Shown: positions 1-64,000 of the stretch, one piece after another
How the letters are laid out: each line of letters begins with the position of its first letter
How positions within the stretch are numbered: position 1 is the first letter of the stretch
Sequence record: PV730300.1
From: a phage
Reading direction: 5' to 3' (one strand)
DNA length: 64,000 bases
Notes under the pieces: model-generated
Database searches by the model: none
The model's input: only the letters and a program-made list of their open reading frames with translations
What the model was told of the DNA's origin: nothing
Translations under genes and position numbers: made by a program

Positions 1-20
1 CACAAGAAGAGAGAAAAATC

Positions 21-305
21 ATGAAAATCACAAAAAGCCTAACTAATTATGCAGCACGTCGCGGATTATGTTTAACCGTTGAAAACTTAGGGAAAGAAGA
101 CTTTTTGTGTTTTTGGGAGCTTGAAAATGATTGCGAGTGGATGTTTTCTTATTCTATCTGCGAAGATCAAAACGGTTGTTTGTTAACCTGTCGCGGTAAT
201 ATCTATTTACCGGAAGAAATTAAAGAAGAGTTACCAGGTACGATCATGACAGAGAGACAGCTTAAGGAAGTGATCAATTTTGTAGGGCAAAACATTAAAA
301 AATAA
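21..305 (+). CDS. hypothetical protein (94 aa)
   Basis: ORF track; ATG preceded by AGAGAAAAA; first gene of rightward array. Confidence 0.45.
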   Translation: MKITKSLTNYAARRGLCLTVENLGKEDFLCFWELENDCEWMFSYSICEDQNGCLLTCRGNIYLPEEIKEELPGTIMTERQLKEVINFVGQNIKK

Positions 306-306
306 T

Positions 307-336
307 TTGACAGTAGGCAAACAACGTAGTAAAGTT
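307..336 (+). promoter_or_regulatory. sigma70-like promoter (TTGACA-N17-TAAAGT)
   Basis: TTGACA at 307-312, TAAAGT at 330-335; followed by leader hairpin GAGCGGCGG...CCACCGCTC at about 346-369. Confidence 0.45.
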
Positions 337-390
337 TATTACATAGAGCGGCGGAATGGTCCACCGCTCACAACAGAAGAGAAACAAATC

Positions 391-561
391 ATGATCCCGA
401 CTATGTTTTATGTATCGCGCAAAGGTCACAATATTTTTTGGTCTGAAGATTTAAATGAAGCTATGACGTTTGCCCGTGATCGTGTTGCTATCGGTGGCGT
501 TAACATCACTGTAACCGATGAAAACGGCATTGAATACTATAACGGCGACGATGAAGAGTAA
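391..561 (+). CDS. hypothetical protein (56 aa)
   Basis: Track ORF 307..561 starts at a TTG that is the promoter -35 box; ATG at 391 follows GAGAAACAAATC. Confidence 0.4.
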   Translation: MIPTMFYVSRKGHNIFWSEDLNEAMTFARDRVAIGGVNITVTDENGIEYYNGDDEE

Positions 562-608
562 TTAATAAGGCGGGGGAGTATTCCCCGCCGTCAATAAAGA
601 GGTAAATC

Positions 609-878
609 ATGAAAATATCATTAGACGTTGCAATCAAGGCCATCGAATCCGGTTACATCCTGGTAAAAGATGATAAGGCTAAAATTGTGCACCACGTTAA
701 CAAGGAAACAGGCGAAAGCATGATCACATATAAAGCCGCCTATCTTCTCCAATCAGTAGCAGATCCGCGCGTACAGCGCCAGGTGACGGCGGCTATTGCT
801 AAAAAATTATGCGCTTTACAGGGTACAAGCTTTAACGAGATCGCCCCGTGTTTTGTCTGGTCAAGCTTGAAAAAATAG
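609..878 (+). CDS. hypothetical protein (89 aa)
   Basis: ORF track; RBS AAAGAGG upstream of ATG. Confidence 0.5.
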   Translation: MKISLDVAIKAIESGYILVKDDKAKIVHHVNKETGESMITYKAAYLLQSVADPRVQRQVTAAIAKKLCALQGTSFNEIAPCFVWSSLKK

Positions 879-906
879 TTTGACAACAGCCAATAATCTG
901 ATAAAG
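879..906 (+). promoter_or_regulatory. sigma70-like promoter (TTGACA-N16-TAAAGT)
   Basis: Same box architecture as promoter at 307; leader hairpin GGGCG...CGCCC at about 917-940. Confidence 0.45.
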
Positions 907-959
907 TGTACTACATAGGGCGGGGCAATAAGGCAACGCCCATTAATGAGGGTAAAATC

Positions 960-1064
960 ATGTTAGAGAAAATTTTCACGGTTGTAATAGTGGGCCTGGC
1001 GTTATCGGTTGGAGTGGTTGCAACTATGGCTAACATGATCCTATCTTCCCACGGTATCGGTTAA
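960..1064 (+). CDS. small hydrophobic peptide (34 aa, MLEKIFTVVIVGLALSVGVVATMANMILSSHGIG)
   Basis: Own translation; RBS GAGGG 8 nt upstream; below ORF-track size cutoff. Confidence 0.35.
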   Translation: MLEKIFTVVIVGLALSVGVVATMANMILSSHGIG

Positions 1065-1074
1065 GGTGAAACAA

Positions 1075-1290
1075 ATGATCACGAATAAGACAGGTAAAAC
1101 GGAATTTTTACGCGGCTTGCAAGTTGGTAAACCTAAGATCTGGCATTGTACTAAATCCGCGCATAATGAAATGAAAGATTTTACCGCTACTTTACAACGT
1201 GTTAAAATATCTATCACACAGAAAAAAGCCTTGTTAGTAGTAGAAAACGAGATCCCGCAAACCATTATCATTGTTGAGCGTACAGCATGA
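1075..1290 (+). CDS. hypothetical protein
   Basis: Track ORF 1066..1290 (GTG); ATG at 1075 after AAGGTG. Confidence 0.4.
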   Translation: MITNKTGKTEFLRGLQVGKPKIWHCTKSAHNEMKDFTATLQRVKISITQKKALLVVENEIPQTIIIVERTA

Positions 1291-1673
1291 AAACAGAAAA
1301 CATTAACGAAATGATCAACGGTTATATAGAAGCTTTTGTTTTTGCAGAAAGTGCAAGCTATTACAATGGCGACTATATCCCGGATCTGGCGAGGTTTGAT
1401 CTTTCTTCTCAAGCCCTGGACCGTATCGCGGACGATGTAACCGCCTTTATTAATGCTAATCTTACCGCTATCTTTGAGGCAATGAGCAACGGAGCAACAG
1501 CCAACCAGATCGGGAATGATTTACATTTCACCCGCAACGGGCACGGCGTAGGTTTTTGGGATCGCCCTGAAATATATACCCCTAACACGGCGAACCGCCT
1601 AACCAGTGCCGCCGAGGTCATGCCGGACGTGTCGGCTTACATTGGTGAAGATAATTTGATTTATATAGAATAA
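1287..1673 (+). CDS. hypothetical protein (128 aa)
   Basis: ORF track; ATGA overlap with upstream ORF. Confidence 0.5.
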   Translation: MKTENINEMINGYIEAFVFAESASYYNGDYIPDLARFDLSSQALDRIADDVTAFINANLTAIFEAMSNGATANQIGNDLHFTRNGHGVGFWDRPEIYTPNTANRLTSAAEVMPDVSAYIGEDNLIYIE

Positions 1674-1679
1674 AAAGTA

Positions 1680-1708
1680 TTGACACCGATCCCCAATATG
1701 TTACTATT
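1680..1708 (+). promoter_or_regulatory. sigma70-like promoter
   Basis: TTGACA at 1680-1685, TACTAT-like -10; leader hairpin GGCGGGA...TCCCGCC at about 1718-1739. Confidence 0.4.
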
Positions 1709-1762
1709 TACCACGTAGGCGGGAAAATGGTTTCCCGCCAGGTAATCAAAAAGGTAAACATT

Positions 1763-2152
1763 ATGCGCAACCTGGTTTCTGTTTCTAACGTTGAAAAATT
1801 TCAATCCTTGCAGGGTATCGTTAACAACGTAGCGCCTTTTTTAGTCAAAGGCTTGATTGTAAAGATGAAAAATAAACATCATACGGCATGGTCTGCTTAT
1901 TGCTTTGATAATGATGAAAAAGCGGCTGAAATGATGTTAAATATGCTTTTGGATAGTGTAGAATCATCTTTACCGGAAAACATCGCAGAAGAGATCACCT
2001 ATCGTTATAATACGGCGATCACCTTTCAGGAGGTTGCACAATTCAACATGCTGGACGATGACGAACAACAAGATCAGGAAATGTTTTGGGAGTACGCGGA
2101 TCGTCAAGCGGCTTTTGATGAAAAGTTAGCGATGTATTATAACGAATATTAA
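1763..2152 (+). CDS. hypothetical protein (about 129 aa)
   Basis: Track ORF 1727..2152; ATG at 1763 preceded by AAAAAGG. Confidence 0.45.
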   Translation: MRNLVSVSNVEKFQSLQGIVNNVAPFLVKGLIVKMKNKHHTAWSAYCFDNDEKAAEMMLNMLLDSVESSLPENIAEEITYRYNTAITFQEVAQFNMLDDDEQQDQEMFWEYADRQAAFDEKLAMYYNEY

Positions 2153-2170
2153 TACACGGTAAAAGAAAGG

Positions 2171-2194
2171 GGGCGCACAAAGCGCCCTTTTTTG
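2171..2194 (+). terminator. rho-independent terminator (GGGCGC-ACAAA-GCGCCC + T-run)
   Basis: Perfect 6-bp GC stem followed by TTTTTT. Confidence 0.6.
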
Positions 2195-2626
2195 TATTCT
2201 TTTTTCACGATGGAAACAACACGTAAAGAATAGGCGTAAAGGTGGCGTAAAGGTGGCGTAAAACCATCTAAAACCGACTGTAACCGCTTAAACAAGGTGG
2301 CAATGATTAATCACCTTACCAGGATGAAAAAGCCGTTATAAAGCTATCTAGAGCGTTTAAAGCACATGGGAAATAATTTGCTTTTTATCTTGCCTTTTAT
2401 TCTGCTTTTGATTATTATTATGGAACGGGCGGCACCTGGGGACAGGTGAAGATAATCACCGGAAGATCCCGCTATATATCGATAGCTAATACCTATCAAA
2501 CAACAAAACATCAAAGAGATAAACTATCAAATCTTTACAATCCTACATATTGACCGATAAATCACAACAGTTTAATATTGTTTTTAGAGGGTAGAACATA
2601 CCCAAAACGAAAACAGGAAAAAGAAA

Positions 2627-2863
2627 ATGAAAGAAGTCATGATCCTCAAAAAATCACCTATTTTACGTGGTGGCTTTATCGCTTACTCCGATGATCTGTT
2701 AATTGCAACGGTTGCAAAAATACTAAAATCAGAAGAGGATAGTAAAAACGGCGTTTATCGTATCTGTTTCACCCGTGGGAAGTTGCAAGGTAAGATCGCT
2801 TATGCTTTTGATTTACAAGATGTAAACGATAAAATATGCGCTGTTATTGATTATGCGAAATAG
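2627..2863 (+). CDS. hypothetical protein (78 aa)
   Basis: ORF track; isolated ORF inside otherwise non-coding region. Confidence 0.35.
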   Translation: MKEVMILKKSPILRGGFIAYSDDLLIATVAKILKSEEDSKNGVYRICFTRGKLQGKIAYAFDLQDVNDKICAVIDYAK

Positions 2864-2927
2864 TTAATTTTCTTATTGACACCGGATCTACTCAATATAT
2901 GAAGCGTTATAATTGACAACAAAACAA

Positions 2928-2955
2928 GGGGGCGCACAAAGCGCCCTTTCTTTTT
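2928..2955 (+). terminator. rho-independent terminator (second copy of GGGGCGCACAAAGCGCCC hairpin)
   Basis: Near-identical hairpin to 2171-2194 followed by T-rich tract. Confidence 0.5.
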
Positions 2956-4537
2956 GCCCGAAAAATGTTGATAGCTTTCGCCTATGAAAAACCGACACAG
3001 AGCAAAACTGAATAAATCACGGTATCAAGCTAATCAACCATCAAATGAATAACCATACACCCCAGGGCAAAAGGCCGTCAGAGAGCTATTTATAGCGTTT
3101 AAAATCGATCAACAGCCAACAACAAACCATCAAAAACACCCTTTTACCTCCTTTCTAGTGCAATGATAACCATTATCATCTACCCATGATTATCTATGCA
3201 ATATAAGCGCATAGTTATAGTGTTGATAATAGTTCGCAACAACTAACCAACAAACAACATAAAACAATAAGCAAACTAATCATAATCAAAGGAATAATAG
3301 CAAGATGATTGATAACGGCAAACAATTAAACCGTGATGAATAGTAAGCAAAATAACGATAACACGACAAAACAACCAACTAACGAACAATAACAAACGAA
3401 ACCATTAAAATAATAACTATTGCCATAATAGTAACTGAATGAAATCATTACAAAACAAATCATTCCCAGGATCATCATTAGCACGCTATGCCGGACACAT
3501 AGCGAGCTAATAATAAGCCAACTACACCCCAACAATCATAACCATCGGTGATGGTTATTTCTTGTTACTGCGTAGCTTGCAATAATTGCAAGCGTAATGA
3601 CGCTTACACTTATTGCGCTGGCTTATTATTAGCATTATATGTAATTACCAAGATCATAACATTAGCGCAATAACAATAATCATTGTAATGGTTACAATAT
3701 GAAATCATTAGCAAGATGAATAATTGCACGTAGCAACATGAGCGAATAGCGACAGGTTGCATAGTGTGCACATAATAGAATAAAAGTCAATAATTTTGGG
3801 GGCGAAATGTTACCGCCAGGGGCGGGAATGTTGAGCACTAAGAAAAGAGATAAACCTTAATCATGGGGGGCGTAAATATCCGAGGATTGCCAACGGCGAT
3901 CCGGTAGGATGTTGAGCAAGTTCTCTTAAACGTAAATAAAATCAGAAAATTCTTGATTTATTTTAGTTTTTATGTTAATAAACGTTTAAATAATAATCAT
4001 TCTCATATAGATAATAGTCTGCTTGTCATGAGCGGGATCGGTTGACATTGTTCCGTCATATGATGAAGTTGCCAAACCATTGATAAATAAGTGTTTGTGT
4101 GATTTATAATCAAATGGCCCACCTTGTCGCTATGTTGGTATGAGCCTTGCATAAGTCATTGAATACAAATGATAATTATTCTCATTCGCATGATATTTGG
4201 GAATTGTCGCTGCGTGGACCTGACGGCCCGAAAATTCGCGTTAAGCACTTCTTACGTATGCGCCATGATTTTTGCCATATTATATTGATTCTATTAGATA
4301 TTCTTGCCATGATTGCCATGAAACAGGGTGTCCCGAAATAATCTCTCCCCGTAGATATTTTGGGTTACTTTTTATACAAGAGTAGGGTGTCAAAAATAAT
4401 CGGTATATATGGGATAATTGATAGGAATCCCCTATGATAATTCGATTGTAATTCCCTGAGATTGATCGTATGATGTTGGTAGATGTTAGTGATTGATGAT
4501 TGCCATGAAAGATGGCTAACGATGAGAGGAGATTATC

Positions 4538-4942
4538 ATGCAAGAGAGTAAAAATGTTCCGTTGAGCAGTATAGTATTGCTTCGATTCTACAAAGCATGG
4601 ATGGCTGATCACTTCAGTATGGATCGCACGAAGAATGGTCTGTGCAATTGTCTTATCAATTTCCTAGCCTCAACACTGCAACCTGAAAATCCGACAGAGG
4701 ACCAATGGATAACCTACTTGAAGGTGCGTAATAAGATTGTAAGAGAGATGAAATCTCAATTCATTTGTGCAAACCTGTCTTATGTCTTTCCATTTAACAT
4801 GGGATTCAAAGATTACGAAGACGAAACCAGATACAAAAGATGCCATGAAAATCCCCTCCGTGTGCAATGGGTGGAGGACAGAATTCAAGATTGTTTGAAT
4901 AATTATGAGGAGGTGTTATGCGAACAAAACAAGTCTCATTGA
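4538..4942 (+). CDS. hypothetical protein, member of 6-copy paralog family (GLCxCL / PFN / HxNxxRxxWVKD motifs)
   Basis: ORF track; RBS GAGAGGAG; shares motifs with ORFs at 4918, 8176, 11505, 14349, 15654. Confidence 0.55.
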   Translation: MQESKNVPLSSIVLLRFYKAWMADHFSMDRTKNGLCNCLINFLASTLQPENPTEDQWITYLKVRNKIVREMKSQFICANLSYVFPFNMGFKDYEDETRYKRCHENPLRVQWVEDRIQDCLNNYEEVLCEQNKSH

Positions 4943-5283
4943 GTAGTACGATGTTGTTGATGTTTTATAAAAGGTGGTTGGAAGGAGATACCTCCCTTAA
5001 TCTCACAGAGCACGGGTTGTGTTTATGTATTAATCATTTTGTGCGAAGTCATTATGCAAAGGATGTGCACAGTCCCAGATGGTATGATGACATGGTGAAC
5101 AGTTTGTTATATGAAATGCGCAAGCAATTTGAAGAAGCTGGTCTTAGTGCTATTAATCCATTTAACAAAGTATATGCAGATTACTTCCTTGAAGTTGAGA
5201 ACAAAATGTGTCATCTGAACCCGCTTCGCATTCAATGGGTGAAAGATCGTATTGAAGATGCAAATAATGCTTGCATTGAATAA
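4918..5283 (+). CDS. hypothetical protein, paralog family member
   Basis: LCLCI, NPFN, CHLNPLRIQWVKDRI motifs shared with 4538 ORF. Confidence 0.55.
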   Translation: MRTKQVSLSSTMLLMFYKRWLEGDTSLNLTEHGLCLCINHFVRSHYAKDVHSPRWYDDMVNSLLYEMRKQFEEAGLSAINPFNKVYADYFLEVENKMCHLNPLRIQWVKDRIEDANNACIE

Positions 5284-5342
5284 AAATGTCTGTATGATGG
5301 TTTGCATACCGCGCATAACAGATAGCCAATGAGGAGATTGAA

Positions 5343-5552
5343 ATGTCAAATATGAAAACTGTATCCTTGTATTTAGCTAACACTGATCGTGTGCACACCC
5401 TTGCTAACGCAAGTCGTGTACTCGTGCAGTTCCGAAACTTCGCACCGTCCGTTGTGACGGGTAGTGAAACGTGTGTGATCGATTTCATCAATGAATATTT
5501 CTACGGGAATCCTGTTGCTCGTCACTTCGTGGAGAATATGAAAGATGCATAA
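5343..5552 (+). CDS. hypothetical protein
   Basis: ORF track; RBS GAGGAG. Confidence 0.45.
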   Translation: MSNMKTVSLYLANTDRVHTLANASRVLVQFRNFAPSVVTGSETCVIDFINEYFYGNPVARHFVENMKDA

Positions 5553-5775
5553 CATGAAACGCATGAAAATTCGTATTGAGAATGATGGTGGTTATAAAGG
5601 ACTTATCCATGCAAAATTTCCACTTGTGTTGGAAGCTACGGTGGAATACAGTGGGCTTGCTCATGTGCGATTCTCGAAGATGATGGAAGTGCAGGAGTGG
5701 TTTTGGGACGAGATAGATGCACGAGAAGGGGAAGATTATGTTTTCTTTCCTCACGAATATGAAATTGTCTATTAA
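5545..5775 (+). CDS. hypothetical protein; paralog of 8886..9107 (shared EWFxxExxxxEGxDYVFF C-terminus)
   Basis: ORF track; C-terminal similarity to 8886 ORF. Confidence 0.5.
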   Translation: MHNMKRMKIRIENDGGYKGLIHAKFPLVLEATVEYSGLAHVRFSKMMEVQEWFWDEIDAREGEDYVFFPHEYEIVY

Positions 5776-5778
5776 AGG

Positions 5779-6027
5779 TTGTGTGCAATGATCACACCAC
5801 AACAGAATGAAGCAGCAATGGATCTTCTTGATAGTTTGTATTTCGATAATTGGTACTCTGAATGTGAATGGATGAATATGCAAACTCTGAAAGAGAAAAC
5901 AGAAGCGTTGATTACAGTAGATCAATTTCTTGCAGAGACGGAAAGAATGAACTATGATATGGCATCTCGCGCACGACGCGTTTCCATTTTCAATAAAATG
6001 TTAGCATTATGGGGAGGTAGAAAATGA
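5779..6027 (+). CDS. hypothetical protein
   Basis: ORF track. Confidence 0.45.
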   Translation: MCAMITPQQNEAAMDLLDSLYFDNWYSECEWMNMQTLKEKTEALITVDQFLAETERMNYDMASRARRVSIFNKMLALWGGRK

Positions 6028-6485
6028 GACAATTCACTATACTGGCAGCTTATGTGCAATGTGTTCACGATTATGTTAGTGCTCATATAGGTTTGCTGGA
6101 AGTTAATAGTAAAATTGAAGGCAATGTGGGTACTGTCTATGTGCAACATACTTTATCTATCGTGCCGTTTAAAGTGTTCAGTGTTGTAGCTGCCGATTAC
6201 AATCGTGTAGATGTGTGTTTCTTGGATCATAATTTTCGTAACGCACTAGATAATATCGAAGATTATCTTCCCGTGAAACCTTTGTCATTTCCACCGAGTC
6301 GTGCAAATAATGTAGTGACAAACCTTAATGAAAGGAATGTGGCTATGCACAAAAAAGTCCGTCAACTGAAAATGCTGATGGAAATGCAAGAAGAGATTGA
6401 AAAAGAACTGAAAGAAGATTTTGGTATGCTTCCAAAAGACGCTTTGAAATGGTATGATGAACTAGGAAGAGAAAGTTATGAATAA
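6024..6485 (+). CDS. hypothetical protein (153 aa)
   Basis: ORF track; ATGA overlap. Confidence 0.5.
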   Translation: MRQFTILAAYVQCVHDYVSAHIGLLEVNSKIEGNVGTVYVQHTLSIVPFKVFSVVAADYNRVDVCFLDHNFRNALDNIEDYLPVKPLSFPPSRANNVVTNLNERNVAMHKKVRQLKMLMEMQEEIEKELKEDFGMLPKDALKWYDELGRESYE

Positions 6486-6672
6486 AGGAACTACTGTATA
6501 TTTAGTAACAAAGAATACCCCAGGCTGGAGCCAATGCAGCACTGTCCCTTACAAGATCTGTGCAACATTAGAACTAGCACAACGTGCAGAAGCAGAAGTG
6601 GATGCCATGCGATACAGCTACGGTGAAATCATTCCTTTCACTCTTGAACAAGAAGGAGCATACAATGTTTAA
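6478..6672 (+). CDS. hypothetical protein
   Basis: ORF track. Confidence 0.4.
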   Translation: MNKGTTVYLVTKNTPGWSQCSTVPYKICATLELAQRAEAEVDAMRYSYGEIIPFTLEQEGAYNV

Positions 6673-6763
6673 AGAAGGTCATGTCTACCGTTTCCAGGAT
6701 GAAGTTTATAAACGTTTGGTTGTTGCTACCATCGGCGTATCTTTTGTTTAAAAGGGGAATGTT

Positions 6764-7201
6764 ATGTTTAAAGTTAATGCTGTTTACTGTTTCAAAACTA
6801 AAGCTGCCCGTGAAGCTTTCTCTATGATCTCTGATGAAAATTTCAAAATGGCAGCTTTGATTGAAGGGTCTTGTTTTCGCGTCGAAGATGTTAGTGAATC
6901 AGGCTCTGTTTGCTCATTGACTTTATTGGACAGCGGGGATATTATTGAAGCTGGACAGTATCCGTTCAGGAGTTGGGAGATATTGTTAGCTCGCGGAGAG
7001 CGTAACTTTTTTATGTGCGTGTCTGCGGGTGAAGTTGTGAAAGAAACTAAGGATGTTTCTGTTTACAATTCTGAATTTATAAGTTATAGTGAGTATCAAC
7101 ATCTGGAAGGCATTGTTGGTCACTTGTTATCTCTGATTGACGTTGAATGTGACCTGCCTGAATCATTGAAAGAAGAGTTGAAAGCATTAGATCTGTTATA
7201 A
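6764..7201 (+). CDS. hypothetical protein; C-terminus LIDVECDLPESLKEELKALDLL shared with 7528 ORF
   Basis: ORF track; RBS AAGGGGAA. Confidence 0.5.
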   Translation: MFKVNAVYCFKTKAAREAFSMISDENFKMAALIEGSCFRVEDVSESGSVCSLTLLDSGDIIEAGQYPFRSWEILLARGERNFFMCVSAGEVVKETKDVSVYNSEFISYSEYQHLEGIVGHLLSLIDVECDLPESLKEELKALDLL

Positions 7202-7228
7202 TGTTTCGCACAACGAAAGGAGAATAAG

Positions 7229-7528
7229 ATGAATCTGACCGAACAGTTACGCCGTATTGCAAAAGAAGCTTCCTTCAACTTCCCTGTTGAAGAAGTGATC
7301 GAGACTTGTTTTGCTGAAGCACGAGCGGGAAACTCTTCAAGAAATTTCACGCCATCCGATTTTGGTCTGGATAACTCCCCTACTCACCCAGGGGAAATCT
7401 ACAATCAGGTGAAATGGATGGATGAAGCAGTAGCAATTCTTCGTGAGCGTGGGCTTGTTGTTTATAAAGAAATGGACCTAAACGGAGCATACGAGTGGAT
7501 CACTATTGATTGGTCCGAGGTGAAATAA
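7229..7528 (+). CDS. hypothetical protein
   Basis: ORF track; RBS AAAGGAG. Confidence 0.5.
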   Translation: MNLTEQLRRIAKEASFNFPVEEVIETCFAEARAGNSSRNFTPSDFGLDNSPTHPGEIYNQVKWMDEAVAILRERGLVVYKEMDLNGAYEWITIDWSEVK

Positions 7529-7740
7529 TGGTTCTTGAACGTTATGACATTGAAGAAACGAGCAAAAACCCTTTTGCATCTTATCGTTGCATCGTAGAGG
7601 TTGACGAAGGGGATTATGTGTTGTATGATGATTACCAGAAGTTAGCCGAAGCCACCTCTTGGTTGGTTTCGATGCTGGATGTGGAGTGTGATCTTCCGCC
7701 TTCACTGAAAGAAGCACTTGAAGAGCTTGAAATTTTATAA
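7528..7740 (+). CDS. hypothetical protein; paralog of 6764 ORF C-terminus
   Basis: Track ORF 7510..7740 (GTG); ATG at 7528 after GAGGTG. Confidence 0.45.
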   Translation: MVLERYDIEETSKNPFASYRCIVEVDEGDYVLYDDYQKLAEATSWLVSMLDVECDLPPSLKEALEELEIL

Positions 7741-7751
7741 GAGGAGATCGT

Positions 7752-7985
7752 ATGAAAGGTAACAAGATGAAAGTTAATCAAGTGCCGAGCGCATACACCT
7801 TGTGGCTTGCGCGAGCGTTACACCAGACGATCAAAAATCCTAAGAAGCCAATGAAGAGCGGGAAGAAGTTTATGTCTAAGGGCAAAACAACCTTTGGCTT
7901 CACTCGTATGTCTGTTAAGATGAAAAGGCTGGGGTACAAGCCAAACTACGCTCGTTACCCTTCTGAATACAACTGGTTTGACTAA
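7752..7985 (+). CDS. hypothetical basic protein
   Basis: ORF track; RBS AGAGGAG. Confidence 0.45.
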   Translation: MKGNKMKVNQVPSAYTLWLARALHQTIKNPKKPMKSGKKFMSKGKTTFGFTRMSVKMKRLGYKPNYARYPSEYNWFD

Positions 7986-7998
7986 AAGGAGAAAGATT

Positions 7999-8175
7999 AT
8001 GGCTACTTTTCAACAACTGAAAGATGTTTCACGTTTAGTAAGAAAAATCCGAGAAGCAGACGCTGCTGTGCGGAATGCATTAACGCCAGCAGAGCGTGAA
8101 GATCTTGAAGAGGAGGTGAAAACAGCCGAGAATGCTTTTGCTGTGTATCTTTCAACACTGTATACAGGAGGTTAA
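7999..8175 (+). CDS. hypothetical protein
   Basis: Track ORF 7978..8175 (TTG); ATG at 7999 after AAAGGAGAAAG. Confidence 0.4.
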   Translation: MATFQQLKDVSRLVRKIREADAAVRNALTPAEREDLEEEVKTAENAFAVYLSTLYTGG

Positions 8176-8490
8176 ATGTCAGAAGAACTTAAAGAATTTT
8201 ATCAAGCATATCATAACTGGCTGTTAGCTGGTGCTCCAGATAATAATCCTTTCTGGCATGATAAAGGATTATGTAGTTGCCTCTACCTTTGGACTGGAGG
8301 TTATGATGATCTAAATTATGAAATGCAAATGCAATTCCGTGAGGCAGGATTGTCTGAAGAATACCCGTTTGATGACGGAGACTGGTTTAAATATGATTTT
8401 GCACAAAGAAACGGGCTATTGCATTTGAATGCTGCCCGTATAAAATGGGTAAAAGATCATGCTACACAGGAGGATGTGCAATGCCAATAG
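8176..8490 (+). CDS. hypothetical protein, paralog family member (GLCSCL, YPFD, RIKWVKDH)
   Basis: Motif sharing with 4538 family. Confidence 0.55.
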   Translation: MSEELKEFYQAYHNWLLAGAPDNNPFWHDKGLCSCLYLWTGGYDDLNYEMQMQFREAGLSEEYPFDDGDWFKYDFAQRNGLLHLNAARIKWVKDHATQEDVQCQ

Positions 8491-8681
8491 TGTTTAGTTT
8501 CTTGATAATTGTTATGGTTGTTCTTTTCGCGGCATGGCTTTGGGATTTTGACCCAGGAGCAGCGCAGCAAAGAGCTACAGACTGGAAAGAACAATGTATT
8601 GTGCTCAAACATGAACGAAATGCGGAGAAATTTCTTGACCTGGAGTGTGATCGCCTTGTAAGATACAAGCAAGATAAATAA
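8480..8681 (+). CDS. small membrane protein
   Basis: Track ORF 8445..8681; ATG at 8480 after AGGAGG; hydrophobic N-terminus. Confidence 0.4.
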
Positions 8682-8695
8682 CCTTGAGGTGCAAA

Positions 8696-8884
8696 ATGGT
8701 AATTGAGATTAAACTTGAATATGCTGGGGCTGTTGCCCTGATCGCACAAATGTTGGGAGCAAAGATTGAAGAAGTGTGTATCAATGCCTGGAGTGTAGAG
8801 ATTAATGTTCCTATGGATAACATTGCTAATCGCTTGCTGGTGGCAGAGTGTGAACGCACCAACATAATCTACAAAGGAGCATAA
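8696..8884 (+). CDS. hypothetical protein
   Basis: Track ORF 8684..8884 (TTG); ATG at 8696. Confidence 0.4.
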   Translation: MVIEIKLEYAGAVALIAQMLGAKIEEVCINAWSVEINVPMDNIANRLLVAECERTNIIYKGA

Positions 8885-8885
8885 T

Positions 8886-9107
8886 ATGAAAATTAGAGTT
8901 TGTGATGTATTGGGTTATGTTGGTTTTGAGAATGTTCAGATTCCTTTTGTTGTTGAAGCACATCTTGTTAGCGATGATATGACAACATTCTTTGTTACGA
9001 TAGAAGAAATGTCCAAAGTTGAGGGATGGGAGTGGTTTGAAGAAGATGTTTGGGAAGGTTGTGATTACGTATTTTTCTCTGATGAAGTGAATGTTCTTTC
9101 GGAGTAG
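8886..9107 (+). CDS. hypothetical protein; paralog of 5545 ORF
   Basis: ORF track; shared WEWFEEDVWEGCDYVFFSDE-type C-terminus. Confidence 0.5.
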   Translation: MKIRVCDVLGYVGFENVQIPFVVEAHLVSDDMTTFFVTIEEMSKVEGWEWFEEDVWEGCDYVFFSDEVNVLSE

Positions 9108-9109
9108 GT

Positions 9110-9316
9110 ATGTCTTGTTTTACGAAAGCAGTATCCATATGTAAGAAACAGTATGAAAGTGATTACGGAATATTTAATATTCCAGCAGATCATACGGAGT
9201 ATTGTTCATGTGGTGGCAGAATGAAGAAAACAGTGATTTATGCGGATAATGAAGATGAACTTGTTCCGGTTATGGTTTGCAAAGCTTGTCATTCTGTTAA
9301 AACATTAAAAGCGTAA
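9110..9316 (+). CDS. hypothetical Cys-rich protein (possible zinc ribbon)
   Basis: ORF track; CxC...CxxC spacing. Confidence 0.4.
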   Translation: MSCFTKAVSICKKQYESDYGIFNIPADHTEYCSCGGRMKKTVIYADNEDELVPVMVCKACHSVKTLKA

Positions 9317-9411
9317 GGAGTCGGGACACCCGACGATTGGAGCTAAAAATTTTGCGTACAACCCTTTCCGCCCAACAGGGGCGCGTCGGGTAAATAAAGA
9401 GGAGAGTTTAT

Positions 9412-9810
9412 ATGAAAAAGATCATCGTAGGTTTATTGTTACTCATTGCATCACTAGGAACAGCAAATGCGTCTCAAGTTTATGAGTGTGTGTCAGAGGT
9501 GGTTGTTAAAAATCTGAAAGGTGAAGTGATTTCTGGTCCTAAGAAAATGGCTTCTGTTGTCATTAATAAAGATAACTCTTTTATCCTTAAAAATTCAGGT
9601 GGTGCTTTGATGAGTGGCATTCTGCAATACACAGGAGAAAAAAGTAAAGATGGTAGTGCTATGTATGGTTCACAACAGTTTATTGGCACTACTAAAGTAG
9701 TAATGATGCGCACAGAGTATCGAGACACTTTGGCTTGGTTTGCATTTCTAAAAAATGATAAAACAATAACGAATGTTCTTACTCTAGAAGCTGATTGTAC
9801 GCAACGATAA
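9412..9810 (+). CDS. secreted protein with N-terminal signal peptide
   Basis: MKKIIVGLLLLIASLGTANA signal-like N-terminus; RBS AGAGGAGAG. Confidence 0.5.
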   Translation: MKKIIVGLLLLIASLGTANASQVYECVSEVVVKNLKGEVISGPKKMASVVINKDNSFILKNSGGALMSGILQYTGEKSKDGSAMYGSQQFIGTTKVVMMRTEYRDTLAWFAFLKNDKTITNVLTLEADCTQR

Positions 9811-9820
9811 GGGGGTATTT

Positions 9821-10267
9821 ATGACTAAAGTGCGACATTATGCTGTAAACTGCAATGATGTTTGGCGTTTGTGTCCTGATGATCCGACAGAAGGCACATT
9901 TGTAAAATATGAGGATTATAAAGAGTTATCGGATGCTGTGATCGCATTGTTAACCGATATCCGTTCACGTTATCCAGGACAAGATTTCACTTGCCCTCAC
10001 ATCAAACTTCTTGCTTGTCTGGTAGAAGGTGAGAAAGAAGTGGAAGATGGCTTCAAGCGTGTAGAGTATCAAGGTGAAATTTTAGAGGTTCCTGAATTTG
10101 TTAATTATATTGCAACAGATTCGAGTGGCGAGCGTTATGGCTACAGCCATAAGCCAGAGATTCCTGATTGGATTCCCGCTTGGAGATATTCCGTTAGTAC
10201 CGGAGACTATATCTTCCTTGGTGTAGGTAGTAGTAAGGATTGGCGGTTCTCTTTGACAGAGGTTTAA
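9821..10267 (+). CDS. hypothetical protein (148 aa)
   Basis: ORF track; RBS AAGGGGG. Confidence 0.5.
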   Translation: MTKVRHYAVNCNDVWRLCPDDPTEGTFVKYEDYKELSDAVIALLTDIRSRYPGQDFTCPHIKLLACLVEGEKEVEDGFKRVEYQGEILEVPEFVNYIATDSSGERYGYSHKPEIPDWIPAWRYSVSTGDYIFLGVGSSKDWRFSLTEV

Positions 10268-10271
10268 TAAT

Positions 10272-10535
10272 ATGGAAGAAACATTGCCAGCAGCATATCG
10301 TTTGAATGATGAGCGTATTTGGGAGTGGACCGACGTTTCTTGTTTTTACCCTGAAATAGTTCAATATTGGCGAGCGAAAGGGTGTGTTGTAGTTATCAAC
10401 CCTTGTGGACCAGTAGATGAAGATTGCTTGTATCTCGATGGGAAGTGGCACAGTTATTGTCGCTGGCCTTTTGAGTGGATGTGTAAAGAAGATCTCCCAG
10501 AGGGTTGGGAGTATCCAAAAGCAAATAGGAGATAA
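10272..10535 (+). CDS. hypothetical Cys/Trp-rich protein
   Basis: ORF track. Confidence 0.45.
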   Translation: MEETLPAAYRLNDERIWEWTDVSCFYPEIVQYWRAKGCVVVINPCGPVDEDCLYLDGKWHSYCRWPFEWMCKEDLPEGWEYPKANRR

Positions 10536-10536
10536 T

Positions 10537-10899
10537 ATGTCTAAAGATTTTGTTGAAGTATTTGTCAAAGATGAAGAAACTGGTTTAGGCACGGATTTCA
10601 TTTGTGAAGAAACTTTTAAGCGTGAACAAGAAAAAGCTATTCTTATGCACCGCTATGATCATGCACTAGAACAATGGAAAAATGCAGAACAAAAATGCAA
10701 AAACCTTTACGCAGAAAATAGAAAACTACAAGATCAAATGGAGTTGTTAGCTATCAGTTTACGATCTCTCATTTTGGCTGTAGAAGATGGCTTTAAAAAT
10801 CCAGATGGTTTTCCTGTGAGCGATATTGAACATGATTTGTATCTTGCTCGTGGTGCTTACTTTTATGTTAAACAGAAGTCTGTAGAAGGAGAGAAATGA
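10537..10899 (+). CDS. hypothetical protein (coiled-coil rich)
   Basis: Track ORF 10417..10899; ATG at 10537 after AATAGGAG. Confidence 0.45.
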   Translation: MSKDFVEVFVKDEETGLGTDFICEETFKREQEKAILMHRYDHALEQWKNAEQKCKNLYAENRKLQDQMELLAISLRSLILAVEDGFKNPDGFPVSDIEHDLYLARGAYFYVKQKSVEGEK

Positions 10900-11072
10900 T
10901 GGAAGAAAAACTGGAACGTATTATCGAGTTAGCCATGTCTATTGGCTACGACGATTGTTTTCTCCAAACCATTGGAGAATCAGAGAAAGATTACGACTCT
11001 TGGGTGAAAGAGTTGGAAGAACTCAAAACTTCCTTGATTGCTGACTTTGCTGAAGCAGAGGAGGATGAATAA
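10896..11072 (+). CDS. hypothetical small acidic protein (58 aa)
   Basis: Own translation; ATGA overlap with upstream and TAATG with downstream gene; below track cutoff. Confidence 0.35.
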   Translation: MMEEKLERIIELAMSIGYDDCFLQTIGESEKDYDSWVKELEELKTSLIADFAEAEEDE

Positions 11073-11299
11073 TGTCGGATTATAACTGGTATGAACTTGA
11101 AGCTGTTTGTCAGTTTTATGATTCAATAGTTCTACGTGATCCAATCTGTCAAGAATTAAGTCGCCGTGCAAGTGCATTGGCAATCCGTGTTAAAATAAAT
11201 GGTTGGGACGCAGATCTGGAAAAAGAATTGGAATTCCTTTTGGAAACAACTCGTGTCTTCCGTAAAGTATTCCCTCAATGGTTTAAGATGGAGGAATAA
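11072..11299 (+). CDS. hypothetical protein
   Basis: ORF track; RBS GAGGAGG. Confidence 0.5.
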   Translation: MSDYNWYELEAVCQFYDSIVLRDPICQELSRRASALAIRVKINGWDADLEKELEFLLETTRVFRKVFPQWFKMEE

Positions 11300-11301
11300 T
11301 C

Positions 11302-11514
11302 ATGTGGATTGTCCGTCTTAAGTATGATGGCAAGTTTCCGTGGGAGAAAGATGTTTGTGCCTGTGATTCGGCAGCACATGCCAAAGCAGCGGGTCAGGCA
11401 GTAGTTGACATGTATAACAACACTTCCGTTGATCCAGAAATGGGAGGTGTTACAATGAGCATGTTCACTTACTATTCTTTTGAGGTTTACTATCATGAAG
11501 GAGAGTGGAAATGA
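11302..11514 (+). CDS. hypothetical protein
   Basis: ORF track. Confidence 0.45.
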   Translation: MWIVRLKYDGKFPWEKDVCACDSAAHAKAAGQAVVDMYNNTSVDPEMGGVTMSMFTYYSFEVYYHEGEWK

Positions 11515-11831
11515 GCGAAGAACTATTAACATTTTACCGCACGTATTTGGCATGGTTGGAAGCTGGTGCTCCTGAAGGTGAACCGTTCACCCGTTGCACA
11601 GGATTGTGCTCGAACCTCTATGATTTTTACGATATAGGGGAAAACGAACGATACGAACCTGTACTGGATGAAATGCATGAGCAGTTCTACCGCAAAGGTT
11701 TGGTTATGGTGTTGCCTTTCAACAGTAATTTTGGAAAGTACACCTTAGAAGCGGAAAGAAGCCGTTGTCATTTGAATGTGGATCGTGTGAACTGGGTAAA
11801 AGAACGTGTAGCAGAAGAAATAATTGGTTGA
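11505..11831 (+). CDS. hypothetical protein, paralog family member (GLCSNL, LPFN, RCHLNVDRVNWVKER)
   Basis: Motif sharing with 4538 family. Confidence 0.55.
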   Translation: MEMSEELLTFYRTYLAWLEAGAPEGEPFTRCTGLCSNLYDFYDIGENERYEPVLDEMHEQFYRKGLVMVLPFNSNFGKYTLEAERSRCHLNVDRVNWVKERVAEEIIG

Positions 11832-11856
11832 CAGAAGGATCTGTCTTTGTCATAAT
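11828..11856 (+). promoter_or_regulatory. sigma70-like promoter (TTGACA-N17-CATAAT)
   Basis: Upstream of 11886 CDS. Confidence 0.4.
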
Positions 11857-11885
11857 CATCTCATCGAAACAGAGAGGAGAAAATC

Positions 11886-12299
11886 ATGAAACAGTTTATC
11901 TGCACCCGTTCCACTAACAGTGATATCCTTGTAGGTAAGGTTATCAAAGGAGAACTCTTCCATGCAAACGGTAAGAAATATATTCTGCTGAAAGATTCTT
12001 TCAACGGGGAATATCCGCGCTGCACTTTCTTCAATTACAACACTCCGTTTGCTTTAGAAGGAGATGCTTGGGAATGGGCTGAACTCAATCCTTGTTGTGA
12101 GGAAGAAGAATCTATGTTCTTAGGTTTAAACGTTTACCGTGTAGATTACACCATGTGCGGAGCGGAACATTCTGTTCGCGTAGAAGCCGAATCCAAACTA
12201 CAAGCACCTTTCAAGGCGGGATTGACTTTGGGTCATTGTTTGGCAAACATTGAAGATGTTGTGATCCAAAGGGTTGTTTTAGAGAAAGAGGCTATTTGA
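11886..12299 (+). CDS. hypothetical protein (137 aa)
   Basis: ORF track; RBS AGAGGAGAA. Confidence 0.5.
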   Translation: MKQFICTRSTNSDILVGKVIKGELFHANGKKYILLKDSFNGEYPRCTFFNYNTPFALEGDAWEWAELNPCCEEEESMFLGLNVYRVDYTMCGAEHSVRVEAESKLQAPFKAGLTLGHCLANIEDVVIQRVVLEKEAI

Positions 12300-12351
12300 C
12301 AGAAGACGGCACAATATTTAAATATAAAGATTAACCACAAAGGAGATAGAT

Positions 12352-12651
12352 ATGCAAGTTGAAGACCTGATCAAAATTTTGAATGAAGCCAAAGAGAAAG
12401 GTGCTATCAAGGACTGGAAACGTGAAACAAGTGAAGACCTATCTCACTGTTGCCGAGAATTTTACATCGAAGGTATTGCTGACGATCATTATATTATCGA
12501 ATGGTATATCAACTTAATGACTCTTAAGCACGGTTCGTTTGAGGTTTGGTTTGATGACATTGATGTAAATGGTTTTCATCCTGGCTATAAAATCGCTATG
12601 CAGTTGTCTTATCGTAGAGAAGTTGTAGCACATTTGGGTTTACATAATTAA
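12352..12651 (+). CDS. hypothetical protein
   Basis: ORF track; RBS AAAGGAG. Confidence 0.5.
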   Translation: MQVEDLIKILNEAKEKGAIKDWKRETSEDLSHCCREFYIEGIADDHYIIEWYINLMTLKHGSFEVWFDDIDVNGFHPGYKIAMQLSYRREVVAHLGLHN

Positions 12652-12661
12652 GGAGAAAAGA

Positions 12662-12985
12662 ATGCAAGCAGTTGTTAACGAAGCTATTATGAACTTATCC
12701 TTCTTGTTAGCTGGTTTAGGAGGTGTTCTCATAGGTTTGGCTCTTATCTGGTGTATTCGTCGATTAATCGGGTACCGACAAAAAGGTGTTTCATGTTTTG
12801 TATCTTACAATTTTACAACTGCTTACAGCAATGAGGTTGGATCTGGCAATGCTCAAGCATTTTTACCAACATATCCTCCTACGGTGGAAGATATTCGAAA
12901 CTTGGAAGTAGAACTTATGGGACTAAGTGATAACTATACATCTCTCGTTATTCAAAATATTTTTCGACTAAAACAGGAGGCGTGA
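12662..12985 (+). CDS. membrane protein (N-terminal TM helix)
   Basis: ORF track; hydrophobic segment LSFLLAGLGGVLIGLALIWCI. Confidence 0.45.
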   Translation: MQAVVNEAIMNLSFLLAGLGGVLIGLALIWCIRRLIGYRQKGVSCFVSYNFTTAYSNEVGSGNAQAFLPTYPPTVEDIRNLEVELMGLSDNYTSLVIQNIFRLKQEA

Positions 12986-13198
12986 ATGAAGGCACATTAC
13001 CCTCATCCCTTTGATCCTAAAAACAAAGCCGTAATTCTTCGTCAGTGGCAACGGGTTTGTCGTACTAAATGTCCAATTAATAGCCAACACGATGTGGACA
13101 AGGACTATCTTGGGACATTTGTTGAATACACTTACATAGACAAAAACAAGCGTAAACAACATGTCGAGGAATACTGCTTAAGAGTAGAATGGCTGTAA
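12986..13198 (+). CDS. hypothetical protein
   Basis: ORF track. Confidence 0.45.
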   Translation: MKAHYPHPFDPKNKAVILRQWQRVCRTKCPINSQHDVDKDYLGTFVEYTYIDKNKRKQHVEEYCLRVEWL

Positions 13199-13210
13199 AT
13201 AATAAATACC

Positions 13211-13239
13211 TTGACAAGTGTTTATTCGTTTTGTAAAGT
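13211..13239 (+). promoter_or_regulatory. sigma70-like promoter (TTGACA-N17-TAAAGT)
   Basis: Same -10 hexamer as promoters at 307 and 879; upstream of recombinase gene. Confidence 0.45.
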
Positions 13240-13268
13240 GAGAATACAGCAATGGTTTAGGAGTGGTT

Positions 13269-13940
13269 ATGAAAAAGTTTGTTGTTTACAGTCGTCTTTC
13301 TAAACAGAAAAAAGGTGAGGCACAATATGGTATGGAGAGCCAAGAGAACGATATCCGTTACTTCTTAGACTCTGTGCCTGATGCGGAAGTTATTGGTCAA
13401 TTTTCTGAATACTATTCGGGTAAGGGCGATTGGAAGCAACGTAAAGAACTGGTTAAAGCGGTTGAAATGTGTAAAGCTACCGGAGCAACTTTATTGGTAG
13501 CTAAAGTTGACCGCTTGGGTCGTAACAACGCCTCCGTAGCAACTCTTCTGGAGATGATCAATGTTAAGATAGCCATCATGCCAGACGCAGATAAAATGGT
13601 TATACAGCTTCTATCTGTTCTGGCTGAACAAGAAGTTAGAGGTATTGCTGATCGTATTAAAAAGGGTCTTGCTGTAGCAAAAAGTAAAGGTGTTTTATTA
13701 GGTAGTGCTAATCCTAAAACTGCCGCTGCACGTAGAAAAGGAAAAATGGAATACAACTCTGTTAAAGCAGATGCTTTTGCAGAGACATTCCGTGAACGCT
13801 TGGAGATCCTTAGAGATTTAAATACACCTTACAAAACTATTGCTGAAAAATTCAATAGTAAGAAAATAGCAACAGCACGTGGTGGTAAATGGGATGCTAA
13901 AACTGTTTCTCGTTTGTGTGCCAGACTTAACATTAAATAG
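13269..13940 (+). CDS. serine recombinase (resolvase/invertase family) with C-terminal HTH
   Basis: YSRLSKQ catalytic-Ser region, VAKVDRLGRN, EQEVRGIADRIKKGL motifs typical of small serine recombinases. Confidence 0.65.
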   Translation: MKKFVVYSRLSKQKKGEAQYGMESQENDIRYFLDSVPDAEVIGQFSEYYSGKGDWKQRKELVKAVEMCKATGATLLVAKVDRLGRNNASVATLLEMINVKIAIMPDADKMVIQLLSVLAEQEVRGIADRIKKGLAVAKSKGVLLGSANPKTAAARRKGKMEYNSVKADAFAETFRERLEILRDLNTPYKTIAEKFNSKKIATARGGKWDAKTVSRLCARLNIK

Positions 13941-13948
13941 GAGAGGAT

Positions 13949-14359
13949 ATGAAACAAGAAAATGAATCTGTAGATCACTTAATCATGCTGTCAGCCCTTT
14001 TTGCCGGATGGGACGTATTTTTTGAAAATTTGTTCAATTCTGCTACAGATGGTTCCGATTTTATGCGGCAGTTTAAACGACGAACTGTTGAGGACTATGC
14101 TTTCTATTCAGGTCGGATTGAAAAAGGTTACGAAGATACAAATACAACACTCACCATTAAAGTTTTAGATGTGATGTTTAGTGTTATAGATGCTATCGAC
14201 GAAAGTCTTCCGATCCTAGACAATTGTAATACGAAAGCCTATGTTTACAAAATAGCTCGTGCTTATGTGTCTGCAAACAGTTGTCTTCTTTCCACCCAGA
14301 TTGCCGTGAACAATCTTGCCAACTTGTTTGATGAAGGAGAAACTTTTTATGACAATTGA
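13949..14359 (+). CDS. hypothetical protein
   Basis: ORF track; RBS GGAGAGGA. Confidence 0.5.
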   Translation: MKQENESVDHLIMLSALFAGWDVFFENLFNSATDGSDFMRQFKRRTVEDYAFYSGRIEKGYEDTNTTLTIKVLDVMFSVIDAIDESLPILDNCNTKAYVYKIARAYVSANSCLLSTQIAVNNLANLFDEGETFYDN

Positions 14360-14714
14360 TTTGAAGTGTAAGAGGATTCTTTTAGATTTCTATAATAATT
14401 GGTTAGAACACCTCCGTCTTTTTCCAAGAGAAAGTGGTTACGCTGATGTTGGCTTATGCCGAGGTCTACGTATGTATATAAGTGATGAATTTCGGGCCGA
14501 GCATTCTTTAGCATATTCTGTTTATGGTATGCAATTAGCCAGTTTTGAAAACGCTGGTTTAGATACAACTTTCCCATTTAACACAGCAAAATCTTTTGAG
14601 CAAGAGTGTAAGGAAAAACGTTGCATGTTTAATGAAAAACGTGTACAGTGGGTTAAGGATCAAGTTAAACAATTGGAACAAGAGTTGGATTTCTTTTATG
14701 ATGAGGCAGAATAA
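14349..14714 (+). CDS. hypothetical protein, paralog family member (GLCRGL, FPFN, RVQWVKDQ)
   Basis: Track ORF 14316..14714; ATG at 14349 after GAAGGAGAA. Confidence 0.5.
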   Translation: MTIDLKCKRILLDFYNNWLEHLRLFPRESGYADVGLCRGLRMYISDEFRAEHSLAYSVYGMQLASFENAGLDTTFPFNTAKSFEQECKEKRCMFNEKRVQWVKDQVKQLEQELDFFYDEAE

Positions 14715-14986
14715 TGGATAGACAAACCTTAAAAACAATGGCAGATGCTACTAATTCCCCGTACTTTGAAAAAGTAAGTAAATTGGTAGCTCAAGCCGCA
14801 GAGGAAGGATATTATAACATAAACATCCACAACCCAAGTCTTATACTAGAAATGCCAAGTGATAAGAAGATGCAAGAAAGTATCTGTGAAGGTATTGTTA
14901 GTTACTGGCGCGAGCGTGGGTGTGGTGCAAACATGGCTTTAGACAGTGCAAACATTGTAAGATATATAAATATTTCTTGGGGGTGA
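14714..14986 (+). CDS. hypothetical protein
   Basis: ORF track. Confidence 0.45.
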   Translation: MDRQTLKTMADATNSPYFEKVSKLVAQAAEEGYYNINIHNPSLILEMPSDKKMQESICEGIVSYWRERGCGANMALDSANIVRYINISWG

Positions 14987-14990
14987 TTTT

Positions 14991-15602
14991 ATGATTCAAT
15001 GCACTCATATCCAAATTACTTGGAGAGATGAACTTTACCATTTGGGACAATTTACTGTAGGGGAAACATACCCTATCATTAAACATAATCCTAACATCGT
15101 AAACTTTGACAGGATGGTTCTTGTTGAGGATGATCTAGGTCAAACTTATTCTTTAGATCTAAAATGTCCGTTTTCTTACGGCTACGATTGGATCGTTACT
15201 TTTGAAGACGTGGAGGAAAATAAAACAATGAACGAAAAAAATTCTTGGTATTATCGTTGTGAACTGCCGCCAGTAGGTGAAAAGGTTATCTTTGTTCCTG
15301 ACTTGGAAAGATATTCTTGGGACAGTTCTTATTCTATTCCTAAAGAAGGCACCGAAGTTGAAGTTATTGCACATCGCACAACTTCGCATGGTAACGATGT
15401 AGCAGTTGTTTTCTGGGATGATGAAGGCGCTGCTTGTGCAGGTGGCTTTGTTGCAGGTAATTTTGAACCCCTGCCAGATCCTTTGAAGGAGGCAATTTTA
15501 GGCGTAGCTTCTTTTGGACTCTCTTACACGTCTGCACAGGAGATCGTAGAAGGTATTTTAAACGGTACCGTTCCAAACGAAATTTTCAAACAGATTAAAT
15601 AA
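14991..15602 (+). CDS. hypothetical protein (203 aa)
   Basis: ORF track. Confidence 0.5.
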   Translation: MIQCTHIQITWRDELYHLGQFTVGETYPIIKHNPNIVNFDRMVLVEDDLGQTYSLDLKCPFSYGYDWIVTFEDVEENKTMNEKNSWYYRCELPPVGEKVIFVPDLERYSWDSSYSIPKEGTEVEVIAHRTTSHGNDVAVVFWDDEGAACAGGFVAGNFEPLPDPLKEAILGVASFGLSYTSAQEIVEGILNGTVPNEIFKQIK

Positions 15603-15608
15603 CAGTTG

Positions 15609-15633
15609 CACCCCGTTCTTCGGGGTGTTATTG
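15609..15633 (+). terminator. rho-independent terminator (CACCCCG-TTCTT-CGGGGTG + T-rich)
   Basis: 7-bp GC-rich stem directly after 14991 CDS. Confidence 0.5.
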
Positions 15634-15653
15634 TATACGTAAAGGAGGAGATA

Positions 15654-15992
15654 ATGTATTACACTGAAGACTACATACTGTATAACTTTTTTAAAGGCTG
15701 GTTGAAATGGGCTGAACAAGCTCCTGTCGGAGATTGTGTTTTTCCTTGGGATTCTCGTCAAGGTTTGTGTCGTTGTTTGGAAGATTGGCTTATAACCACA
15801 AACTACAACTCAGAAACTAAGAAATCTACATCACAAAGACTAAAAATGTTATTTGAAGAAGATGGTTTAGATCCGATTTATCCTTTCGGTGAGGAAAGTT
15901 TCCACAATGGTCTTTTCCTTGGCACTCAACATTATGATAAAGATCGTGTAGATTGGGTAAAAGAAAAGGTAGCACAGTATGAATGGGGTTAA
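15654..15992 (+). CDS. hypothetical protein, paralog family member (GLCRCL, YPFG, RVDWVKEK)
   Basis: Track ORF 15606..15992; ATG at 15654 after AAAGGAGGAG. Confidence 0.5.
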   Translation: MYYTEDYILYNFFKGWLKWAEQAPVGDCVFPWDSRQGLCRCLEDWLITTNYNSETKKSTSQRLKMLFEEDGLDPIYPFGEESFHNGLFLGTQHYDKDRVDWVKEKVAQYEWG

Positions 15993-16182
15993 GAATTATC
16001 ACCGCTGGTTAGAAAGCTATCTTAAGAAATGCGAACTTGGTGTTCCAGGTTATACTTACGACACGGACGAGATTCTTGATGAAATGGAAGTTTGGTTTAA
16101 AGAGCCTCGTGAACTATTGGCAAATATTCTAATGGCTTGGGATGGTACGGCACAAAGCATCGAAGGAGGTAGAAATGAGTAA
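15979..16182 (+). CDS. hypothetical protein
   Basis: ORF track. Confidence 0.4.
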   Translation: MNGVKNYHRWLESYLKKCELGVPGYTYDTDEILDEMEVWFKEPRELLANILMAWDGTAQSIEGGRNE

Positions 16183-16326
16183 GAAATTGTTTAATATTCG
16201 TGAGAATCGTGATGGATCGTTCTCTGTAGTCAATGAATTTAACGTTTCGGTTGGGACTTTTATTACTAAACGTCAAGCAGAACAAGTAAGAGATACTTTA
16301 AACAAGTAAGTTTTTAAGGGGGACTT

Positions 16327-16746
16327 ATGTTAGGTAAGATCAAAGCTTTTTTCAAACGTATTATTGAAGGAAGTCCAACAGAAGGTGCATTAGGAAGATC
16401 TCTAACAGGAGAACCACTTGCCATAATTTCTATCAGTCGTCATGGTGGATATTCCATTCGACAAACACCTTTAGGTATAGAAGGTAGTATGCTTTCTTGG
16501 ACAATATCTCAAGTTGGTGATAACAGACTTGCAGCTATAGCATTGCTTCGTGGGGAGTATGACTATTGTTTATCAGCATCTTGTAAAAAGCACCTCATAG
16601 AGCACATTAGAGACAGAGTAGAAAGAGAAGGCGGATACTTCTTCGAAACTAAGAGAAACGAACAAGGAACTCTTGACTTCACTAAGGTTTACTGGGACAA
16701 TCATACTCGTCAAACTGTTGAACAACTTCTGGAGGAAAGATGTTAA
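16327..16746 (+). CDS. hypothetical protein (139 aa)
   Basis: ORF track; RBS AAGGGGGA. Confidence 0.5.
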   Translation: MLGKIKAFFKRIIEGSPTEGALGRSLTGEPLAIISISRHGGYSIRQTPLGIEGSMLSWTISQVGDNRLAAIALLRGEYDYCLSASCKKHLIEHIRDRVEREGGYFFETKRNEQGTLDFTKVYWDNHTRQTVEQLLEERC

Positions 16747-16949
16747 AAGCTTTTGCTATATACTCTACTGTAGGATTCTTTTATTGGATTATAGTTATTG
16801 CCGGATGTTGGTTAGGTTCTTGTGTTGTGATGGGAGAATGGTTAACATACAACGTATTTGAATGGGATGTAGTTTGTAGATCATTACTTGTTATATGGAC
16901 TGCTATTGTTTGTTGGATAACTGTTAGTCTAACATTAGATCTATATTGA
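16740..16949 (+). CDS. small membrane protein (2 predicted TM segments)
   Basis: ORF track; hydrophobic. Confidence 0.4.
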   Translation: MLKAFAIYSTVGFFYWIIVIAGCWLGSCVVMGEWLTYNVFEWDVVCRSLLVIWTAIVCWITVSLTLDLY

Positions 16950-17309
16950 TTAATAGATGGTAGATAGATGATCATAGTTTATCTACCTTCACTTACGTTT
17001 CATACCTCACTATCGTGAGTAACATGAAACATTATTATATAGAAATCTACTACTCGCTATCGCTCGTAAACATATGTTTAGGGTACCATATTTTTTTGAA
17101 AAAGTCAATGCTGATTCACCTATCAATTATCTGTTTAAGATAAGTCTTACCTATCAATCTAACTCTTAACTAGTATTGCACCTATAGTCAGACTATTCCT
17201 ATAGTTATTAACCCTCTTCTTCTATAGAATGTAATTAGATCCTTGACAAACTCACAAAACCTGTGTTACATTGTGTCTCACAGGTGAATAATACCAAACA
17301 GGAGGAAGA

Positions 17310-17525
17310 ATGAGTTCCAATTTTCTATACAAAGCAAAAGATTCACGAGATGGAGAGAACCATTGGTGGTTGATCACAGAAGATGGTGTTATCATCCTAC
17401 CGTGGGACGGAGAGACGAAAGTTCAAATACTAGAGAAAGTAAAAGGTGTTAGTTTTAATGTTAGTCATGACATAACAACTTTCAAAGCTTTTGCTATGAA
17501 TCCTAGTCTTGTTGCCGAATGGTAA
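17310..17525 (+). CDS. hypothetical protein
   Basis: ORF track; RBS AGGAGGAAG; promoter-like TTGACA at 17243. Confidence 0.5.
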   Translation: MSSNFLYKAKDSRDGENHWWLITEDGVIILPWDGETKVQILEKVKGVSFNVSHDITTFKAFAMNPSLVAEW

Positions 17526-17537
17526 TCCAGGAGAAAA

Positions 17538-17757
17538 TATGACTAAAATGTATGCAGCCGTTGATAAGCTGGATGGGTCTGATTCTGTTTTTATTTTGAA
17601 TAAAATGGGTGTCTTAGTTTATGCCCGAACTTCTCAAAATGTAGAACACCAAGTGGAAGCAGCACAAATTTTAGAGCAAATAACCCCTCCATACCTATAC
17701 TCAAATGTTGAGCGTTTTAACGATGCACTTGGTTTGACGTTAATAGCGGAATGGTAA
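17538..17757 (+). CDS. hypothetical protein (C-terminal AEW shared with 17310 ORF)
   Basis: Track ORF 17509..17757; ATG at 17538 after AGGAGAAAAT. Confidence 0.45.
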
Positions 17758-17957
17758 TAATGGCGAAAATGTTGGAAATTGATAATGTCGTAACAATCAC
17801 TACGTCCATACCTTGTCCTCCTATGCCTTGTCCCTATTGTGGTGGTGCAAGATATGTTATGGCGGATGTAGGTCAAATTTACGAGTGTAACCCGTGCAAA
17901 ACCACAGGTTATATCCAAATAGAATCAGAGGAGAAACACTATGAGCCAAAACGCTAA
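17751..17957 (+). CDS. hypothetical zinc-ribbon protein
   Basis: CPYCGG...CNPCK motif. Confidence 0.45.
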   Translation: MVIMAKMLEIDNVVTITTSIPCPPMPCPYCGGARYVMADVGQIYECNPCKTTGYIQIESEEKHYEPKR

Positions 17958-18390
17958 AGAAAAAGAAGTAATCACGGTAATCCGTCAGATGGAAGGTGCC
18001 GAAAACAATGCTTTTGTTACTAAGATTCTTCTTAACATCTTTGAAGATGTTATTTTAAACAATCCTGGTCATAAAGATTATCAGTATGATGTTATGATGG
18101 GTGCTTTGCTTGAAATTAACAAAAACACTTTTGCTGAATATGAGCAACACATGCTTTTACCAGAGGAAGATCAGGATTATTTGTTATCTGGTGCTTTAAG
18201 TGCACAAGAAAATTTCTACCACGTTCTTAATATGGCTTATGCAGATGAACTTGCTGTTTCCCTTGAAGAGCGGATTCAAATGGTTCGTGACGTAATGAAT
18301 GAACAAATCCAAGAAGTTGAAGATCTGGTAGCAGAGCCTTTAGCAGAAATTCGTGCAGCTATTGAAAAACAAAAAGGAACTCAATCATGA
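17941..18390 (+). CDS. hypothetical protein (149 aa)
   Basis: ORF track. Confidence 0.5.
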   Translation: MSQNAKEKEVITVIRQMEGAENNAFVTKILLNIFEDVILNNPGHKDYQYDVMMGALLEINKNTFAEYEQHMLLPEEDQDYLLSGALSAQENFYHVLNMAYADELAVSLEERIQMVRDVMNEQIQEVEDLVAEPLAEIRAAIEKQKGTQS

Positions 18391-18554
18391 TGCAAGTAGG
18401 TGATGTTGTTTGTCTTAAAGGTGCAAACAAACAAATGACAGTAATAGAAAGTTATGGTGAATCTTGTAAAGTAACTTGGTTTGATGAAAACGGGGAGTTG
18501 CAACACGCTATATTCGATCAAAAAGCTTTGAGGAAGGTTGAAGAAAAAGAATGA
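18387..18554 (+). CDS. hypothetical small protein (55 aa)
   Basis: Own translation; overlaps stop of upstream gene; below track cutoff. Confidence 0.3.
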   Translation: MMQVGDVVCLKGANKQMTVIESYGESCKVTWFDENGELQHAIFDQKALRKVEEKE

Positions 18555-18814
18555 GCCATCCGTCAATATTTTTCTGTTTTGTAGATCTTGAAAACGAGTC
18601 TTTAATCGTTGATAGTGAGGGTTACTTCACTTATTGGGAATCCGAGCACGAAACTATAAGTGTAGTGAAAGAAATTATGCAAACCAATCCAAACCTACCA
18701 GCGCATAAGTACGGTATTGCAAAAGTGTTTGTTACTAAAACAGAGTACACAAAAGAGCGAAGCACTTTGTACCATAATATTGAAGTGATTCACTATTTCA
18801 AAGATGTTATTTAG
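18551..18814 (+). CDS. hypothetical protein
   Basis: ORF track. Confidence 0.45.
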   Translation: MSHPSIFFCFVDLENESLIVDSEGYFTYWESEHETISVVKEIMQTNPNLPAHKYGIAKVFVTKTEYTKERSTLYHNIEVIHYFKDVI

Positions 18815-18822
18815 GAGGTTAT

Positions 18823-19431
18823 ATGGAAGAGAAGATTTGGGATGGTAAAGATCCTTTAGAAGTTGGACACGTAGCGCGTGTCAAAAAATCTACTACAGGT
18901 CCTGGTTTTTCTGGTTTGTATCATATACCAGAAGAAGGTCAGCACGTTACAATTTTGGCTCGTGACAAACAAAACGGAGCAACGCCTGTGTGGATTGTTC
19001 GTTGGTATGACAAAGATCTTAACATTTGCTTGTCACCTATTATGGCTCATTTGCTGGAAGCCCCTTGCTCTGAAGAAGCTCTAATTTTTGTTTCGGCTTT
19101 TCAGAAAGCCACAGGTTTAACATTAGATGTAAAAGATGTGCAAAAAGCACTTGACATTATTGAGGAAGACAACGATACTACATCTAACGACGAACTGGTT
19201 GAAGTTACAATATTATCTTCAGCAGATATCCGAGAGATTGAGAATTGTGATTTTCCAATCACATTTAAAATGTCGCAGAAAGACATACAGTCATCTGGAA
19301 GTTGTTTTGGCATACCTCGTTGGTTTTTTGATTCTATCAAAAATTCTACTACAGAGGGATCAGACTATGATCAAGATGACATGCTTTGGTTCTTAAAAAA
19401 CCGAGAGATTGTTCTCTCACCACTTAAGTAA
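18823..19431 (+). CDS. hypothetical protein (202 aa)
   Basis: ORF track; RBS AGGAGG. Confidence 0.5.
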   Translation: MEEKIWDGKDPLEVGHVARVKKSTTGPGFSGLYHIPEEGQHVTILARDKQNGATPVWIVRWYDKDLNICLSPIMAHLLEAPCSEEALIFVSAFQKATGLTLDVKDVQKALDIIEEDNDTTSNDELVEVTILSSADIREIENCDFPITFKMSQKDIQSSGSCFGIPRWFFDSIKNSTTEGSDYDQDDMLWFLKNREIVLSPLK

Positions 19432-19549
19432 GGAGAAATAATGGTTTCATTTATCGTAGGTGTAGTTGTAGGCTATCTTATTAACAAATATCAAGACGTT
19501 ATTACGGCAAAAGTAAAAGACATTTTAGACTCATCTAAATAATCTATCA

Positions 19550-19580
19550 AAGCTGCATCTTCAATAGGTGCAGCCTTTTA
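19550..19580 (+). terminator. rho-independent terminator-like hairpin (GCTGCA...TGCAGC + TTTT)
   Basis: Inverted repeat followed by T-run. Confidence 0.4.
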
Positions 19581-19594
19581 AAAGGAGATATGGC

Positions 19595-19768
19595 ATGACT
19601 AAACGCACTGATTTTAAATGTATGCATTGTGGGAAATCTTTTGGGGATCATCAAGCTCGCACATTCAACTGTCCACGTAAAGGTCGCGGAAATTTTAAAG
19701 GTTTTAATCCCGCACATGTTTATTCTCCAGATTACGATAAGCCAGAAGAAGAAAAATTTGTTATTTAA
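19595..19768 (+). CDS. hypothetical zinc-finger protein
   Basis: Track ORF 19568..19768; ATG at 19595 after AAAGGAGAT; CxxC...C motif. Confidence 0.45.
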   Translation: MTKRTDFKCMHCGKSFGDHQARTFNCPRKGRGNFKGFNPAHVYSPDYDKPEEEKFVI

Positions 19769-19780
19769 TAAGGAGGTCAT

Positions 19781-20062
19781 ATGGAACTCGTTCAAGAATT
19801 GTATAATGCTTTAGGAGCAAAAGGAAAAGATTGGCCCGAACATGCGCTTATTGCTATAAGAGACTCCGATGGTGAGATTAAGTTTTCAAGCGTAAGTAAA
19901 GAGCACATCGTAGAAACAAAACTGGGTATTTACATGCGTGGAACTTATTGCTTATTCAACACCAGAATGGTAGAAGCCCCTGTTATCGAGGATGGAACAA
20001 AAGGTTGCCCCACAATCGTAACAAAATCCGAATATGAGAAGTTTTTCTACGCTAAGGCTTGA
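19781..20062 (+). CDS. hypothetical protein
   Basis: ORF track; RBS AAGGAGG. Confidence 0.5.
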   Translation: MELVQELYNALGAKGKDWPEHALIAIRDSDGEIKFSSVSKEHIVETKLGIYMRGTYCLFNTRMVEAPVIEDGTKGCPTIVTKSEYEKFFYAKA

Positions 20063-20107
20063 CACAGAAACAATACTATAGGATAGTGATCCTATCGTAG
20101 CAATAGA

Positions 20108-20131
20108 ACCCGCTTCGGCGGGTTTTTTCAT
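20108..20131 (+). terminator. rho-independent terminator (ACCCGC-TTCG-GCGGGT + TTTTTT)
   Basis: Seen directly; tetraloop hairpin plus T-run. Confidence 0.6.
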
Positions 20132-20153
20132 ATCTGTAGCAATAGGAGGTCGT

Positions 20154-20384
20154 GTGTTAAATAAAATCGAAGAAGGTTGTATGGCATTTTTGGTAGATAA
20201 CCCGTTTCCCTTTATGGTTAAGGTCCATGTAGGAGAGTATTTAGGTTATGACGAATGGGATTGTAGTATCAATAGTGAAATGCACCACTACCAACCAACA
20301 ATACTTAAGACGGATCAAATGGCGCGTATTACAGTAGAGGATGAATTGATCATTGAGTTATACGAGAGAGCACTACACAAGTAA
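20154..20384 (+). CDS. hypothetical protein
   Basis: ORF track (GTG start); last gene of rightward block. Confidence 0.4.
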   Translation: MLNKIEEGCMAFLVDNPFPFMVKVHVGEYLGYDEWDCSINSEMHHYQPTILKTDQMARITVEDELIIELYERALHK

Positions 20385-20426
20385 GCTAGAACCCACCTAA
20401 ATCGAACAGAGACGCTCTAAAATAGA

Positions 20427-20455
20427 AAAGGCACCCACTTGGGTGCCTTTGTTTT
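20427..20455. terminator. bidirectional terminator at convergence of rightward and leftward blocks
   Basis: GGCACCC-ACTT-GGGTGCC hairpin flanked by T-runs on both strands. Confidence 0.55.
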
Positions 20456-20726
20456 ATTCTTCGTTAGATTGCGTCTCAGACGCGTTAAATTCGGTTTCAG
20501 TACAACTTGCTAGGTAACTTATATTTTGCATCACTACAACTACAGGTGTTTGAAGTTTATCTTCTAGCCCCGCAGCCACTTGAGCCAAGGCATTATCAAT
20601 ATTTGATTTCCTAACGCCTGTTCCATGTCCTGTTGCCAAGTAAAGATTACCTTCCCCTTTTTGCGTAGCATTAGCAAAGTAGTAAACGTAATGTGCAAGG
20701 TAGTAATCACGGATTTCTTCAGTCAT
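20454..20726 (-). CDS. hypothetical protein (90 aa), last gene of Sir2 operon
   Basis: ORF track; RBS AGGAGAATAAA. Confidence 0.5.
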   Translation of the reverse strand: MTEEIRDYYLAHYVYYFANATQKGEGNLYLATGHGTGVRKSNIDNALAQVAAGLEDKLQTPVVVVMQNISYLASCTETEFNASETQSNEE

Positions 20727-20746
20727 TTTATTCTCCTAATAAGAAA

Positions 20747-20760
20747 GGGGCCGAAGCCCC
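20747..20760 (-). other. conserved intercistronic hairpin GGGGCCGAAGCCCC (copy 1 of 3)
   Basis: Identical 14-nt palindromic hairpin also at 32853 and 37139. Confidence 0.5.
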
Positions 20761-20769
20761 TTGAGTGGT

Positions 20770-21585
20770 TTATTTGTTTAAGTGGTCTTCGACCATTTTA
20801 ATGAAACCTTCATTGCTGAAGGCTGTTGCAGCTTTTTCTCGGTAAACAAAAACTCCACGATCTTCATAGAGAAGTGTTTCTTCGTAATTAACTCCAGGGT
20901 TAACTACAACCATTTTTGTACCCATACTAAGCGCAGGGAATAATTCCCAATTAAAATTGATAACTTGGTTTGAACATCCTACTACTACAACCAAATCTTG
21001 CATGGTCAAAGTATCGAACAAGTGAGCCATATCTGCATACAAAGGTGCAGCCTCACCAAAAAATACAACATTAGGCTTCACCCAGTTATAATCATCTATG
21101 TTTATACTATTGTAACCAATATCTACCAGTGTTTTGTAATCTCCAGGATGCATACGGTAAACTACTTCAGGGAGATATCCGTGCACGTGAATAACAGAAT
21201 CTCTGTCTACACCTGCTCGCTCTAGTAGATCATCAACGTTTGTTGTCAAGTTTACTATTTGGTTAGGATATTCCTTAAACCATTTTGCTATTTGAATATG
21301 TGCAGCATTAGGTTGTACATCTTTAAGTTCAACACGCCTTTTGTTATAAAATTCGTGTGTTTTGGCATACAAATCCATACCGTTCTCGTCTACACCACCG
21401 ACCACCGGAAGATCTGGAGATGTTCTAACACGATAACCTGCCTGGAAAGCTCCAATATCGCAGACCTCTTCTAAATCATATTCTTCCCATAAGGCACGAC
21501 CACTATCGGTGTCTGTTCGGAATGTTCTAATCCCACTATCTGCACTTAAACCTGCACCGCTTACAAAAATCACTCGTCTTGGCAT
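20770..21585 (-). CDS. Sir2-family (sirtuin-like, NAD-binding) protein lacking the zinc ribbon
   Basis: GAGLSADSGIRTFR, NVDDLLERAG, HVHG, VVVVGCS motifs; no CxxC pairs; RBS GAGGAGG. Confidence 0.7.
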   Translation of the reverse strand: MPRRVIFVSGAGLSADSGIRTFRTDTDSGRALWEEYDLEEVCDIGAFQAGYRVRTSPDLPVVGGVDENGMDLYAKTHEFYNKRRVELKDVQPNAAHIQIAKWFKEYPNQIVNLTTNVDDLLERAGVDRDSVIHVHGYLPEVVYRMHPGDYKTLVDIGYNSINIDDYNWVKPNVVFFGEAAPLYADMAHLFDTLTMQDLVVVVGCSNQVINFNWELFPALSMGTKMVVVNPGVNYEETLLYEDRGVFVYREKAATAFSNEGFIKMVEDHLNK

Positions 21586-22073
21586 TCTTCCTCCTCATAA
21601 TCATCATAATCTTCGTCATCCAAATCGTACACTTCATCTTGAGAATAACTCACTTCAAAGTAAATATCAAACTCCGCAAACAAACGTAGAATGTTGGACA
21701 TGCTATAATAAGTATCGTAGGCAGATTCAGCTTCATAGTAAACATAAAGCAAATGGTTAGCCTTATCATCTTCCAAATATTTCCCGTCTGCATACGCATA
21801 GTCTGCATATGCTTTACCTGCATCTTCCACAAGAGAACGATCAAGCAGAGTAGGAAACGGTTTCTCTTTTTCTTTTAGTTTGCTCACCAACCAGTGTGCA
21901 ATATCATGCCAATCTGCATCCTCTCCGCTGAAGCAGCTTGCAACTTCGCCAAACTTGGCATCTCCTAAGTCCCCGCTGATAGTGATCATGGTTGAACTAT
22001 TGTAACCACAAGTTTCGCAATTTGAACAACTGTTGTGCACATGAATTTCTACTTGAAACATATTTCCTCCCAT
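21570..22073 (-). CDS. hypothetical protein with N-terminal Cys cluster and polyacidic C-terminal tail
   Basis: ORF track; CSNCETCG; C-terminus DLDDEDYDDYEEEECQDE. Confidence 0.5.
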   Translation of the reverse strand: MGGNMFQVEIHVHNSCSNCETCGYNSSTMITISGDLGDAKFGEVASCFSGEDADWHDIAHWLVSKLKEKEKPFPTLLDRSLVEDAGKAYADYAYADGKYLEDDKANHLLYVYYEAESAYDTYYSMSNILRLFAEFDIYFEVSYSQDEVYDLDDEDYDDYEEEECQDE

Positions 22074-22119
22074 AAAAGAAAAGCCCCCTGAAACAGGAGG
22101 CTTTGTTCAGATGCTGGCA

Positions 22120-22773
22120 CTATACCAGACTTTGTAGGTATTTGTCAAGGGCTTCTTGATCTCCTTGACAAACATAGCAACGGAAGTCTTGAGCCGAAGG
22201 TTGTTTATTTTCATCCCAGTCCCAATAAACATTACCCTTATAACGTGAACCAGGAAACTCAAAAGAGGCTGTATGTGTAATGTATCCTGGGCCACCAGTG
22301 AAATCACAGAATGAGAATTGGGGGTATGCCGCCTTTACTGCCTCAATAAACCAAGCTTTACGATCTAAAGCTTCATTGATGCTATATGCATGTCTCTCCA
22401 TTTCTTCCCACGTTTTCCAGACACTTCTTTCATCAGGAGAAAAGACAAGCCATTCTGGAAGGTAGAGAGTGTCATAGTAATCATCATATTCGATCTCGGA
22501 GGCGCACGAAGCTGACTCCTCCAGTTTTGAGTAATCAAAAGCAGAATATACCCACCAACCATCTTCCAGTAAGGCTTTGACAGGGACGAAGCCTTTATCA
22601 GCATATTGATCGAATTGTTTGACACGGTGGCTTGTGCAGTCTTCAAACTCACATTCTAAACGATATGCACCTTTTCGACGAGCCTCAAGACCGTGTGTAC
22701 TGAAAATAACAACACTTCCTTCACCATCATTACGATCTACTTGATAAGCAACTACTGGTTTTGAATTTGACAT
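22120..22773 (-). CDS. hypothetical protein (217 aa)
   Basis: ORF track. Confidence 0.5.
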   Translation of the reverse strand: MSNSKPVVAYQVDRNDGEGSVVIFSTHGLEARRKGAYRLECEFEDCTSHRVKQFDQYADKGFVPVKALLEDGWWVYSAFDYSKLEESASCASEIEYDDYYDTLYLPEWLVFSPDERSVWKTWEEMERHAYSINEALDRKAWFIEAVKAAYPQFSFCDFTGGPGYITHTASFEFPGSRYKGNVYWDWDENKQPSAQDFRCYVCQGDQEALDKYLQSLV

Positions 22774-23456
22774 TATTTCTCCTTATCTAGAAGATTGTTA
22801 GACAAAAACACGGCACGAGCAAAACCACGAGCGGTTAGGGATCTAAGTTGTTTTGTTTTTGCACTAGCTCCACCTAAGCTTTTCCAACCCCAGAAGCAGC
22901 CTATATGATCTACTGGTTTCTTCACTGGTTGAACAAAACCATTGCCGTGCCAAATACAAGTTTTCTTTGTATACCCATCACGGGTAGGCATTTTAGGATG
23001 AAAGCTTCCTTCCTCTTCAAACAAATACCCACCATATTCATAAGGATCAAAGTAAAAATCGGGTTTACGCCATAAGGTTGAAAGTTTACCTACTGGGTTC
23101 TCAATCATCCAAGGAACATTATATTTGTTACCCAAAGCTTCCACTACACGAATATTAGCTAAAGCTTCATCTAATTCCTCTGTGCTACGTTCGTGTTTGC
23201 TACCACTACCTGCTAACATAGTGCAAGGTGGAAATCCAAAAATAATATCGGGTTTAGGTATCCCATGATCTTCAGGGTTGAATGTAGAATCTATCCAGGC
23301 ATTCACATAGGTTATGTTTGGGTGCTCCATCCTAACCTCGTATTTACCGTGGTCCCCTTCGTCAGCGTTCACACAAAAACACTTGTGACCTGCTTCGGCA
23401 TAACGTAACACCATGATCCCAGATCCGTCAAACATAGACAAAACTGTTTTACTCAT
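22773..23456 (-). CDS. cytosine-C5 methyltransferase-like protein (compact, no target-recognition domain)
   Basis: LSMFDGSG (motif I-like), FGFPPCT (PC motif IV-like), IENPVG (ENV-like motif VI); ATG at 23456 after GGAGGGG. Confidence 0.5.
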   Translation of the reverse strand: MSKTVLSMFDGSGIMVLRYAEAGHKCFCVNADEGDHGKYEVRMEHPNITYVNAWIDSTFNPEDHGIPKPDIIFGFPPCTMLAGSGSKHERSTEELDEALANIRVVEALGNKYNVPWMIENPVGKLSTLWRKPDFYFDPYEYGGYLFEEEGSFHPKMPTRDGYTKKTCIWHGNGFVQPVKKPVDHIGCFWGWKSLGGASAKTKQLRSLTARGFARAVFLSNNLLDKEK

Positions 23457-23862
23457 TACCCCTCCATTTAAGACAAGCCATAACTTTACGCCAATCACTT
23501 TCTGTAAGAAAAATCTCGTTTGCTTTCTTCCACAAATCTAAATCGTGAAGGGTTGGAATACGATATGTTAGTTCACAGAATCTATGCTCTTCTTCTGTAA
23601 TATAACCAAAATGCAGAGCCACATCGTGAAACCAACACCAACCATGCATCTCTCGAACAACATGGTCATGCTGAGACATTGTTTTATGCCGTAAACCTAA
23701 CCAACAAGGAACAGATACTTTAGTAGTCTTTAATCTGTGATTAACAGTATTAGAGTATTCAATAATAGCTGTCAGTTTCAATCGTGCTTTTTCTAAATCC
23801 TCATGGGTCACTTTGAAATAACTTTCTGAAAGATATCCACACATATTAATAACCTCCTTCAA
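23449..23862 (-). CDS. hypothetical His-rich protein
   Basis: ORF track. Confidence 0.45.
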   Translation of the reverse strand: MKEVINMCGYLSESYFKVTHEDLEKARLKLTAIIEYSNTVNHRLKTTKVSVPCWLGLRHKTMSQHDHVVREMHGWCWFHDVALHFGYITEEEHRFCELTYRIPTLHDLDLWKKANEIFLTESDWRKVMACLKWRGNE

Positions 23863-24787
23863 AAGGCTTAACTACATGTTGATTAGCTTTAAAACGTTCA
23901 ACATAGTCGTTTTCACCCATGTTTTCATATAGCTTAGTAACAACATAAAAGTTTTCCCAAGCATACTCCCTAAACCAACCACTAGTGATGGATGTGCAGA
24001 CTTTAGATAAAGCCATTATAAAACTTTGCTTAGGGGTTGGACCTCCGATCTCTCCACCGAAAGGAATTTGTGAACGTTCCAAAGCCAAAACACACGCTTC
24101 TTCATAAACACCTAATAGGCGCACATGTTTTGGTTGAGCAAAAAACTTTTCTTTGCTGGTCATAACTTCACTTCCATCTTTCATATAAGATTTATATGCT
24201 GGAGCATCCATTACCGCGATTGCTTCATGGATAGAATCATGATCATAAACATACGGAACCTCATCACCTTTAAAGAAGTCTTTACTTTTTACGTTTAAGT
24301 TTGGATGAGAGTAAGTGTATGTTTCTTTCTCACGCAACTCATAAATACTCTTAAGATTTTCTGGGATCTTTGCGCCCAGTGACCGCATGAAATGAATATC
24401 TTTCATAGTTTTAAAGAAGTGAGGACTATCCTTTTTAAAACGATGACTCATTTTAAGAAGGTAGAGCACATCTAAAGGAGCAACAACATGTCCAGCGTAA
24501 GTTCGACGAACATCCTCAGAATCTTCACAATAACTAATCAAAGCTTCTGTGCTATCTCCTTGAGAAGCAATATCGTATTCCAAATGTGCACCAGCTATCA
24601 TTTTGACATGGCCTTTGTTCCCTTTACGTTCTACAAGTTCAACAAACTCATCTTGAGAGAACATTTTTGATAATTCTTCCCACTCTTGTTCTGTACACAG
24701 GTAATCTAAATCTACACAAGGGCGATACAAGTCTTTTCCCATGTCCATAGCATGAATTTGCAATGCACGGCTACCAATTAACACCAT
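23846..24787 (-). CDS. putative nucleotidyltransferase-fold protein
   Basis: N-terminal IGSRA...VDLDYL resembles GS...DxD NTase signature; tentative. Confidence 0.35.
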   Translation of the reverse strand: MVLIGSRALQIHAMDMGKDLYRPCVDLDYLCTEQEWEELSKMFSQDEFVELVERKGNKGHVKMIAGAHLEYDIASQGDSTEALISYCEDSEDVRRTYAGHVVAPLDVLYLLKMSHRFKKDSPHFFKTMKDIHFMRSLGAKIPENLKSIYELREKETYTYSHPNLNVKSKDFFKGDEVPYVYDHDSIHEAIAVMDAPAYKSYMKDGSEVMTSKEKFFAQPKHVRLLGVYEEACVLALERSQIPFGGEIGGPTPKQSFIMALSKVCTSITSGWFREYAWENFYVVTKLYENMGENDYVERFKANQHVVKPFEGGY

Positions 24788-24851
24788 AATATTTCTCCTC
24801 TATTGGTTGATAGGTTAAGTTTATCAAGCTTCCAGATTCCTGTCAATAAAA

Positions 24852-24872
24852 AACCCGCCGAAGCGGGTTATT
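24852..24872 (-). terminator. rho-independent terminator (ACCCGC-TTCG-GCGGGT + T-run)
   Basis: Same hairpin sequence as 20108 terminator, here oriented for the minus strand. Confidence 0.5.
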
Positions 24873-24877
24873 ATTTA

Positions 24878-25150
24878 CTAACACATTGAGGAAGAAGAGA
24901 TCCAAACACCTCTTGTGGTTAAACCATTTTCATCCAACTCTACACCATAATCTTCACAAATGAAATCAATATAGTGATCTGCGGCTGACGTTCCTGTAGG
25001 GTAATAAGTTTCTCCGTTACCGTAGTCACCTATCCAAGCTTGTTCCTGAAACTGTTCACAAAGTTCTTCAATCTCCTTACGAAACTTTCTTTGTGCTTGT
25101 TCCATCTCTTTAACTTTCTTTTTTATCAGCAGTTCGCCTTCAGACTCCAC
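24878..25150 (-). CDS. small acidic protein, W-x-SSS-C C-terminal family (member 1)
   Basis: C-terminus GVWISSSSMC; helical N-terminus. Confidence 0.5.
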   Translation of the reverse strand: MESEGELLIKKKVKEMEQAQRKFRKEIEELCEQFQEQAWIGDYGNGETYYPTGTSAADHYIDFICEDYGVELDENGLTTRGVWISSSSMC

Positions 25151-25159
25151 AATCTCTCC

Positions 25160-25378
25160 TTAACAGCTACTACTGTGCCAAACGCCTTGAGAATTAACGA
25201 CGAAACCATCATCACCTTCGCCATAACAAGAAGAGGATTGCCAATCTTCAAAACAGATTGCGTCATTTTCTAAACTAAGACCAAAACCAGCATCTTCAGC
25301 TTCTTTTGTAAGTTCGTCCACTAAAGCCATAATAGCTTGGGCTTTTTCAGTTAATTCTTCAACATTACGATCACTCAT
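25160..25378 (-). CDS. small acidic protein, W-x-SSS-C C-terminal family (member 2)
   Basis: C-terminus GVWHSSSC plus internal EDWQSSSC; start at MSDRNV (TAATG overlap). Confidence 0.5.
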   Translation of the reverse strand: MSDRNVEELTEKAQAIMALVDELTKEAEDAGFGLSLENDAICFEDWQSSSCYGEGDDGFVVNSQGVWHSSSC

Positions 25379-25692
25379 TAGTATTTCTCCTCTGGTTGGA
25401 AAACTGAACGACAAGCCCACATACTAGCTTCTTTTAAATGTTTAATAGCACAACGGATTTGATCAATACGTTCGTATGCAAGATCTAATTCTTTTTCTGT
25501 GCCGTCAAAAGACCCATGATATGCTTCACAATACTCTTCCTCTAAAGCTTTGAAGATTAAACCTAAACGCTCTTCTGCATCTTTAATAGCGTTAACCTTG
25601 CCAATCTTATCGTCAGTATGCGCCTTATAACCTTTGATATCTTCGATTCCCACTTTACCCCCTATTAACAACTTAAAGAAGATGGATGCCAA
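25378..25692 (-). CDS. hypothetical protein
   Basis: ORF track; start uncertain. Confidence 0.4.
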   Translation of the reverse strand: MASIFFKLLIGGKVGIEDIKGYKAHTDDKIGKVNAIKDAEERLGLIFKALEEEYCEAYHGSFDGTEKELDLAYERIDQIRCAIKHLKEASMWACRSVFQPEEKY

Positions 25693-25862
25693 TTTGTCCC
25701 AGTATTCTCATTTTCATCTTCTGGATCATAATAACCACCCATCCCATATTCAGGGGAGAAACGGAAACCTTTACCAGTCTCATCTGCTAACTGCTCTGCT
25801 TCCGCTAAAGCCTCATAAGCTGCTTTTACGGCTTCTTCTACTGTTTTAAACTTGGTCGTCAT
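25665..25862 (-). CDS. small acidic protein, W-x-SSS-C C-terminal family (member 3)
   Basis: C-terminus TNWHPSSLSC. Confidence 0.5.
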   Translation of the reverse strand: MTTKFKTVEEAVKAAYEALAEAEQLADETGKGFRFSPEYGMGGYYDPEDENENTGTNWHPSSLSC

Positions 25863-26136
25863 AAAATTTCTCCTCTCCTAAAGACATGTTGACATGAAAT
25901 GCACGATATGTAAATTCGTTGTCCGTTGTGTTTGAATAAAACTCAAATTGAACAACACCGTCTTGAGAAGACAGATACATGCCAATTTGAACTGTTCCTT
26001 CTGGTACCAGGTAAGCATACTCTGGACGTAGTGTTACATTGTAAAAATAAAGTTCCCCAACACCCATTTCATCCCAAGCTTCCCAAGCGGTAACGAAGTT
26101 ACTTTCAAAACTTGTTACTGATCCGAACTCTGCCAT
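25846..26136 (-). CDS. hypothetical protein
   Basis: ORF track. Confidence 0.45.
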   Translation of the reverse strand: MAEFGSVTSFESNFVTAWEAWDEMGVGELYFYNVTLRPEYAYLVPEGTVQIGMYLSSQDGVVQFEFYSNTTDNEFTYRAFHVNMSLGEEKFYDDQV

Positions 26137-26627
26137 AAAACCTCCTCAATCTTGTAGTTTGACTCCATCTCCAACACATTTCCACGAACGTCTCTCCGAA
26201 GAAAGGCATAAGCTTTATTAGGTATTGTAGACTCATATTTAACCATATCTGGCACAGCAAAAGATACTACTACTCCTGCTGGGCTTCTGTCAAGAGCCTT
26301 ATTAATATTTCTAAGGATATCGTTAGCCAAGATTTCTGCCAATTCTCCAAGAACAGTTTCGGTTATATCTTTATATCCCATTAAGTATTTGTTGATATCT
26401 TTCATCTCTGTATTGTTCAGAGTATAGTCCAAAGGATAGAAATTCAAAGCGGAGTCACTTTTATGTGTCCACATGAAATGCACCCGATCAGAGCAGAATC
26501 GTAACCCTCTGTGAAGAATATCTTCTACAACAGGGAGAATTTCTTTTGTTACATCATTAACCATGTTGTAATCTAAGATTTCTGCCAAGTTTGTTCTTTG
26601 TTCACCACGTTTACGTTTAGGAATCAC
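26115..26627 (-). CDS. hypothetical protein (170 aa)
   Basis: ORF track. Confidence 0.45.
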   Translation of the reverse strand: MIPKRKRGEQRTNLAEILDYNMVNDVTKEILPVVEDILHRGLRFCSDRVHFMWTHKSDSALNFYPLDYTLNNTEMKDINKYLMGYKDITETVLGELAEILANDILRNINKALDRSPAGVVVSFAVPDMVKYESTIPNKAYAFLRRDVRGNVLEMESNYKIEEVLWQSSDQ

Positions 26628-27198
26628 TTGTTATTGCCCTCATTACCAAAGGTCGTAGAAAATCGTAAATCTCTTGTTTTGTTTTCCCACGAATGTTTAA
26701 ACAAGGAACATTATTGGCTTTAGCTATCTTCCAAGCCGTAGCTGTTCCACCTTTTGCATCTCCATGTTTATCAGCATTAGCACAAGCCAACAAGAAACAT
26801 GATGGAGCAGGATTCTCCAAATCTCTACCTAACACTTGATGCACATTACGTTGGTGCAATTTTCTAGCACCCTGCTTAAGCTTTTCATAGGCTGGGTGAA
26901 CATCTTTGATCCATTGCACAGAGATAGCATAGTTCATTGTATCTGGTTTTGCAAGAACAATAACATCCCCTGGAATCTGATTACCTTTGAAATTTTCCCA
27001 AGGAACATAAATCTCCTTGTTAGTAGGATTTTCAGACTCTTGGACACCTGTTTCAAAAGCAGAATCACTACCCTCTGCCTTCCCAGACCTTAATTTAAAC
27101 CCAAGGTTTGAAAGCCATTTCCCTATGCCTACCATCAAAGCCCACTCTTCTTCGGATATGTCTCTACTTCCAACTCCCGTATAGAACAGTTCTGCCAT
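26617..27198 (-). CDS. DprA/Smf-like (SLOG superfamily) Rossmann-fold protein
   Basis: GVGSR...SGKAEGSDSA motif pattern; start at MAELFYTG after GAGGTG. Confidence 0.45.
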   Translation of the reverse strand: MAELFYTGVGSRDISEEEWALMVGIGKWLSNLGFKLRSGKAEGSDSAFETGVQESENPTNKEIYVPWENFKGNQIPGDVIVLAKPDTMNYAISVQWIKDVHPAYEKLKQGARKLHQRNVHQVLGRDLENPAPSCFLLACANADKHGDAKGGTATAWKIAKANNVPCLNIRGKTKQEIYDFLRPLVMRAITSDS

Positions 27199-27205
27199 AA
27201 TCACC

Positions 27206-27514
27206 TCAACAAGTAATTTCAAAAGGTGTATACGGTTCCGTATTTCTCATGATCCAAGGACTGCTAGGATTGCTCGGATCATAAGGACCAAAAGGTTTTA
27301 TGGTAGGTTGTGTTTCTTTCTTCTGAATCTCTTCAAAAATACGACGAAGTTCAGAATATTCTTGATCCACCATAAGATTCGGTGCATCTGATTCTACAGC
27401 TTGTAGGTTATTTTCCTTAAAAACAACCTCACGAACAAGATTAACATCCTCTGTTTCTAAGATAACTTCTTTACGGATATTACCTACACTTTGAATAATT
27501 GTAATCTTATACAT
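27206..27514 (-). CDS. hypothetical protein
   Basis: ORF track. Confidence 0.45.
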   Translation of the reverse strand: MYKITIIQSVGNIRKEVILETEDVNLVREVVFKENNLQAVESDAPNLMVDQEYSELRRIFEEIQKKETQPTIKPFGPYDPSNPSSPWIMRNTEPYTPFEITC

Positions 27515-28257
27515 TAATCCTCCTCAAGAGTTGAATAAAATTGAAGACCACCGTCCATATCGAAATAAGCAAATGTTAAGTTATTATTGAACACAGATCC
27601 AGTATCCATATAAACACGATTCGCATTGATAATAGGTGTTTTTACATAAGAGTGTCCATGAAACACATAATCCACACCCATCACAACAGGAAGTTTCATT
27701 CCCTCTTTAGCACAATCCACCATATCTCTGTCCCACATAAGTGCTTCAGCAAAACGGTTTTCCTGTGTTTTTGTCATCTTCAAAATGTATTCTGGAATAT
27801 CTGTTACAGGGAGATATTCCAAAGAAGATGGATACCCACCATGAATAAACGCAAGTTTCATGCCTCTGTAGTTAACAATGAGAACAACAGGTAAATCTTC
27901 TGTCATCATTGCTAAGGCTGTAGCTCCTTCTTCACCACATTCTTCAAGGACCGTATATCCTCCATTTTGATACCAACACTCGAAGTAGCTACGATCTCCT
28001 TCCAGCATACCTTTAATCATCATGTCTTCATGATTTCCACGAATAGCATAGCGATGGTGTTTACGAGTAAATTCTAAAACACAACGAAAGTTTTGCTTTC
28101 CACGGTCAGTAAGATCTCCTAAAGATACAACTACATCTGTATCTCGGATACCTAACTTTGCCTTTCCTTTTTCATACAAATTATAACAACCGTGTAGATC
28201 TCCGATTATAAAAAGATCTTGATCGCTTTTAACAGTAATTTCTCTGTGTATGATCAC
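27514..28257 (-). CDS. Ser/Thr protein phosphatase (lambda-phosphatase-like metallophosphatase)
   Basis: GDLHGC, GDLTDRG, GNHE, GHS motifs. Confidence 0.7.
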   Translation of the reverse strand: MIIHREITVKSDQDLFIIGDLHGCYNLYEKGKAKLGIRDTDVVVSLGDLTDRGKQNFRCVLEFTRKHHRYAIRGNHEDMMIKGMLEGDRSYFECWYQNGGYTVLEECGEEGATALAMMTEDLPVVLIVNYRGMKLAFIHGGYPSSLEYLPVTDIPEYILKMTKTQENRFAEALMWDRDMVDCAKEGMKLPVVMGVDYVFHGHSYVKTPIINANRVYMDTGSVFNNNLTFAYFDMDGGLQFYSTLEED

Positions 28258-28583
28258 TTATCCTCCTCAAAATCTAAGAAAATAAAAATATTCACCTTTC
28301 CTTCAATCTCTTGTTCTAAAACAAGATCGGCAAATTCTGCATAAGCTTTCTCTTCAACTTTTTCAATATGTTCTGCGGCATCTTTAAAAGGCGTATCCCC
28401 ATCCACCTTTACTAATAAGAAAAGAGATCGCATTTCGACGTTTTTACTGTTACGAGGAAGGAAATCTACAGCTTCAACAATTCTCCAACCCAAATAGCCA
28501 GGGGTTTTATGAATCTCCCCTAAATACTTTTCTAAGATTTTACGACCCTCGTCGATAAGGGCTTGTTCTGTAGTAATTTCCAT
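28254..28583 (-). CDS. hypothetical protein
   Basis: ORF track; ATGA overlap. Confidence 0.45.
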   Translation of the reverse strand: MEITTEQALIDEGRKILEKYLGEIHKTPGYLGWRIVEAVDFLPRNSKNVEMRSLFLLVKVDGDTPFKDAAEHIEKVEEKAYAEFADLVLEQEIEGKVNIFIFLDFEEDK

Positions 28584-28593
28584 TCCTTCCTCC

Positions 28594-29184
28594 TCAAATT
28601 ATTAACGAAACCGCATGACTAAATCTTGGTTCAGATATAACCTCTGCTACAGTCACATATGTATCGTGCAGCCAAAAAGATTCTACTCTACAAACACAAA
28701 TACCGTTGATAATGAAATCTACACAGGATTTATTATTTTCGCACACCTGTTGACTATAAACAACCCCTAAAGAGTCATAAAGTGATCTCACTGTTGCTAC
28801 CATTTCATCTGTTTCGTCTTCCTGTGAAACAAAGAAAACGAATACAGACAAGTTGTTAGCGAAAGTACTGCTATTCTCTACTTCAACCGACTTACAAGGT
28901 AAAAAGGAGTAATATTTACCGTTAGGTATCAATTTCGCCTCAACCTGGTTAAGTATGCTTTGAGATGGTTTTGTTACATAAAAAAGATTTTCTGTTGGGT
29001 TTTCAACATTGCTCCTTACTATGCAACGAGTGGGGTTCGAAGGATCAAAAACATGATCAAAATCGACACACACAGGTAAGTTAACAACTTTAAACTTTTT
29101 GCTAAGAATGCTTACTGCTGTAAAAATCAAACCAGCATTTATTTTGCCAGTGAAAGTTGAACGCATAACTACTCCTCGGATCAT
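28594..29184 (-). CDS. hypothetical protein (196 aa)
   Basis: ORF track. Confidence 0.45.
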   Translation of the reverse strand: MIRGVVMRSTFTGKINAGLIFTAVSILSKKFKVVNLPVCVDFDHVFDPSNPTRCIVRSNVENPTENLFYVTKPSQSILNQVEAKLIPNGKYYSFLPCKSVEVENSSTFANNLSVFVFFVSQEDETDEMVATVRSLYDSLGVVYSQQVCENNKSCVDFIINGICVCRVESFWLHDTYVTVAEVISEPRFSHAVSLII

Positions 29185-29375
29185 TCTACCAAAGAGAATT
29201 CCGCCTCTTCCAGGTAGATTACAGACCTTGTTGCATGATATTTAACGCTCCAGAAATTACCTTCGCGCCGTAAAAGTATCTCATTCACATCAAGATTGCT
29301 TAGAAAAACCATATAACTTAAAGCTTGTTGACGCGTTGAGAATTGTTTCTCTAAAAGTTCTTCTCCGCTCTGCAT
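29181..29375 (-). CDS. hypothetical protein
   Basis: ORF track. Confidence 0.4.
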   Translation of the reverse strand: MQSGEELLEKQFSTRQQALSYMVFLSNLDVNEILLRREGNFWSVKYHATRSVIYLEEAEFSLVE

Positions 29376-29421
29376 AATCCCTCCCTAAAAATACTCCCTC
29401 CGAGAAGGGAGTATAAGTATA

Positions 29422-29625
29422 TCACGTAGTTGTTATGTTGTCTTCTTGGATACCAGAATCCACTTCTGCAAACATATCTTCTGCACTGTAATTATTTCCA
29501 GTCCAGCGTGATAGAAGGATAGCACCAATCTCTTTTGCATGAGATTCAGACTCCGCATAAACGTTAGTCCCAGTATCACCTTTTTTCTTTTCATGTGCAT
29601 AAATGCAGTAATAATTGTAAACCAT
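29422..29625 (-). CDS. hypothetical protein
   Basis: ORF track. Confidence 0.4.
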   Translation of the reverse strand: MVYNYYCIYAHEKKKGDTGTNVYAESESHAKEIGAILLSRWTGNNYSAEDMFAEVDSGIQEDNITTT

Positions 29626-29861
29626 TAGTCTTCCCAGTCATTGTCCTCGGTAGAGTGAACCAAAGCTCGCACGATGCCGCCATAATCTACTGCTTGGTTT
29701 GCAGCATGTTCGGCATAAACTTCAATGGCTTTTTTGAAGAAAAGAGCAGTAGCTGCTTCAATATTATCCATTTCGCCATCTACGTCAGTAGAAAGTGAAA
29801 GGTTGAGGCTTTCATCTACTTCATCAAAATCAATAGCCACTGTCATAATTAGTTTACCCAT
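29625..29861 (-). CDS. hypothetical acidic protein
   Basis: ORF track. Confidence 0.4.
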   Translation of the reverse strand: MGKLIMTVAIDFDEVDESLNLSLSTDVDGEMDNIEAATALFFKKAIEVYAEHAANQAVDYGGIVRALVHSTEDNDWED

Positions 29862-29873
29862 AGTTCACACTCC

Positions 29874-30383
29874 TTAAACAAAATAAAATGGTTGAGAGAG
29901 GCCCAAACGATTCTTTGGGTCGTATACATACCAAGCGTATGCTGTCTTATCTGTTCCACCTGCAACAAACGAAGGCCGTTCTGAAAGGACTATAAGGTTT
30001 GTTGGTGGATTCTTTTGATGGAACTCTCGTCGTTTCTTTGACTCCAAGAAGCCCAACCGAAGAAGATAAATACAAACATCCGCCTCTTTTAAGCTCTTTT
30101 CCAAGAACTCCATTGCTAACTTGAATGGAGGATTTGTGATTATAATGTCGGGACGATTTTCCCATTCATGACTAAAATAATCTTTACCTTCTTCAAGTTC
30201 ACAATATTCTGAACCTTCAGGAAAATGGCGATAAATCGCTTCAGCTTCACCTCTGCAAGGTTCTGCAAAAACCCAACCTTCTTCCTTTAGATTTTTGAAA
30301 TCTATAACACTAAACAAACTATTGATTGCTTTTTGCGGTGTCGGATAATAATCGCTCGTTGGGCGATCATAATCTAATGCCAT
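29874..30383 (-). CDS. small amino-methyltransferase-like protein (NPPF motif)
   Basis: FAEPCRGEAE (motif I-like) followed by DIIITNPPF (motif IV); only 169 aa. Confidence 0.4.
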   Translation of the reverse strand: MALDYDRPTSDYYPTPQKAINSLFSVIDFKNLKEEGWVFAEPCRGEAEAIYRHFPEGSEYCELEEGKDYFSHEWENRPDIIITNPPFKLAMEFLEKSLKEADVCIYLLRLGFLESKKRREFHQKNPPTNLIVLSERPSFVAGGTDKTAYAWYVYDPKNRLGLSQPFYFV

Positions 30384-30801
30384 CTAAAATCTCCTCTTTT
30401 GTAATATTATCCAACTCTTTAAAGGATGAAATCTCATTTAATAATCCTATTTGATCAGCCTCTAGAGGATAAGTGTTTTTATCTGTTTTTCTAGACAGAA
30501 TATCTTCAACAAACTTATCAATAGCCAAAGAAGAATCATAAAATTTTAAAAGTTGGTAATCCATAGGAGATATTTTGTCATCTCTTAGAAATATTTCTAA
30601 CATGTTTTCAGGAGTATCGTGGTTTAGTTTATGTTCACCAAAAATATTAACTTCGTAAACATCTTTGCCAAACCAACGTTTTTTCTTTTCAACAGTATAG
30701 GTTTTTGCCACCAGACCATCTAAACAGTTTCTTGCCCTCTTACATGTTTGACGGTAAGAGTGGATAGCGCCTTCAACAAACTTAGCAGGAACTTGTAACA
30801 T
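30367..30801 (-). CDS. hypothetical protein
   Basis: ORF track. Confidence 0.45.
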   Translation of the reverse strand: MLQVPAKFVEGAIHSYRQTCKRARNCLDGLVAKTYTVEKKKRWFGKDVYEVNIFGEHKLNHDTPENMLEIFLRDDKISPMDYQLLKFYDSSLAIDKFVEDILSRKTDKNTYPLEADQIGLLNEISSFKELDNITKEEILDGIRL

Positions 30802-30846
30802 TATTAATCTCCTATGTTTAAGAAATGCCCCCGAAGGGGCAGTTTG

Positions 30847-31539
30847 TTAAATAGCGGTTCCTTCGAAATCCGCCACATTTACGAGATTAATATTTTCAGA
30901 TTTAGAAGTCAAGTTGTTTTCTGCAACAGATTTTTCTTCAGTATCCGCCTCGTTACCTGCCACGTTACGAGGTTCTTCTTCACCGTAGGGATTACCGAAT
31001 TTCAAAAGATTGATCAATTCTTCTTTGGAGAAGTTTTCTAAATCATCATCTGTTAATTCAATAATCTCGTCTTGTTCTTCAATAAATGTTTCACCACCAG
31101 AAAAAGCATCTCGCTTTTTAGCTACTTCCATAGCCTGTTCTGGTGTTGCTCCTGCATCAAGAGCAGCTAAAGCAAAATCTGACCCGCTTCCTACCGCATA
31201 ATATTCTTCATCAATCGGATATGCACGTGTTGGGTTGTTACCTTCATGCAGGAAAATACGTCCGTCTGGATGAACAACAAGTGCAATAAACTCTTCATCT
31301 TCTTTGTCTGGATCAGAGTGAATCATCAAACCAGGGACAGCATCACGTGCTGCTTCGCACTGTAGGTTTTGTTCAAACCATTGAAAGAAAGAAAGCACGG
31401 AGGTCAGACGACCAGCACCACCTACAAGGTAATCTCCAATTTTTCGGACCTTTTTGAAATTAATAGAATCTACACGTCCACCGAAAGTTACCTTACCGTC
31501 ACTCAAAATCTTATTTTTGGTTGCAATAATTGTCGTCAC
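30847..31539 (-). CDS. HslV-like Ntn-hydrolase peptidase with acidic C-terminal extension
   Basis: GTG start then TTIIA (Thr2 nucleophile position), KKVRK, GGAG, AVGSGSDFALAALDAG align to HslV; RBS GAGGAGG. Confidence 0.6.
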   Translation of the reverse strand: MTTIIATKNKILSDGKVTFGGRVDSINFKKVRKIGDYLVGGAGRLTSVLSFFQWFEQNLQCEAARDAVPGLMIHSDPDKEDEEFIALVVHPDGRIFLHEGNNPTRAYPIDEEYYAVGSGSDFALAALDAGATPEQAMEVAKKRDAFSGGETFIEEQDEIIELTDDDLENFSKEELINLLKFGNPYGEEEPRNVAGNEADTEEKSVAENNLTSKSENINLVNVADFEGTAI

Positions 31540-32042
31540 TATTCTTCCTCCTCTGTTAATGTTTTAAGAACCGCTTTCCCGCCATTCACATATTTGCAGA
31601 TGTATTCTATCGCACGTAGTGTCTCTTTGTCAACAAAAATTTGATCAGACGTTGCGAGCGGGTTATTAAGAAGATCACTGCAATCACGAACAAGCAGTGC
31701 TTTCTTATTAAACAAATTACTTAAGAACAGTAACTTCGCCTCTTCTTCTGTTATGTGCAGAAGGCTAGGATCGGAGCCAGCTATTCCTATTATACAATCA
31801 AACAAGCTTTCTTTACTATCAGAAAGTTCTTGAAAATGGTTTAAAAGCCAATCTTCTCCTAGACACCAACATTTAAACATTTCCAGTTTATCTCGGAGGG
31901 TCATATTCTCTAAAGTAAGAGCAATCTCTTTTTCAATATGGTTTACACAAATTTGACGAAATTCGTTAGGTTTTACGAGTCCCGTTTGATAGCACTCATC
32001 TATACCGCTTCTTCCGATAGCTATTGTTGCTACACCCATCAA
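31539..32042 (-). CDS. hypothetical protein (167 aa)
   Basis: ORF track. Confidence 0.45.
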   Translation of the reverse strand: MMGVATIAIGRSGIDECYQTGLVKPNEFRQICVNHIEKEIALTLENMTLRDKLEMFKCWCLGEDWLLNHFQELSDSKESLFDCIIGIAGSDPSLLHITEEEAKLLFLSNLFNKKALLVRDCSDLLNNPLATSDQIFVDKETLRAIEYICKYVNGGKAVLKTLTEEEE

Positions 32043-32074
32043 TCCTCCTTATAAATGGCTTCCCTGCCATGTTA

Positions 32075-32833
32075 TTAAATAAACACTTCAGTAATCAGTT
32101 TAGACAAACGTCCACGTTTATTATCGTCCGTTGTCAGTTCAACGTATCCAATAAAATCTACAATTGGCTCACGAACACCTTCTTCATTTTCTGGATACAA
32201 AAGTTCCAAAATTTGATGCAGACCATTACTACGTTTTTTAATTGCATATGTCTGGCGAACATCGCCTAATACAATAACATGCGTATTAATACCTGCACGT
32301 TCAATAAGAAGTTTAAGTGTTTCTGTTGACATAAGTTGTGCTTCGTCAATAATGACGATTGTATTATCCAGGGTAGCCCCTAACAAATAGTTAGGAATAT
32401 TCAATTCGATCTTACCTGATCCAATATCGTTTTCCAATTTGTTGGCTGTCATGAATTGCTGGAAAATACGTTTTGTAGATTCATAGTGTGCTGCTAGTTT
32501 ATCTGTTTTATCCCCCGACAAGAAACCAATCTGATCATCTCCGACTTCAGTAGGGTTCTTGATAAAAAGTAGTTTACGGAAGTCTCCTGAGCGAAGCATC
32601 TGCAAAGCTTTCCATAAAGCAACAGAGGTTTTACCAGTCCCTGCCGGAGCATTTACAACAGTCAGATCATTCCAAATCATGCTTTGAACAATCTTATTTT
32701 GGTCCCCTTCAGGCATAAATTCATCTAAACGGTAATCGTCATTACCTACCGCTTTTGCTGCATAACGGCTTTCAATCTTTGCTGAATTAGCCAGTTTCTG
32801 CCGTTGTGTTTTAGCTGCGGTTTTATTTCCCAT
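32075..32833 (-). CDS. phoH: PhoH-like ATPase
   Basis: NAPAGTGKT Walker A, VIIDEAQ Walker B-like; ATG at 32833 after AAAGGAG (track start 32884 overlaps lysozyme). Confidence 0.75.
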   Translation of the reverse strand: MGNKTAAKTQRQKLANSAKIESRYAAKAVGNDDYRLDEFMPEGDQNKIVQSMIWNDLTVVNAPAGTGKTSVALWKALQMLRSGDFRKLLFIKNPTEVGDDQIGFLSGDKTDKLAAHYESTKRIFQQFMTANKLENDIGSGKIELNIPNYLLGATLDNTIVIIDEAQLMSTETLKLLIERAGINTHVIVLGDVRQTYAIKKRSNGLHQILELLYPENEEGVREPIVDFIGYVELTTDDNKRGRLSKLITEVFI

Positions 32834-32850
32834 AGTAGCACTCCTTTTAG

Positions 32851-32868
32851 AAGGGGCCGAAGCCCCTT
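32851..32868 (-). other. conserved intercistronic hairpin AAGGGGCCGAAGCCCCTT (copy 2 of 3)
   Basis: Between lysozyme stop and phoH RBS. Confidence 0.5.
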
Positions 32869-32870
32869 TA

Positions 32871-33371
32871 TTAGTTGTAAGCATCTAAAGTTCCAGAAGT
32901 CAGAACTTTAATTACTCGTTCAGCACGGTTTGGCGTCTGGCTATACCATCGGCTTTTACGCATGTTTTTACCTGCTTGAGTATAATATGCATTGCTGATT
33001 AAAGTCAAGCTATTTTGAAACCCTTCAGCACCTTTTAACCCCAACTGGAAAACCATGTTGATTATTCCCAATTTACGAGTATCACTAACCTTATCATAGA
33101 TTGGTGATAAGATAGTACTGTTTTTTATGTCTCTCTTCACTTTTGCAACATCGTCAGCAAAGATTTGACGGGCTTCTTTTTCTGTGATAACTCCATTAGT
33201 CTTACGACCAAGAAGATTATCTAAGATTTGAATAGCCTTTGCTTTATCTTTTATTTTAGTCAGAAGGTGTCCTATGCCGACTGTCCAATAACCAAGATGG
33301 TCTTGATAAACAGTAAGCTTCAGTCCTTCATCGACTCGTAGCATATCAAACTCATCTACTACTTTAGCCAT
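32871..33371 (-). CDS. T4-type lysozyme (endolysin, glycoside hydrolase family 24)
   Basis: DEGLKLTVYQDHLGYWTVGIGHLLTK and RWYSQTPNRAERVI align closely to T4 lysozyme. Confidence 0.85.
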   Translation of the reverse strand: MAKVVDEFDMLRVDEGLKLTVYQDHLGYWTVGIGHLLTKIKDKAKAIQILDNLLGRKTNGVITEKEARQIFADDVAKVKRDIKNSTILSPIYDKVSDTRKLGIINMVFQLGLKGAEGFQNSLTLISNAYYTQAGKNMRKSRWYSQTPNRAERVIKVLTSGTLDAYN

Positions 33372-33533
33372 TTACTTCCTATTCGTCGTCTCCTACTCCG
33401 TGATCCAACTCGTTAAACAACAGATGTTCTGGAGAAGTTTCACGTTTTGGTTTCGTTTTCTTTATGTTGGACTTCAGCTCATTTGCCAAAGCACGAGAAA
33501 AGATCTTACGTTTCTGTTTACTTTTCATAATTG

Positions 33534-33794
33534 TTACTCCGCAATTTGAGCCATGAGATCACGCAGTTCGGTAAAACCGCCTACGTATGTTACCTCCCCG
33601 TTCACTTCAGACAGAATTTGTGGAAATGTGCGTGGAGGAACTCCGGTAAGATCAACAACTGTTTTAGTCATTGATTCTAAATCGTAGTCTTGGTCAAGAC
33701 TTAAATATTCAAACTGTTTATTGCGCATAGTCAATAGTTGTTTTGACATTTCACAAAATTGACAGTTAGGTTTACCAAAAATTACAAATTCCAT
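33534..33794 (-). CDS. glutaredoxin-like protein (NrdH/NrdC-type redoxin)
   Basis: CQFC active-site motif, about 86 aa, adjacent to RNR genes. Confidence 0.6.
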   Translation of the reverse strand: MEFVIFGKPNCQFCEMSKQLLTMRNKQFEYLSLDQDYDLESMTKTVVDLTGVPPRTFPQILSEVNGEVTYVGGFTELRDLMAQIAE

Positions 33795-34636
33795 TACCTC
33801 TCCTTATTAAGTAATACTGCTAAAGACTGTTCAATACCTTTATTTAAATCTGATTTTGTAAGATAGTGACTGGTTACTAGTTGTGACTTCACCGGACGTG
33901 CTGCTGGAGCATTATAGGTTGAAGCTGATACCGCCGATATCTTAACAGGTTCTGGCATCTGTGTCAAGATCTTTTCCGCAAACTCCGCCCAAGAAATAAG
34001 ATGGCTTCCTGCAAAATGGTAAGTCTTAACAGACCTTGACCAACCTGTTTTTAATACTTCAAAAATAGCTTCTGCTAAATCTGGAGCATATGTTGGACAA
34101 GAGAACTGATCAGCAACAATAATAAAATCACGTTGTCCATCATTATAGCGAGACAACATGGTTTTTAGAAAGTTATTTCCAAATTCGCTATATACCGAGG
34201 CTGTTCGAATAATATATGCATTTGGGTTAACTCCTCGCACCATTTTTTCACCAAGTTCTTTCGTATACCCATAATTGTTTATTGGGTTAGGTGTAGTATC
34301 TTCAAAAATAGGATGAGAATAATTAAAAATATAGTCTGTAGAAATATGCACAAAATCAATTTTAAGTTTGCTGCACACTGCCGCAATATTTGCAGGTCCA
34401 TACGCATTAACAGCCAAAGCAGTAGCAAAATCATGTTCTGCTTTATCTACAGCCGTATAAGCAGCGCAGTTAATAACACCGTCTACATAATCTTCAACAA
34501 TAGCGTTTCGCACAGCTTCAAAATTTGTAATATCTACACGTTCTTTAGGATAAATTAAAGATACGTTTGAAGGAACCACTTTACGTAAAGCTTGTCCCAG
34601 TTGTCCATTACCACCCAATACCAGATATGTTAGCAT
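33794..34636 (-). CDS. rmlD: dTDP-4-dehydrorhamnose reductase
   Basis: VLGGNGQLG, AAYTAVDKAE, STDYIF, YGYTK, NNFLKTML, DQFSCPT align to RmlD. Confidence 0.8.
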   Translation of the reverse strand: MLTYLVLGGNGQLGQALRKVVPSNVSLIYPKERVDITNFEAVRNAIVEDYVDGVINCAAYTAVDKAEHDFATALAVNAYGPANIAAVCSKLKIDFVHISTDYIFNYSHPIFEDTTPNPINNYGYTKELGEKMVRGVNPNAYIIRTASVYSEFGNNFLKTMLSRYNDGQRDFIIVADQFSCPTYAPDLAEAIFEVLKTGWSRSVKTYHFAGSHLISWAEFAEKILTQMPEPVKISAVSASTYNAPAARPVKSQLVTSHYLTKSDLNKGIEQSLAVLLNKER

Positions 34637-35196
34637 ACACCCTCACTACGCAACTGTTGAAAAGATTTAGCCATTGCATCTTTTGTTGATAAGATAGGTT
34701 TAAAACCTTCGTCAAAAATCATATCGAAGCCCCAATCGATCCCTATGTCAGGATCATCCCAACGTAAACTTTGTTCGCTAGAAGGGTCGTATGGAGTTGT
34801 GCATTTGTATTCAAAGATAGCGTCCATACTCAAAACTATAAAACCATGTGCCAAACCAGGGGGAAGCCAAAACTGCGTATGGTGTCGTGCACTAAGAACA
34901 ACACCGTCCCAAGCACCGTAAGTTGGACTATCTTTACGTAAATCTACAGCGAAATCCAATACTTCTCCACTTACACAACGAACAAGCTTACCTTGCGGGT
35001 TATTTGTTTGAAAGTGCATTCCTCGCAAAACACCGAAGTTTGATTTAGACATATTATCTTGAACGAAAGTTTGTTTACCAATGATATCTTCGTATTTTTG
35101 TTCATTGTATGTTTCTAAAAAGAAACCACGATCATCTTTATAAACGTCTGGTTTGATAATTACCGCACCTTCAATTTTTGTTTTTTCTACTTTCAT
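34630..35196 (-). CDS. rmlC: dTDP-4-dehydrorhamnose 3,5-epimerase
   Basis: DDRGFFLETYN, FVQDNMSKSNFGVLRGMHFQ, GKLVRCVSGEVLDFAVDLRK align to RmlC. Confidence 0.8.
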   Translation of the reverse strand: MKVEKTKIEGAVIIKPDVYKDDRGFFLETYNEQKYEDIIGKQTFVQDNMSKSNFGVLRGMHFQTNNPQGKLVRCVSGEVLDFAVDLRKDSPTYGAWDGVVLSARHHTQFWLPPGLAHGFIVLSMDAIFEYKCTTPYDPSSEQSLRWDDPDIGIDWGFDMIFDEGFKPILSTKDAMAKSFQQLRSEGVC

Positions 35197-35205
35197 TTTC
35201 TCTCC

Positions 35206-35532
35206 TTACCAGACATGTTGAGAAATAATAGTTTCCGTTTTAATGTTATATTTTTCAAGTAGCTCTGCATAGGCTTCTTTTGCATTCTCATTTACTTTCT
35301 CAAGATCTACAGCTACGCTTCCTTCTCCGCCTTCTAAATAAATACCATATATGCAATAAGACTCATCAGCATCGTAGAAAGGAGAGATGCGACTTAAGTC
35401 AAGACCTTCTTGTAAGAACCAGTTAAAATCTCCGTCAAATTCTTCTTCAATTCTAGGGTCTTCTCCTACAGCCTCTTCCCATTTATTAAAAGGTGCACCC
35501 TGTAACATACGCCATTCGATATCAATACCCAT
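35206..35532 (-). CDS. hypothetical acidic protein
   Basis: ORF track. Confidence 0.45.
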   Translation of the reverse strand: MGIDIEWRMLQGAPFNKWEEAVGEDPRIEEEFDGDFNWFLQEGLDLSRISPFYDADESYCIYGIYLEGGEGSVAVDLEKVNENAKEAYAELLEKYNIKTETIISQHVW

Positions 35533-35707
35533 TTTTCATCTCCTCCTCTTCTTGAGCAGCTTTAATAATTGCTTCATAAATATCGTAAGCAATGCCTCCA
35601 CAACATCTAGCTTCGAAAGCTATTGCTTCTGCAATGTGATCTGTTAATTCTCGTGGAATACGGACATACTCTTTTTCATTCTCCATCTTCCACCTCTTCT
35701 TTTTCAA
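35522..35707 (-). CDS. hypothetical small protein (possible ribbon-helix-helix)
   Basis: ORF track; EYVRIPRELTDHIAEAIA resembles RHH N-terminus. Confidence 0.35.
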   Translation of the reverse strand: MKKKRWKMENEKEYVRIPRELTDHIAEAIAFEARCCGGIAYDIYEAIIKAAQEEEEMKNGY

Positions 35708-35821
35708 AGACTACTACTCGTCCCTCACCATGACAATTCAGGCAAGGAAATGTTACCATAATTTCCACTTCCATCTGTCCAGTCCCACCGCACACAGGAC
35801 AAAAAATAAGTTTTTCAGCCA

Positions 35822-36031
35822 TTATTCCTCCTTAATTATTTCAAACTTGGCAACACCGTTTACAATAATATGACCACAAGACATAACTCCTAGCCAAGGA
35901 TCGCCGTTTTTCTTCGGGCGTTTACCGAATACATCACAAAAACCATTCTTCATTTCGGAGGCTTCATAAGAAGCCCCTTTGTCAAAAACGTCTTTGAATG
36001 TGTCGATTATACCAACACATCTCAAAATCAT
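35822..36031 (-). CDS. hypothetical protein
   Basis: ORF track; ATGA overlap with nrdB stop. Confidence 0.4.
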   Translation of the reverse strand: MILRCVGIIDTFKDVFDKGASYEASEMKNGFCDVFGKRPKKNGDPWLGVMSCGHIIVNGVAKFEIIKEE

Positions 36032-37116
36032 TAGAAGTCAAGCTCCTCATCATCAGAGAGATCTTTGTTAGCTGAATTCAATTTGTAATTAGTTAACTGA
36101 ATCTCTTGGGCTGCTGACTGAATCAAATCAGGATTCAACCATTTTTCCATCCAAGCTAAAGGACTATGTTTAGGTGCTTTAAACTTAGCTTTCATTTTCA
36201 ATCGACGATAAATAGGAGCAGCATTGAAATAAACCCACTGTTTAGACAATTCGGCGTTAAGACCTACAATAAAACGACCTTCACTAAACAGGTAGTCACA
36301 CCACTGTTCCTCTTGTTCAACAACAGTGTCGAGGATCAAAGTCAACTCTTCAATATTGTCTTCGTAAATTTTACGCCAAATTGGGTCATGCATCAATGCA
36401 TCAATTACAGCATAATCCATCTTAACATGCAAGATTTCATCTAACATAATTTTCTGGATCAGTTTACAAGCCCCAACAAACAGTTGTTGTTCTGCCATAG
36501 CAAAAGTAGCAGAGAAGGAAGATATAAACTGAATACCTTCTAATCCAATCAGGGCTACCATCCCTTTAAGAATCAGCAGTCGAAGTTCATCGTTAGCTTC
36601 AATCAATCCTAGAGCATACTTATGACCAGCTTCTTCCAACTGACCCATGATATCAGCAATGATACCCATACGATTGAAAATTTTATCATTAATCATAATC
36701 TGATTGATGACTTCGATTGGATCTGGAGTACATTGACGGATTATTTCAGAATACGTTAACGCATGGAGAACTTCCATTTCACTCTGCTTCATCATCATAG
36801 CACAGGCTTCATTGTTACTCAAGAATGGAGAGAACAAAGTGATGATTGATTTTGCAAGAGAATCATTTTCCCATTGGAACGATAAGTTTTTAATCATAAC
36901 ATCATAGTTGTTTTTAGAACAAGCTACGAAATCTTTACGTGTCTGATCCAGATTGACTTCATTCTCATCCCAATCTTGTGCTTTTTGAAGTTTGTAGAGT
37001 TTGTGCATTTCTGGATAAGTTACGTTAACAGAATCAAAGATCCCTAATTGTTCCCCTAAAAATACTGGATATTTTCCTGTTTTGTAAACTTCATTGTGTA
37101 AATTAATTGCTGCCAT
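36031..37116 (-). CDS. nrdB: ribonucleotide reductase class Ia small subunit
   Basis: Length 361 aa; N-terminus and helical core resemble E. coli NrdB; adjacent to nrdA. Confidence 0.8.
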   Translation of the reverse strand: MAAINLHNEVYKTGKYPVFLGEQLGIFDSVNVTYPEMHKLYKLQKAQDWDENEVNLDQTRKDFVACSKNNYDVMIKNLSFQWENDSLAKSIITLFSPFLSNNEACAMMMKQSEMEVLHALTYSEIIRQCTPDPIEVINQIMINDKIFNRMGIIADIMGQLEEAGHKYALGLIEANDELRLLILKGMVALIGLEGIQFISSFSATFAMAEQQLFVGACKLIQKIMLDEILHVKMDYAVIDALMHDPIWRKIYEDNIEELTLILDTVVEQEEQWCDYLFSEGRFIVGLNAELSKQWVYFNAAPIYRRLKMKAKFKAPKHSPLAWMEKWLNPDLIQSAAQEIQLTNYKLNSANKDLSDDEELDF

Positions 37117-37133
37117 TTAAAATTCTCCTCAAT

Positions 37134-37155
37134 AAAAGGGGGCCGAAGCCCCTTT
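37134..37155 (-). other. conserved intercistronic hairpin AAAGGGGGCCGAAGCCCCTTT (copy 3 of 3)
   Basis: Between nrdA stop and nrdB RBS. Confidence 0.5.
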
Positions 37156-37184
37156 ACGTTTACCCTTCTTCACCTGTTCTCCTA

Positions 37185-39428
37185 CTACATTTTACAGGCA
37201 CTACACCCTTCGTCTTCAGAATCTTCTTGTGCTAAAGAGTCTGCTGATTTTGTTCTACTATTAAGGTAATACAATGACTTGCCACCCAGTCTGGCAAAAT
37301 TCAGAATAAACTGCATCTCAGCTTTCACTGATAAACGTCCACCTACCAATTTAGAATAATCTAGCCAAGAATCACAAGAAATTCCTTGGTCCGTGAACTT
37401 GGTAAAGATACCATACATTTCTGCAAGATCTTTAGCCGGAGTATCCCAGGCGGATTGGTAGAACATTTTCAGTTTTTCGTAGTCTGGAACAATAAATAAT
37501 ACACTACCTTTCTGACTTTGTTTATACATAATAGTATCACGAACAGGATACAGAGAGTTAGTAGTATTGCTTACCAAACTGCTGGACTCATTAGGTGCAA
37601 TAGCAGCCAAGACACTGTTACGGATACCACCTTGTTCAATGATTTCAGCACGTAAGCCTTCCCAGTCCATTTTAAGATCAAAATTACCGATACTATCTAC
37701 TGTTTTAGCATAAGTGTCAATTGGTAGCCAACCTTGAGGCCATTTGGTTTTATCGATCCATTCCGCATTACCTTTTTCCTTAGCCAGACGCAGAGAGGCT
37801 TTTGCCAACCAAAAGTAATGACGTTCTGCAAGTTCATGCATTAATTTTTTAGCATAAGCATCTGAATAATTTACAAAATTGCTTGCCAAGTAATGCGCTA
37901 AGTTTGTAATACCTACACCAATAGATCTACGTGCTTTAGCAGTTATTTCGTTATGTTTAAATGGATAATCCATTGTTTCAATAACGTTGTCAATTGTCAA
38001 TACAGTGTAGTATGCAACATCCTCATATTCTTCAGGTAATACACGACCAGCAACAATAGAAGATAAGAAGCATAAAGCCAATTCTTGATCTTCTGTATTC
38101 TCACCAGTAAAGAGATCCGGCATACTGTGGAAAGCTTTAGTTGGTAAGAAGATCTCTTGACACAGGTTTGATTGATATACCGTATCCAGGAAAGGTGTAT
38201 GGTTGTTAACGTTGTCAGCAAAGAACATGTAAATACGTCCTGTTTCTGCACGTTGAACAATAATCTCTGTCAGAAGATCACGAGCCTTAACAAATTTTTT
38301 CTTAATGCGACGACGGCTTACTTTGTCATAAACTGCATCAAACTCTTCTTCACTTTTATACAAAGCTTCATAAAGTTCAGGAGCATCATCACAACTAACT
38401 AACATCCAGTCTTCGTTTTTTGCTGCTCGACGCAAGAACGAACGGTTAACAACAATAGAATAATCTAGTTTATCCACTCGTTTATCTATAGGTGTTGTTG
38501 GATTCTTCAGTCGAATCAGATCGTCGAAGTCTGGTTCAAGTATGGTAAAGGTAACTGTAGCACTACCTCCACGGCTTGCTTGCTTTGAAGCTCCAACACT
38601 ATCTTCCATCCATTTCAGATACGGAAGAAGACCACCGTGAATAATACGATTATTCTTAACACCTTGACCTGTGGCACGAGTTTGAAGATTAACACCAATA
38701 CCTGCGTTATTCAACGTATACTCATGAGCTAAGTAATTAGCAATGGCTAAAGACTCTGCTGTATCGTCTGCACGGAATAAACAACAAGACGCACTTCCTT
38801 TGATCGGAGTTCGTAGAGTTGTCAGATACGGCGATGGCAGATTAATCTTAAGATCGCTAACATAAGTATAAAGTTTTTTAATATCTTCTATACGGCGTTC
38901 TTTTGGTTGGATCTCCATAACCTTCATTGCGACACCAATGAAAAGAAACTGTGGAGACTCATGCACCACATCGTTTACTGCATCTCGAATAAGATATTTA
39001 TCCACCATTTGACGTAAAACAGAATAACCATAAGTTAGATTTTTATTATGCTTTACAATCTTACCGATTTCTTTGATCTCTTCATCAGTATAATCCATTT
39101 TAGCCCAATGACCACGTTCTACCATATCATGATAAAAGGTATTCAGTGAAGGGATACTGTGGTATCCCCCATGAGCCTGTTTGTAAATCATACCCAGAAG
39201 AAGTCTTCCTGCCATATCACTGTAAGCTTGTGTTTTCTTGTCAATACACGCTGCAATCATTGCTTTATGCAGATCACGTGTAGACACACCGTCATAACAC
39301 CGCTTCACAGCTTCTAATTCAATTTCAGACCAGTTTAGTTTACCTGCTGCAAATTCAGACCACTTGCGAAGTTTTTCTGGGTTAAACTCCTCTGTCTTAC
39401 CATTAGATTTAGTTACAAAACGAATCAA
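37185..39428 (-). CDS. nrdA: ribonucleotide reductase class I large subunit
   Basis: 747 aa; ATP-cone-like N-terminus; C-terminal CSACKM redox tail; TTG start after GGGAGGAG. Confidence 0.85.
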   Translation of the reverse strand: MIRFVTKSNGKTEEFNPEKLRKWSEFAAGKLNWSEIELEAVKRCYDGVSTRDLHKAMIAACIDKKTQAYSDMAGRLLLGMIYKQAHGGYHSIPSLNTFYHDMVERGHWAKMDYTDEEIKEIGKIVKHNKNLTYGYSVLRQMVDKYLIRDAVNDVVHESPQFLFIGVAMKVMEIQPKERRIEDIKKLYTYVSDLKINLPSPYLTTLRTPIKGSASCCLFRADDTAESLAIANYLAHEYTLNNAGIGVNLQTRATGQGVKNNRIIHGGLLPYLKWMEDSVGASKQASRGGSATVTFTILEPDFDDLIRLKNPTTPIDKRVDKLDYSIVVNRSFLRRAAKNEDWMLVSCDDAPELYEALYKSEEEFDAVYDKVSRRRIKKKFVKARDLLTEIIVQRAETGRIYMFFADNVNNHTPFLDTVYQSNLCQEIFLPTKAFHSMPDLFTGENTEDQELALCFLSSIVAGRVLPEEYEDVAYYTVLTIDNVIETMDYPFKHNEITAKARRSIGVGITNLAHYLASNFVNYSDAYAKKLMHELAERHYFWLAKASLRLAKEKGNAEWIDKTKWPQGWLPIDTYAKTVDSIGNFDLKMDWEGLRAEIIEQGGIRNSVLAAIAPNESSSLVSNTTNSLYPVRDTIMYKQSQKGSVLFIVPDYEKLKMFYQSAWDTPAKDLAEMYGIFTKFTDQGISCDSWLDYSKLVGGRLSVKAEMQFILNFARLGGKSLYYLNSRTKSADSLAQEDSEDEGCSACKM

Positions 39429-39444
39429 CTTCTCCTCCCTATTA

Positions 39445-39687
39445 TTAATGCATATTCAAAACATCTACATCATAACCGAACTTCATTTCATTAAAAAGTC
39501 CATTAGCATATAGAAAACCTTCAAAATGAGTTATGTCATCAAACCCTTTTGCTTTTGCTCGACGGTCTGCTTCTTGTCTTTTAGGAGATAAACGTTTTGA
39601 AGTGTCTAGAATTACAGTTACATTACAACCAACAGTTTCATCAAAATAGACTTCGATTTCACAGCCTTCATATTTATTATCAGTCAT
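39445..39687 (-). CDS. hypothetical protein
   Basis: Track ORF 39445..39699; start likely MTDNKY. Confidence 0.4.
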   Translation of the reverse strand: MTDNKYEGCEIEVYFDETVGCNVTVILDTSKRLSPKRQEADRRAKAKGFDDITHFEGFLYANGLFNEMKFGYDVDVLNMH

Positions 39688-39695
39688 TGTCCCTC

Positions 39696-40106
39696 TCATT
39701 GATTAGTATCATCTGCTTTCGCAGGATCATAAGAGTTACCGAAATCATCCATCTTAATATGTGACGCACCCCAACCTGTAAATTCTTCATCACCAAAATG
39801 AAAAATATCATTTTCTTGGTAGATTCGTTTAAAACCACAATTAGGTGAAACAGGGAAAGTGAAAAGCGTTGTATTTGCAAACACTACTCGCTTATCGTTA
39901 TTGCTTCGGATATTCACATTACGCTCAACAGAATAGTGTGAATCTTCAGCCATACCCAGCATTACAAGCGACGCTCTAATAACAGCATTTTGTTTCTCGT
40001 GTGGGATATTGCCATTGTGTTTATTTGATTCTAGTTTCCAGATAGGGGTAGACATTACAGTAGACATGCTTACGGTAGCCCAAGTTGTAGTATTTACTAA
40101 TGACAT
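39696..40106 (-). CDS. hypothetical protein
   Basis: Track ORF 39696..40139; start likely MSLVNT after AAGGAGAAAAT. Confidence 0.4.
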   Translation of the reverse strand: MSLVNTTTWATVSMSTVMSTPIWKLESNKHNGNIPHEKQNAVIRASLVMLGMAEDSHYSVERNVNIRSNNDKRVVFANTTLFTFPVSPNCGFKRIYQENDIFHFGDEEFTGWGASHIKMDDFGNSYDPAKADDTNQ

Positions 40107-40204
40107 ATTTTCTCCTTCGTTTTGAATGGGAGGACTCACCTCCTCCCAGTATTGTGCTATATTATACTAAAACTAATACTAAAGTCAATAACTATTTAAA
40201 CAGA

Positions 40205-41203
40205 TCACCATTTAGTATGATTTGTTAAAAGTTGACGATGTTGAATCCAGCCTTTGAAATTGCCAGACCAAAACTTACCATTACGATCTACATGGGTAAT
40301 ACCTGGTTCCCAAGAGTTAAAATCCCAAGGAGCATTGATAAACAAATCTTCAAAACAGTTCTCTCCATATTGTTCGCATGTTTCTTGCATTGGAGTGGCT
40401 TGATGTTCAAACGGAGAAGCATGAACCTTGCGCCCAGTCAGCAAACGACCATAGATATCTAAAGCTTTATCTTTAGTTGCATTCAAACGACGATAGCTAA
40501 CCTGTGCACAACACGAAGCTGAAATAGCTTTGGCTTCTTCCAAAGTAAGCACAACAACTTCTCCAGATTCATCTTGAACGTAGTATCCACCAAAAACAAA
40601 ATGATCGTCACCTTCTGTGCCAATATTATCATAGAAATGGTCTACATAAGGTGTGTGCCATTGCCCTGGTTTCAGCACCTCTGGTGTAGATTCTTCATAC
40701 TCTTTGTGCATATCTTTAGCCAAAGCTTCGATAGTAGGATCGGCTTCTTTGTCATCACGTAGCCACCAGAAATTTTCATATTCTGTTGCTGTCAGAACTG
40801 TTTTAATTCGTTGGAAAGGTTCTAGAAGACGGTTTGCAACTTGTTTGTGGTACCCTGCCAAAGAGAATTCTTCTGCAAAACGTGCTGCACTAAGCGCGGC
40901 AAGATCCCACCACTCTTGAGCAGTATAACCTGCATCAATAAGAGCGTCATGATCAACACCTTTATCCTGCATACCAGGTTGGTTAGCCCCAAAACGATAA
41001 GGACGAGCAGGTTGATTTCGCACCATTTCAATCAGTGTTTTAACAGGTATAGCACGGCTAGAAGCAGCATTACGACTGAACAGGCGGTGAGTCATCAATT
41101 CTGAATGAATAATACGTGGATATTCTAGTTCAAAAGTTACAATCTCTTTTCCGTCTTCAGTGATGGAATGCGCAATAATACTAGCCGAAATCTGTTTTGT
41201 CAT
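40205..41203 (-). CDS. thyX: flavin-dependent thymidylate synthase (ThyX)-like protein, atypically long
   Basis: THRLFSRNAASSRA matches the ThyX RHRxxxxxxxS signature region; 332 aa; RBS TAAGGAGAA. Confidence 0.6.
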   Translation of the reverse strand: MTKQISASIIAHSITEDGKEIVTFELEYPRIIHSELMTHRLFSRNAASSRAIPVKTLIEMVRNQPARPYRFGANQPGMQDKGVDHDALIDAGYTAQEWWDLAALSAARFAEEFSLAGYHKQVANRLLEPFQRIKTVLTATEYENFWWLRDDKEADPTIEALAKDMHKEYEESTPEVLKPGQWHTPYVDHFYDNIGTEGDDHFVFGGYYVQDESGEVVVLTLEEAKAISASCCAQVSYRRLNATKDKALDIYGRLLTGRKVHASPFEHQATPMQETCEQYGENCFEDLFINAPWDFNSWEPGITHVDRNGKFWSGNFKGWIQHRQLLTNHTKW

Positions 41204-41212
41204 TTTTTCTCC

Positions 41213-41821
41213 TTAGTTTTTAAAATTGTTCAAAGTGTTAAAAACATCCAAACATGTTAGCCACTGATCTTCTAAACCTGTGATCACAACATTTGGTTTT
41301 TTCTTTAGTTCTTCTAGATGGTTATCTTTATAAGGCGTATTAAAATATATTTTAACCACTTCATCTGGAAAATATAGTAGGTTATCAGCCCTGTCATCTA
41401 TTGCTATATCACAAGGCAATAAGTATTTTTCTTTCGTAGCAAAAAAGCCGTTACCAGATCCTTTGCTAAAATCAATCGTATCTAACGTTCTTAAAACATG
41501 CTTATGTTTAGAACTTAAGTGACCACCTTTTGTCACACTTGCGATCAAAAGATTGCTACCTTTCCTTGAAACATACTTTAAGAAATCCGGCATACCTGGA
41601 ACAAAACCCATTGTATCATAGAGATGAGGATTATCCAGAAATCCGTAAGGATCTATATTGAACTCCTCCCTGAAACCAGGAAAGTAGTTGGTAAGATCAT
41701 AGTCTGCATTTTTTGTGAATGTGTCTATCTTAACACCAAGTCCACTAATCTTATTCAACCATTCTAACCAAGCAACATCTAATGGAGCCACAACTAAATC
41801 CCAATCACATACTATCTGCAT
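41213..41821 (-). CDS. HAD-superfamily hydrolase, possible 5'(3')-deoxyribonucleotidase
   Basis: N-terminal CDWD (DxD) and IAIDDRADN (motif IV DD). Confidence 0.4.
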   Translation of the reverse strand: MQIVCDWDLVVAPLDVAWLEWLNKISGLGVKIDTFTKNADYDLTNYFPGFREEFNIDPYGFLDNPHLYDTMGFVPGMPDFLKYVSRKGSNLLIASVTKGGHLSSKHKHVLRTLDTIDFSKGSGNGFFATKEKYLLPCDIAIDDRADNLLYFPDEVVKIYFNTPYKDNHLEELKKKPNVVITGLEDQWLTCLDVFNTLNNFKN

Positions 41822-41857
41822 AAAACCTCCTCTCTCTTTTAGTATAGTTATCTTATA

Positions 41858-42433
41858 CTAACTTTCAATTTCCTGCAATAGGATTTTGACTATTTGTTTA
41901 CGGCGTTTTGCTACTGTGCTTTCAGGTTCTATTTTACGCTTCTTCAACCAAGCCTTATCTTTCTTAGCTCTACACAAAGCTATCGCTTCTTTTTCAGCTT
42001 TTGCTTCTTCAAAAGATATGCCTTGCTTGTCTGCATAAGCAAGAATAGAGTTGCACAATTTACAAACCATTCGCAAATCTTCTTCTTTCACATAGATCAA
42101 ACGGAAAACAAAAAGAGGGATATCATCAAAACATTGAAGTTGTTTTGCTGCGTGAATATGATCCACTTGGAAGTCTTTCATTCCTCCTCTATGTCCACAT
42201 ATTTCGCACTCACAATTCCAAACTTGTTTTGGTTTTCCAGTTTTCTTATCTATCATTACATTGCCGTCTTTATCTACACGATCAACTTTAAAACGCCTTG
42301 CATTGATAACCTTAATTTTATTAGGGTGTCTCATCCATGCTTTTCTAAAGCATCCCCTAAGATAAGTATAAAATTCAGCTTGTGTTTTCCAGGGTGTTCC
42401 TTCACCCCACATTATTTTTGGTTCACCTGCCAA
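41858..42433 (-). CDS. HNH endonuclease (free-standing, homing-type)
   Basis: CECEICGH ... QVDHIHA ... CKLCN HNH zinc-finger nuclease pattern. Confidence 0.6.
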   Translation of the reverse strand: MAGEPKIMWGEGTPWKTQAEFYTYLRGCFRKAWMRHPNKIKVINARRFKVDRVDKDGNVMIDKKTGKPKQVWNCECEICGHRGGMKDFQVDHIHAAKQLQCFDDIPLFVFRLIYVKEEDLRMVCKLCNSILAYADKQGISFEEAKAEKEAIALCRAKKDKAWLKKRKIEPESTVAKRRKQIVKILLQEIES

Positions 42434-42656
42434 TATTGCTCACCTTTTTAGCTGTATATTCCCCTGGTGGGATATTGTGTTTAAAAAACAAAAGGCGGTC
42501 TAACCCAGCCTTGCACATTGTTTCTGGAATAGTCAAAGTTAGTAAAAGTTTATCACCTTTTCGGTTGAATATTTTATAAACTTCTCCTGCTCCATATTGT
42601 TTAGTATTACTCGCCACTAATACGTTCCTTAAGTTGTTTAATAGCTTCGATTGCAT
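42423..42656 (-). CDS. hypothetical small protein (start uncertain)
   Basis: ORF track; overlaps both neighbours, true start probably internal. Confidence 0.25.
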   Translation of the reverse strand: MQSKLLNNLRNVLVASNTKQYGAGEVYKIFNRKGDKLLLTLTIPETMCKAGLDRLLFFKHNIPPGEYTAKKVSNIGR

Positions 42657-43002
42657 CTACATAAGAAGAGTTATACATGTGTTTCAGTGCTACTCGTACT
42701 AAAGGATCTTTTGTGAAGAAATCAATAAGAAGCATAGCTTGATCATGTTTAGCTGCATTTGTCATAGATGGATAATTTTCACGAACCATATACGTGTTAT
42801 TTTGCATAAGGGTTCTTTCTAGTTCAATACAATGAATAGCTTTATCTAGGTTAATCTGACGTTCACCTTTGATACGTGTTGCGTATTTTGCCAATTTGCA
42901 AAAACAAGGTGTGCCACCAACCAAATAAGCTAGTTCAATAGGTTGCATTGCCATTTTTGTGTAGTGATCACCGTCAACCTGATTATCAAAAGCATTAGAC
43001 AT
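42607..43002 (-). CDS. DUF3310-like phage protein
   Basis: N-terminal QVDGDHY...MQPIE motif as recalled for DUF3310; unverified. Confidence 0.35.
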   Translation of the reverse strand: MSNAFDNQVDGDHYTKMAMQPIELAYLVGGTPCFCKLAKYATRIKGERQINLDKAIHCIELERTLMQNNTYMVRENYPSMTNAAKHDQAMLLIDFFTKDPLVRVALKHMYNSSYVDAIEAIKQLKERISGE

Positions 43003-43258
43003 AATTTTCCTCCTGAATTCCTACTGCGCCGTCTTCTGGGTAGTCTGTATAATAAGCTACCCTACCTTGATAGATAACATCACCATCGCTATTGTAGATT
43101 GCTGTATCTTCTTGAATTGTTATTTCAACGTCAAGTAAATCTGGGTCTTTCTCGATGGTATAGTTCAAACCTAACATTTCAAACAGTTCGAAAATTTCGT
43201 TACCTGTTAATGTAATGCTCATATTTCCTCCTTTTATTGTGGTTAGCAGAGTATACAC
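42995..43258 (-). CDS. hypothetical protein
   Basis: ORF track. Confidence 0.4.
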   Translation of the reverse strand: MYTLLTTIKGGNMSITLTGNEIFELFEMLGLNYTIEKDPDLLDVEITIQEDTAIYNSDGDVIYQGRVAYYTDYPEDGAVGIQEENYV

Positions 43259-43308
43259 TAATATAAAATTTTTGTCAATAAAAAAGGGAGCAATAAGCTC
43301 CCTGATTA

Positions 43309-44268
43309 TTAGATTCCAATAATAGTTGCTGCTCGTTTATCCTTGGATCTGGTGTTTGCTCTACTACGTGACAAACCTCCACAAGATTCACAACGAATGA
43401 TATCGAAAGAACTTACCGCAGTGTGGTATTGCTTACCAGTAACAACGTGAACATGATCACTTCCGCAACGAGAACAACGGACTTTCTCATCTGGGTAATA
43501 AGCGGATAAGTTAGGATGTTGTGGAATCCACGGAAGGATTTTCATATACAAATCACGGAGTGAAACAACATCACCATCGTTGTAAATCTGCATACGTTCA
43601 AAAGCATCACGATCACCTTCACAACATGCTTTCCATAAAGGGAACCCCTCGTTATCCAGTTTTTCACTCTCTGTTTCGAAATATGCTCCCATTTCTTTAA
43701 GGGAGTTGGAAGGAAGTGCAAATTGTTTCTTAGCTGCCTTCAATGTATCAACAACTACATAATTAGAAGGAGGAGCCATATCGTGATATGCAAATCGTTG
43801 GTTAATGTATGCACGGTCAAACTTATACCCGTTGTGTGCCACAACTACATCTGCCTCATTCAGAAGGTTCCAAAGATCTTGGCAAAGCTCCCAATCATCT
43901 GTATGATCAATATCAAAAAGAGGATAAGAAGACAAATTCTTACCTTCCACTTCACCAGTATACAGATCAGCAGAAGAATAAGATAACAAATAACCTCTGC
44001 GAATTACCTGGTCTGGAGAAATGAAGGCTTTGAATCGACGGAAAGTATATGCAATCTCTGGTGCAGTTTCAACATCAATAATTTTAATAACTGGTTGTTT
44101 CTTTTTAACGGGTTCTTGTTTACTTCCACTGAAACGTGCAAGGAAATCATTTACTGTGCTTTTTCTTGTTGGGCTACCTAAAACAATTGCTGCAATATTG
44201 CGAGAAGACATACCCTCTGCACTCATACTAAGGATATCTGCTTTCTGCTCTTCTGTTAATCTGCTCAC
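43309..44268 (-). CDS. DnaQ-like 3'-5' exonuclease with N-terminal HTH and C-terminal zinc ribbon
   Basis: IIDVETAP (Exo I), VVAHNGYKFD (Exo II), YNDGDVVSLRDLY (Exo III); CSRCGS...CESCGG. Confidence 0.55.
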   Translation of the reverse strand: MSRLTEEQKADILSMSAEGMSSRNIAAIVLGSPTRKSTVNDFLARFSGSKQEPVKKKQPVIKIIDVETAPEIAYTFRRFKAFISPDQVIRRGYLLSYSSADLYTGEVEGKNLSSYPLFDIDHTDDWELCQDLWNLLNEADVVVAHNGYKFDRAYINQRFAYHDMAPPSNYVVVDTLKAAKKQFALPSNSLKEMGAYFETESEKLDNEGFPLWKACCEGDRDAFERMQIYNDGDVVSLRDLYMKILPWIPQHPNLSAYYPDEKVRCSRCGSDHVHVVTGKQYHTAVSSFDIIRCESCGGLSRSRANTRSKDKRAATIIGI

Positions 44269-45371
44269 TCTGCCTCCTGTTGTGAGATGTATGACTGAAG
44301 CATACTCTCAAATGTTGTATCGTCATTATCCCAGCGTTTCATGTATACCAACTGGAAAATTGTTTCTATCCATTCATCTGTTGTCATATGGACTTCTTCT
44401 CCATCCCAAGAAGTAAAATTAACACCATCTGGGAACCACGAGTAGTAAGTATCTTTAACTGTTTGGAAAAGCTCTGCTTGAGTTTTACAAGCTGAAAGAA
44501 GATTAAAACAAGTAATATCTCCAAACTTAATATCAAAATCTTGATAAGGTCGAATACTATCTGTTTTATCTCCCATTAGCATCTGATATGCTAACCAGTA
44601 ACTGCCCCAACCTTTAACTTCTTTCTTTTTACCTTTATCTACGATCCATATATCGCCAATAGACTCGTCAATAAGAATTATATCTGGATTTTTAAATACT
44701 CCATCCTCTTTGTAGAAATTAAAAAGGATACTAGGAGTATGTAAACTATCTTTATCTATAGACACTACGATATAAGAAAATTTACCCGTCCTTTTATAAT
44801 CTTTATAACCTTGGAAACCATACTTCTCTAACTCATCATCGGCTTCTATTACAGTAACAACATCACCATTGTGGAACTCCACAAGATAATCTTTGGTTTC
44901 TGAAAGCTGAAGTGGTTTGATATCTAATCGTTCAGATTTATATTCTACAGGCATTTTGAAGGCGTGTCTGAAAGTTTTTCCTACGCCAATAACTCCGCAA
45001 TATTTTTCTAAACGTAGATGTTTTAGAATACCTAAGACTTTTGTTTTAGCTGCTTGGAAGGTGTGTCCGATATCTTCTGGCGGGTATTGCTTATCAATGA
45101 TTTCGAACTCTTCCTTTGTGAAGGGACGTTTGTTTTTGGAGGCTCTTTCTGCATTTGTATCTCCTAGCCAACCTCCAATTTTAGTCTTGCTTTTACCCCA
45201 AAACTCTGTCTTATTTTTAAATTCCTTTTGAGCACCTGAAGGGATGTGCTTCGCAATGATTGTTCTTTTCTCTAATGCAGATGCTGCTTGGAAAGCGATC
45301 TGATCATAATCAATTGCAGCTATTGTTTCTTCGTTGACATATAAATGAAGATCTTCAGGTTTAATTAAAAT
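44265..45371 (-). CDS. rnh: T4-type RNase H / flap endonuclease (5'-3' exonuclease) with no canonical start codon
   Basis: IAAIDYDQIAFQAASA and GDKTDSIRP align to T4 RNase H; reading frame open from stop at 45396-45398 with no ATG/GTG/TTG until 44954; 5' end approximate. Confidence 0.55.
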   Translation of the reverse strand: MLIKPEDLHLYVNEETIAAIDYDQIAFQAASALEKRTIIAKHIPSGAQKEFKNKTEFWGKSKTKIGGWLGDTNAERASKNKRPFTKEEFEIIDKQYPPEDIGHTFQAAKTKVLGILKHLRLEKYCGVIGVGKTFRHAFKMPVEYKSERLDIKPLQLSETKDYLVEFHNGDVVTVIEADDELEKYGFQGYKDYKRTGKFSYIVVSIDKDSLHTPSILFNFYKEDGVFKNPDIILIDESIGDIWIVDKGKKKEVKGWGSYWLAYQMLMGDKTDSIRPYQDFDIKFGDITCFNLLSACKTQAELFQTVKDTYYSWFPDGVNFTSWDGEEVHMTTDEWIETIFQLVYMKRWDNDDTTFESMLQSYISQQEAE

Positions 45372-45395
45372 ATAACCGCTAATATTTCCCCCTAA

Positions 45396-45605
45396 TTATT
45401 CATCGTCATCCTCTGTTGAGAATGTTTTAGTATACGGACATTGACGACTTTTCGGGATTGCTATAACTTCATCTTGGTTAGCGTTAGAATAGTAGCAATA
45501 TTTTGTATTGCCATTAACTTCAGAATCAGACAAGATTAAAGTAATTTGACCTGCTGCTACTGTGAAACTAAAAGCTAAAAGAACGACTGTCAGAATCTTT
45601 TTCAT
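45396..45605 (-). CDS. small secreted protein (signal peptide)
   Basis: MKKILTVVLLAFSFTVAAG signal-like N-terminus. Confidence 0.45.
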   Translation of the reverse strand: MKKILTVVLLAFSFTVAAGQITLILSDSEVNGNTKYCYYSNANQDEVIAIPKSRQCPYTKTFSTEDDDE

Positions 45606-45677
45606 AACGCCTCCTAAAAAGCCTACCTCATTAAGTAGGTAGGCATAATATCATAACTAATCCCGCAAGTCAAGAAC

Positions 45678-46556
45678 TTATTTAAGGATTGTTGCTTTGG
45701 TTAAATCTTCCATCAGACCTCGAATCTCATTGAAGCACAGAAGGACTGAAGCTTCAATACTACCTTCTTCGTCTGCAAAATATTTCGGAAAACGTAGTTT
45801 AGAAAGTTTAAACTCTTTATCCACTACAAAATCTACAACACCATCATATTCAAGACCGATTGCAACCACATCTTTACCATCTTCTTTTAGTTCGACAGCT
45901 TTAGACTCGTATAGGGATTCTTTACTCCAAACAACAACGCCCTCGCTATCCTCCATTTTGATATAATTTCCGAGAGTAATACGATCTGCTTCGTGATTCT
46001 CCAACAATTCGCCAAAACCTTTTACAATAGCTTCTTCGTGCACACTAAAACCTACCGAAGGGAAAGTCCCCAGAACGGAACGGAGGAAAGAAGTAATCTC
46101 TTCTGCAACCTTTTTACTTCCATTAAGAACATAAAGAAGATTCGTAGTTTTATCCAAGACAACATAGTTAAAGAAATCTTCAGGTTCTGTTTCAGGCAAT
46201 AGTGCAAATTCAATATCTTCCTTCATCGCTTTGACTACTTCTTTATCGACATAAAACTCTTTACCTTCGCTCTCCATGTCCTGACGCATTTCTTCTAGAC
46301 GTTCATTCAGAATACGTTTAACTTTCTTTTTATCTACCTTCTTCACAGATTGACCTACATTAAGCAGTTCAAGATCTGAAAACTCTTTTACAAATTTAGA
46401 GTCATCTTCGAAACGAACAAGACCGATAGTGTGTGACTGGGAGCCTTCTGCTGTTACAAATTCCAGAGGAATATCTGTAATGCTGTTAAGGGATGCTACA
46501 GAAGCATTGTCACCAACAACCATAGGCAGAGCGGATTTAAAAGATTTTACAAACAT
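45678..46556 (-). CDS. rdgC: RdgC-like recombination-associated protein
   Basis: DKTTNLLYVLNGSKKVAEEITSFLRSVLGTFPSV aligns to the RdgC [33 protein letters not shown] region; similar length. Confidence 0.5.
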   Translation of the reverse strand: MFVKSFKSALPMVVGDNASVASLNSITDIPLEFVTAEGSQSHTIGLVRFEDDSKFVKEFSDLELLNVGQSVKKVDKKKVKRILNERLEEMRQDMESEGKEFYVDKEVVKAMKEDIEFALLPETEPEDFFNYVVLDKTTNLLYVLNGSKKVAEEITSFLRSVLGTFPSVGFSVHEEAIVKGFGELLENHEADRITLGNYIKMEDSEGVVVWSKESLYESKAVELKEDGKDVVAIGLEYDGVVDFVVDKEFKLSKLRFPKYFADEEGSIEASVLLCFNEIRGLMEDLTKATILK

Positions 46557-46612
46557 GTTTCCTCCTATTTAATACATCTCACATTACCGCCCATAAAGGG
46601 CGGCTTACAACA

Positions 46613-47338
46613 TTACTTGTTAATAATACCTGCAATATTAGGTTTAATGAAACCTGACCACTTCATGATCTTACCTTTATCATCAAAGAACACATACACT
46701 TTCTGTTTTTCATTATAAACAGCATGAACACCAGTGTATGCCCCTTCTGGACGATTGGCATTTCGTTCTTCAATTGCAGCACATTCTTGTGCAATGGCTG
46801 AATCGATATCTGAAGTTTTCCAAGTTTTCAGCAACTGTTGTTTAGTTGGATACTTGGAATCATTGCTTTTCAATACCTCTTTAATAACTTTCTTTTCTGG
46901 ATATTTTGAACGGATTAGAGTGTCACGAGACATACGCATAATACCCGCAGCCATTAGCGCCATTTGAACTGGCTCTGTAAATGTTTGTTCCAAAGCATCG
47001 AAATCGGTATACACAGTTGGAGTAAAAACATCGCCTACAGCATAGTCCAAGAAATTCATCGTATGTTCTTCACCAAAGAACATGTAAGTCAGATAACTGG
47101 ATACTACAAAAATATCCGCTGCTGCATCCAAGAGTTCTACATGATCGTTTACTTTCGCGGCTGTTTCATACTCTTTAAGCTCTTCACGAACGAACCCGAT
47201 TTGGGACATAAATAGCTCTTGAGTGAATTCAGGTTGTTCGCCACCTCGTGCTTTGGCATTCCAATCAATCACGTGCTTTGCTGCATTTTTGAAAAATTCA
47301 GTATCGAATTTAATATCTTTAAAAAAATTCTCGATCAT
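46613..47338 (-). CDS. MazG-like all-alpha nucleotide pyrophosphohydrolase (putative)
   Basis: EExxE...ExxD acidic helix pattern VREELKEYETAAKVNDHVELLDAAADIF. Confidence 0.4.
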   Translation of the reverse strand: MIENFFKDIKFDTEFFKNAAKHVIDWNAKARGGEQPEFTQELFMSQIGFVREELKEYETAAKVNDHVELLDAAADIFVVSSYLTYMFFGEEHTMNFLDYAVGDVFTPTVYTDFDALEQTFTEPVQMALMAAGIMRMSRDTLIRSKYPEKKVIKEVLKSNDSKYPTKQQLLKTWKTSDIDSAIAQECAAIEERNANRPEGAYTGVHAVYNEKQKVYVFFDDKGKIMKWSGFIKPNIAGIINK

Positions 47339-47347
47339 TATAACTCC

Positions 47348-47608
47348 TTATTTAAAATAGCTTTCTAGAAAGTTGCTAATATTTACTACAGTCTCACCCA
47401 TGTAAATTCCTGCGAAACCGAAAACAAGCATACGTGGAATATTGAAATACCATTTATCCGCCGGAAAAGATGCCAGAATTACAATAGCAATTGCTATCAA
47501 CATCATAAGAATTGTTGCTAAGATTATCATAAAAATGCCTCCAGGTATTTTGCACAATGATAAGCTAAGAAACAAGAAACTACCGCATACCCAACTCCAG
47601 ACATACAT
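47348..47608 (-). CDS. small membrane protein
   Basis: ORF track; hydrophobic; overlaps next ORF, start may be internal. Confidence 0.35.
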   Translation of the reverse strand: MYVWSWVCGSFLFLSLSLCKIPGGIFMIILATILMMLIAIAIVILASFPADKWYFNIPRMLVFGFAGIYMGETVVNISNFLESYFK

Positions 47609-47721
47609 GAATCAATCGCAACACATATGGTTCTTTTCTTTGAATTCTTAGGAAAGTTTTCAGAAGCATTCATACAATAAAAAGAAAGCACACTGAAAAC
47701 GATTAAAATGGCTAAGAACAT
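47527..47721 (-). CDS. small membrane protein
   Basis: ORF track; hydrophobic N-terminus. Confidence 0.4.
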   Translation of the reverse strand: MFLAILIVFSVLSFYCMNASENFPKNSKKRTICVAIDSCMSGVGYAVVSCFLAYHCAKYLEAFL

Positions 47722-47730
47722 TTTTCCTCC

Positions 47731-48846
47731 TTATTCTGCTGGTTCCCAAGTGCCTGGGATCATTTCTCGGATACGAACACCAACAGGTTTTGTTGGAATA
47801 CCTTCATCTGAAAATTCTTCATACTCTATTTCAACGAACTGATTAATCAAGGTAGAAGCATTCTCTGCTTTACGATAATTGATAGTCTCATGAGCATCTT
47901 TACGCATTAAGAATTCGACTACTTTACCATTTTCCATCTCACCTGTCAACACTCCATCGCCATTTTTATCACTTTTTGAATTTATTACTTTAACTTCAAG
48001 CGTATGACGAGGCTTACGTTTAATAACATCATAAGAACGTTTATCAAATTCGTAAACTCCGTGAGCATTACGATATACTACACCTTCAGCTTTCTCAAGT
48101 AAAGCTTTTTCATAGAAAGCATCAAACTGTTCTTGGTTTTCAATATACTCTGTATGAACTACACAAATAAGCTCATCAAGACCATAATCCTCCACTACTG
48201 CCTTAAGAGCAGTAAGAACATCAACACGTTTTTCAAACGGTAGATCTGGAACTGGAATATCGTATACGTAATAATTCAGCAAAGGTGTATTTGCATTATG
48301 CTTCTTCCAGGCACTGTTAATTTGTTGCAGACTAAGAACACCTAACCCAGCAAACACTTCACCATCAAGAGGATGACCAACAACTTCACTAATAAAGTTT
48401 GGAATACCTTTCCAATGAGGTGGCAGGTTGTACACTTCCCCAGCTTTTGATAAACACTCCCCTTTCATGTTAATCATAGAACGTAACCCGTTCAGTTTGT
48501 ATTGTGCATAACCAGGGAACACAACCCTTTCAGGATAATCTTTATAATCCTGGCATTTCATTGGTGTGGAAGGAACATGGTTTTCAGCTTCTTCTTTTGT
48601 TTTATAATAGCCATTCTTTAACTGTTTTGTCCATTTGGCAAAAGCTTCAAGTTCAGCTTGTTCTTCCGGTGTTGTTTCATTGGAACGACCAATGTTTTTT
48701 GCTTCTGCTGTATAAGATTTTTCTGTGATTTTTCCACCTACCCTTCCATGAGCTACAGTAACAACTGCACCATCTGTATACACTGTCCACTGTTTAAGTT
48801 TTCCTTTTGAATCTTTACCATACAGCGTTTGATTTGTTTGTTGCAT
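47731..48846 (-). CDS. ATP-dependent polynucleotide ligase (DNA ligase, or Rnl5-like nick-sealing RNA ligase)
   Basis: Motif I KLNGLR, motif III LDGEVF, motif IV EGVVYR, motif V DVIKRK; ATG at 48846 after GGGAGG. Confidence 0.65.
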   Translation of the reverse strand: MQQTNQTLYGKDSKGKLKQWTVYTDGAVVTVAHGRVGGKITEKSYTAEAKNIGRSNETTPEEQAELEAFAKWTKQLKNGYYKTKEEAENHVPSTPMKCQDYKDYPERVVFPGYAQYKLNGLRSMINMKGECLSKAGEVYNLPPHWKGIPNFISEVVGHPLDGEVFAGLGVLSLQQINSAWKKHNANTPLLNYYVYDIPVPDLPFEKRVDVLTALKAVVEDYGLDELICVVHTEYIENQEQFDAFYEKALLEKAEGVVYRNAHGVYEFDKRSYDVIKRKPRHTLEVKVINSKSDKNGDGVLTGEMENGKVVEFLMRKDAHETINYRKAENASTLINQFVEIEYEEFSDEGIPTKPVGVRIREMIPGTWEPAE

Positions 48847-49067
48847 TAGTCCTCCCACTTAAAAACTGAAATTTTCAATCTGTTACACACTTCATCCAAA
48901 TCTGCGTCGAGTAACGTTGTAGATGTTGCCAACATATAATCAATACTTGTGAAACCTTGCCCTTTGGCATAGTCAAGCATATCTTCATACATATCTTCAA
49001 GATCACCGTCATCAAAAGTAGCTAGAAAATCCTCGTCTCCGCTACGAACATAAAATGCAGTACTCAT
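48846..49067 (-). CDS. hypothetical acidic protein
   Basis: ORF track; TAATG overlap with ligase start. Confidence 0.45.
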   Translation of the reverse strand: MSTAFYVRSGDEDFLATFDDGDLEDMYEDMLDYAKGQGFTSIDYMLATSTTLLDADLDEVCNRLKISVFKWED

Positions 49068-49255
49068 TCTTCTTCATCCCAAGATTCAAAAGCACAACAA
49101 TCATCGGTTTCTATAATACCAACACGTCCGCAGGTATTGCAAGTGATTTTATCCCCGTAGAATAAATAATTTTTATCACCCTCTGTGTTTACAGTTATGT
49201 CATTACTACCACAAGGGCAAGTCAGCCAACCAACAACAACGATATCTTTTTTCAT
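49064..49255 (-). CDS. hypothetical zinc-ribbon protein
   Basis: CPCGS...CNTCG. Confidence 0.45.
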   Translation of the reverse strand: MKKDIVVVGWLTCPCGSNDITVNTEGDKNYLFYGDKITCNTCGRVGIIETDDCCAFESWDEEE

Positions 49256-49264
49256 AATCCCTCC

Positions 49265-49591
49265 TTAAGCGTTAAGTTCGTTGTTGAGTTCGTAAATCTC
49301 TTCTTGAAGAGCATCAATCTCTTCCTCCAAACGGGAGATCTCTTCTTTTAGATATACCATTTCGGATTCTTTCTCTTCTAATTCATTTTCAAATTTTACT
49401 TTATTAGCCTCATTTTCATAATGCAGTTCAGCGTAATCATCACGCATTTGTTCAATAAGATGAATCAGAGACAAGATATAATTGTCTCCCGTTTCATCAC
49501 GCCACTCTTCACCGTGACGGAGAACGGTAATTCGTCCAGTATCTTCATCTAAAATTGTCTCATATTTACGATCATCTGTATAAATCTGCAT
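49265..49591 (-). CDS. hypothetical coiled-coil protein
   Basis: ORF track; heptad-rich C-terminus. Confidence 0.45.
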   Translation of the reverse strand: MQIYTDDRKYETILDEDTGRITVLRHGEEWRDETGDNYILSLIHLIEQMRDDYAELHYENEANKVKFENELEEKESEMVYLKEEISRLEEEIDALQEEIYELNNELNA

Positions 49592-49600
49592 TATTTCTCC

Positions 49601-50005
49601 TTATTGAAGTTTAAGTGAACCACGAAGACGTTTCTCTTGCTGATCACGGATATATTGTGGAACCTCGTGAATTGAATCATTACCGTGCCTATTTTCAACA
49701 ACTAAAGAGATAACTTGATAACCAAACTCTTCAGCAAGAGCTAGGTAAGGTTTAAGTTCTTTCTCTGTGGTTGAAGTATTAGAAACAATAATCTTGTTAA
49801 GATTAGATGCCATAGCATCACGAACAATACCCTGACACCATGCGTGTGCTTTACCTACATTTTCTGGCTTCCAATCGTAAACACCACTTTCTGTGTAATG
49901 ATATTGATCTGCCTCACAGATAGGCCAATAACCTTCAGAAATAATTTCTGCTACTGTAGATTTACCAGCACCTGAAACGCCACGTAAAATGATAAGTTGT
50001 TTCAT
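49601..50005 (-). CDS. P-loop kinase (polynucleotide 5'-kinase-like)
   Basis: ILRGVSGAGKST Walker A at N-terminus, 134 aa; directly downstream of RNA ligase. Confidence 0.6.
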   Translation of the reverse strand: MKQLIILRGVSGAGKSTVAEIISEGYWPICEADQYHYTESGVYDWKPENVGKAHAWCQGIVRDAMASNLNKIIVSNTSTTEKELKPYLALAEEFGYQVISLVVENRHGNDSIHEVPQYIRDQQEKRLRGSLKLQ

Positions 50006-50938
50006 TTATCCTCCAAAAAAGTTTTCGATTTTTTCACGTCGCTCTTGCTGATTTAAAGCAGCCCATTGAGTCTTCGTAAAATTATTTCGAATCCATTCTA
50101 ACAAAGCGTAATATTCTTCGTCAACCATTTGCTTGGCATTTTTTGGATTATCCCAAATCAGATCCCACTTTTTATCTCCACCACGCATAAGAAACTTCTT
50201 AGTAAGATAGTGTGGTGATTTAATTTTTAAAAGTAAGTTGAACGGATAGTTTGTTTCACGAACTACAAACCCTTCGTGTTTACAATGTTTAGACATTTCA
50301 ACCACATCTGAAAATTTAATCATCGGATAAACTTCAGGACGTTTAAATTTTGTAATAGATGCAATCCCATCAAGCACACCTTCAGGTAACATAAAACTTG
50401 TCCCATCAGGATTTTGAATTCTGGCACCAATTAAGTATGCACCTGGTTCTTCTTCGACAATATGCGGATCAGAAGGATCACAGATTTCAAACAGGAAAGT
50501 TGCTTTTGCACTCTCTGCCCATTTGATGAAATGTTCTATGTCATCGCACTCTGAAACAATATGATTCTTTGCAATACTTGCAAAATCTGATTCAAGGCTT
50601 CCTGTTGTCGATACAATAAGTTGACCTTTATATACACCTACAGAGGCCATAAAACCATTTACTTTACGAACCACATCTACAAGTTCATCCGCTGGTAGAT
50701 CTGTGCCATTCTCAAAACGATTAAAAATCTTAGTGAAAGGCCAAATAACAACATTGTCATCAGCATCAACAACGATTCCGCGACATTCTAGAAGACGAGA
50801 ATCAATGCTCCATAAGTTATCCCAGAAAACTTTGTTCTTATACTTAAGAACAGATAGACCAGAATACTCTCCTTCTTTATATGTTTTCTTATGAACTAAA
50901 CCTTTTTCAACCAAATCGTCGCAATTAAATTTAGTCAC
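50006..50938 (-). CDS. rnlA: RNA ligase, T4 Rnl1-type
   Basis: LLECRGIVVD and KVNGFMASV (motif I) align to T4 Rnl1 LECRGIMF / KEDGSLVST; GTG start after AGGAGAG. Confidence 0.75.
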   Translation of the reverse strand: MTKFNCDDLVEKGLVHKKTYKEGEYSGLSVLKYKNKVFWDNLWSIDSRLLECRGIVVDADDNVVIWPFTKIFNRFENGTDLPADELVDVVRKVNGFMASVGVYKGQLIVSTTGSLESDFASIAKNHIVSECDDIEHFIKWAESAKATFLFEICDPSDPHIVEEEPGAYLIGARIQNPDGTSFMLPEGVLDGIASITKFKRPEVYPMIKFSDVVEMSKHCKHEGFVVRETNYPFNLLLKIKSPHYLTKKFLMRGGDKKWDLIWDNPKNAKQMVDEEYYALLEWIRNNFTKTQWAALNQQERREKIENFFGG

Positions 50939-50939
50939 A

Positions 50940-51491
50940 TTACTCTCCTTTGATTATTTTGTGATGGTCTACAGTCACGATATCTCGTTTACTCATCATA
51001 GAAATTATCTCATCAAAATGCAAGATTTTTCCGTGTGCATCCCAACCCACATCTAACATTTTACCATAAGCTTCATCAGGGAAAGATCCGTGGGAATGCC
51101 CGTGTAGCATGATTGATCCACGACCTTGTTTATTCCAGGAGGCTATAGGGTAATGGCTTAAGACGAAGAACAGCTTCTGATATTTCACTTCGTCATAATA
51201 CACCACTTCTCCATACTCTGCAAGCACTTCTCGGTGTTTGCTGTAGTCATGGTTCCCAACACAGTAGGTGATATCTCCTTGGAGACGGGAAGCAATTTTA
51301 CGGGTATCTTCTTCAGTTCCGAAACAGAAGTCGCCCAAATGCCACATCTTAACACCAGGAGTAGTAGCACATTTGTTCCATGCTTCGATCAAGGCTTCTG
51401 TCATGTGGTCCATATCTTCCCACGGACGATATTCAGGAGCAAACTCTCGAATACGTTTATGCATAAAATGCAAATCGCTTGTAATAAACAT
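50940..51491 (-). CDS. calcineurin-like metallophosphoesterase (candidate RNA 2',3'-cyclic/3'-phosphatase)
   Basis: SDLHF, LGDF, VGNHD, HGHSHG metallophosphatase motifs. Confidence 0.7.
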   Translation of the reverse strand: MFITSDLHFMHKRIREFAPEYRPWEDMDHMTEALIEAWNKCATTPGVKMWHLGDFCFGTEEDTRKIASRLQGDITYCVGNHDYSKHREVLAEYGEVVYYDEVKYQKLFFVLSHYPIASWNKQGRGSIMLHGHSHGSFPDEAYGKMLDVGWDAHGKILHFDEIISMMSKRDIVTVDHHKIIKGE

Positions 51492-51847
51492 TAGTATAAT
51501 CCCTCGCTAAATAATTCATGGTCGTGACCATTACGCTCATGGTCGATCTGGTCAGCATTTTCCGCGATGATGTAAGCATCCGCACGACTCCACCAATTGT
51601 AATACTGATCGATAAAGCCTTGATTATCTGGTGTGCACAAAGTTTTGTTGATTACACCTGCTTCTTTCAACACGTTTAACTGTGCATATAGTACAGGATT
51701 TGCATGTCGAACACAAGGAATAATTAATTCTTCACCATTATTCAAAATATACTTATTCGCAGCACAGACGATAACACGTTGCGCATAATGGCCCTCACCA
51801 ATCCAGGTGAGAGGTTGGTAACAAATGTTCTGATCAATACTACTCAT
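51491..51847 (-). CDS. hypothetical protein
   Basis: ORF track; ATGA overlap. Confidence 0.45.
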   Translation of the reverse strand: MSSIDQNICYQPLTWIGEGHYAQRVIVCAANKYILNNGEELIIPCVRHANPVLYAQLNVLKEAGVINKTLCTPDNQGFIDQYYNWWSRADAYIIAENADQIDHERNGHDHELFSEGLY

Positions 51848-51858
51848 TAAATTTCTCC

Positions 51859-52215
51859 TTAATAGTGAACACGAATCATTTTAATACCATAACGCAGCAT
51901 GGATTCTTTTGCAAGCATGAATTTATCCCCAGCGGCGGGATTAGAAGTATGCACGAAAATGGTAGGTGAACCAAAGCAAGGTTTACCAAACGCCAGAAGT
52001 TCTTCCAAACGCAAGAAAACATCATACCCGTCTTGATCAGAATCTTCACCCAAATCGTTGTCAAAATGCCACTCGTCTACAAAACGATAACCCTTCTGCA
52101 CCTCATTCATGTAACGAGAGGCAAGAAGTTCCTGTGAGGTTTTAAACCAGATTGCATCTGGACAACCATAATCTTTTGGATCACGTAAATCATCAAGCCA
52201 AATAATAGTACCCAT
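51859..52215 (-). CDS. hypothetical protein
   Basis: ORF track. Confidence 0.45.
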   Translation of the reverse strand: MGTIIWLDDLRDPKDYGCPDAIWFKTSQELLASRYMNEVQKGYRFVDEWHFDNDLGEDSDQDGYDVFLRLEELLAFGKPCFGSPTIFVHTSNPAAGDKFMLAKESMLRYGIKMIRVHY

Positions 52216-52225
52216 ATAACCTCCT

Positions 52226-52696
52226 CTAAGCTGGCATTATTAAAAAAGAACTCTCCACTTCAAAATGCCAATCATCCACAAGCCCTGATTCCCAATCCTT
52301 CTCTTCATGGAAAGAGCAAATCCAACGGTACATACCTGGCGGTGTATTCTCAACATCTTCTGGCAACCCGTAATCCAAAGCTGTCAAACCGTTCTCTGTA
52401 AAACTAGGATGGAGATTAGGAGCTTTCAATACAGAAACCATGCCTCCAACATCTACAGCCACAATCCACTCTGTCATGTATGGGCTGTCATATTGAGGCT
52501 CATCAGAACCTACCTCAACAGCCTCTGTGCGTAAGATGATAATAGCCTGCTCTGTGATTGGGGCTTTGACAATATACCCGTGGTCCTCAAAAAGATCGAT
52601 AACCTCGAACTCATCACCGTTTTCGATACCATAGCTCTTATTCAAAGAGATAAACTTCGGGTTATCATCGTAAGCTTTAGTTACTTTAATTTTCAT
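52226..52696 (-). CDS. hypothetical protein (156 aa)
   Basis: ORF track. Confidence 0.45.
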   Translation of the reverse strand: MKIKVTKAYDDNPKFISLNKSYGIENGDEFEVIDLFEDHGYIVKAPITEQAIIILRTEAVEVGSDEPQYDSPYMTEWIVAVDVGGMVSVLKAPNLHPSFTENGLTALDYGLPEDVENTPPGMYRWICSFHEEKDWESGLVDDWHFEVESSFLIMPA

Positions 52697-52917
52697 TTTT
52701 CCTCCTTCACTTTAACCTCAAATTCTACAGGCTTGCCCTCAATGTAAAAACACTGATACTCTGACTTATCATCCTCATCACGAGGCCAAGTTACCAAGGA
52801 GTTATAGCAATCTTCTGGTGCTTTGAAGATGTTTTTAGTCTCCACAGTAACATTCCCATTAAGTGTTGCCAATACCACCCAACCAGCTACAGGGATCATA
52901 GTGTCTCCACTTTCCAC
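52693..52917 (-). CDS. hypothetical protein
   Basis: ORF track. Confidence 0.4.
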   Translation of the reverse strand: MESGDTMIPVAGWVVLATLNGNVTVETKNIFKAPEDCYNSLVTWPRDEDDKSEYQCFYIEGKPVEFEVKVKEEK

Positions 52918-53078
52918 GTTTTACCATTATCAACCAAGGTCTTTGCTACAGCATACTCCTTCCCATTAATAATGAAATAATAAACTATAAAAGATTTTCC
53001 GATTGTTACTGTCTTAGTAACCTCTACGCGTTTAACACCTTGCATGTATTTCGCCTTACCGGAATAGAGTAAAATCAT
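52896..53078 (-). CDS. hypothetical protein
   Basis: ORF track. Confidence 0.35.
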   Translation of the reverse strand: MILLYSGKAKYMQGVKRVEVTKTVTIGKSFIVYYFIINGKEYAVAKTLVDNGKTWKVETL

Positions 53079-53356
53079 TTTGCATTCCTCTTGTTGTTGA
53101 TAACATCCATAGTAGTATATGGTTTATTAGTGCCATGATACTCTAGAATCATTGGAGAGCCTTCTTGCACTACTTCAAAAATACCATAAACAGAACTTTC
53201 AGCAAATACCATTTGCTTCGTGCCTTCATCGTTTACAACGAGAGAAAACTTCTTGCCTGTCCCGTTGAGGATCTCGTATTTCTTGCCAGCAGTGAATAAT
53301 CCAGAGTACCACTCGTTATCTGTTGCTTTTACACACTTCAGGAAAGTCTTGATCAT
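53075..53356 (-). CDS. hypothetical protein
   Basis: ORF track. Confidence 0.4.
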   Translation of the reverse strand: MIKTFLKCVKATDNEWYSGLFTAGKKYEILNGTGKKFSLVVNDEGTKQMVFAESSVYGIFEVVQEGSPMILEYHGTNKPYTTMDVINNKRNAK

Positions 53357-53706
53357 TTCTTTTTGCTCCTCTTTTTAGATTTCTCATACAAACCTAACAC
53401 AGCCGCTTCTTTTGCACAAGTAGGAACTGAAGTCATTCCTCTTCTTTTTGCTTCTGGTAGTTGCAAAGTCCATATTCCCCACCAATAAATTTGGTCTGCC
53501 GTGAGTGGTTCAGCCATTGGATCTGCCTCCTGCTCCTCAAGACGTTGCAACGCTTCTTCAATCTTCTCGATTGGTGTGTCAAAGACGAATGCCTCCGTAT
53601 CAAATTTATCTTTCTTAGGAACTGATTTGGCTACTTTGAGAACCTCGTTTTTCGGTTTCTTAGTAACGTTCTTTGGCTTTGATAACTTCTTCGGTGTTTT
53701 CGCCAC
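53353..53706 (-). CDS. hypothetical Lys-rich (putative nucleic-acid-binding) protein
   Basis: N-terminus and C-terminus Lys-rich (KKLSKPKNVTKKPK, KKRSKKK). Confidence 0.4.
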   Translation of the reverse strand: MAKTPKKLSKPKNVTKKPKNEVLKVAKSVPKKDKFDTEAFVFDTPIEKIEEALQRLEEQEADPMAEPLTADQIYWWGIWTLQLPEAKRRGMTSVPTCAKEAAVLGLYEKSKKRSKKK

Positions 53707-53899
53707 TTACTACCTCCATACGATCTAAAAAGTCATTCACAAATCTCCAGTAACGTTGACCTGTTCTAAGATCTTCATAGATAACCACAGGATCAAACAC
53801 TTTAGATATTCCGGCAGGTTTTGGAAATTCCACTACTGTATATAAACCACCTTTTGCTACACAAGAATAGGTTACGCCTGTAATTGGATAGTTGCTCAT
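53660..53899 (-). CDS. hypothetical protein
   Basis: ORF track. Confidence 0.4.
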   Translation of the reverse strand: MSNYPITGVTYSCVAKGGLYTVVEFPKPAGISKVFDPVVIYEDLRTGQRYWRFVNDFLDRMEVVSGENTEEVIKAKERY

Positions 53900-54090
53900 T
53901 TCTTTACGTACTCCATGATTGGGGTATGGTCGCCAGTAAGCGTAACACGGCTGTAGGACACATCTTGTGTCTTCAGTGTATCAATCCACTCTAAGAAGTG
54001 TTCTTTCGCTTCTGTGTAGTTCTGTGTGCCTTTAACAACGTGTATACCATCTAGAGTTACACGGAATACCATTTGAATAACGTCTTTCAT
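53896..54090 (-). CDS. hypothetical protein
   Basis: ORF track. Confidence 0.4.
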   Translation of the reverse strand: MKDVIQMVFRVTLDGIHVVKGTQNYTEAKEHFLEWIDTLKTQDVSYSRVTLTGDHTPIMEYVKK

Positions 54091-54284
54091 TTCTTACCTC
54101 CTTTGTTGTCAAAATAACTTACCAGAACATCGTGAACCACACACATGGCAAAAATCAGAACAATTGTTGTCAGGACTGGATTCTCACTAATTAGTGCTAT
54201 CATCTTTAACCACCTCCAATTGCCTTTCGAGTTTGACTTTGTTTGAGAACTGATAATGACACAACTTACATTGCATGTCAACAA
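54087..54284 (-). CDS. small membrane protein (start uncertain)
   Basis: ORF track; overlaps upstream ORF. Confidence 0.3.
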   Translation of the reverse strand: MLTCNVSCVIISSQTKSNSKGNWRWLKMIALISENPVLTTIVLIFAMCVVHDVLVSYFDNKGGKK

Positions 54285-54510
54285 TCTGATCGTGATTTAA
54301 CCCTACAATTTTAACTTCCTTTGCACCATCCCACTCCAAATACTCAAAGCCATCCAAATGATTACTCTTGTCCAACAGGAATGCTATCTGCTGCCATTCA
54401 ATCTGAATGTCATTTAAATGATATGCTGCACAGAAGATATCCTCATAGTAAAAGACGATCATTGTCATTGCTTCGTCCAGCACAACTACCTCTTGTCTTG
54501 TAAATCTCAT
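54187..54510 (-). CDS. hypothetical protein, first gene of leftward block
   Basis: ORF track; RBS AGGAGG. Confidence 0.45.
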   Translation of the reverse strand: MRFTRQEVVVLDEAMTMIVFYYEDIFCAAYHLNDIQIEWQQIAFLLDKSNHLDGFEYLEWDGAKEVKIVGLNHDQIVDMQCKLCHYQFSNKVKLERQLEVVKDDSTN

Positions 54511-54719
54511 TCTAGCCTCCTAAACGCGTCTCTGACGCACTTTTTATATATAAGATGATAAATCACCTTACCTAGTAAGTGAACTTGCTCTACGAGCCTC
54601 TTATGAAGCTTATGTTATAGGTTATACTATTGCTACCTGTTTAAGCAAGGTTTTTGCACACAGAAAATAATTTTTAATAAAACTCTTGACTTTTGTGTTC
54701 GAAGTATGCTACCCTAGAA

Positions 54720-54975
54720 ATCTATTAACGAGCGCAGCGAGTTAAGGTTTTAGGTTGTTGATGTAGTACTCTGTACTCAAGTACTGTACTCCGTACTAGA
54801 TTAATAATTATTAAATATTAATAATAAATAATTATTAGATCTAACAAACAGGTACAGTGTATCAGAACTGGTACGTACAGATCAACTTCTATCAATTAAA
54901 AATAAAATAATAAATTATTATAAATAATACTTGATCTATAGATCAGTATGAAGTACAGTACGGAACATCTTAACA
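54720..54975. promoter_or_regulatory. divergent control region with GTAC-rich imperfect inverted repeats flanking an AT-rich palindromic core
   Basis: Five GTACT repeats at 54764-54799, AATAATTATT palindromes, GTACAGTACGG arm at 54950-54965. Confidence 0.4.
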
Positions 54976-54991
54976 AGAATGGAGGTGTGCA

Positions 54992-55177
54992 ATGATTAGT
55001 GAGAATCCGTGCAAATGGCATCATGTGCCTATTAAAGATTGTATGTCTTGTAATCCACGTTCTATTTATAACATTGCATCTTATGATGATGACAATGTGT
55101 TAGACGATGATGAAGGCTGGGAGGATTTGGATTGGACTGGTTATGAAACCAAAAAGGATAAAATTATTCCTAGTTGA
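54992..55177 (+). CDS. hypothetical acidic protein
   Basis: ORF track; RBS GGAGG. Confidence 0.45.
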   Translation: MISENPCKWHHVPIKDCMSCNPRSIYNIASYDDDNVLDDDEGWEDLDWTGYETKKDKIIPS

Positions 55178-55214
55178 CTTAAGATATCCTTCGTGCTAAA
55201 CTAGAAGTGAGGAG

Positions 55215-55466
55215 ATGCCGATCACTCCCCATTTGGGGTTCGAAGGATATATGCAAAATAGCTTTTATTTTAGGTGCCGTGCTTGTAATAGGCATTTGAC
55301 AAACCACTCCAGACGTGATAAAAATGGAGTCATCAAGGAATCAGACCTCTGTTCTATTTGCACAGGTTTGGCTTTTGATGATAGTCCCGAAAGGGTTTAT
55401 CAGCATCAATGTATAACAGACGTTCTCGTGTCAAACTTGGTAGAGGACGAACAACTAACAGATTAG
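55215..55466 (+). CDS. hypothetical Cys-rich protein
   Basis: ORF track; CRACN...CSIC. Confidence 0.45.
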   Translation: MPITPHLGFEGYMQNSFYFRCRACNRHLTNHSRRDKNGVIKESDLCSICTGLAFDDSPERVYQHQCITDVLVSNLVEDEQLTD

Positions 55467-55474
55467 GAGGAACA

Positions 55475-55723
55475 ATGTCTCTATTAGAAAAACACGTGTT
55501 TGAAGATGGTAACGGCAATGCAGTTTTTCTTTTCCATCCAGAAAAATACACATCTGAAAACAATGGTACAACTTCTATTGTAATCACTAAAGATGTTAAA
55601 GTTATTGATTTCTTGGCTCTGATGCGAGAGATGGATCTTGAAATTAATACTTTTAACGCAGAAGCTTTGGTTGTTGCTCTTCTGGAAAAGAAAGATAGTG
55701 AAGAAGTAGCAGAATATGCTTAA
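55475..55723 (+). CDS. hypothetical protein
   Basis: Track ORF 55409..55723; ATG at 55475 after AGGAGGAACA. Confidence 0.45.
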   Translation: MSLLEKHVFEDGNGNAVFLFHPEKYTSENNGTTSIVITKDVKVIDFLALMREMDLEINTFNAEALVVALLEKKDSEEVAEYA

Positions 55724-55730
55724 ATAACTA

Positions 55731-55759
55731 TTGACAAACGTATCCTTCATATGTTAGGA
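55731..55759 (+). promoter_or_regulatory. promoter (ACTATTGACAA box) upstream of tRNA cluster
   Basis: TTGACA-N17-TTAGGA; box ACTATTGACAA repeated at 56318 and 57288. Confidence 0.45.
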
Positions 55760-55969
55760 TACGTTCATCAAGTGTGGTAACAGGGTCGTTGACTTTTGTT
55801 AAGAGGGGCTTGCACTGCGGTAGTGTTAGAGACTACTTCTTCAGAGGTTAGCTACCAAAGAGGAAAAGGAATAGTCTCGGCTCAAGAACTTTTACGCTGA
55901 AAGTTGGGCTTGGTCTTAGAGAATGTAGCGGTTCTCTACAATCGTCAGCGTCTCTGTTACCACATTTAT

Positions 55970-56044
55970 GGCCCTGTAGCTCAATGGGAGAGCTGTCGGC
56001 TCATAACCGATAGGTAGCTGGATCGAAACCAGCCAGGGCCACCA
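55970..56044 (+). tRNA. tRNA-Met (anticodon CAT; could be lysidine-modified Ile2)
   Basis: Manual cloverleaf: 7-bp acceptor GGCCCTG/CAGGGCC, loop CTCATAA, encoded CCA. Confidence 0.65.
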
Positions 56045-56046
56045 AC

Positions 56047-56121
56047 GTCTTTATGGTGTAATGGATAGCACAGGAGTCTTCTAAACTCTTAGTCAAGGTT
56101 CGATTCCTTGTAAAGACACCA
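56047..56121 (+). tRNA. tRNA-Arg (anticodon TCT)
   Basis: Manual fold: loop CTTCTAA, T-arm CAAGG-TTCGATT-CCTTG, CCA end. Confidence 0.65.
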
Positions 56122-56317
56122 GAACATTTTAACATGAATTAGCTCAAGTGATTTGAACCCACTACTGATCATGGTGGCAGAGAATGAGGCAAGTATGTCA
56201 GACATTATAAACAAAGGCCACGGTTATATTAGAAGACATAAATGCTCGAAGAGCACCGTTCGTTGAGAACGGGGGTTGGTGGAGTCACCATTCATGGTAA
56301 AATGTTTTAAAAAACTA

Positions 56318-56346
56318 TTGACAACTAACATTATTTTATGTTAGAT
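56318..56346 (+). promoter_or_regulatory. promoter (ACTATTGACAA box) internal to tRNA cluster
   Basis: TTGACA-N17-TTAGAT immediately upstream of tRNA-Ser. Confidence 0.45.
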
Positions 56347-56355
56347 TATAAGTAT

Positions 56356-56446
56356 GGAAGGGCAAATCGACGTGGCGACGAAAACGGTCTTGAAAACCGC
56401 CGAGCTTGAAAGAGCCTTGGGAGTTCGACTCTCCCTCCTTCCGCCA
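56356..56446 (+). tRNA. tRNA-Ser (anticodon TGA), type II
   Basis: CGGTCTTGAAAACCG anticodon arm matches E. coli tRNA-Ser(UGA); long variable arm; G73; CCA. Confidence 0.6.
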
Positions 56447-56451
56447 GATTA

Positions 56452-56537
56452 GGTAGATTGGTGAAATGGTAGCCACGACAGTTTGCTAAACTGTAGTCGG
56501 AAACGGCGTGTAGGTTCGAGTCCTACATCTACCGCCA
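56452..56537 (+). tRNA. tRNA-Ser (anticodon GCT), type II
   Basis: Acceptor GGTAGAT/ATCTACC, loop TTGCTAA, long variable arm, G73, CCA. Confidence 0.6.
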
Positions 56538-56667
56538 AGTTCTTTTTAATATAGCTTACTTTAATAGAGTAAACTTTCGGCAGATGGCCCCCACCATCTT
56601 ACCGATAACTCATAGTTAGTGGTGTGAACACTGGCTATTTTAAAAAGAATTTAAATATTAGTATTTA

Positions 56668-56755
56668 GGTGAGTTAATTCCGTAGGGGTAGCGGGGCAGA
56701 CTGTAAATCTGTTATCATTGCGATTCGGGTGGTTCGACTCCATCACTCACCACCA
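56668..56755 (+). tRNA. tRNA-Tyr (anticodon GTA), type II
   Basis: GCAGACTGTAAATCTG anticodon arm as in E. coli tRNA-Tyr; A73; CCA; D-arm atypical. Confidence 0.55.
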
Positions 56756-56761
56756 AATTAA

Positions 56762-56847
56762 GATGAGTTGGCTGAATGGTTTAAGCGGCGGACTGTTAAT
56801 CCGTGTTCGAAAGAACGATATAGGTTCAAATCCTATACTCATCGCCA
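56762..56847 (+). tRNA. type-II tRNA (long variable arm, G73) with GTT anticodon (Asn codons); identity uncertain
   Basis: Perfect 7-bp acceptor, loop CTGTTAA, variable arm GTTC-GAAA-GAAC, T-arm ATAGG-TTCAAAT-CCTAT, CCA. Confidence 0.55.
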
Positions 56848-56852
56848 GAATT

Positions 56853-56932
56853 ATGGACTTGTAGAGTTAAGGTAAACCCCCAGTCGCCAAGAGGCTTCTG
56901 AAATTGCAGGTATCGAATCCTGCCGAGTCCCA
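56853..56932 (+). ncRNA. tRNA-like element, isotype unresolved (possible degenerate tRNA)
   Basis: Acceptor-like GGACTTG/CGAGTCC and T-arm-like GCAGG-TATCGAAT-CCTGC but no canonical anticodon arm found. Confidence 0.25.
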
Positions 56933-56937
56933 GCTTT

Positions 56938-57012
56938 GCTCCTATAGTATAATGGCTATTACAACGGTTTTGTAATCCGTGGATCTCTGTTCGATTCAGA
57001 GTGGGAGCACCA
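56938..57012 (+). tRNA. tRNA-Thr (anticodon TGT)
   Basis: Acceptor GCTCCTA/TGGGAGC, loop TTTGTAA, T-arm CTCTG-TTCGATT-CAGAG, CCA. Confidence 0.6.
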
Positions 57013-57287
57013 ACACAACATTAAGAGCACTGTGATTGATCGTCGTATCCTGTGCACAAGGTCTGTTCGAAAGACAGTGTTCTTAGTATTGTGTTGATCA
57101 CACAAAAAGAGTTACCTGAAACTTGACCGGAGTAGGGTTGGATGGGGCAAAAGAAGAAGCGGCTCTCCCATCGACAGCAACGAAGAATAATATTTGACTT
57201 TGGTTTTGTATTATTTTAAGTTAGCTTACCGAACGTAGGGCTAGTCACCCAATGGGATACTCGTCACTGTCCCACTCAATAAAACTA

Positions 57288-57317
57288 TTGACAACCAATA
57301 GTAAAATGTAGTATAGT
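57288..57317 (+). promoter_or_regulatory. promoter (ACTATTGACAA box) internal to tRNA cluster
   Basis: TTGACA-N18-TATAGT upstream of tRNA-Gly. Confidence 0.45.
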
Positions 57318-57328
57318 AAAGATGTAGG

Positions 57329-57402
57329 GCGTTCTTGGTGTAGCGGTAGCATTCCGTCCTTCCAAGTCGGCGGCACGAGTTCGATCCTCGTAGAACGCTC
57401 CA
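57329..57402 (+). tRNA. tRNA-Gly (anticodon TCC)
   Basis: Loop CTTCCAA as in E. coli tRNA-Gly(UCC); T-arm ACGAG-TTCGATC-CTCGT; CCA. Confidence 0.6.
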
Positions 57403-57499
57403 AATTATTTAATAAAGGGTTGCCAGAAAACTTTCTCTTTTACTCATGGTTTTCTCCTTCTCTCACACCTCTTCTGGTTGCCCTTCATTAAATGATTTA

Positions 57500-57575
57500 T
57501 TGGTTTGTAGTGTAGTCCGGTAGCACACGACACTTTGACTGTCGTAGGTTTGGTTCAAATCCAGACAGACCAGCC
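57500..57575 (+). tRNA. tRNA-Gln (anticodon TTG)
   Basis: Anticodon arm CGACA-CTTTGAC-TGTCG; T-loop TTCAAAT; CCA. Confidence 0.6.
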
Positions 57576-57580
57576 ATATA

Positions 57581-57657
57581 ACGGAATTTAGCTCAGTTTG
57601 GTAGAGCATACGCTTTGGGAGCGTAGGGTCGCAGGTTCGAATCCTGCAATTCCGACC
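57581..57657 (+). tRNA. tRNA-Pro (anticodon TGG)
   Basis: Acceptor CGGAATT/AATTCCG; arm TACGC-TTTGGGA-GCGTA; T-loop TTCGAAT; CCA. Confidence 0.65.
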
Positions 57658-57663
57658 AATTTA

Positions 57664-57737
57664 ATGTTTCGTAGTTCAATGGTAGAACCCACGACTGATA
57701 ATCGTGAGACACAAGTTCGATTCTTGTCGAAACAACC
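57664..57737 (+). tRNA. tRNA-Ile (anticodon GAT)
   Basis: Acceptor TGTTTCG/CGAAACA; arm CACGA-CTGATAA-TCGTG; T-loop TTCGATT; CCA. Confidence 0.65.
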
Positions 57738-57741
57738 AGTT

Positions 57742-57811
57742 TCCCGTTAGACTTACAGGATAAGAGTTCCACAGCTTATTGTGATGCTGGTTCGAATCCA
57801 GCACGGGATAC
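57742..57811 (+). ncRNA. tRNA-like element, isotype unresolved
   Basis: T-arm GCTGG-TTCGAAT-CCAGC and acceptor-like TTCCCGT/ACGGGAT but anticodon arm not resolvable by eye; no CCA. Confidence 0.3.
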
Positions 57812-57816
57812 CTAAT

Positions 57817-57895
57817 AGCGGGATAGAGGAGTCTGGTCGTCCTCGCCAGTTTCATATGCTGGAGATCATCGGTTCGAATCCGATTCCCGCCTCCA
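57817..57895 (+). tRNA. tRNA-Met-like (anticodon CAT) with A1-C72 mismatch
   Basis: Arm CCAGT-TTCATAT-GCTGG, T-arm ATCGG-TTCGAAT-CCGAT, CCA; first acceptor pair unpaired. Confidence 0.5.
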
Positions 57896-58012
57896 AATAT
57901 CGCTTGCCAGCGGTATCTTTGAAGACCTTGCCTGGTTCCTTCTAAGATGGAGGGGTGCGACTCCTTAACGCACAATTATAATAAAGCATTTCAACTTAAC
58001 AGTATTTATTAG

Positions 58013-58038
58013 CCTCCTTATTGGAGGCTTTTTGCTAC
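58013..58038 (+). terminator. rho-independent terminator after tRNA cluster (AGCCTCC-TTATT-GGAGGCT + TTTTT)
   Basis: Seen directly. Confidence 0.6.
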
Positions 58039-58102
58039 CTATTGAATAAAACTTGACTTATTATTTTTTATATGTTAAGATAAAGTTTAGGAGGATTTTA
58101 TT

Positions 58103-58399
58103 ATGCCTAAACTAAAACGTGGTCGTGGAAGACCAACAGCCGAAATGCAACAGATTTACGCAATGGATGCGGCGCAAGCAAGTGTAAAAGAATTATTTGC
58201 AGAGCATTATTTAGAAGCTATGCGGTATATTGTTGAACTTGTTAATGATAAGGATGCAGCAAAACCTCTCCGCTTCCAAGCAGCTAAAGCTATTAAAGAG
58301 CAAGTAGAAGAATGGTTAGAAGAACATTATGAAGCTATGGAAGAAGAAACCCCTGCCGTGCAGAATACAGATGACGTTCCTAAAAAGATCGTAATCTAA
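58103..58399 (+). CDS. hypothetical DNA-binding protein (AT-hook-like KRGRGRP N-terminus)
   Basis: ORF track; RBS AGGAGGA; position upstream of terminase could fit a small terminase subunit but no motif support. Confidence 0.45.
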   Translation: MPKLKRGRGRPTAEMQQIYAMDAAQASVKELFAEHYLEAMRYIVELVNDKDAAKPLRFQAAKAIKEQVEEWLEEHYEAMEEETPAVQNTDDVPKKIVI

Positions 58400-58760
58400 T
58401 CCCTCTCCTCTCTTGGGGCTTTGCCCCCTCCTCCTTGTTATTTTTAACACCCCTCTCCGAAAGGTTAGGGGCTTTTTATTTTTAATGCTTGCAATTATAT
58501 ATCATTTTATGATAAGATCAGATATGAGGAGGATAAAATATGCGCAATTTTGTAGTTAAAAATGATTTTAACCGTTCTTCTTATCATAAAGATAAAAAGA
58601 ATGATTACACACGGGCTTGGAACTTAGAGGAAGAACTTTATGATGACAGAGAAGACTTGGGAAGAGATCCTAGCGGAGGCTCAACCAATGGAAGTGAAGA
58701 AGATAGTTAACAACGCCCCTTCTCTTCCTAAAATAAAATTTTATGAGGAAGTAGAAGATA

Positions 58761-59153
58761 ATGAATCTAAAGACTAAAACTGTATTAAGTTTTGTTTTAA
58801 TTGTTGTTCTTATTCTTGCCGGAATGTTTGCTTATAACAAGATACGTGAGTCTGGCTACAAAGATGGTGTTGCCTATCAAACGCAAGTATATCAAGCAGC
58901 CCAAGCAAAAGCAAAACAAGATTTCGATGTTCTTCAAAAAAGAGCGGATGAAGAAAGAGCATTATTAAATACTCAAATAAACAACTTGTCTAAAAACAAT
59001 GCACAATTAAAAGCAGATTTAGAGAAGAAGAAACAAACGATCAATGAGGATACAACGAATTATGCAAAAACTAATTCTGGCAGTATGTCTTGCTTTGCCC
59101 CTAATGATGACGGGTTGTTCATCATCAACAAAAGTTTCCCCAGTTCTTATTGA
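58761..59153 (+). CDS. i-spanin (Rz-like): N-terminal TM anchor plus periplasmic coiled coil
   Basis: TM segment TVLSFVLIVVLILAGMFAY then charged coiled-coil; overlapped by lipoprotein ORF in another frame. Confidence 0.55.
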   Translation: MNLKTKTVLSFVLIVVLILAGMFAYNKIRESGYKDGVAYQTQVYQAAQAKAKQDFDVLQKRADEERALLNTQINNLSKNNAQLKADLEKKKQTINEDTTNYAKTNSGSMSCFAPNDDGLFIINKSFPSSY

Positions 59154-59388
59154 TGAGTGTAAGGCTGTAGCCATAGAAAAGGTTAAAGGTCCAGATTCGG
59201 ATTTGATGGATAAAGTATCGACACCTGTGCCATACACTAAAAATCAAATTGCAAAAGGGGTTAGTAGATCTGAAGTTGTTAACAACCAAACTCAAAACAA
59301 CGCTCTTTGGGAGCAAGATAGACGAAAGGTTTTAGGTTTACAAACATATATTAAAACACTGCAAGAAAAAGGTATTATTGCTGAATAA
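59062..59388 (+). CDS. o-spanin (Rz1-like outer-membrane lipoprotein), overlapping i-spanin
   Basis: Signal peptide with lipobox LMMTGC; starts inside 58761 ORF in a different frame. Confidence 0.5.
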   Translation: MQKLILAVCLALPLMMTGCSSSTKVSPVLIDECKAVAIEKVKGPDSDLMDKVSTPVPYTKNQIAKGVSRSEVVNNQTQNNALWEQDRRKVLGLQTYIKTLQEKGIIAE

Positions 59389-59397
59389 GGAGGGAAT

Positions 59398-61473
59398 GTG
59401 GCAAAGAAAAAGGCAGCAGGTAGTTTAGCTGGAGTAGATATTGAAGTAAAGGCTCAACCAGGTAAACAGACTCTTGCAATGGATTTAATGCCAGAAGTTA
59501 TGATTTATGGTGGTGCCGCTGGATGTGTTTCTGCTGAAACGGAATATCTTACAAAAGATGGTTGGAGACAGATTAGTGAATATTCGGGAGAGGATATTTA
59601 CCAATACAACCCTAAGAATAAGCGTTTAGAATTGGTAACACCTTATTTTGTAGAATACGATTTAAATGGAGATAACCTATACAGAATAACAAATGGTGTA
59701 GGATTGTTCCAAGAACTTAGTATGGAACACCGTTTTGTATTCTATAAGAAAAAGAAATCAAAGAAACATTTCGAGATTCTTGTAGGAGATCTTATTGCAT
59801 TACAGCAAATAGGAAAACCCCTTCAAGGTTATGTAGAAAATCCATTCGGTAAACGTGTTCCTTTTAACATACCTGGTAAAAAGAGCACTTACTTAAAAAT
59901 ACACGAGGTTATTTCAACAGATGATAAGAAATATTGTTTTGAGACTCCAAGCAGTTATATTGTCTTTAGACGTGGCGATCACTGCTTCGTTACTGGGAAT
60001 AGCGGCAAGTCTCGTCTGCTATTGCTGAAAGCTTTAAAATACGCCTACAAAGACCCTTTGTTTGGTGGAATACTTTTCCGTAAGAACACCACTGCTCACC
60101 GTAAACCAGGGGGTCTGTTTACAGAAGCAAAACGTTTGTATCTTCCTTTACAACCGCACGTAAAAGAAAGTACAATGGATATCATTTTTGAAGCCACTGG
60201 TGGCGGAACCCTCAAATTTGACCATTTGGAAAACGATAACGTAACCGCAGAAACAAACCATCAGGGTACACAGTATTCAATGGTAGGTTTTGACGAGTTA
60301 ACCCACTTCACACAGTATGAAATGCTCTATCTTCTGGGACGTATGCGTTCAGAGTCAGAAACAAGTTTCATGTTGTGCACATGTAACCCTGACGCAGATA
60401 GTTGGGTTTTGAATTGGGTGTTACCTTATCTTGATGAGGGTGGTTATCCTAGAGAAGATATGTGTGGTAAACAAAAATATTTCATCATTGTTAACGATGA
60501 ACCTGTTTTTGCTGACACACCTGAAGAACTGAAAGAAAAATATCCAGAAAACTGTTTCATGGAAAACCCTAATACAGGGGAGACAGTTGTTATTGAACCA
60601 CAAACTTTCGTATTTATTGGTGGGACAATATTTGATAACCCAGAACTCATTAGGCTTAACCCTAATTACTTAGCACAGCTTAAATCACAAACAGCGATCA
60701 AAAGAGCACAGCTTCTGGACGGTTGTTGGTTTGCACGTATCCAGAAAGAATCTTTCTTTCAACGCGAATGGTTACATAAAATATCTTATAAAGATGTTCC
60801 TAACAATCTTAAACTAATGCGAGCATGGGATAAAGCTGTTTCAGTTCCTACAGAAACTTATCGTTATCCAGACTATACAACATCTGTCAAAATGGGTAAA
60901 GACCAAGATGGTAATATCTACATCTTTGGCGACTATGATTATGATGCTGTGGATGAGAAAAGTAAAATTTTCGGAAGGTTTCGAAGACTACCTGGGGAAA
61001 GGGATAACCTGATTCTAAATCAATGTAAGATTGATGGACCAGAAGTTACAGTAGTTCTTCCTAAAGACCCATCTGGTGCTGGGACAATAGAATATACAGA
61101 GTCTGCAAAGAAACTTATTCTAGAGGGTTTTGTTGTTAAACCAGATGCTATGCCAGGCAACAAGAAAAAGCTTCAGCGTTTTATGCCTTTTAGTAGTGCG
61201 TGTCAAAACGGTTTTGTTTATATTGTTGAAGACTCTTTCCCTAATGTGGAAACTTTAACCCACTTTTATAAAGAATTGGAATCTTTCAATGGTGAAAGAT
61301 CTACAGCCACTATTAAAGATGACATTCCCGATGCTGCTGCCTCTTGTTTTAATACTCTGTCAAAAGAGAATACTTTCAAGGCAGTAGCTATCCCTACAAC
61401 AACAAATGCTCCTACAGGATACAGTAGAATGAACAGCGGATTTCACCAACCGTATAGTGTCCGTAAAAGATAA
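59398..61473 (+). CDS. terL: terminase large subunit (intein-containing precursor)
   Basis: Walker A GGAAG|SGKS split by intein; Walker B MVGFDELTHF; C-terminal nuclease-like domain; followed by portal. Confidence 0.8.
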   Translation: MAKKKAAGSLAGVDIEVKAQPGKQTLAMDLMPEVMIYGGAAGCVSAETEYLTKDGWRQISEYSGEDIYQYNPKNKRLELVTPYFVEYDLNGDNLYRITNGVGLFQELSMEHRFVFYKKKKSKKHFEILVGDLIALQQIGKPLQGYVENPFGKRVPFNIPGKKSTYLKIHEVISTDDKKYCFETPSSYIVFRRGDHCFVTGNSGKSRLLLLKALKYAYKDPLFGGILFRKNTTAHRKPGGLFTEAKRLYLPLQPHVKESTMDIIFEATGGGTLKFDHLENDNVTAETNHQGTQYSMVGFDELTHFTQYEMLYLLGRMRSESETSFMLCTCNPDADSWVLNWVLPYLDEGGYPREDMCGKQKYFIIVNDEPVFADTPEELKEKYPENCFMENPNTGETVVIEPQTFVFIGGTIFDNPELIRLNPNYLAQLKSQTAIKRAQLLDGCWFARIQKESFFQREWLHKISYKDVPNNLKLMRAWDKAVSVPTETYRYPDYTTSVKMGKDQDGNIYIFGDYDYDAVDEKSKIFGRFRRLPGERDNLILNQCKIDGPEVTVVLPKDPSGAGTIEYTESAKKLILEGFVVKPDAMPGNKKKLQRFMPFSSACQNGFVYIVEDSFPNVETLTHFYKELESFNGERSTATIKDDIPDAAASCFNTLSKENTFKAVAIPTTTNAPTGYSRMNSGFHQPYSVRKR
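59524..60000 (+). mobile_element. mini-intein (159 aa) inserted in the terminase P-loop
   Basis: Starts CVSAETEYLTKDGW (block A), TxxH-like SMEH (block B), ends DHCFVTGN followed by +1 Ser; excision restores GGAAGSGKS. Confidence 0.7.
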
Positions 61474-61476
61474 TTG

Positions 61477-61505
61477 TTGACAAAAGTCACTTTAAAGTGT
61501 ATTAT
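61477..61505 (+). promoter_or_regulatory. sigma70-like promoter (TTGACA-N17-TATTAT) upstream of portal gene
   Basis: Seen directly. Confidence 0.4.
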
Positions 61506-61574
61506 AACTAGATAGGTGAGGTTGTATATAATACAGCCTTGCCTTAACGATTTTATACCTGACTGGAGGAACAA

Positions 61575-63140
61575 GTGTCAACAGGAAAAAGAACGTACAC
61601 TAAAAAGTCAGAATACTGGGACAAAGGTGCTGCAAATAAAGCTGCTCTCTCTCCAACAAAAGAAGCAGAGAAAGAGAAAACGTTACTCCTGTCACCTGAA
61701 ATAGGAACGATCGGATTAAACTCAATCAAAGCATTTACGAATTTCATGCAACCCTATGAGACTCGTTTCCCAGAATGTATTCGCACTTTTAAAGAGATGG
61801 GTGAAGACCCTGATGTAGCTACTGCTCTTGACGCTACATATATCTTTGTAGATAGAGCATTCTTTGATTTCAAGATAAAATACAATGTAAACTCGGCAAA
61901 GTCAAGAAAAGCTGCTAAGTTTATTGATTACATGTTACGCAATATGCAAGCCCCTCTACGTCAATATGTTAGATCACTTTTGACATATAAGCAATATGGT
62001 TTTGCATTCGCAGAGAAAGTTTATGAGTTGGATGAAGATCCTAAAAGTCCTTACTTTGGGTATTGGCGATTGACCAAATTGGCTTTTAGACCACAAGACA
62101 CTCTTCACATGGCTCAACCTTTTACATATTCGGCAGACGGACGTTCTATTCTATCTGTTAACCAGAATATCACCAATACGATGTTAGCTCCAGGTAATAC
62201 AACTTTAGAAACGGGTATTAAAGAAATTCCTTTCAGTAAAGTTTTATTTGTTGGTAGCAACATTACAGAGAATAACCCATTAGGAGTTAGTCCGCTGTTA
62301 GCTGTATATCGTAGCTGGCGTGAAAAATCTCTTATTCAGGAATTTGAGGTTATTGGGGTATCTAAAGATTTAGGCGGTATGCCAGTTCTTAAGGTTCCAA
62401 GTGACATTCTAAACAGGGCATCTTTAGATCCTGCGGGGGATGAAGCACAATCTCTTCGAGTTCTCCAAGCCAACATCGCTAACCTGCACTCTGGTGAGCA
62501 AGCCTACATGGTATTGCCTTCAGACGTTTATGAAGGTACAGTGATGCGTCAATACGATCTTGTATTCCAAGGTGTTGATGGCACGGGTAAACAGTTTGAC
62601 ACTCAAGCACTAATCAAACAACGCAAACTGGATATTTATAACCGCTTTGGTGCGGGTGTGTTGATTATGGGTGATGGTGATGCAGGAAGTTTTGCGCTTT
62701 CTGACAACAAACAAACACTATTGTCTCATTTTATTGAGCGAGATGTAGATATTGTTGTAGAAGCTATAAACTCTCAACTGATCCCTCAAACACTACGACT
62801 AAACAATATCTTCCTTTCTGATGAAGATATGCCTAAGTTTGTCAGTGGTGAAATGGGTGATCCTGATATTGAAGTAAATGCTAAAGCTATTCAGCAGTTG
62901 GTAGCCTCTGGTGCAATACCTTTAACCCCAGAAGTTATTAACGAGTTCCTTGAAAAAATTGGTTTTGAATATCGCATCCCTGACGATATTGTTGCCAATA
63001 AAGAAAAATTCTTTGAATTCATGGATAACTATATGCCTGACAAAACTTCACGATCAGGAGATGGTTTAGCTACAGCGGGAACTGGAACGTCTGATACTGT
63101 TTCTGCTTTAGATCCTTCAGCACAAAACCTGTCGAATTAA
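61575..63140 (+). CDS. portal protein (putative)
   Basis: 521 aa ORF immediately downstream of terL and upstream of prohead protease; GTG start after GGAGGAACAA; call by size and synteny. Confidence 0.6.
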   Translation: MSTGKRTYTKKSEYWDKGAANKAALSPTKEAEKEKTLLLSPEIGTIGLNSIKAFTNFMQPYETRFPECIRTFKEMGEDPDVATALDATYIFVDRAFFDFKIKYNVNSAKSRKAAKFIDYMLRNMQAPLRQYVRSLLTYKQYGFAFAEKVYELDEDPKSPYFGYWRLTKLAFRPQDTLHMAQPFTYSADGRSILSVNQNITNTMLAPGNTTLETGIKEIPFSKVLFVGSNITENNPLGVSPLLAVYRSWREKSLIQEFEVIGVSKDLGGMPVLKVPSDILNRASLDPAGDEAQSLRVLQANIANLHSGEQAYMVLPSDVYEGTVMRQYDLVFQGVDGTGKQFDTQALIKQRKLDIYNRFGAGVLIMGDGDAGSFALSDNKQTLLSHFIERDVDIVVEAINSQLIPQTLRLNNIFLSDEDMPKFVSGEMGDPDIEVNAKAIQQLVASGAIPLTPEVINEFLEKIGFEYRIPDDIVANKEKFFEFMDNYMPDKTSRSGDGLATAGTGTSDTVSALDPSAQNLSN

Positions 63141-63168
63141 AAATATTTAATATTTTTTAATTTTTCTA

Positions 63169-63197
63169 TTGACAAAACAACAAATATCCTGTAGACT
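63169..63197 (+). promoter_or_regulatory. sigma70-like promoter (TTGACA-N17-TAGACT)
   Basis: Seen directly; upstream of 63234 CDS. Confidence 0.35.
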
Positions 63198-63233
63198 AAG
63201 ATTTATGGGATATCTGTTTTTAAGAGGTTTCAA

Positions 63234-63713
63234 ATGGAACTCAATAAAGATACACTGTGGGAACTCTTCAAAACCTTCGCTGGTTTTAAAGAGAATTCTG
63301 AATCCCAACAAGATTCTATACCATCTCAAAAACCTGAAACTTTAGTCAAACAAAATAAATTTGATGAAGAAAAGATGCAGGTTATTGAGGTCTTGTATTG
63401 TCCACCTGAAGAAGACGATCTCCACGGAGAGCGCATGTCTGATTTGGAAATCAGGAAGATGGTTGACAACTTCAATGAGAATATTACCAACATTAGCGGT
63501 AATCTTGGTCACATGAAGAACACCGATAAGTTTTCTCCAATTAAAGCTTGGGTAAATGAAGTCGATTGTTACATTGGTGACGAACTCGTTGTGGAAGGAA
63601 CTCCCCTCGTTAAAATCCAATTCAACGACCCTGAATTATATCAAGCTCGTAAAGACGGCGTTCTTAAAGGTTTGAGTATAGGCGCAATGGGCGTTAAAGT
63701 CAAGAAGGACTAA
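63234..63713 (+). CDS. XkdF-like prohead protease / scaffold-associated protein (putative)
   Basis: EDDLHGERMS ... GLSIGAMG pattern recalled from XkdF-like family; position after portal. Confidence 0.45.
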   Translation: MELNKDTLWELFKTFAGFKENSESQQDSIPSQKPETLVKQNKFDEEKMQVIEVLYCPPEEDDLHGERMSDLEIRKMVDNFNENITNISGNLGHMKNTDKFSPIKAWVNEVDCYIGDELVVEGTPLVKIQFNDPELYQARKDGVLKGLSIGAMGVKVKKD

Positions 63714-63716
63714 TCG

Positions 63717-64000
63717 TGGCAAATACATATTTAACTAACGTAGACTTTTCAGGAAAAGCTACGGAAGAGTCACTAGGTGCTCATATTGCTTACACTTTTG
63801 ATTTTCAAGGTGGAGCGGCATCTGGTTATAATACCCCCCTTTTATTTAAGTCAGACGGATCTCCAGACATAACTTTTGAAAAGTTAGAAGCTCTCACTAA
63901 AATGGGAGAAGATGTTACAGAGTTACGTAAAAGCTATATCCAACAAGTGATGGATCGCATTTCTGAAAAAGTGCGTGAAAAATTTGAAGCTGGTTGGGAT
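63717..64000 (+). CDS. hypothetical head-module protein (partial, continues past window end)
   Basis: GTG-initiated ORF open to end of window. Confidence 0.35.

Follow-up and report, generated by a model that had tools for sequence, protein, structure and literature searches.

A predicted phage-borne proteasome/HslV-type peptidase with an acidic C-terminal extension in a Phapecoctavirus genome

The analysed window, a stretch of 64,000 nucleotides from the phage sequence record PV730300.1, belongs to a Phapecoctavirus (phAPEC8/ESCO5-like myoviruses, a well-known group of E. coli phages of approximately 150 kb, Stephanstirmvirinae), and the 4 kb surrounding the gene described here are at least 99% identical to 59 Phapecoctavirus phage records. 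The locus carries a complete open reading frame (ORF) for a proteasome-like peptidase at positions 30847..31539, which is assigned below to the phage proteasome homologue (PPH) type; it is read from the minus strand, has a GTG start and a TAA stop at 30847-30849 and encodes 230 amino acids. The same gene is gp077 of ESCO5, annotated in RefSeq as 'peptidase HslV family'. The limits of the ORF, its GTG start and the threonine at position 2 had been given in the original prediction, without a strand, and are confirmed here. The N-terminus of the product reads MTTIIATKNKILSDGK, opening with MTTIIA, and the choice of the GTG is well supported because 213 of the 233 family members retrieved begin with MTT. 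The codon of Thr2 (31534..31536, minus strand) would supply the catalytic N-terminal nucleophile, becoming Thr1 after removal of the methionine, and both T2 and T3 are invariant in an alignment of 50 sequences. Regarding the translation signals, the minus-strand sequence 5' of the GTG, GAGGAGGAAGAATAGTG, contains a GGAGG Shine-Dalgarno site, and the Shine-Dalgarno region as read from the sequence (GAGGAGGA, 31546..31553, minus strand) lies 7 nt before the start codon.

Upstream of the peptidase gene lies gene X (31539..32042, minus strand), coding for a protein of 166-167 aa that falls into PHROG 14834 and has no assigned function. The TAG stop of X (31539-31541) and the GTG of the peptidase overlap by one base, the G of TAGTG, an arrangement that implies translational coupling of the two genes, as far as this can be read from the sequence. 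The position of X is kept in more distant phages, as ORFs of 153 and 170 aa found there in the loci L005 and L006 are homologous to the X of the window (E 2e-21 and 4e-28). The X protein is predicted by AlphaFold2 (AF2) to be all-alpha, with a pLDDT of 92, and gave no informative structural or family match. The tandem pair of proteasome-like ORFs in Aeromonas phage 2L372D had suggested that X could be a degenerate second proteasome-like subunit; this candidate was rejected, as no similarity was detected. An hmmsearch of the window ORFs with the family profile returned one proteasome-like ORF only, compared with the two of 2L372D.

The first gene of the trio encodes a PhoH-like P-loop ATPase (32075..32833, minus strand), its start at 32833 being taken from a Shine-Dalgarno site with an ATG and from the RefSeq annotation. 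On the other side, 6 nt past the peptidase stop, there is a terminator-like, GC-rich hairpin with a TTCG tetraloop (TGCCCC-TTCG-GGGGCA, 30826..30841, minus strand), followed by TTTCTT, which would mark the end of the PhoH-X-peptidase block, and a similar hairpin is located between the lysozyme and PhoH genes. Due to these two hairpins, after the peptidase stop and ahead of PhoH, the three genes may form one unit.

In ESCO5, the leftward gene block around gp077 comprises Sir2, DprA, DNA methyltransferases, PhoH, lysozyme, glutaredoxin, dTDP-sugar enzymes and NrdAB. Metagenomic phage contigs with peptidases only 43-59% identical to the one of the window show the order NrdA-NrdB-glutaredoxin-...-lysozyme-PhoH-X-peptidase again, and PhoH is adjacent to the peptidase or near it in one Vibrio and one Aeromonas phage (peptidases 35-38% identical). 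PhoH was considered as a partner and rejected: it is near the peptidase in Escherichia, Vibrio and Aeromonas phages but does not occur within 4 kb of it in phiCbK, and since the whole Nrd-glutaredoxin-lysozyme-PhoH block is syntenic, the linkage may be inherited gene order and is no proof of functional coupling. From this gene order, PhoH is better regarded as a context gene than as a demonstrated partner. A PADLOC search gave no match to a defence or anti-defence family.

The product belongs to the proteasome/HslV superfamily according to several searches. The Pfam Proteasome model PF00227 scores 25.6 bits, above its gathering cut-off of 22.4 (E 1.1e-5), and PHROG 1040, 'peptidase HslV family', is matched end to end (E 1.6e-63). 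Among the solved structures, the best chains by sequence are those of HslV (1m4y, E 4.9e-9), and when the family profile is compared with the PDB, HslV is again first (E 4.8e-15), followed by the 20S beta5 subunit. Conservation was assessed in the 50 homologues, which extend down to 26% identity: T2, T3, I4, D14, K30, G117-S118-G119, A123, G130, A136 and A140 are invariant, and G41-A42-G43 is conserved in at least 90% of them. In the proteasome/HslV numbering, in which roles have been described for Thr1, Asp17, Lys33, Gly47 and Ser129 (PMC8665760), D14 is the equivalent of Asp17 and K30 of Lys33, while G41-A42-G43 corresponds to the oxyanion Gly47 region and G117-S118-G119 to the Ser129 region. 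As judged from this alignment, the product carries the full catalytic residue set of the superfamily, and the correspondence with HslV through GxAG and GSG that had been proposed from the letters alone holds.

The AF2 model, built on the same 50-sequence alignment, reaches a mean pLDDT of 84; for residues 1-160 the block means lie between 83 and 99. Its catalytic core, residues 1-157 (31069..31539, minus strand), takes the alpha-beta-beta-alpha Ntn fold, and a Foldseek comparison with the PDB gives as top matches HslV (6kui, 1g3i, 1m4y), the bacterial proteasome homolog BPH (5ovs/5ovt) and 20S beta subunits from archaea and eukaryotes, with E values of about 1e-10 and a probability of 1.00. 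The claim of a phage-encoded N-terminal-nucleophile peptidase is consequently borne out by the Pfam and PHROG searches, by the solved HslV chains and by the predicted fold, a search with the Proteasome model being one of the checks that had been proposed for it. The outcome named beforehand as refuting it, a structure prediction lacking an Ntn-hydrolase fold, did not occur. Taking residues and model together, the protein is very probably an active Thr1 peptidase of the proteasome/HslV-type family.

The description as 'HslV-like' is appropriate at the superfamily level but not in the narrow sense. With the NCBIfam HslV equivalog models (TIGR03692 and NF003964), the peptidase stays below both cut-offs, reaching 31.4 bits where 157.75 are required and 32.2 bits where 137 are required. 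According to DSSP, the model has a single helix (residues 45-67) and a coil reaching residue 83 between the strands 37-43 and 84-89; helix H2 of the H1/H2 pair of HslV is absent, and a 16-residue acidic loop stands in its place, at the position of the pore loop of HslV and BPH (residues 68-83, DAVPGLMIHSDPDKEDEE; 31291..31338, minus strand). This loop contains six Asp or Glu residues against a single Lys or Arg, and D81 within it is kept in at least 90% of the aligned sequences. In HslV, the C-terminal tail of HslU is accommodated by Phe54, Phe57, Ala79/Lys80 and Gln114, where Ala79 and Lys80 are located on H2 (PMC6429459); as this helix is missing from the phage peptidase, part of the tail pocket is missing with it. 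In addition, no hslU-like gene is adjacent, as originally noted, and none is annotated in the approximately 139 kb of ESCO5 inspected, which cover the record up to its last 10 kb or so. On these profile scores and this model, the phage peptidase is not HslV proper. The low equivalog scores, the lack of H2 and the lack of an hslU-like gene together disfavour recruitment of host HslU, and the suggestion that the host ATPase is borrowed finds no support, while the other option named in the original prediction, that the peptidase acts by itself, is plausible.

Regarding the region after the core, the original prediction of about 80 extra acidic residues was right about the acidity, less so about the length and uniformity of this part. 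The extension has about 73 residues (158-230), with 19 Asp or Glu against five Lys or Arg, a net charge of -14 and a pI of about 4.05, the calculated pI of the whole peptidase being 4.35. A conserved helical motif takes up its first 24 residues or so, and disorder is predicted by AF2 for no more than the last 49 or so. The conserved two-helix motif, residues 161-181 (ELTDDDLENFSKEELINLLKF; 30997..31059, minus strand), is modelled with helices at 164-169 and 172-181, the block-mean pLDDT being 85 for residues 161-170, 88 for 171-180 and 67 for the block starting at 181. It is of the type LTxExLxxMSKEELLxLLF and is found after an acidic stretch, directly behind the core, in the extended proteins; a loose form of the pattern is present in 115 of the 136 members of at least 180 aa vs one of the 64 members shorter than 165 aa. 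The acidic tail that follows (residues 182-230; 30850..30996, minus strand) has 49 residues, 11 of them Asp or Glu and three Lys or Arg, with the block-mean pLDDT falling from 67 to 40-53, and differs between relatives in both sequence and length. Net negative charge is common behind the core, being found in all extended homologues of the initial set (net -2 to -27) and in 50 of the 59 representatives of the extended proteins clustered at 50%, and no conserved C-terminal motif was found among the extended homologues. A docking motif at the C-terminus, either a mimic of the HslU tail or an ssrA-like tag, was considered and rejected, because the C-termini of the homologues share nothing.

When 1.84 billion cluster representatives were searched with the profile, 11,284 superfamily matches were retrieved, 65 of them with an E value of at most 1e-30. 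The top-scoring matches are extended proteins of 183-350 aa, followed by numerous proteins of 137-160 aa that begin with MTT. Some of the relatives possess further C-terminal domains, one with a CxH...CxxC pattern, while others have the acidic tail only. Many of them end in L..LA..L.IKYAHNIG.EKL..RI, a module that resembles a helix-extension-helix (HeH) and is absent from the window peptidase; its assignment to a HeH (Rho_N-like) domain was not accepted, as the Pfam matches were below threshold (Ish1 0.009, Rho_N 0.022) and the profile search against the PDB was empty.

As for its distribution, proteins 99.6% identical to the window peptidase occur in dozens of Phapecoctavirus records of RefSeq and GenBank, under the names 'HslV family peptidase', 'ATP-dependent protease subunit HslV' and 'putative proteasome component'. 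Relatives are present in 234 phage records, from phages of Escherichia, Vibrio, Caulobacter, Aeromonas and Rhizobium, and the fold is common to 46 viral predicted structures. The sole match among 185,579 bacterial species genomes is a contig of 425 bp, probably contamination; on these sequence searches, the extended clade is phage-borne.

A natural deletion gives a hint about the requirement for the locus. In phage VEcB (NC_052663), a single ORF of 267 aa joins residues 1-122 of PhoH to the peptidase from about residue 62 onwards, removing X and the catalytic N-terminus of the peptidase with its Thr1. If the VEcB assembly is correct, this suggests that PhoH, X and the peptidase are all dispensable for laboratory propagation; the deletion could also be an assembly artefact. 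Head maturation, on the other hand, has its own enzyme, because an ORF located between the portal and scaffold genes (63234-63713 of the window; ESCO5 gp256, annotated as 'DNA methyltransferase') matches Pfam Peptidase_S78_2, XkdF-type, with an E value of 1.4e-11. A phage-encoded unfoldase was sought as well, and the only PF00004 AAA protein of ESCO5, gp153, was rejected for this role: its relatives come mostly from Enterococcus, Bacillus, Staphylococcus and Lactococcus phages and are annotated as clamp-loader-like, and these Gram-positive phage genera are not among the named genera with peptidase matches. By its annotation over the 139 kb or so of ESCO5 inspected, the phage appears to lack a dedicated unfoldase.

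Considering these data, the best explanation as a whole, which we hold with moderate confidence, is that the gene encodes a competent Thr1 peptidase of the PPH type, independent of HslU and accessory to the phage. The gene lies within the leftward DNA/nucleotide metabolism block, as the last member of the putative PhoH-X-peptidase unit and translationally coupled to X, as read from the sequence; its timing of expression is presumed. The specificity of methionine aminopeptidase is well established, and the host enzyme would strip the initiator methionine to leave threonine as residue 1, as occurs in E. coli HslV, whose MTTI N-terminus is exposed by removal of the methionine. Since this step alone would expose Thr1, no propeptide would be needed. 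Thr1, together with D14, K30, the GAG oxyanion loop and the GSG loop, all seen in the sequence and placed by the predicted fold, would then hydrolyse peptide bonds.

The assembly of the enzyme is a more delicate matter, and the details of rings and of ATPase independence are, in our estimation, evenly balanced. Rings similar to those of HslV and BPH are probable. In such a homo-oligomer the pore would be lined by the acidic loop found in place of H2, the acidic tails would point outwards, and both would influence how substrates gain access. By analogy with BPH, neither HslU nor a dedicated AAA+ unfoldase would be required. The analogy with the mode of action of BPH is drawn from the acidic loop 68-83 and is to be read as such. 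As candidate substrates one would consider peptides, unfolded proteins or basic proteins that the helical motif and the acidic tail recruit, and the gene would be an accessory one, not needed for plaque formation. Conversely, the loss of H2 could prevent ring formation altogether, in which case the peptidase might instead act as a processing enzyme with sequence specificity.

That last possibility, a processing enzyme or transpeptidase working as a monomer or small oligomer in the manner of connectase, with the extension recognising a single target of phage or host origin (X, PhoH and a defence protein of the host being possibilities), is considered unlikely. The superfamily does include connectase, a monomeric ligase (PMC8665760), and such a reading would agree with a ring assembly that the loss of H2 may disfavour, with the tight coupling to and co-conservation with the orphan X and with the modular variation at the C-terminus (acidic tail, cysteine-containing domain, HeH-like module), which is typical of targeting domains. 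However, the insertion between S3 and S4 that is the signature of connectase (PMC8665760) is lacking, the modelled core being compact and HslV-like; sequence and profile side with HslV, the closest Foldseek matches include the ring proteases HslV and BPH, and no candidate substrate was found, X itself having no informative fold match. Another idea, that of the original prediction, in which the peptidase docks on the HslU hexamers of the host, replacing or joining HslV and redirecting ATP-dependent proteolysis to substrates chosen by the phage, seems to us quite improbable. It draws on the place of HslV as the nearest solved relative in both the sequence and the profile comparisons, on the host genera of the phages bearing the family (Escherichia, Vibrio, Aeromonas, Caulobacter and Rhizobium) being Proteobacteria, which typically have HslUV, and on a hand alignment that pairs L49 and F52 with the H1-side residues of the HslV tail pocket, Phe54 and Phe57. 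Against it stand the equivalog scores of 31-32 bits compared with 137 and 158, the loss of H2, which we take to be part of the HslU-docking face, and the position of Lys28, presumably the salt-bridge partner of the HslU C-terminus in HslV, which aligns with S25, a column not among the conserved ones. With H2, the Ala79 and Lys80 of the tail pocket are lost (PMC6429459), and Fuchs et al. found co-occurrence with an AAA+ protein for no new homologue (PMC8665760).

Two further readings concern the activity itself and its place in the infection cycle. An inactive pseudo-enzyme or scaffold, or an Ntn hydrolase of a non-peptide amide, is conceivable, as Ntn hydrolases are functionally diverse (PMC8665760), but it is very improbable: Thr1, the aspartate, the lysine and GSG are invariant and GAG is at least 90% conserved over more than 200 sequences with identities as low as 26%, and such conservation of the full catalytic set points to selection on proteasome-type peptide hydrolysis. 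A role as prohead protease in capsid maturation can practically be discarded; it would fit a phage-encoded peptidase in a genome whose RefSeq annotation (ESCO5) names no 'prohead protease', yet the gene sits in the DNA/nucleotide metabolism block, on the strand opposite to the morphogenesis module, the S78 XkdF-like serine protease gene stands beside portal and scaffold, and VEcB was isolated and sequenced despite a deletion that removes Thr1. Returning to the preferred reading, that of a competent, HslU-independent accessory peptidase, a bolder and improbable version of it can be formulated, in which the extended PPH clade would be a stand-alone viral mini-proteasome. Basic nucleic-acid-binding proteins of the host, for instance nucleoid proteins or defence nucleases, would be captured by the helical motif, the polyanionic, DNA-mimic-like tails and the acidic pore loop and fed to the Thr1 sites free of any ATPase, with X as a possible adaptor or regulator. 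If true, phages would possess a degradation device directed against the host or its defences, of a kind so far undescribed in them.

Proteasome-like peptidases are widespread in large phages, as seen in the 234 records and 46 viral predicted structures, with no assigned function. The gene is already annotated and its family already published, and new here are only the subclade with the extension, now described, along with the synteny of PhoH, X and the peptidase and the deletion in VEcB. What remains of value is that subclade and the viral family as a whole, for which the literature yielded annotations and the 2021 survey only, with no experimental or functional paper on any PPH. If active and ATPase-independent, the enzyme would reveal how a virus can introduce a compartmentalised protease of its own into a bacterial cell, and the variable C-terminal modules offer a handle for finding the targets.

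Comparing the peptidase with known systems, the 'peptidase HslV family' entries of Stephanstirmvirinae (ESCO5 gp077, YP_009787068.1; PHROG 1040) are essentially the same protein, and nothing of substance differs; the RefSeq annotation itself is homology-based only and silent on the C-terminal extension. HslV (ClpQ) shares with it the fold, the MTTI N-terminus and the catalytic residues and is the best sequence and profile match among solved structures. Nevertheless, the two are only about 22-26% identical, and the phage peptidase has neither H2 nor an hslU neighbour and bears an acidic C-terminal extension, which HslV does not.

BPH from Thiobacillus denitrificans (PDB 5ovs/5ovt) is a group-I homologue with an HslV-like structure that occupies ranks 3-4 in the Foldseek comparison with the window peptidase and is absent from the best 60 family-profile matches in the PDB. 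Its pore loop is long and acidic, and it does without an unfoldase; in both HslV and BPH the pore loop follows H1/H2 (PMC8665760). Unlike the window peptidase, which is phage-borne and lacks H2, BPH is a bacterial protein that has retained H2 and assembles into heptameric double rings.

The closest described group is PPH, the compact phage proteasome homologue without H2 and without a co-occurring AAA+ partner (Fuchs et al. 2021, PMC8665760). It was described as a group-I homologue of about 140 residues, found in Caudovirales and prophages and radiating from BPH and HslV; H2 is missing in both PPH and RPC, a propeptide is found only in the proteasome beta and HslV groups, several of the homologues may have new quaternary structures, and the new ones have no genomic context or AAA+ partner hinting at their function (PMC8665760). 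The window peptidase is likewise encoded by a tailed phage, has a compact group-I core without H2 and without a propeptide, conserves Thr1, Asp17, Lys33 and Gly47 and has no AAA+ partner, and, being from a Phapecoctavirus, it also agrees with the occurrence of PPH in tailed phages and prophages of Proteobacteria. It differs in length, with 230 aa (a core of 157 residues and an extension of 73) compared with about 140. A PPH-like core lacking H2 and followed by a C-terminal domain is also known from a group reported in Proteobacteria and not in phages; that architecture is compatible with the one described here, but the window clade is phage-borne. Taken together, these traits, rather than a comparison with the reference sequences of PPH (WP_042125023.1) or RPC (WP_140207863), place the window peptidase as a putative member of the PPH branch, in a subclade with an added C-terminal extension.

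On either side of the trio formed by the PhoH gene, the orphan gene X and the peptidase gene lies a GC-rich hairpin with a TTCG tetraloop, and the two hairpins are nearly identical. The downstream one (window 30826-30841), after which comes TTTCTT, resembles a terminator; the upstream one (window 32850-32869) precedes CTAAAAGGAG, the Shine-Dalgarno site of PhoH. Mechanical ORF calling placed PhoH at window 32075-32884 on the minus strand, starting at 32884. A shorter product of 252 amino acids, starting at 32833, is indicated by this Shine-Dalgarno site with its ATG at that position, by the RefSeq annotation and by the homologue P0066. In addition, a sigma-70-like site on the minus strand (window 31604-31633; 11 of 12 matches, TTGACA and TAGAAT separated by an 18 nt spacer) lies within the 3' end of gene X, approximately 65 nt before the peptidase gene begins; it may be an internal promoter or may have arisen by chance.

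The homologue P0066 comes from the phage VEcB, where one ORF of 267 amino acids (NC_052663.1/MT932211.1, 21498-22298) joins PhoH residues 1-122 to the peptidase from approximately residue 62. This fusion looks like a natural deletion, in which the C-terminal half of PhoH, the whole gene X and the catalytic Thr1 were lost.

Regarding the hosts, five records titled "Campylobacter phage" (MG065650.1 and four others) matched the query region, and B15 (host Campylobacter jejuni), the only one of the five listed, is 99.3% identical to the E. coli Phapecoctavirus sequence; these matches look like host mislabelling or contamination. The sole match among 185,579 species genomes was a 425-bp contig from a Lysobacteraceae assembly (JAPMLR010000072.1), with 100% identity to peptidase residues 68-208; this contig most likely entered the assembly as phage contamination.

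As for a possible unfoldase partner of the peptidase, the relative ESCO5 encodes gp153, a classical AAA (PF00004) ATPase of 379 amino acids whose gene (47399-48538 of the ESCO5 locus L010, beyond the window) adjoins an endonuclease gene. This candidate was rejected, because its relatives belong mostly to large Gram-positive phages, where they are labelled clamp-loader-like. A separate peptidase matter concerns a 159-aa ORF on the plus strand (window 63234-63713), flanked by portal and scaffold genes, which matched Peptidase_S78_2 of Pfam (XkdF-type phage serine protease) with an E-value of 1.4e-11. This ORF probably encodes the prohead protease, and the "DNA methyltransferase" label carried by its RefSeq counterpart, ESCO5 gp256, is probably wrong.

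Among the relatives, the Aeromonas phage 2L372D (locus L002) carries two proteasome-like genes in tandem: gp210 (3432-3983), a divergent protein of 183 amino acids (Pfam Proteasome, E 0.013) with the N-terminus MTCII and GSG replaced by GCG, and gp211 (4001-4885), an extended PPH of 294 amino acids. As a pair, their products might build a viral proteasome-like particle with two kinds of subunit.

The C-terminal regions of the relatives also vary. P0061, P0062 and P0063 (324-379 aa) possess an additional C-terminal region with a zinc-ribbon-like pattern, CxH...KxKGxCxxCG, and a Trp-rich terminus, W[KR][LV]. Many distant extended homologues (P0096-P0133 and P0072-P0079) share a terminal module, L..LA..L.IKYAHNIG.EKL..RI, which is absent from the window peptidase and gave no match in a PDB profile search; it resembles a helix-extension-helix motif (Rho_N/Ish1-like), with sub-threshold Pfam matches only (E 0.009-0.02).

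Follow-up and report, generated by a model that had tools for sequence, protein, structure and literature searches.

Genes of the dTDP-L-rhamnose pathway are already known from the literature in the phage group to which the locus described here belongs. The cassette, found in phAPEC8 and other Stephanstirmvirinae, has been annotated in GenBank since 2012 and was discussed by Olsen 2020 (PMC7552041) and Maffei 2021; the two-gene form of ESCO37 was noted by Nicolas 2023. In phage REC, recombination restoring rmlAB has been documented experimentally. Glycosylation of the capsid and tail tube has been reported for mycobacteriophages in two papers (PMC11256854 and PMC12619734, both citing Freeman 2023). 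One further paper found no glycoprotein staining in ten phages, including the E. coli phage JEP7, and is left out of account here because the taxonomy of its phages is unstated. Rhamnose and this phage group are both absent from the Pyle preprint and from the 2026 5hoC paper.

The present locus carries the last two genes of the cassette. The rhamnose that it would supply probably feeds the phage's own glycosyltransferases (GTs) and not decoration of DNA.

Results

Gene neighbourhood of rmlC and rmlD

The stretch of DNA that was analysed (64,000 nt, hereafter the window) belongs to an E. coli phage, a Phapecoctavirus, and is 99.4% identical to phage ZCKP1. rmlC and rmlD are placed between nrdB and the glutaredoxin gene (grx) (Table 1). 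An earlier note on this DNA had described a single leftward run comprising these two genes, glutaredoxin, nrdB (36031-37116), nrdA (37185-39428) and a ThyX-like gene (40205-41203), and both the open reading frames and the profile matches agree with that description, with nrdB and nrdA upstream of the rml genes. A terminator scan from nrdB to grx revealed no terminator-like site. The rmlC stop and the rmlD start share 7 nt, and direct reading of the next junction places the glutaredoxin ATG across the rmlD stop as TAATG; because of this overlap, glutaredoxin is probably translationally coupled to rmlD. The glutaredoxin gene is syntenic in phi92, phiWec186 and PsgM04F. The conserved ORF directly upstream of rmlC, for which a Pfam search gave no match, precedes rmlB in four-gene relatives and is syntenic in phAPEC8, phi92 and phiWec186.

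Table 1. Features of the rml locus and its surroundings (positions are those of the window)
Feature	Position	Strand	Evidence
Glutaredoxin gene (context)	33534..33794	(-)	PF00462 E=1.8e-9
rmlD, dTDP-4-dehydrorhamnose reductase, 280 aa (predicted)	33794..34636	(-)	TIGR01214, PF04321, PDB matches, SDR motifs
rmlC, dTDP-4-dehydrorhamnose 3,5-epimerase, 188 aa (predicted)	34630..35196	(-)	TIGR01221, PF00908, PDB matches, catalytic residues
GGAGAG Shine-Dalgarno site, deletion junction	35200..35205	(-)	Three-way alignment of the window with two phAPEC8 junctions
Conserved 108-aa ORF (context)	35206..35532	(-)	phrog_15453 E=7.9e-72, a PHROG without known function
nrdB and nrdA, class Ia ribonucleotide reductase (context)	36031..39428	(-)	nrdB PF00268 E=6.3e-33; relatives' annotation

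RmlC and RmlD retain the residues of their families

The upstream gene is that of a full-length predicted RmlC, which passes the curated equivalog cutoff of TIGR01221 (226.8 bits against 155.75, with profile positions 1-174 of 176 aligned), spans the whole of PF00908 (E=2.4e-67) and gives full-length matches to solved RmlC structures, 1dzr among them (E~1e-56). The catalytic motifs containing H61 (LRGMHFQ), K70 (QGKLVRC), Y130 (FEYKC) and D173 (STKD) line up with solved RmlC (the S. enterica catalytic residues are H63, K73, Y133 and D170), and all four residues of the phage protein are invariant among 14 phages.

The downstream gene is that of a full-length predicted RmlD. It passes the TIGR01214 equivalog cutoff narrowly (238.2 bits over the full length against 224.05), and matches PF04321 (E=2.6e-73) and the solved RmlD structures 3sc6 and 1vl0 (E~1e-44), to which its SDR signature aligns: GxxGxxG as GGNGQLG at residues 8-14, T100 in ISTDY, and Y122/K126 (YxxxK) in YGYTK. 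Identity to characterised enzymes is only ~40%, and given this and the narrow margin at the cutoff, an alternative product, such as dTDP-6-deoxy-L-talose, is conceivable. The assignment of 33794-35196 to RmlC and RmlD in the earlier note is thus upheld, with equivalog cutoffs passed and catalytic residues kept.

Loss of rmlB and rmlA between two ribosome-binding sites

The same note had placed no RmlA or RmlB in the window, and tblastn of the window agrees: for rmlA nothing better than E=0.097 was found, and the sole match for rmlB is an SDR cross-match to RmlD (E=2e-4). In a two-gene relative that is 98-99% identical, the whole genome was likewise without a match to either gene at E<=1e-3. 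Compared with phAPEC8, 1,876 bp are missing, a clean loss of rmlB and rmlA between two GGAGA ribosome-binding sites, and the GGAGAG upstream of rmlC is a fusion of the Shine-Dalgarno sites that precede rmlB and rmlC in the ancestral four-gene cassette. As read from these alignments, the two-gene state arose by deletion from an ancestral phage rmlB-rmlA-rmlC-rmlD cassette, which is syntenic at the same locus in phAPEC8, phi92, phiWec186 and PsgM04F. The four-gene form is the majority form (~42 records), and the identical two-gene junction occurs in 22 records representing 18 distinct sequenced phages (ZCKP1 and 17 others). The idea that the deletion arose once, in one clonal lineage, was rejected, as rmlCD distances interleave two-gene and four-gene phages; the two-gene allele therefore either spreads by recombination or recurs. 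A scan of IMG/VR with RmlC returned two loci only, too few to serve at the population level.

Selection on the remaining genes and probable supply by the host

rmlC and rmlD are under strong purifying selection even where rmlA and rmlB have been lost. Both are intact in 14/14 sampled phages, their length is unchanged in 8/8 sampled two-gene phages, and 73/99 segregating sites fall at the third codon position. In two-gene phages pN/pS is 0.036 for rmlC and 0.143 for rmlD, values to which polymorphisms predating the deletion may contribute; the corresponding values in four-gene phages are 0.026 and 0.121.

Gene content suggests that E. coli would nearly always supply the missing rmlA and rmlB steps, since 5,309 of the 5,426 complete E. 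coli genomes searched (98%) carry rffG-rffH. rfbC-like DNA was found in 2,348 of the same genomes (43%), a lower bound obtained by blastn with a single allele. Phage RmlC is 47% identical to K-12 RfbC and phage RmlD 33% identical to K-12 RfbD, and the best cellular relatives of RmlD (36-44% identical) are mostly from Bacteroidota; the two genes are therefore not host-derived, and recent capture of rmlCD from the host is ruled out.

A glycosyltransferase cluster in close relatives

The earlier note had proposed a search for GTs beyond the window, and the genome of a close relative does contain four adjacent ones: a GT-A, two paralogous GT-Bs and a small fourth GT. In relatives this cluster lies outside the region corresponding to the window, beside the primase-helicase and DNA polymerase (PolA) genes, and we infer its presence in this isolate from its occurrence in ZCKP1 and all other close relatives. 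The GTs and RmlC have the same distribution, covering 65 Phapecoctavirus, 6 'Wecvirus' and ~55 Justusliebigvirus records together with Klebsiella relatives, and in the record distribution neither is found in Vequintavirinae. This co-occurrence largely reflects the shared ancestry of one clade, and so amounts to few independent observations; the sole independent rml-GT association is that of the L103 neighbourhood. On a distant phage contig an RmlB-like 4,6-dehydratase (TIGR01181, E=3e-50) lies between GT4-like and GT3-like genes.

GT1, GT3 and GT4 had no meaningful match when searched by sequence against PDB chains, nor did the GTs have any in NCBIfam. The fold of GT1 is GT4-like and nearest to PglA, BshA, SdgB, GtfC and Gtf3, and the T4 DNA glycosyltransferases AGT and BGT are absent from its top 50 fold matches. 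Foldseek with the GT3 model gave generic GT-A matches only (TM 0.4-0.5), with a resemblance to the prophage wall-teichoic-acid GT TarP and the TDP-rhamnose-dependent RmlT. Generic folds of this kind do not single out an acceptor. Remote phage homologues of GT3 are confined to mycobacteriophage GTs, found by tblastn in 356 Mycobacterium phage records, including those of cluster F phages and Myrna gp234 (E 2e-8 to 1e-4, 24-28% identity over 52-59% of the query); this homology is remote and at the level of the family. Lambdoid, P22-like and HK97-like temperate phages have the GT-A and GT-B core pair as well, and there the GT3 and GT2 genes are always in late regions, beside or within head/packaging genes, and at one locus (L108) inside the head-gene module. 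In temperate phages such late or 'moron' positions would equally suit genes of lysogenic conversion acting on the host surface.

Discussion

Our results suggest a model in which functional RmlC and RmlD, left by a deletion, complete a rhamnose supply fed by the host and used by phage GTs, probably on an acceptor other than DNA; we assign this model as a whole a probability of about 0.4. On the basis of pathway knowledge and the gene-prevalence test, host RffH and RffG of the enterobacterial-common-antigen (ECA) pathway, or RfbA and RfbB, would provide dTDP-4-keto-6-deoxy-D-glucose. Phage RmlC would epimerise C3 and C5 of this intermediate and phage RmlD would reduce C4, very probably giving dTDP-L-rhamnose, where both activity and exact product are judged from family membership and catalytic residues. 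Rhamnose supply would then be independent of the host strain's own rmlC/rmlD, so that rmlA/B could be lost and rmlC/D could not. The phage's GT cassette is likely to consume the dTDP-rhamnose, building a rhamnose-containing glycan, and if it does so there is a high likelihood that the acceptor is not DNA. By analogy with mycobacteriophage virion glycosylation, the acceptor may tentatively be sought among virion proteins, with a host envelope glycan, a less probable choice, as a close second. The lean towards virions draws on the mycobacteriophage homologues of GT3 and on the late, head-associated location of the GT pair in temperate phages. As a speculative proposal, the rml genes and the GT cassette could together be regarded as a virion-protein glycosylation system that puts a rhamnose-containing glycan on the capsids or tails of an enterobacterial phage.

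Glycosylation of DNA, one of two functions offered by the earlier note and already suggested in print (Olsen 2020, PMC7552041), would place rhamnose on a modified base, as with glucose in T4 or arabinose in RB69/DLP3, and thereby evade nucleases. It draws support from the location of both the rml genes (nrdB-grx) and the GT cluster (primase-helicase/PolA) in replication/nucleotide-metabolism modules, and from the combination of sugar-nucleotide genes, several GTs and a thymidylate-synthase-like gene, which echoes the RB69/DLP3 architecture (PMC13326640). The ThyX-like gene is, however, generic, being found in 1,035 phage records that include rV5, ICP1 and N4-like phages, many without rml or GT genes, and is ruled out as specific evidence for a base hydroxylase. 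GT3 has weak, short matches to TAGT (PF20691, E=1e-3) and to the β-glucosyl-HMC α-glucosyltransferase PHROG (phrog_842, E=7.6e-6) that could likewise be counted for DNA as the acceptor, but the similarity spans only ~38 residues at the DxD motif, a feature that GT-A enzymes have in common. GT1 does not resemble the T4 GTs, the GTs are closer to protein- or lipid-glycan enzymes, and the same GT pair is present in ordinary lambdoid, P22-like and HK97-like temperate phages. TET/JBP, hydroxymethylase, ThyA-type hydroxylase and hypermodification kinase genes were not found in the full annotation of the relative or in 20 extra Pfam scans, which covered only some of the small or very divergent proteins. 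Restriction sensitivity, which the earlier note had named as a check, also goes against DNA glycosylation in the literature on relatives: Phapecoctavirus and Justusliebigvirus DNAs are cut by HincII, an RFLP assay with this enzyme having typed the four-gene ESCO5 and the two-gene ESCO37 while only three Tevenvirinae resisted digestion (PMC10269720), and PMC8594841 describes phi92-like relatives that carry these genes as 'exceptionally susceptible' to RM systems; these data come from relatives of this isolate and are blind to sparse or sequence-specific modification. HincII sites are not depleted in the window (47 against 55±7 expected). DNA-base glycosylation is disfavoured as a bulk modification by the restriction data and enzyme searches, and we regard it as unlikely.

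The other function in the earlier note, remodelling of the host surface, is retained as a possible but less than probable reading. Phage GTs, or host rhamnosyltransferases, would alter LPS core, O-antigen or ECA with dTDP-rhamnose, and the resulting receptor masking might block superinfection or keep progeny off debris. ECA is the primary and LPS core the terminal receptor of relatives (PMC8594841), the GT3 fold is like that of TarP and RmlT, that of GT1 is like PglA, an enzyme acting on a lipid-linked glycan, and the temperate-phage GT pair sits at frequent conversion-moron positions. Against this, these phages are strictly virulent with a short infection cycle, so replacement of surface glycans would be slow; the annotation of the relative holds no flippase, ligase or membrane-anchored component, and the L108 GT genes are within the head-gene module. 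dTDP-L-rhamnose is an established feedback inhibitor of RmlA, and one could alternatively argue that there is no glycan product at all: RmlC and RmlD would drain dTDP-4-keto-6-deoxyglucose from ECA synthesis, a host branch that shares this intermediate via WecE, and accumulated dTDP-rhamnose would inhibit RmlA/RffH, sparing dTTP and glucose-1-phosphate for DNA replication. The position of the rml genes among dNTP-supply genes, with probable coupling to glutaredoxin, would suit such a diversion, but it leaves unexplained why RmlA and RmlB, which use up dTTP, are also encoded by the form that is ancestral and in the majority, why co-occurrence with the GT cassette is strict, and why an RmlB-like gene lies inside a GT cluster; we consider it improbable. 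Least credible is that rmlC and rmlD are decaying, non-functional passengers left by the loss of rmlA and rmlB. Half of the four-step pathway is indeed missing, but the host provides the substrate, the reading frames are intact and of unchanged length, pN/pS resembles that of four-gene phages, variation is concentrated at third codon positions and spares the catalytic residues. The deletion origin, the steps that the host can supply, the GT cluster as likely consumer and virion-protein glycosylation are points beyond those of the earlier note, the last of these being a third candidate function and arguably a better one than the two it offered.

Phapecoctaviruses are among the coliphages with the broadest host range and are popular candidates for phage therapy. 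If rhamnose is on virions, therapeutic phages could differ in stability, in binding to mucus and in recognition by the immune system; on the host envelope it would represent a receptor-masking strategy in a virulent phage, and on DNA a new base modification. Virion glycosylation in this group would, if true, be the first such in phages of Gram-negative hosts, and the first virion glycosylation system whose phage also makes its own activated sugar. The locus provides a clear example of trimming of auxiliary metabolic genes, in which steps that the host may lack are kept and steps that it always has are dropped, and, combined with rff and rfb mutants of E. coli, the natural two-gene and four-gene forms constitute a ready genetic system.

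Comparison with known systems

The bacterial rmlBDAC/rfb and rffGH genes of Enterobacterales encode the same enzyme families with the same catalytic residues and the same expected product, dTDP-L-rhamnose; in contrast, the phage encodes steps 3 and 4 only and has no linked O-antigen or capsule cluster. Mimivirus makes its own UDP-L-rhamnose through R141/L780 for the glycans of its virion fibrils; virus and host are unrelated to those considered here, and the pathway is eukaryotic-type and UDP-linked, its epimerase/reductase being bifunctional.

The arabinosyl-5-hydroxycytosine system of RB69/DLP3 resembles this locus in having nucleotide-sugar genes and several GTs within DNA-metabolism modules, but it needs a ThyA-homologue 5hodCMP synthase and its DNA is highly restriction-resistant (PMC13326640), whereas no 5hodCMP synthase was found for this phage group and the DNA of relatives is readily restricted.

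Virion glycosylation in mycobacteriophages (Che8, Myrna and Corndog; Freeman et al. 2023, as cited in PMC11256854 and PMC12619734) likewise involves phage-encoded soluble GTs. Homologues of GT3 occur there (best E=2e-8, 26-28% identity over ~57% of the protein). Ser/Thr-rich C-terminal acceptor tails of the mycobacteriophage type are, in contrast, not evident in the present group, none being found in the last 40 residues of its capsid, decoration and tube proteins. We know of no sugar-nucleotide synthesis genes in the mycobacteriophage glycosylation systems.

The closest system is the cassette of phAPEC8 and other Stephanstirmvirinae (phi92, 'Wecvirus'), which occupies the same nrdB-grx locus and whose RmlC and RmlD, in phAPEC8, are 98-99% identical to those described here; the window differs from it in having lost rmlB and rmlA through a deletion from one Shine-Dalgarno site to the next.

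RmlC and RmlD in the window

The window belongs to a phAPEC8-like myovirus of the genus Phapecoctavirus (Stephanstirmvirinae), with 99.4% identity to Klebsiella phage ZCKP1 over positions 33000-36000 and 98-99% to dozens of Escherichia phages. The earlier note had placed minus-strand genes for RmlC and RmlD here, and both assignments hold: their coordinates are exact, and support comes from profile matches (in addition to those tabulated, PF00908 over the full length of RmlC and PF04321 to RmlD with E=2.6e-73) and from end-to-end alignment with solved RmlC and RmlD structures. H61, K70, Y130 and D173 are kept in RmlC, as are GxxGxxG, T100 and Y122-x3-K126 in RmlD. The genes are tightly packed, with a Shine-Dalgarno (SD) site, GGAGAG, 5' of rmlC, a 7-nt overlap between rmlC and rmlD, and a TAATG in which the rmlD stop overlaps the start of the glutaredoxin gene (grx); a terminator scan found no terminator-like hairpin between nrdB and grx. 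Their GC content (0.37-0.38) is like that of the phage backbone.

Coordinates of the features discussed (window coordinates unless a locus is named)
Feature	Locus	Position	Strand	Remarks
rmlC (188 aa)	window	34630-35196	-	TIGR01221 equivalog, 226.8 bits (cutoff 155.75)
rmlD (280 aa)	window	33794-34636	-	TIGR01214 equivalog, 238.2 bits, a narrow margin over the cutoff of 224.05
HslV/20S-proteasome-like peptidase gene	window	30847-31539	-	same leftward early-gene run as rml genes
NT5C-type 5'-deoxynucleotidase gene	window	41213-41821	-	same leftward early-gene run as rml genes
ThyX-like gene	window	40205-41203	-	
nrdB-nrdA spacer	window	37117-37184		only 68 nt
GC-rich terminator-like hairpin in spacer	window	37139-37152	-	
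RmlB/RmlA segments compared	L001 (phAPEC8); L006 (phiWec186)	5194-7073; 5125-7004		
RmlC/RmlD segments compared	L001; L006	3795-5197; 7001-8400		
108-aa ORF upstream of rmlC	L013 (WPEC2)	2294-2629		annotated as two fragments, 99 and 135 nt
GT4-GT3-GT2 cassette or GT3 + GT2 core	L105 (Serratia sp. M24T3, AJHJ01000054.1)	5589-7670		
GT4-GT3-GT2 cassette or GT3 + GT2 core	L108; L109 (temperate phages)	9989-11992; 9463-10963		
Ter-type module	L009; L010 (iGC_PHA_EC001)	41846-47451; 255-1082		just upstream of glycosyltransferase cluster
Ter-type module	L104; L106 (distant relatives)	1201-8331; 1-4749		
NADAR-domain protein (E=1e-35) and Sir2-like NAD-dependent deacetylase	L010; L008 (iGC_PHA_EC001)	19734-20276; 81-881		outside or at edge of window

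Annotation of the rml genes goes back to the genome record of phAPEC8 (JX561091), and the genes are discussed for this phage group in at least three papers, including PMC7552041, PMC8594841 and PMC10269720, the last of which noted the variant with rmlC and rmlD only (2-gene) for ESCO37; the feature was therefore already known, and the window is an ordinary member. The feature is no surprise to a specialist, but the natural polymorphism between 2-gene and 4-gene (rmlB-rmlA-rmlC-rmlD) phages makes its function a tractable problem. New here are the SD-to-SD deletion mechanism, the evidence that selection still acts on rmlCD in phages lacking rmlAB, the host-complementation argument with its genome-wide counts, the link from rml to an apparently mobile glycosyltransferase (GT) cassette and an argued case against bulk DNA glycosylation. 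Overall, the observation in the earlier note is confirmed and its functional interpretation is supported in part only.

Several neighbouring features were recorded. Extra DNA occupies the nrdB-nrdA spacer of close relatives (a 339-408-nt ORF in ZCKP1 and phAPEC8, an HNH endonuclease gene in iGC_PHA_EC001), and this spacer looks like an insertion hotspot for homing-endonuclease-type genes. The ThyX-like protein, whose match to Pfam Thy1 is confined to the C-terminal two-thirds of that profile (E=3.6e-8), has THRLFSRNAASSR in place of the canonical RHRxxS motif; this divergent type extends to Pakpunavirus. Records labelled Acinetobacter phage ABPW7, Campylobacter phage B15/A150 and others, Pseudomonas phage PsgM04F and Klebsiella phage ZCKP1 share 93-99% identity here with E. 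coli phapecoctaviruses or Justusliebigviruses, and some of their host labels are probably unreliable.

Loss of rmlA and rmlB

As the earlier note had it, rmlA and rmlB are absent: no RmlA or RmlB coding is present elsewhere in the window. The search of the remaining genome that it proposed was run on a 2-gene relative, Escherichia phage iGC_PHA_EC001, whose positions 129,336-148,445 followed by 1-43,924 are colinear with the entire window; neither RmlA nor RmlB was found in this complete genome, but four GT genes were. The 4-gene cassette lies at the same locus in phAPEC8, and also in phi92 (Justusliebigvirus), phiWec186 and PsgM04F, all three of which flank it with nrdB and a few small ORFs on one side and grx-lysozyme-phoH on the other, and it is therefore likely to be the ancestral state of the subfamily. 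In phAPEC8, TAA-GGAGA-actg-ATG precedes rmlB and GGAGAG-AAA-ATG precedes rmlC; when aligned with both, the window junction, TAA-GGAGAG-AAA-ATG, is a fusion of the two sites, with 1,876 bp lost relative to phAPEC8 and the rmlC ribosome-binding site intact. A 151-nt junction probe found the contiguous 2-gene junction in 22 records (18 distinct phages) and the split 4-gene junction in ~42 records. In WPEC2, judging from the annotation, the gene for a conserved 108-aa ORF upstream of rmlC may be disrupted.

Both retained genes are intact and of the same length in all 14 phapecoctaviruses sampled (8 2-gene, 6 4-gene), and 73 of the 99 segregating sites fall at third codon positions. With pN/pS of 0.036 and 0.026 for rmlC and 0.143 and 0.121 for rmlD in 2-gene and 4-gene phages, respectively, selection is not relaxed in the former, with the caveat that part of the polymorphism may be older than the deletion. 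The 2-gene phage anhysbys differs from the 4-gene BI-EHEC at 2 of 1,410 positions and from other 2-gene phages at 24-34. This interleaving of the two forms indicates that the indel either segregates among recombining phages or has arisen repeatedly; phage REC is a laboratory recombinant in which rmlAB was regained (PMC10269720).

The cassette halves differ in history. RmlB and RmlA of phAPEC8 (GC 0.43 each) share 94 and 97% amino acid identity with those of phiWec186, above the 89% of the NrdB backbone; RmlB is 51% identical to K-12 RffG, and RmlA 63% to RfbA and 65% to RffH. RmlC and RmlD (GC 0.38 and 0.37) share only 64 and 66% with phiWec186, are 47 and 33% identical to K-12 RfbC and RfbD, and have no rff counterpart. 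The cassette is mosaic, which suggests that its halves were swapped or replaced independently. Among 185,579 species genomes, the nearest cellular relatives of RmlD, mostly Bacteroidota, are 36-44% identical. By these comparisons rmlC and rmlD are long-standing phage genes; recent capture from a host was rejected on the K-12 identities and the 44% ceiling for cellular RmlD.

Proposed host supply of the first two steps

In E. coli, the Fuc4NAc of enterobacterial common antigen (ECA) derives from dTDP-4-keto-6-deoxy-D-glucose, which RffH and RffG make. Among complete E. coli genomes, 5,309 of 5,426 carry the rffG-rffH pair, whereas K-12 rfbC-like DNA was detected by blastn in only 2,348, a lower bound because a single allele was used. 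The host would thus supply steps one and two almost always, and often not steps three and four; a phage needing dTDP-L-rhamnose in any host would have to keep rmlC and rmlD, while rmlA and rmlB would be expendable. The proposed host complementation matches the 2-gene/4-gene polymorphism exactly.

A glycosyltransferase cluster as probable consumer

In the iGC_PHA_EC001 annotation, four consecutive GT genes adjoin those for primase-helicase and DNA polymerase; this cluster is ~74 kb away from rmlCD and lies beyond the window. Two of the products, GT1 and GT2, are GT-B paralogues (phrog_7162; Glyco_trans_1_2 and 1_4); GT3 is a GT-A enzyme with an invariant FIFDDD motif, and the small GT4 has a DTD motif. 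RmlC and the cluster are both found in 65 Phapecoctavirus, 6 'Wecvirus' and ~55 Justusliebigvirus records and in Klebsiella phages KP2025 and phi1_175008, and neither is found in Vequintavirinae; this co-occurrence is statistically weak because it involves essentially one clade. More telling is the independent neighbourhood of a distant 135-kb contig, where an RmlB-like 4,6-dehydratase (TIGR01181, E=3e-50) lies between GT4-like and GT3-like genes, GT3 is just 43% identical, and the cluster again adjoins primase-helicase and PolA. We consider it probable (roughly 0.65) that the rml genes supply the GT cassette.

The GT3 + GT2 core pair also occurs in temperate phages, one each of the P22-like, lambdoid and HK97-like types (the last a prophage of Serratia sp. 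M24T3), always in the late-transcribed region beside or within packaging and head genes (lysis/terminase in L105, terminase/portal in L108, Q/lysis in L109). The cassette appears to be a mobile phage glycosylation module. The Ter-type module near the cluster, shared by distant relatives, encodes TerD, a vWA-TerF-like protein, TelA ('tellurite resistance'), a ComF-like PRTase, a SprT-like protein and phosphatases, with TerC in relatives. The NADAR and Sir2-like proteins of iGC_PHA_EC001 are candidates for counter-defence or NAD/ADP-ribose-related functions.

Acceptor of the sugar

A virion protein is tentatively favoured as acceptor over the host envelope, because GT3 has remote homologues in mycobacteriophages, the GT pair lies in late regions and slow surface remodelling would be of little benefit to a virulent phage. 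Remote homologues of GT3 among phages were confined to mycobacteriophages, whose 356 GT records include those of cluster F phages and Myrna, and capsid and tail-tube glycans are reported in mycobacteriophages (Freeman 2023, as cited in PMC11256854 and PMC12619734); no Ser/Thr-rich acceptor tails were evident on capsid, decoration and tube proteins. Rhamnosylated virions, if real, would matter for phage therapy. The host-surface option of the earlier note is retained as a close second, neither acceptor being more likely than not: ECA and LPS core are receptors of phages in this group (PMC8594841), the predicted GT3 fold (GT-A) resembles TarP, a teichoic-acid GT from a prophage, and RmlT, a rhamnosyltransferase, lipid-linked glycans are substrates of PglA-like enzymes, and conversion genes also occupy late-region 'moron' sites.

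Glycosylation of DNA bases, raised in the earlier note and already proposed in print (PMC7552041), is disfavoured and we regard it as improbable, with sparse or sequence-specific modification the form that the data could accommodate. Among relatives, HincII RFLP typing covered phapecoctaviruses (2-gene ESCO37, 4-gene ESCO5) and Justusliebigviruses, and only 3 Tevenvirinae resisted digestion (Nicolas et al., PMC10269720); the window has 47 HincII sites, with no depletion. Phi92-like phages are 'exceptionally susceptible' to restriction-modification (RM) 'despite a putative dTDP glycosylation machinery' (Maffei, PMC8594841). The only thymidylate-synthase-like gene here is of the ThyX type, which 1,035 phage records share, rV5, ICP1 and N4-like phages among them, and neither the iGC_PHA_EC001 annotation nor 20 extra Pfam scans revealed a TET/JBP protein, hydroxymethylase or hypermodification kinase. 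GT3 matches TAGT and the T-even β-glucosyl-HMC α-GT PHROG weakly, over ~38 residues around DxD only. For GT1, the high-confidence model (pLDDT 93) is nearest to GT4-family enzymes, namely PglA, BshA, MshA and the protein O-glycosyltransferases SdgB, GtfC and Gtf3, and T4 DNA glucosyltransferase is absent from its top 50 fold matches. The GT3 + GT2 pair, moreover, resides in ordinary temperate phages, in recovered stretches without nucleotide-modifying genes. The RB69 and DLP3 archetypes differ: they need an enzyme for a hydroxyl-bearing base and give restriction-resistant DNA (PMC13326640).

Follow-up and report, generated by a model that had tools for sequence, protein, structure and literature searches.

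The gene at 40205-41203 of the window, which is the whole 64,000-nucleotide stretch of record PV730300.1 that was analysed, probably encodes a flavin-dependent thymidylate synthase (ThyX) whose segments are out of the canonical order and which would make dTMP from dUMP. The source of the window is a phAPEC8-like coliphage (Phapecoctavirus). For this gene, the name 'FAD-dependent thymidylate synthase' is probably correct, and the gene is poor evidence for modified phage DNA.

Segment order and conserved residues

The gene and the parts of its product lie at the following window positions.

40205..41203, minus strand: ThyX-like CDS, ATG start, 332 aa, stop codon at 40207-40205
40679..41146, minus strand: ThyX core, residues 20-175, collinear with Thermotoga maritima ThyX 60-200 (hhalign, 91% probability against the canonical profile; hmmsearch pieces agree)
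41051..41092, minus strand: signature segment THRLFSRNAASSRA, residues 38-51, with T38 for the first Arg (from the translation)
40400..40525, minus strand: relocated module ISASCCAQVSYRR...HASPFEHQ, residues 227-268 (hhalign, 94.6% probability, E 6.7e-08)
40208..40387, minus strand: family-specific C-terminal extension, residues 273-332 (hhalign, no significant similarity to canonical ThyX)
40235..40267, minus strand: terminal motif SGNFKGWIQHR, residues 313-323 (from the conservation table and alignments)

Homology to ThyX, as claimed in the initial annotation of this DNA, was borne out by a Pfam Thy1 (PF02511) match of 33.9 bits against a gathering threshold of 24.8, covering profile positions 59-191 only, and by Foldseek, which returned ThyX chains only and so assigns the protein to the ThyX fold. 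The cut-off of the NCBIfam thyX equivalog model TIGR02170 was missed widely (31 versus 87.9 bits). No ThyA family or structure match to the protein was found, and it has neither the ThyA fold nor the Cys nucleophile motif. Searching the PDB sequences with the single sequence gave a match to a retron OLD nuclease that was put down to chance (E 1.3), and a family profile was needed instead.

The alignment to characterised ThyX proteins that the initial annotation had proposed confirmed the relationship and, at the same time, found the order of segments to be non-collinear. The core carries the RHR-type motif, R125 (R147 in T. maritima ThyX), N144 (N169) and L148-R149 (L173-R174), while residues 227-268 correspond to T. 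maritima residues 21-60, that is, helix 1, helix 2, S30 and H53-E-T-P-F-E58-H59. In canonical ThyX this helix-helix-HxxPFEH module stands between an N-terminal strand and the RHR strand, which is followed by the C-terminal helices; here it lies downstream of the core. In hmmsearch, family profile positions 215-258 matched chain residues 32-73 of the tagged T. maritima chain. The family is non-collinear with canonical ThyX, as two separately significant, non-collinear profile matches were obtained, and moving residues 220-268 in silico to between residues 19 and 20 gave a Pfam Thy1 score of 46.2 bits instead of 33.9 and extended the coverage of the profile from 59-191 to 14-191. Aligning short pieces (residues 6-14 and 202-219) with the canonical N-terminal strand by hhalign gave no informative match on the question of permutation versus transposition. 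The atypical length of 332 aa and the position of the motif near the N-terminus (residues 38-51 of the ORF at 40205-41203) had both been remarked on before and both hold; they are due to the rearranged domain order plus inserts, not to an added functional domain.

The replacement of the first Arg of the RHR signature by Thr was likewise read correctly, and T38 turned out to be a feature of the whole clade (118 of 123 representatives). With T38-H39-R40-x7-S48 the protein departs from the RHRx7S pattern of canonical ThyX, and THRLFSRNAASSRA pairs with R78-Y91 of T. maritima ThyX as T38/R78, H39/H79, R40/R80, S43/S83, N45/N85, S48/S88 and R50/R90. Residues of the dUMP and folate sites are kept (R90 as R50, R147 as R125, R174 as R149, S88 as S48, H53 as H261 and N169 as N144), and across the 123 representatives, a set clustered at 50% identity whose members share 38-67% identity with the query, the equivalents of all of these and of S30 and H59 are completely or almost completely conserved. 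H39 and R50 each occur in 122/123, and full or near invariance extends to about 30 positions, the key catalytic arginines and His53 among them. In place of R78 and R165, which contact FAD and dUMP in canonical ThyX, and of the lid Tyr91, the query has T38, T140 and A51, and R74, E86 (A46 here) and H178 are replaced as well. In canonical ThyX, the first Arg of RHR hydrogen-bonds with the isoalloxazine and dUMP, and the Tyr forms a 'lid' over C5/N5 (PMC6514825). Arg or Lys is still found at position 38 in a few family members, in which the other family motifs are all intact.

The first part of the C-terminal extension is variable or missing in alignments of cellular homologues, while the terminal motif (GNFxGWxQ[Y/H]R in its family form) survives even in cellular versions of 275 aa, and R323, Q321 and N315 are found in 123, 118 and 116 of the 123 representatives, respectively. 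An origin by duplication was considered on account of two resemblances, that of the C-terminal 'WIQHR' to the canonical 'WFRHR' (E 0.23) and that of 'ISAS' at residues 5-8 and 227-230 (a weak extra BLAST segment in homologue P0263); neither was significant, and the idea was dropped.

Family, neighbourhood and exchange with canonical ThyX

Judged by its sequence, the protein is a member of a very large T-H-R clade of ThyX (PHROG 85, or N4 gp30-like; PHROG 85 match, E 1.7e-108), which includes N4 gp30, ICP1 gp193 and the rV5, PAK_P1-like and phiCbK-like proteins. The clade comprises at least 4,990 clusters at 50% identity and occurs in more than 1,000 sequenced phages and on some bacterial chromosomes. 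All of its hallmark motifs (MTHRxFSRNxxSSRA, HKQxxNRxxEP, NxxxLR...AQPE, WHxP, SxxCAQxSYR, HxSPxEH and GNFxGWxQxR) are present in the query. Many Phapecoctavirus records contain proteins with 99-100% identity to it, and the T-H-R signature motif recurs in the orthologues of rV5, ICP1, VCM, IME11 and Magneto. Where family members carry inteins, the insertion sites fall exactly at such active-site motifs: close to the THR/SSR motif, behind R149 and behind H261-A262; inteins are typically placed in active centres (PMC5050341). That long homologues of 520-680 aa are fusions with another enzyme was rejected: of six that were scanned, four have intein or homing-endonuclease domains, and of the other two one has a sub-threshold LAGLIDADG match and one (P0250) is without a Pfam match. 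Literature searches returned neither a described permuted or divergent ThyX nor biochemistry or a structure of an N4 gp30-type clade member.

The genes and promoter candidates around the ThyX-like gene are listed below.

41841..41868, minus strand: sigma-70-like promoter candidate TTGAAA-16-TATACT upstream of the nucleotidase/ThyX-like pair (consensus scan, 10/12; consensus match only)
41213..41821, minus strand: NT5C-like 5'-deoxynucleotidase of HAD type, 202 aa, putative (Pfam PF06941, 26.1 bits versus a cut-off of 24.8)
40161..40188, minus strand: strong sigma-70-like promoter candidate TTGACT-16-TATAAT (consensus scan, 11/12; consensus match only)
37185-39428, minus strand: nrdA, class Ia ribonucleotide reductase (ORF; annotation of phage nieznany)
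36031-37116, minus strand: nrdB, class Ia ribonucleotide reductase (ORF; annotation of phage nieznany)

The ThyX-like gene starts 9 nt beyond the stop of the gene upstream, is preceded by an AAGGAG ribosome-binding site, and is probably co-transcribed with this nucleotidase gene, whose assignment is only just above the Pfam cut-off (26.1 versus 24.8 bits). The stronger promoter candidate directly follows the ThyX-like stop codon and lies ahead of the next gene (39696-40139). Of the neighbours named in the initial annotation, the ribonucleotide reductase (RNR) and the nucleotidase-like gene are in place, but the Rml genes amount to RmlC (34630-35196) and RmlD (33794-34636), about 5 kb from the ThyX-like gene; RmlA and RmlB are absent from the window, though present in nieznany, a close relative (98.6% identical) with a 145-kb genome. 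Over 0-130 kb, the annotation of the nieznany genome lists no second thymidylate synthase, no DHFR and no dCMP deaminase.

In other phages the ThyX-like gene is likewise located in deoxynucleotide-synthesis modules (RNR, deaminase, glutaredoxin). It adjoins RNR in phAPEC8-like, rV5, Otagovirus, phiCbK-like and ICP1 phages, with the linkage seen in rV5, VCM, Magneto, ICP1 and Barba5S, and in N4-like phages it adjoins a dCTP or dCMP deaminase (see also PMC2784036, PMC11934525). The Barbaviruses Barba5A and Barba19A encode a canonical ThyX of 222 aa between RNR and glutaredoxin/MazG (PMC6715854), which in Barba5A scores 128.6 bits against TIGR02170 (cut-off 87.9). Barba5S carries, in the same slot, a T-H-R family member of 303 aa with all hallmark motifs (gp006; 43% identical to the query over residues 6-254, E 6e-62).

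A scan of bacterial genomes with a 6-sequence alignment found copies of the ThyX-like gene, which at least 12 Pseudanabaena genomes carry. In Pseudanabaena minima it is on the chromosome and not in a prophage, with cbiC/tetrapyrrole methylase on one side and GAF/recO on the other, and in an Eremiobacterota genome it is flanked by xanthine-dehydrogenase-type subunits and an M48 peptidase. NCBI names the Pseudanabaena and Eremiobacterota proteins FAD-dependent thymidylate synthase.

Proposed function and alternatives

By homology, NAD(P)H would reduce the FAD, the methylene of CH2-tetrahydrofolate would pass via flavin N5 to C5 of dUMP, and on C5 it would then be reduced to the methyl group; the use of flavin and folate, the dTMP product and the identity of the compensating residues are predictions, and the fold, the non-collinear order, the conservation of residues, the synteny and the spread of the family are observations. 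The ligand and catalytic residues would be H39, R40, S43, N45, S48 and R50 (H79, R80, S83, N85, S88 and R90 of T. maritima ThyX), R125, N144 and R149 (R147, N169 and R174) and S236 (S30), with the relocated module supplying H261, S263, E266 and H267 (H53, T55, E58 and H59). The family-invariant K120, H183, R238 and C-terminal N315/Q321/R323 may stand in for what has been lost, that is, R78 (now T38), R74, E86, the lid Tyr91 (now A51) and R165. Expressed together with the phage deoxynucleotide module of ribonucleotide reductase and 5'-nucleotidase, such an enzyme would provide dTMP from dUMP for replication of a phage genome with 38% GC.

Ordinary dTMP synthesis is favoured by the linkage to RNR across unrelated phages, by the swap of canonical ThyX for the rearranged form at one Barbavirus locus, by the Pseudanabaena and Eremiobacterota copies among housekeeping genes, and by related phages with restriction-sensitive or HincII-cut DNA. 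As to the last point, the DNA of rV5-like and phi92-like phages, which are relatives and not the phage of the window, is highly restriction-sensitive, and HincII patterns were used to sort other Phapecoctavirus isolates, which do not belong to the three phages reported uncut, into groups (PMC10269720). Restriction data for N4 are uninformative because its genome is without the relevant sites, and the BASEL 2025 paper gives no data on Phapecoctavirus.

The initial annotation had suggested that the gene was repurposed to make a modified pyrimidine. I consider it unlikely that a neofunctionalised homologue with an altered site (T38, A46, A51 and no Tyr lid) diverts the flavin-borne one-carbon unit, be it to 5-hydroxymethyl-dUMP, through addition of water to the exocyclic methylene intermediate, or to methylated dCMP or UMP, with phage glycosyltransferases possibly decorating the modified pyrimidine further from dTDP-sugars. 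It is true that residues in contact with the isoalloxazine and dUMP, and those shielding C5/N5, are lost, the ThyX mechanism passes via an exocyclic methylene (PMC8989533), and ThyA homologues have repeatedly been repurposed in phages (PMC13326640); a putative deoxynucleotidase gene is adjacent, and the phAPEC8-like genome has Rml genes and four glycosyltransferases. However, the same motifs, T-H-R included, occur clade-wide, among them in fully restriction-sensitive phages and HincII-cut Phapecoctavirus DNA, T-H-R being present in phages without a sign of modified DNA, and members with Arg or Lys at position 38 keep the other motifs intact. The Barbavirus exchange and the bacterial chromosomal copies in housekeeping contexts speak against a diverted product as well, and the suggestion found no support. 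RmlA and RmlB are missing from the window and the dedicated dTDP-sugar pathway is therefore incomplete here, no nucleotide kinase or DNA-modification genes adjoin the ThyX-like gene, and literature searches gave no ThyX-fold enzyme implicated in phage DNA hypermodification.

It is very doubtful, too, that the T-H-R clade, or at least its phAPEC8-type members, are something other than plain dTMP synthases, in that loss of the first Arg, of Glu86 and of the Tyr lid leads the flavin-borne methylene to another outcome (for example hydration to 5-hydroxymethyl-dUMP, or transfer to another pyrimidine nucleotide). Were this true, it would be the first ThyX-fold enzyme feeding phage DNA modification, and the modification might be partial or masked and so escape restriction assays. 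Finally, a catalytically dead protein kept for nucleotide or flavin binding, for regulation or as a scaffold of a dNTP-synthesis complex would fit the loss of several canonical ligand residues and the low scores against curated ThyX models, but is highly improbable given the conservation of about 30 positions, catalytic arginines and His53 included, the targeting of active-site motifs by inteins, the lack of any other annotated thymidylate synthase in 0-130 kb of the near-identical nieznany, and the replacement of canonical ThyX by a family member in Barba5S.

ThyX, a target for antibacterial drugs, is a textbook example of methyl transfer by way of a flavin, and both the RHR arginine and the lid tyrosine are counted among the core features of its active site. 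The very large natural clade described here dispenses with the two residues, and its segments are reordered too. If the clade were confirmed as active thymidylate synthases, it would reveal which features of ThyX are truly essential, offer a natural rearranged scaffold for mechanistic work, and explain under-detection or exclusion by curated ThyX models and by the RHRx7S filter, which has been used in evolutionary surveys (PMC2826268).

Comparison with known systems

The closest known system is canonical ThyX/FDTS (PF02511, TIGR02170; T. maritima TM0449, M. tuberculosis, H. pylori, PBCV-1 A674R), an FAD-binding homotetramer in which three subunits contribute to each active site and which uses NAD(P)H and CH2-THF to turn dUMP into dTMP. 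Common to both are H-R-x2-S-x-N-x2-S-x-R, the equivalents of R147, N169, L173 and R174, the S30 and HxxPFEH elements, and RNR and dCMP/dCTP deaminase as neighbours, and the two are interchangeable at one phage locus. Unlike canonical ThyX of about 220 aa, members of the T-H-R family have 275-340 aa with the extra GNFxGWxQ[Y/H]R motif and lineage-specific inserts; the helix-helix-His53 module comes after the core, the first Arg is Thr, and R74, E86, Tyr91, R165 and H178 are replaced.

Within the PHROG 85 'putative thymidylate synthase' group, which is annotated but uncharacterised (N4 gp30, rV5 gp106, ICP1 gp193, DSS3phi2 ORF29, IME11_42, CcrMagneto gp113 and Barba5S gp006), motifs and RNR linkage are identical to those of the query and nothing material is different. 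The query is 36-57% identical to five of these proteins, N4 gp30 and the DSS3phi2 protein being outside the alignment, and compared with the shortest members it has an insert of ~25 aa (about residues 190-215), and the part at 273-312 is longer.

PolB of Streptomyces cacaoi/viridochromogenes (PDB 4P5A) is a ThyX paralogue that methylates UMP/dUMP at C5 in polyoxin biosynthesis. Unlike the query, it is collinear with ThyX, keeps RHR (the alignment shows LMRHRTWSFNEESAR) and belongs to an antibiotic gene cluster, and nothing in the query points to UMP as a substrate. Phage ThyA-fold enzymes, such as dCMP/dUMP hydroxymethylases and 5-hydroxy-dCMP synthases, act at the same metabolic step, the C5 chemistry of pyrimidine mononucleotides in dNTP modules, but their fold is unrelated to that of the query, and the phages that encode them have restriction-resistant DNA, unlike the relatives of the phage studied here.

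The gene and its neighbourhood

The window belongs to a phAPEC8-like Phapecoctavirus coliphage, and dozens of records share 98.5-99% identity with the 10 kb around the gene under study. The initial annotation of an atypical ThyX in this place was borne out by translation, Pfam and Foldseek, and the gene lies between two promoter candidates:

40205-41203, minus strand: open reading frame of the ThyX-like protein, ATG start, 332 aa
40161-40188, minus strand: near-consensus sigma-70-type promoter candidate (TTGACT-16-TATAAT), in the 65-nt gap just past the ThyX-like stop codon
41841-41868, minus strand: second sigma-70-type promoter candidate, upstream of the nucleotidase gene

An AAGGAG ribosome-binding site is contained in the 9-nt gap between the upstream gene and the reading frame, and the two promoter candidates together suggest a two-gene transcription unit. 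The protein reads THRLFSRNAASSRA at residues 38-51. It occurs with at least 99% identity in 46 phage records, under the names 'putative thymidylate synthase', 'FAD-dependent thymidylate synthase' or 'hypothetical protein'.

The neighbours proved to be largely as first described, with nrdA and nrdB directly downstream, an NT5C-type nucleotidase of weak score directly upstream, and RmlC and RmlD homologues ~5 kb away, but RmlA (glucose-1-phosphate thymidylyltransferase) and RmlB (dTDP-glucose 4,6-dehydratase) are absent from the window. Both are present in nieznany, a 98%-identical phage used for comparison, where the ~2.1 kb carrying them (locus L001, 9325-11411) correspond to ~210 bp at 35206-35416 of the window, RmlC and RmlD being retained; the same presence/absence polymorphism separates Phapecoctavirus ESCO37 from ESCO5 (PMC10269720). 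Nieznany also carries an HNH homing-endonuclease gene between nrdB and nrdA (L001, 13163-13819), a gap of only 68 nt in the window (37117-37184), and such an insertion accounts for the two-piece matches of the RNR region to many near-identical records. Four consecutive glycosyltransferase genes beside the primase/helicase of nieznany (88.8-92.0 kb; L003, 8806-11950) are outside the window's matched part. Together with the Rml genes they possibly form a dTDP-sugar glycosylation system, similar to one that the BASEL paper mentions for phi92-like phages.

A rearranged ThyX clade

Pfam Thy1 scored 33.9 bits (threshold 24.8), matching only profile positions 59-191 on residues 22-175, the NCBIfam thyX equivalog was far from being reached (31 vs 87.9 bits), and PHROG 85 'thymidylate synthase' matched at E 1.7e-108. 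An AlphaFold2 model built from the 98-sequence family alignment (mean pLDDT 95.3, pTM 0.92) retrieved ThyX chains only in Foldseek, with ~155-163 columns aligned in most hits and a TM-score of ~0.5 normalised to the target. The partial coverage is due to ThyX segments standing out of canonical order. In a profile search of PDB sequences, Thermotoga maritima ThyX matched in three pieces in the wrong order, family positions 215-258 corresponding to the canonical segment directly preceding the RHR-bearing strand and positions 24-53 to that strand itself. Both rearranged pieces were confirmed by two independent profile-profile matches to a canonical ThyX alignment: residues 20-175 to T. maritima 60-200 (91% probability) and residues 227-268 to T. 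maritima 21-60 (94.6% probability, E 6.7e-08). With residues 220-268 excised in silico and reinserted between residues 19 and 20, Pfam scored 46.2 instead of 33.9 bits, the match widened to profile positions 14-191, and the sequence aligned unbroken across the artificial junction (HASPFEHQ joined to EIVTFELEYPRIIHSELMTHR, against HGSPFEHNS-MTFLVRAPIFTVRHLMRHR in PolB). The protein is thus an atypical ThyX homologue that is not collinear with canonical ThyX.

The atypical length and the position of the motif unusually near the N-terminus, both pointed out initially, are real. The motif position and much of the extra length result from the relocation of the helix-helix-HxxPFEH module behind the core; the further length comes from an insert of ~25 aa at about residues 190-215 and from a C-terminal extension (273-332), for which profile-profile comparison detected no canonical ThyX counterpart. 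Judged from sequence, the relocation may be a circular permutation or the transposition of one module. Two likenesses, neither statistically significant, were observed: WIQHR at residues 319-323 (nt 40235-40249) resembles WFRHR in the motif helix of canonical ThyX, and ISAS is present at residues 5-8, at the N-terminus, and again at 227-230, where the relocated module begins. They could be relics of a tandem duplication behind the rearrangement.

An exhaustive search of 1.84 billion representatives returned 4,990 clusters at E <=1e-3, and by tblastn the protein is present in 1,035 phage records, with hosts including Escherichia, Pseudomonas, Vibrio, Klebsiella, Caulobacter, Stenotrophomonas and Flavobacterium. 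In an alignment of the query with 122 representatives clustered at 50% identity (123 sequences in all), residue 38 was Thr in 118, Lys in two and Arg in two, while H39, S48, R50, A51, K120, R125, N144, R149, H183, P185, S236, H261, H267 and R323 were among the many invariant or nearly invariant positions. The motif MTHR[LV]F[SN]RNAxSSRA recurs in the orthologues of rV5, ICP1 (gp193), Otagovirus VCM, G7C-like IME11 and phiCbK-like Magneto. The replacement of the first Arg of R-H-R by Thr, correctly noticed at the outset, is therefore a clade trait and no peculiarity of this phage, and since every other family motif is present in the four members that keep Arg or Lys there, the rearrangement and the Arg-to-Thr change are separable. 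Two unannotated matches, MG065656.1 ('Campylobacter phage C3', 72% identical) and MG065644.1 ('A147', 53%), may be coliphage-like genomes with a misleading host label; the identity of the A147 protein (53.4%) is that of rV5-type records.

Ordinary thymidylate synthesis or an altered product

The clade most likely consists of ordinary thymidylate synthases, a reading whose mechanism would follow from homology, and which is supported by four independent lines: gene linkage, a gene swap in Barbavirus, bacterial copies and the DNA of relatives. RNR linkage is conserved in the unrelated phAPEC8-like, rV5, VCM, Magneto (with an additional dNMP kinase) and ICP1 phages, and the family gene is linked to a dCTP deaminase in IME11 and to a dCMP deaminase in roseophages (PMC2784036, PMC11934525). 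The Rheinheimera phages Barba5A and Barba19A carry a canonical 222-aa ThyX between RNR and glutaredoxin/MazG (128.6 bits against TIGR02170 in Barba5A), and in the identical slot Barba5S, of the same genus and with the same gene order at this locus apart from two extra small ORFs, encodes a 303-aa protein that shares 43% identity with the query across residues 6-254 (E 6e-62) and has the motifs NTHRSFSRNAQSSRA, HFSPTEH and GNF...WQYR:

L090, 4244-4912: canonical ThyX, Barba5A
L091, 4684-5595: rearranged T-H-R form, Barba5S

The Barbavirus authors remarked on two unrelated-looking 'thymidylate synthases' and gave no explanation (PMC6715854).

The clade extends beyond phages. Scanning prokaryotes at one genome per species gave 178 loci, and the short bacterial members are chromosomal genes in non-phage neighbourhoods. 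On the complete chromosome of Pseudanabaena minima a 275-aa gene (L082, 5995-6822) lies between cbiC/tetrapyrrole methylase and GAF/recO/MFS/malic enzyme, and in an Eremiobacterota MAG (L053, 5971-6858) the gene is flanked by xanthine-dehydrogenase-type subunits on one side and an M48 peptidase on the other. It is present in at least 12 Pseudanabaena and at least eight Eremiobacterota/Vulcanimicrobiota genomes. Further short members (275-295 aa) were found at L037, L019 and many loci within L009-L088, and in many other bacterial assemblies. These cellular versions, named FAD-dependent thymidylate synthase by NCBI, retain MTHR, the relocated module and a terminal GNFxGWxQ[Y/H]R motif.

A different product (5-hmdUMP, for example) or a different substrate, in place of dTMP from dUMP, is unlikely. 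It is chemically conceivable, as the ThyX route includes an exocyclic methylene (PMC8989533), and the clade has lost the lid Tyr; PolB exemplifies drift of ThyX specificity, and the neighbouring nucleotidase would fit, as would the glycosyltransferase genes that phAPEC8-like genomes carry elsewhere. However, the T-H-R features are clade-wide, canonical and rearranged forms replace each other in Barbavirus, bacterial copies sit in housekeeping contexts, and published restriction data gave no sign of modified DNA in relatives of the phage: Phapecoctavirus isolates were grouped by HincII patterns, whereas in the same study ESCO10 and the Tevenvirinae ESCO47 and ESCO58 were uncut (PMC10269720). 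These four points also disfavour the initial proposal of repurposing for a modified pyrimidine. A catalytically dead ThyX-like protein is very improbable. For ordinary synthesis, the 38% GC content of the window implies a dTTP need proportionally above host supply; nieznany has no other annotated thymidylate synthase, DHFR or dCMP deaminase within the first 130 kb of its 145-kb genome. The catalogue label 'thymidylate synthase' is probably correct.

Comparison with canonical ThyX

What is new is the recognition of a large uncharacterised clade as a non-collinear ThyX variant in which the lid tyrosine and the first arginine of RHR are missing. For enzymologists it is moderately interesting, but it offers little as a pointer to DNA modification in phages. 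Liu and Yang reportedly described a cyanobacterial thyX 'with distinctive ThyX motifs' in J Bacteriol in 2004, which may be the same subfamily and limits the claim to novelty accordingly. No purified, assayed or crystallised member was found in the searchable literature.

Among 150 listed representatives, 17 are long (520-680 aa), with the query match split in two:

P0128, P0136, P0143, P0146, P0151, P0169, P0187, P0206, P0210, P0215, P0217, P0218, P0228, P0231, P0250, P0254, P0255: long split members

Four of the six scanned contain intein-splicing or homing-endonuclease (HNH or LAGLIDADG) domains, a fifth has a sub-threshold LAGLIDADG hit only, and the sixth matches nothing in Pfam. Insertion sites fall into three clusters, one around the THR/SSR motif (residues ~33-53), one directly behind R149 and one behind H261-A262, consistent with the preference of inteins for active centres (PMC5050341).

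Mapped onto T. maritima ThyX, the family keeps S30 (S236), H53 (H261), T55 (S263), E58 (E266), H59 (H267), H79, R80, S83, N85, S88, R90, R147 (R125), N169 (N144) and L173-R174 (L148-R149), whereas R74 (S34), R78 (T38), E86 (A46), Y91 (A51), R165 (T140) and H178 (E153; Asp in most members) are replaced. The lost residues might be compensated by K120, H183, R238 and the N315/Q321/R323 motif. A structural review (PMC6514825) describes the first Arg of RHR as hydrogen-bonded to the isoalloxazine and to dUMP in canonical ThyX, with the Tyr as a shield over C5/N5; the loss of both is a real departure from the canonical enzyme.
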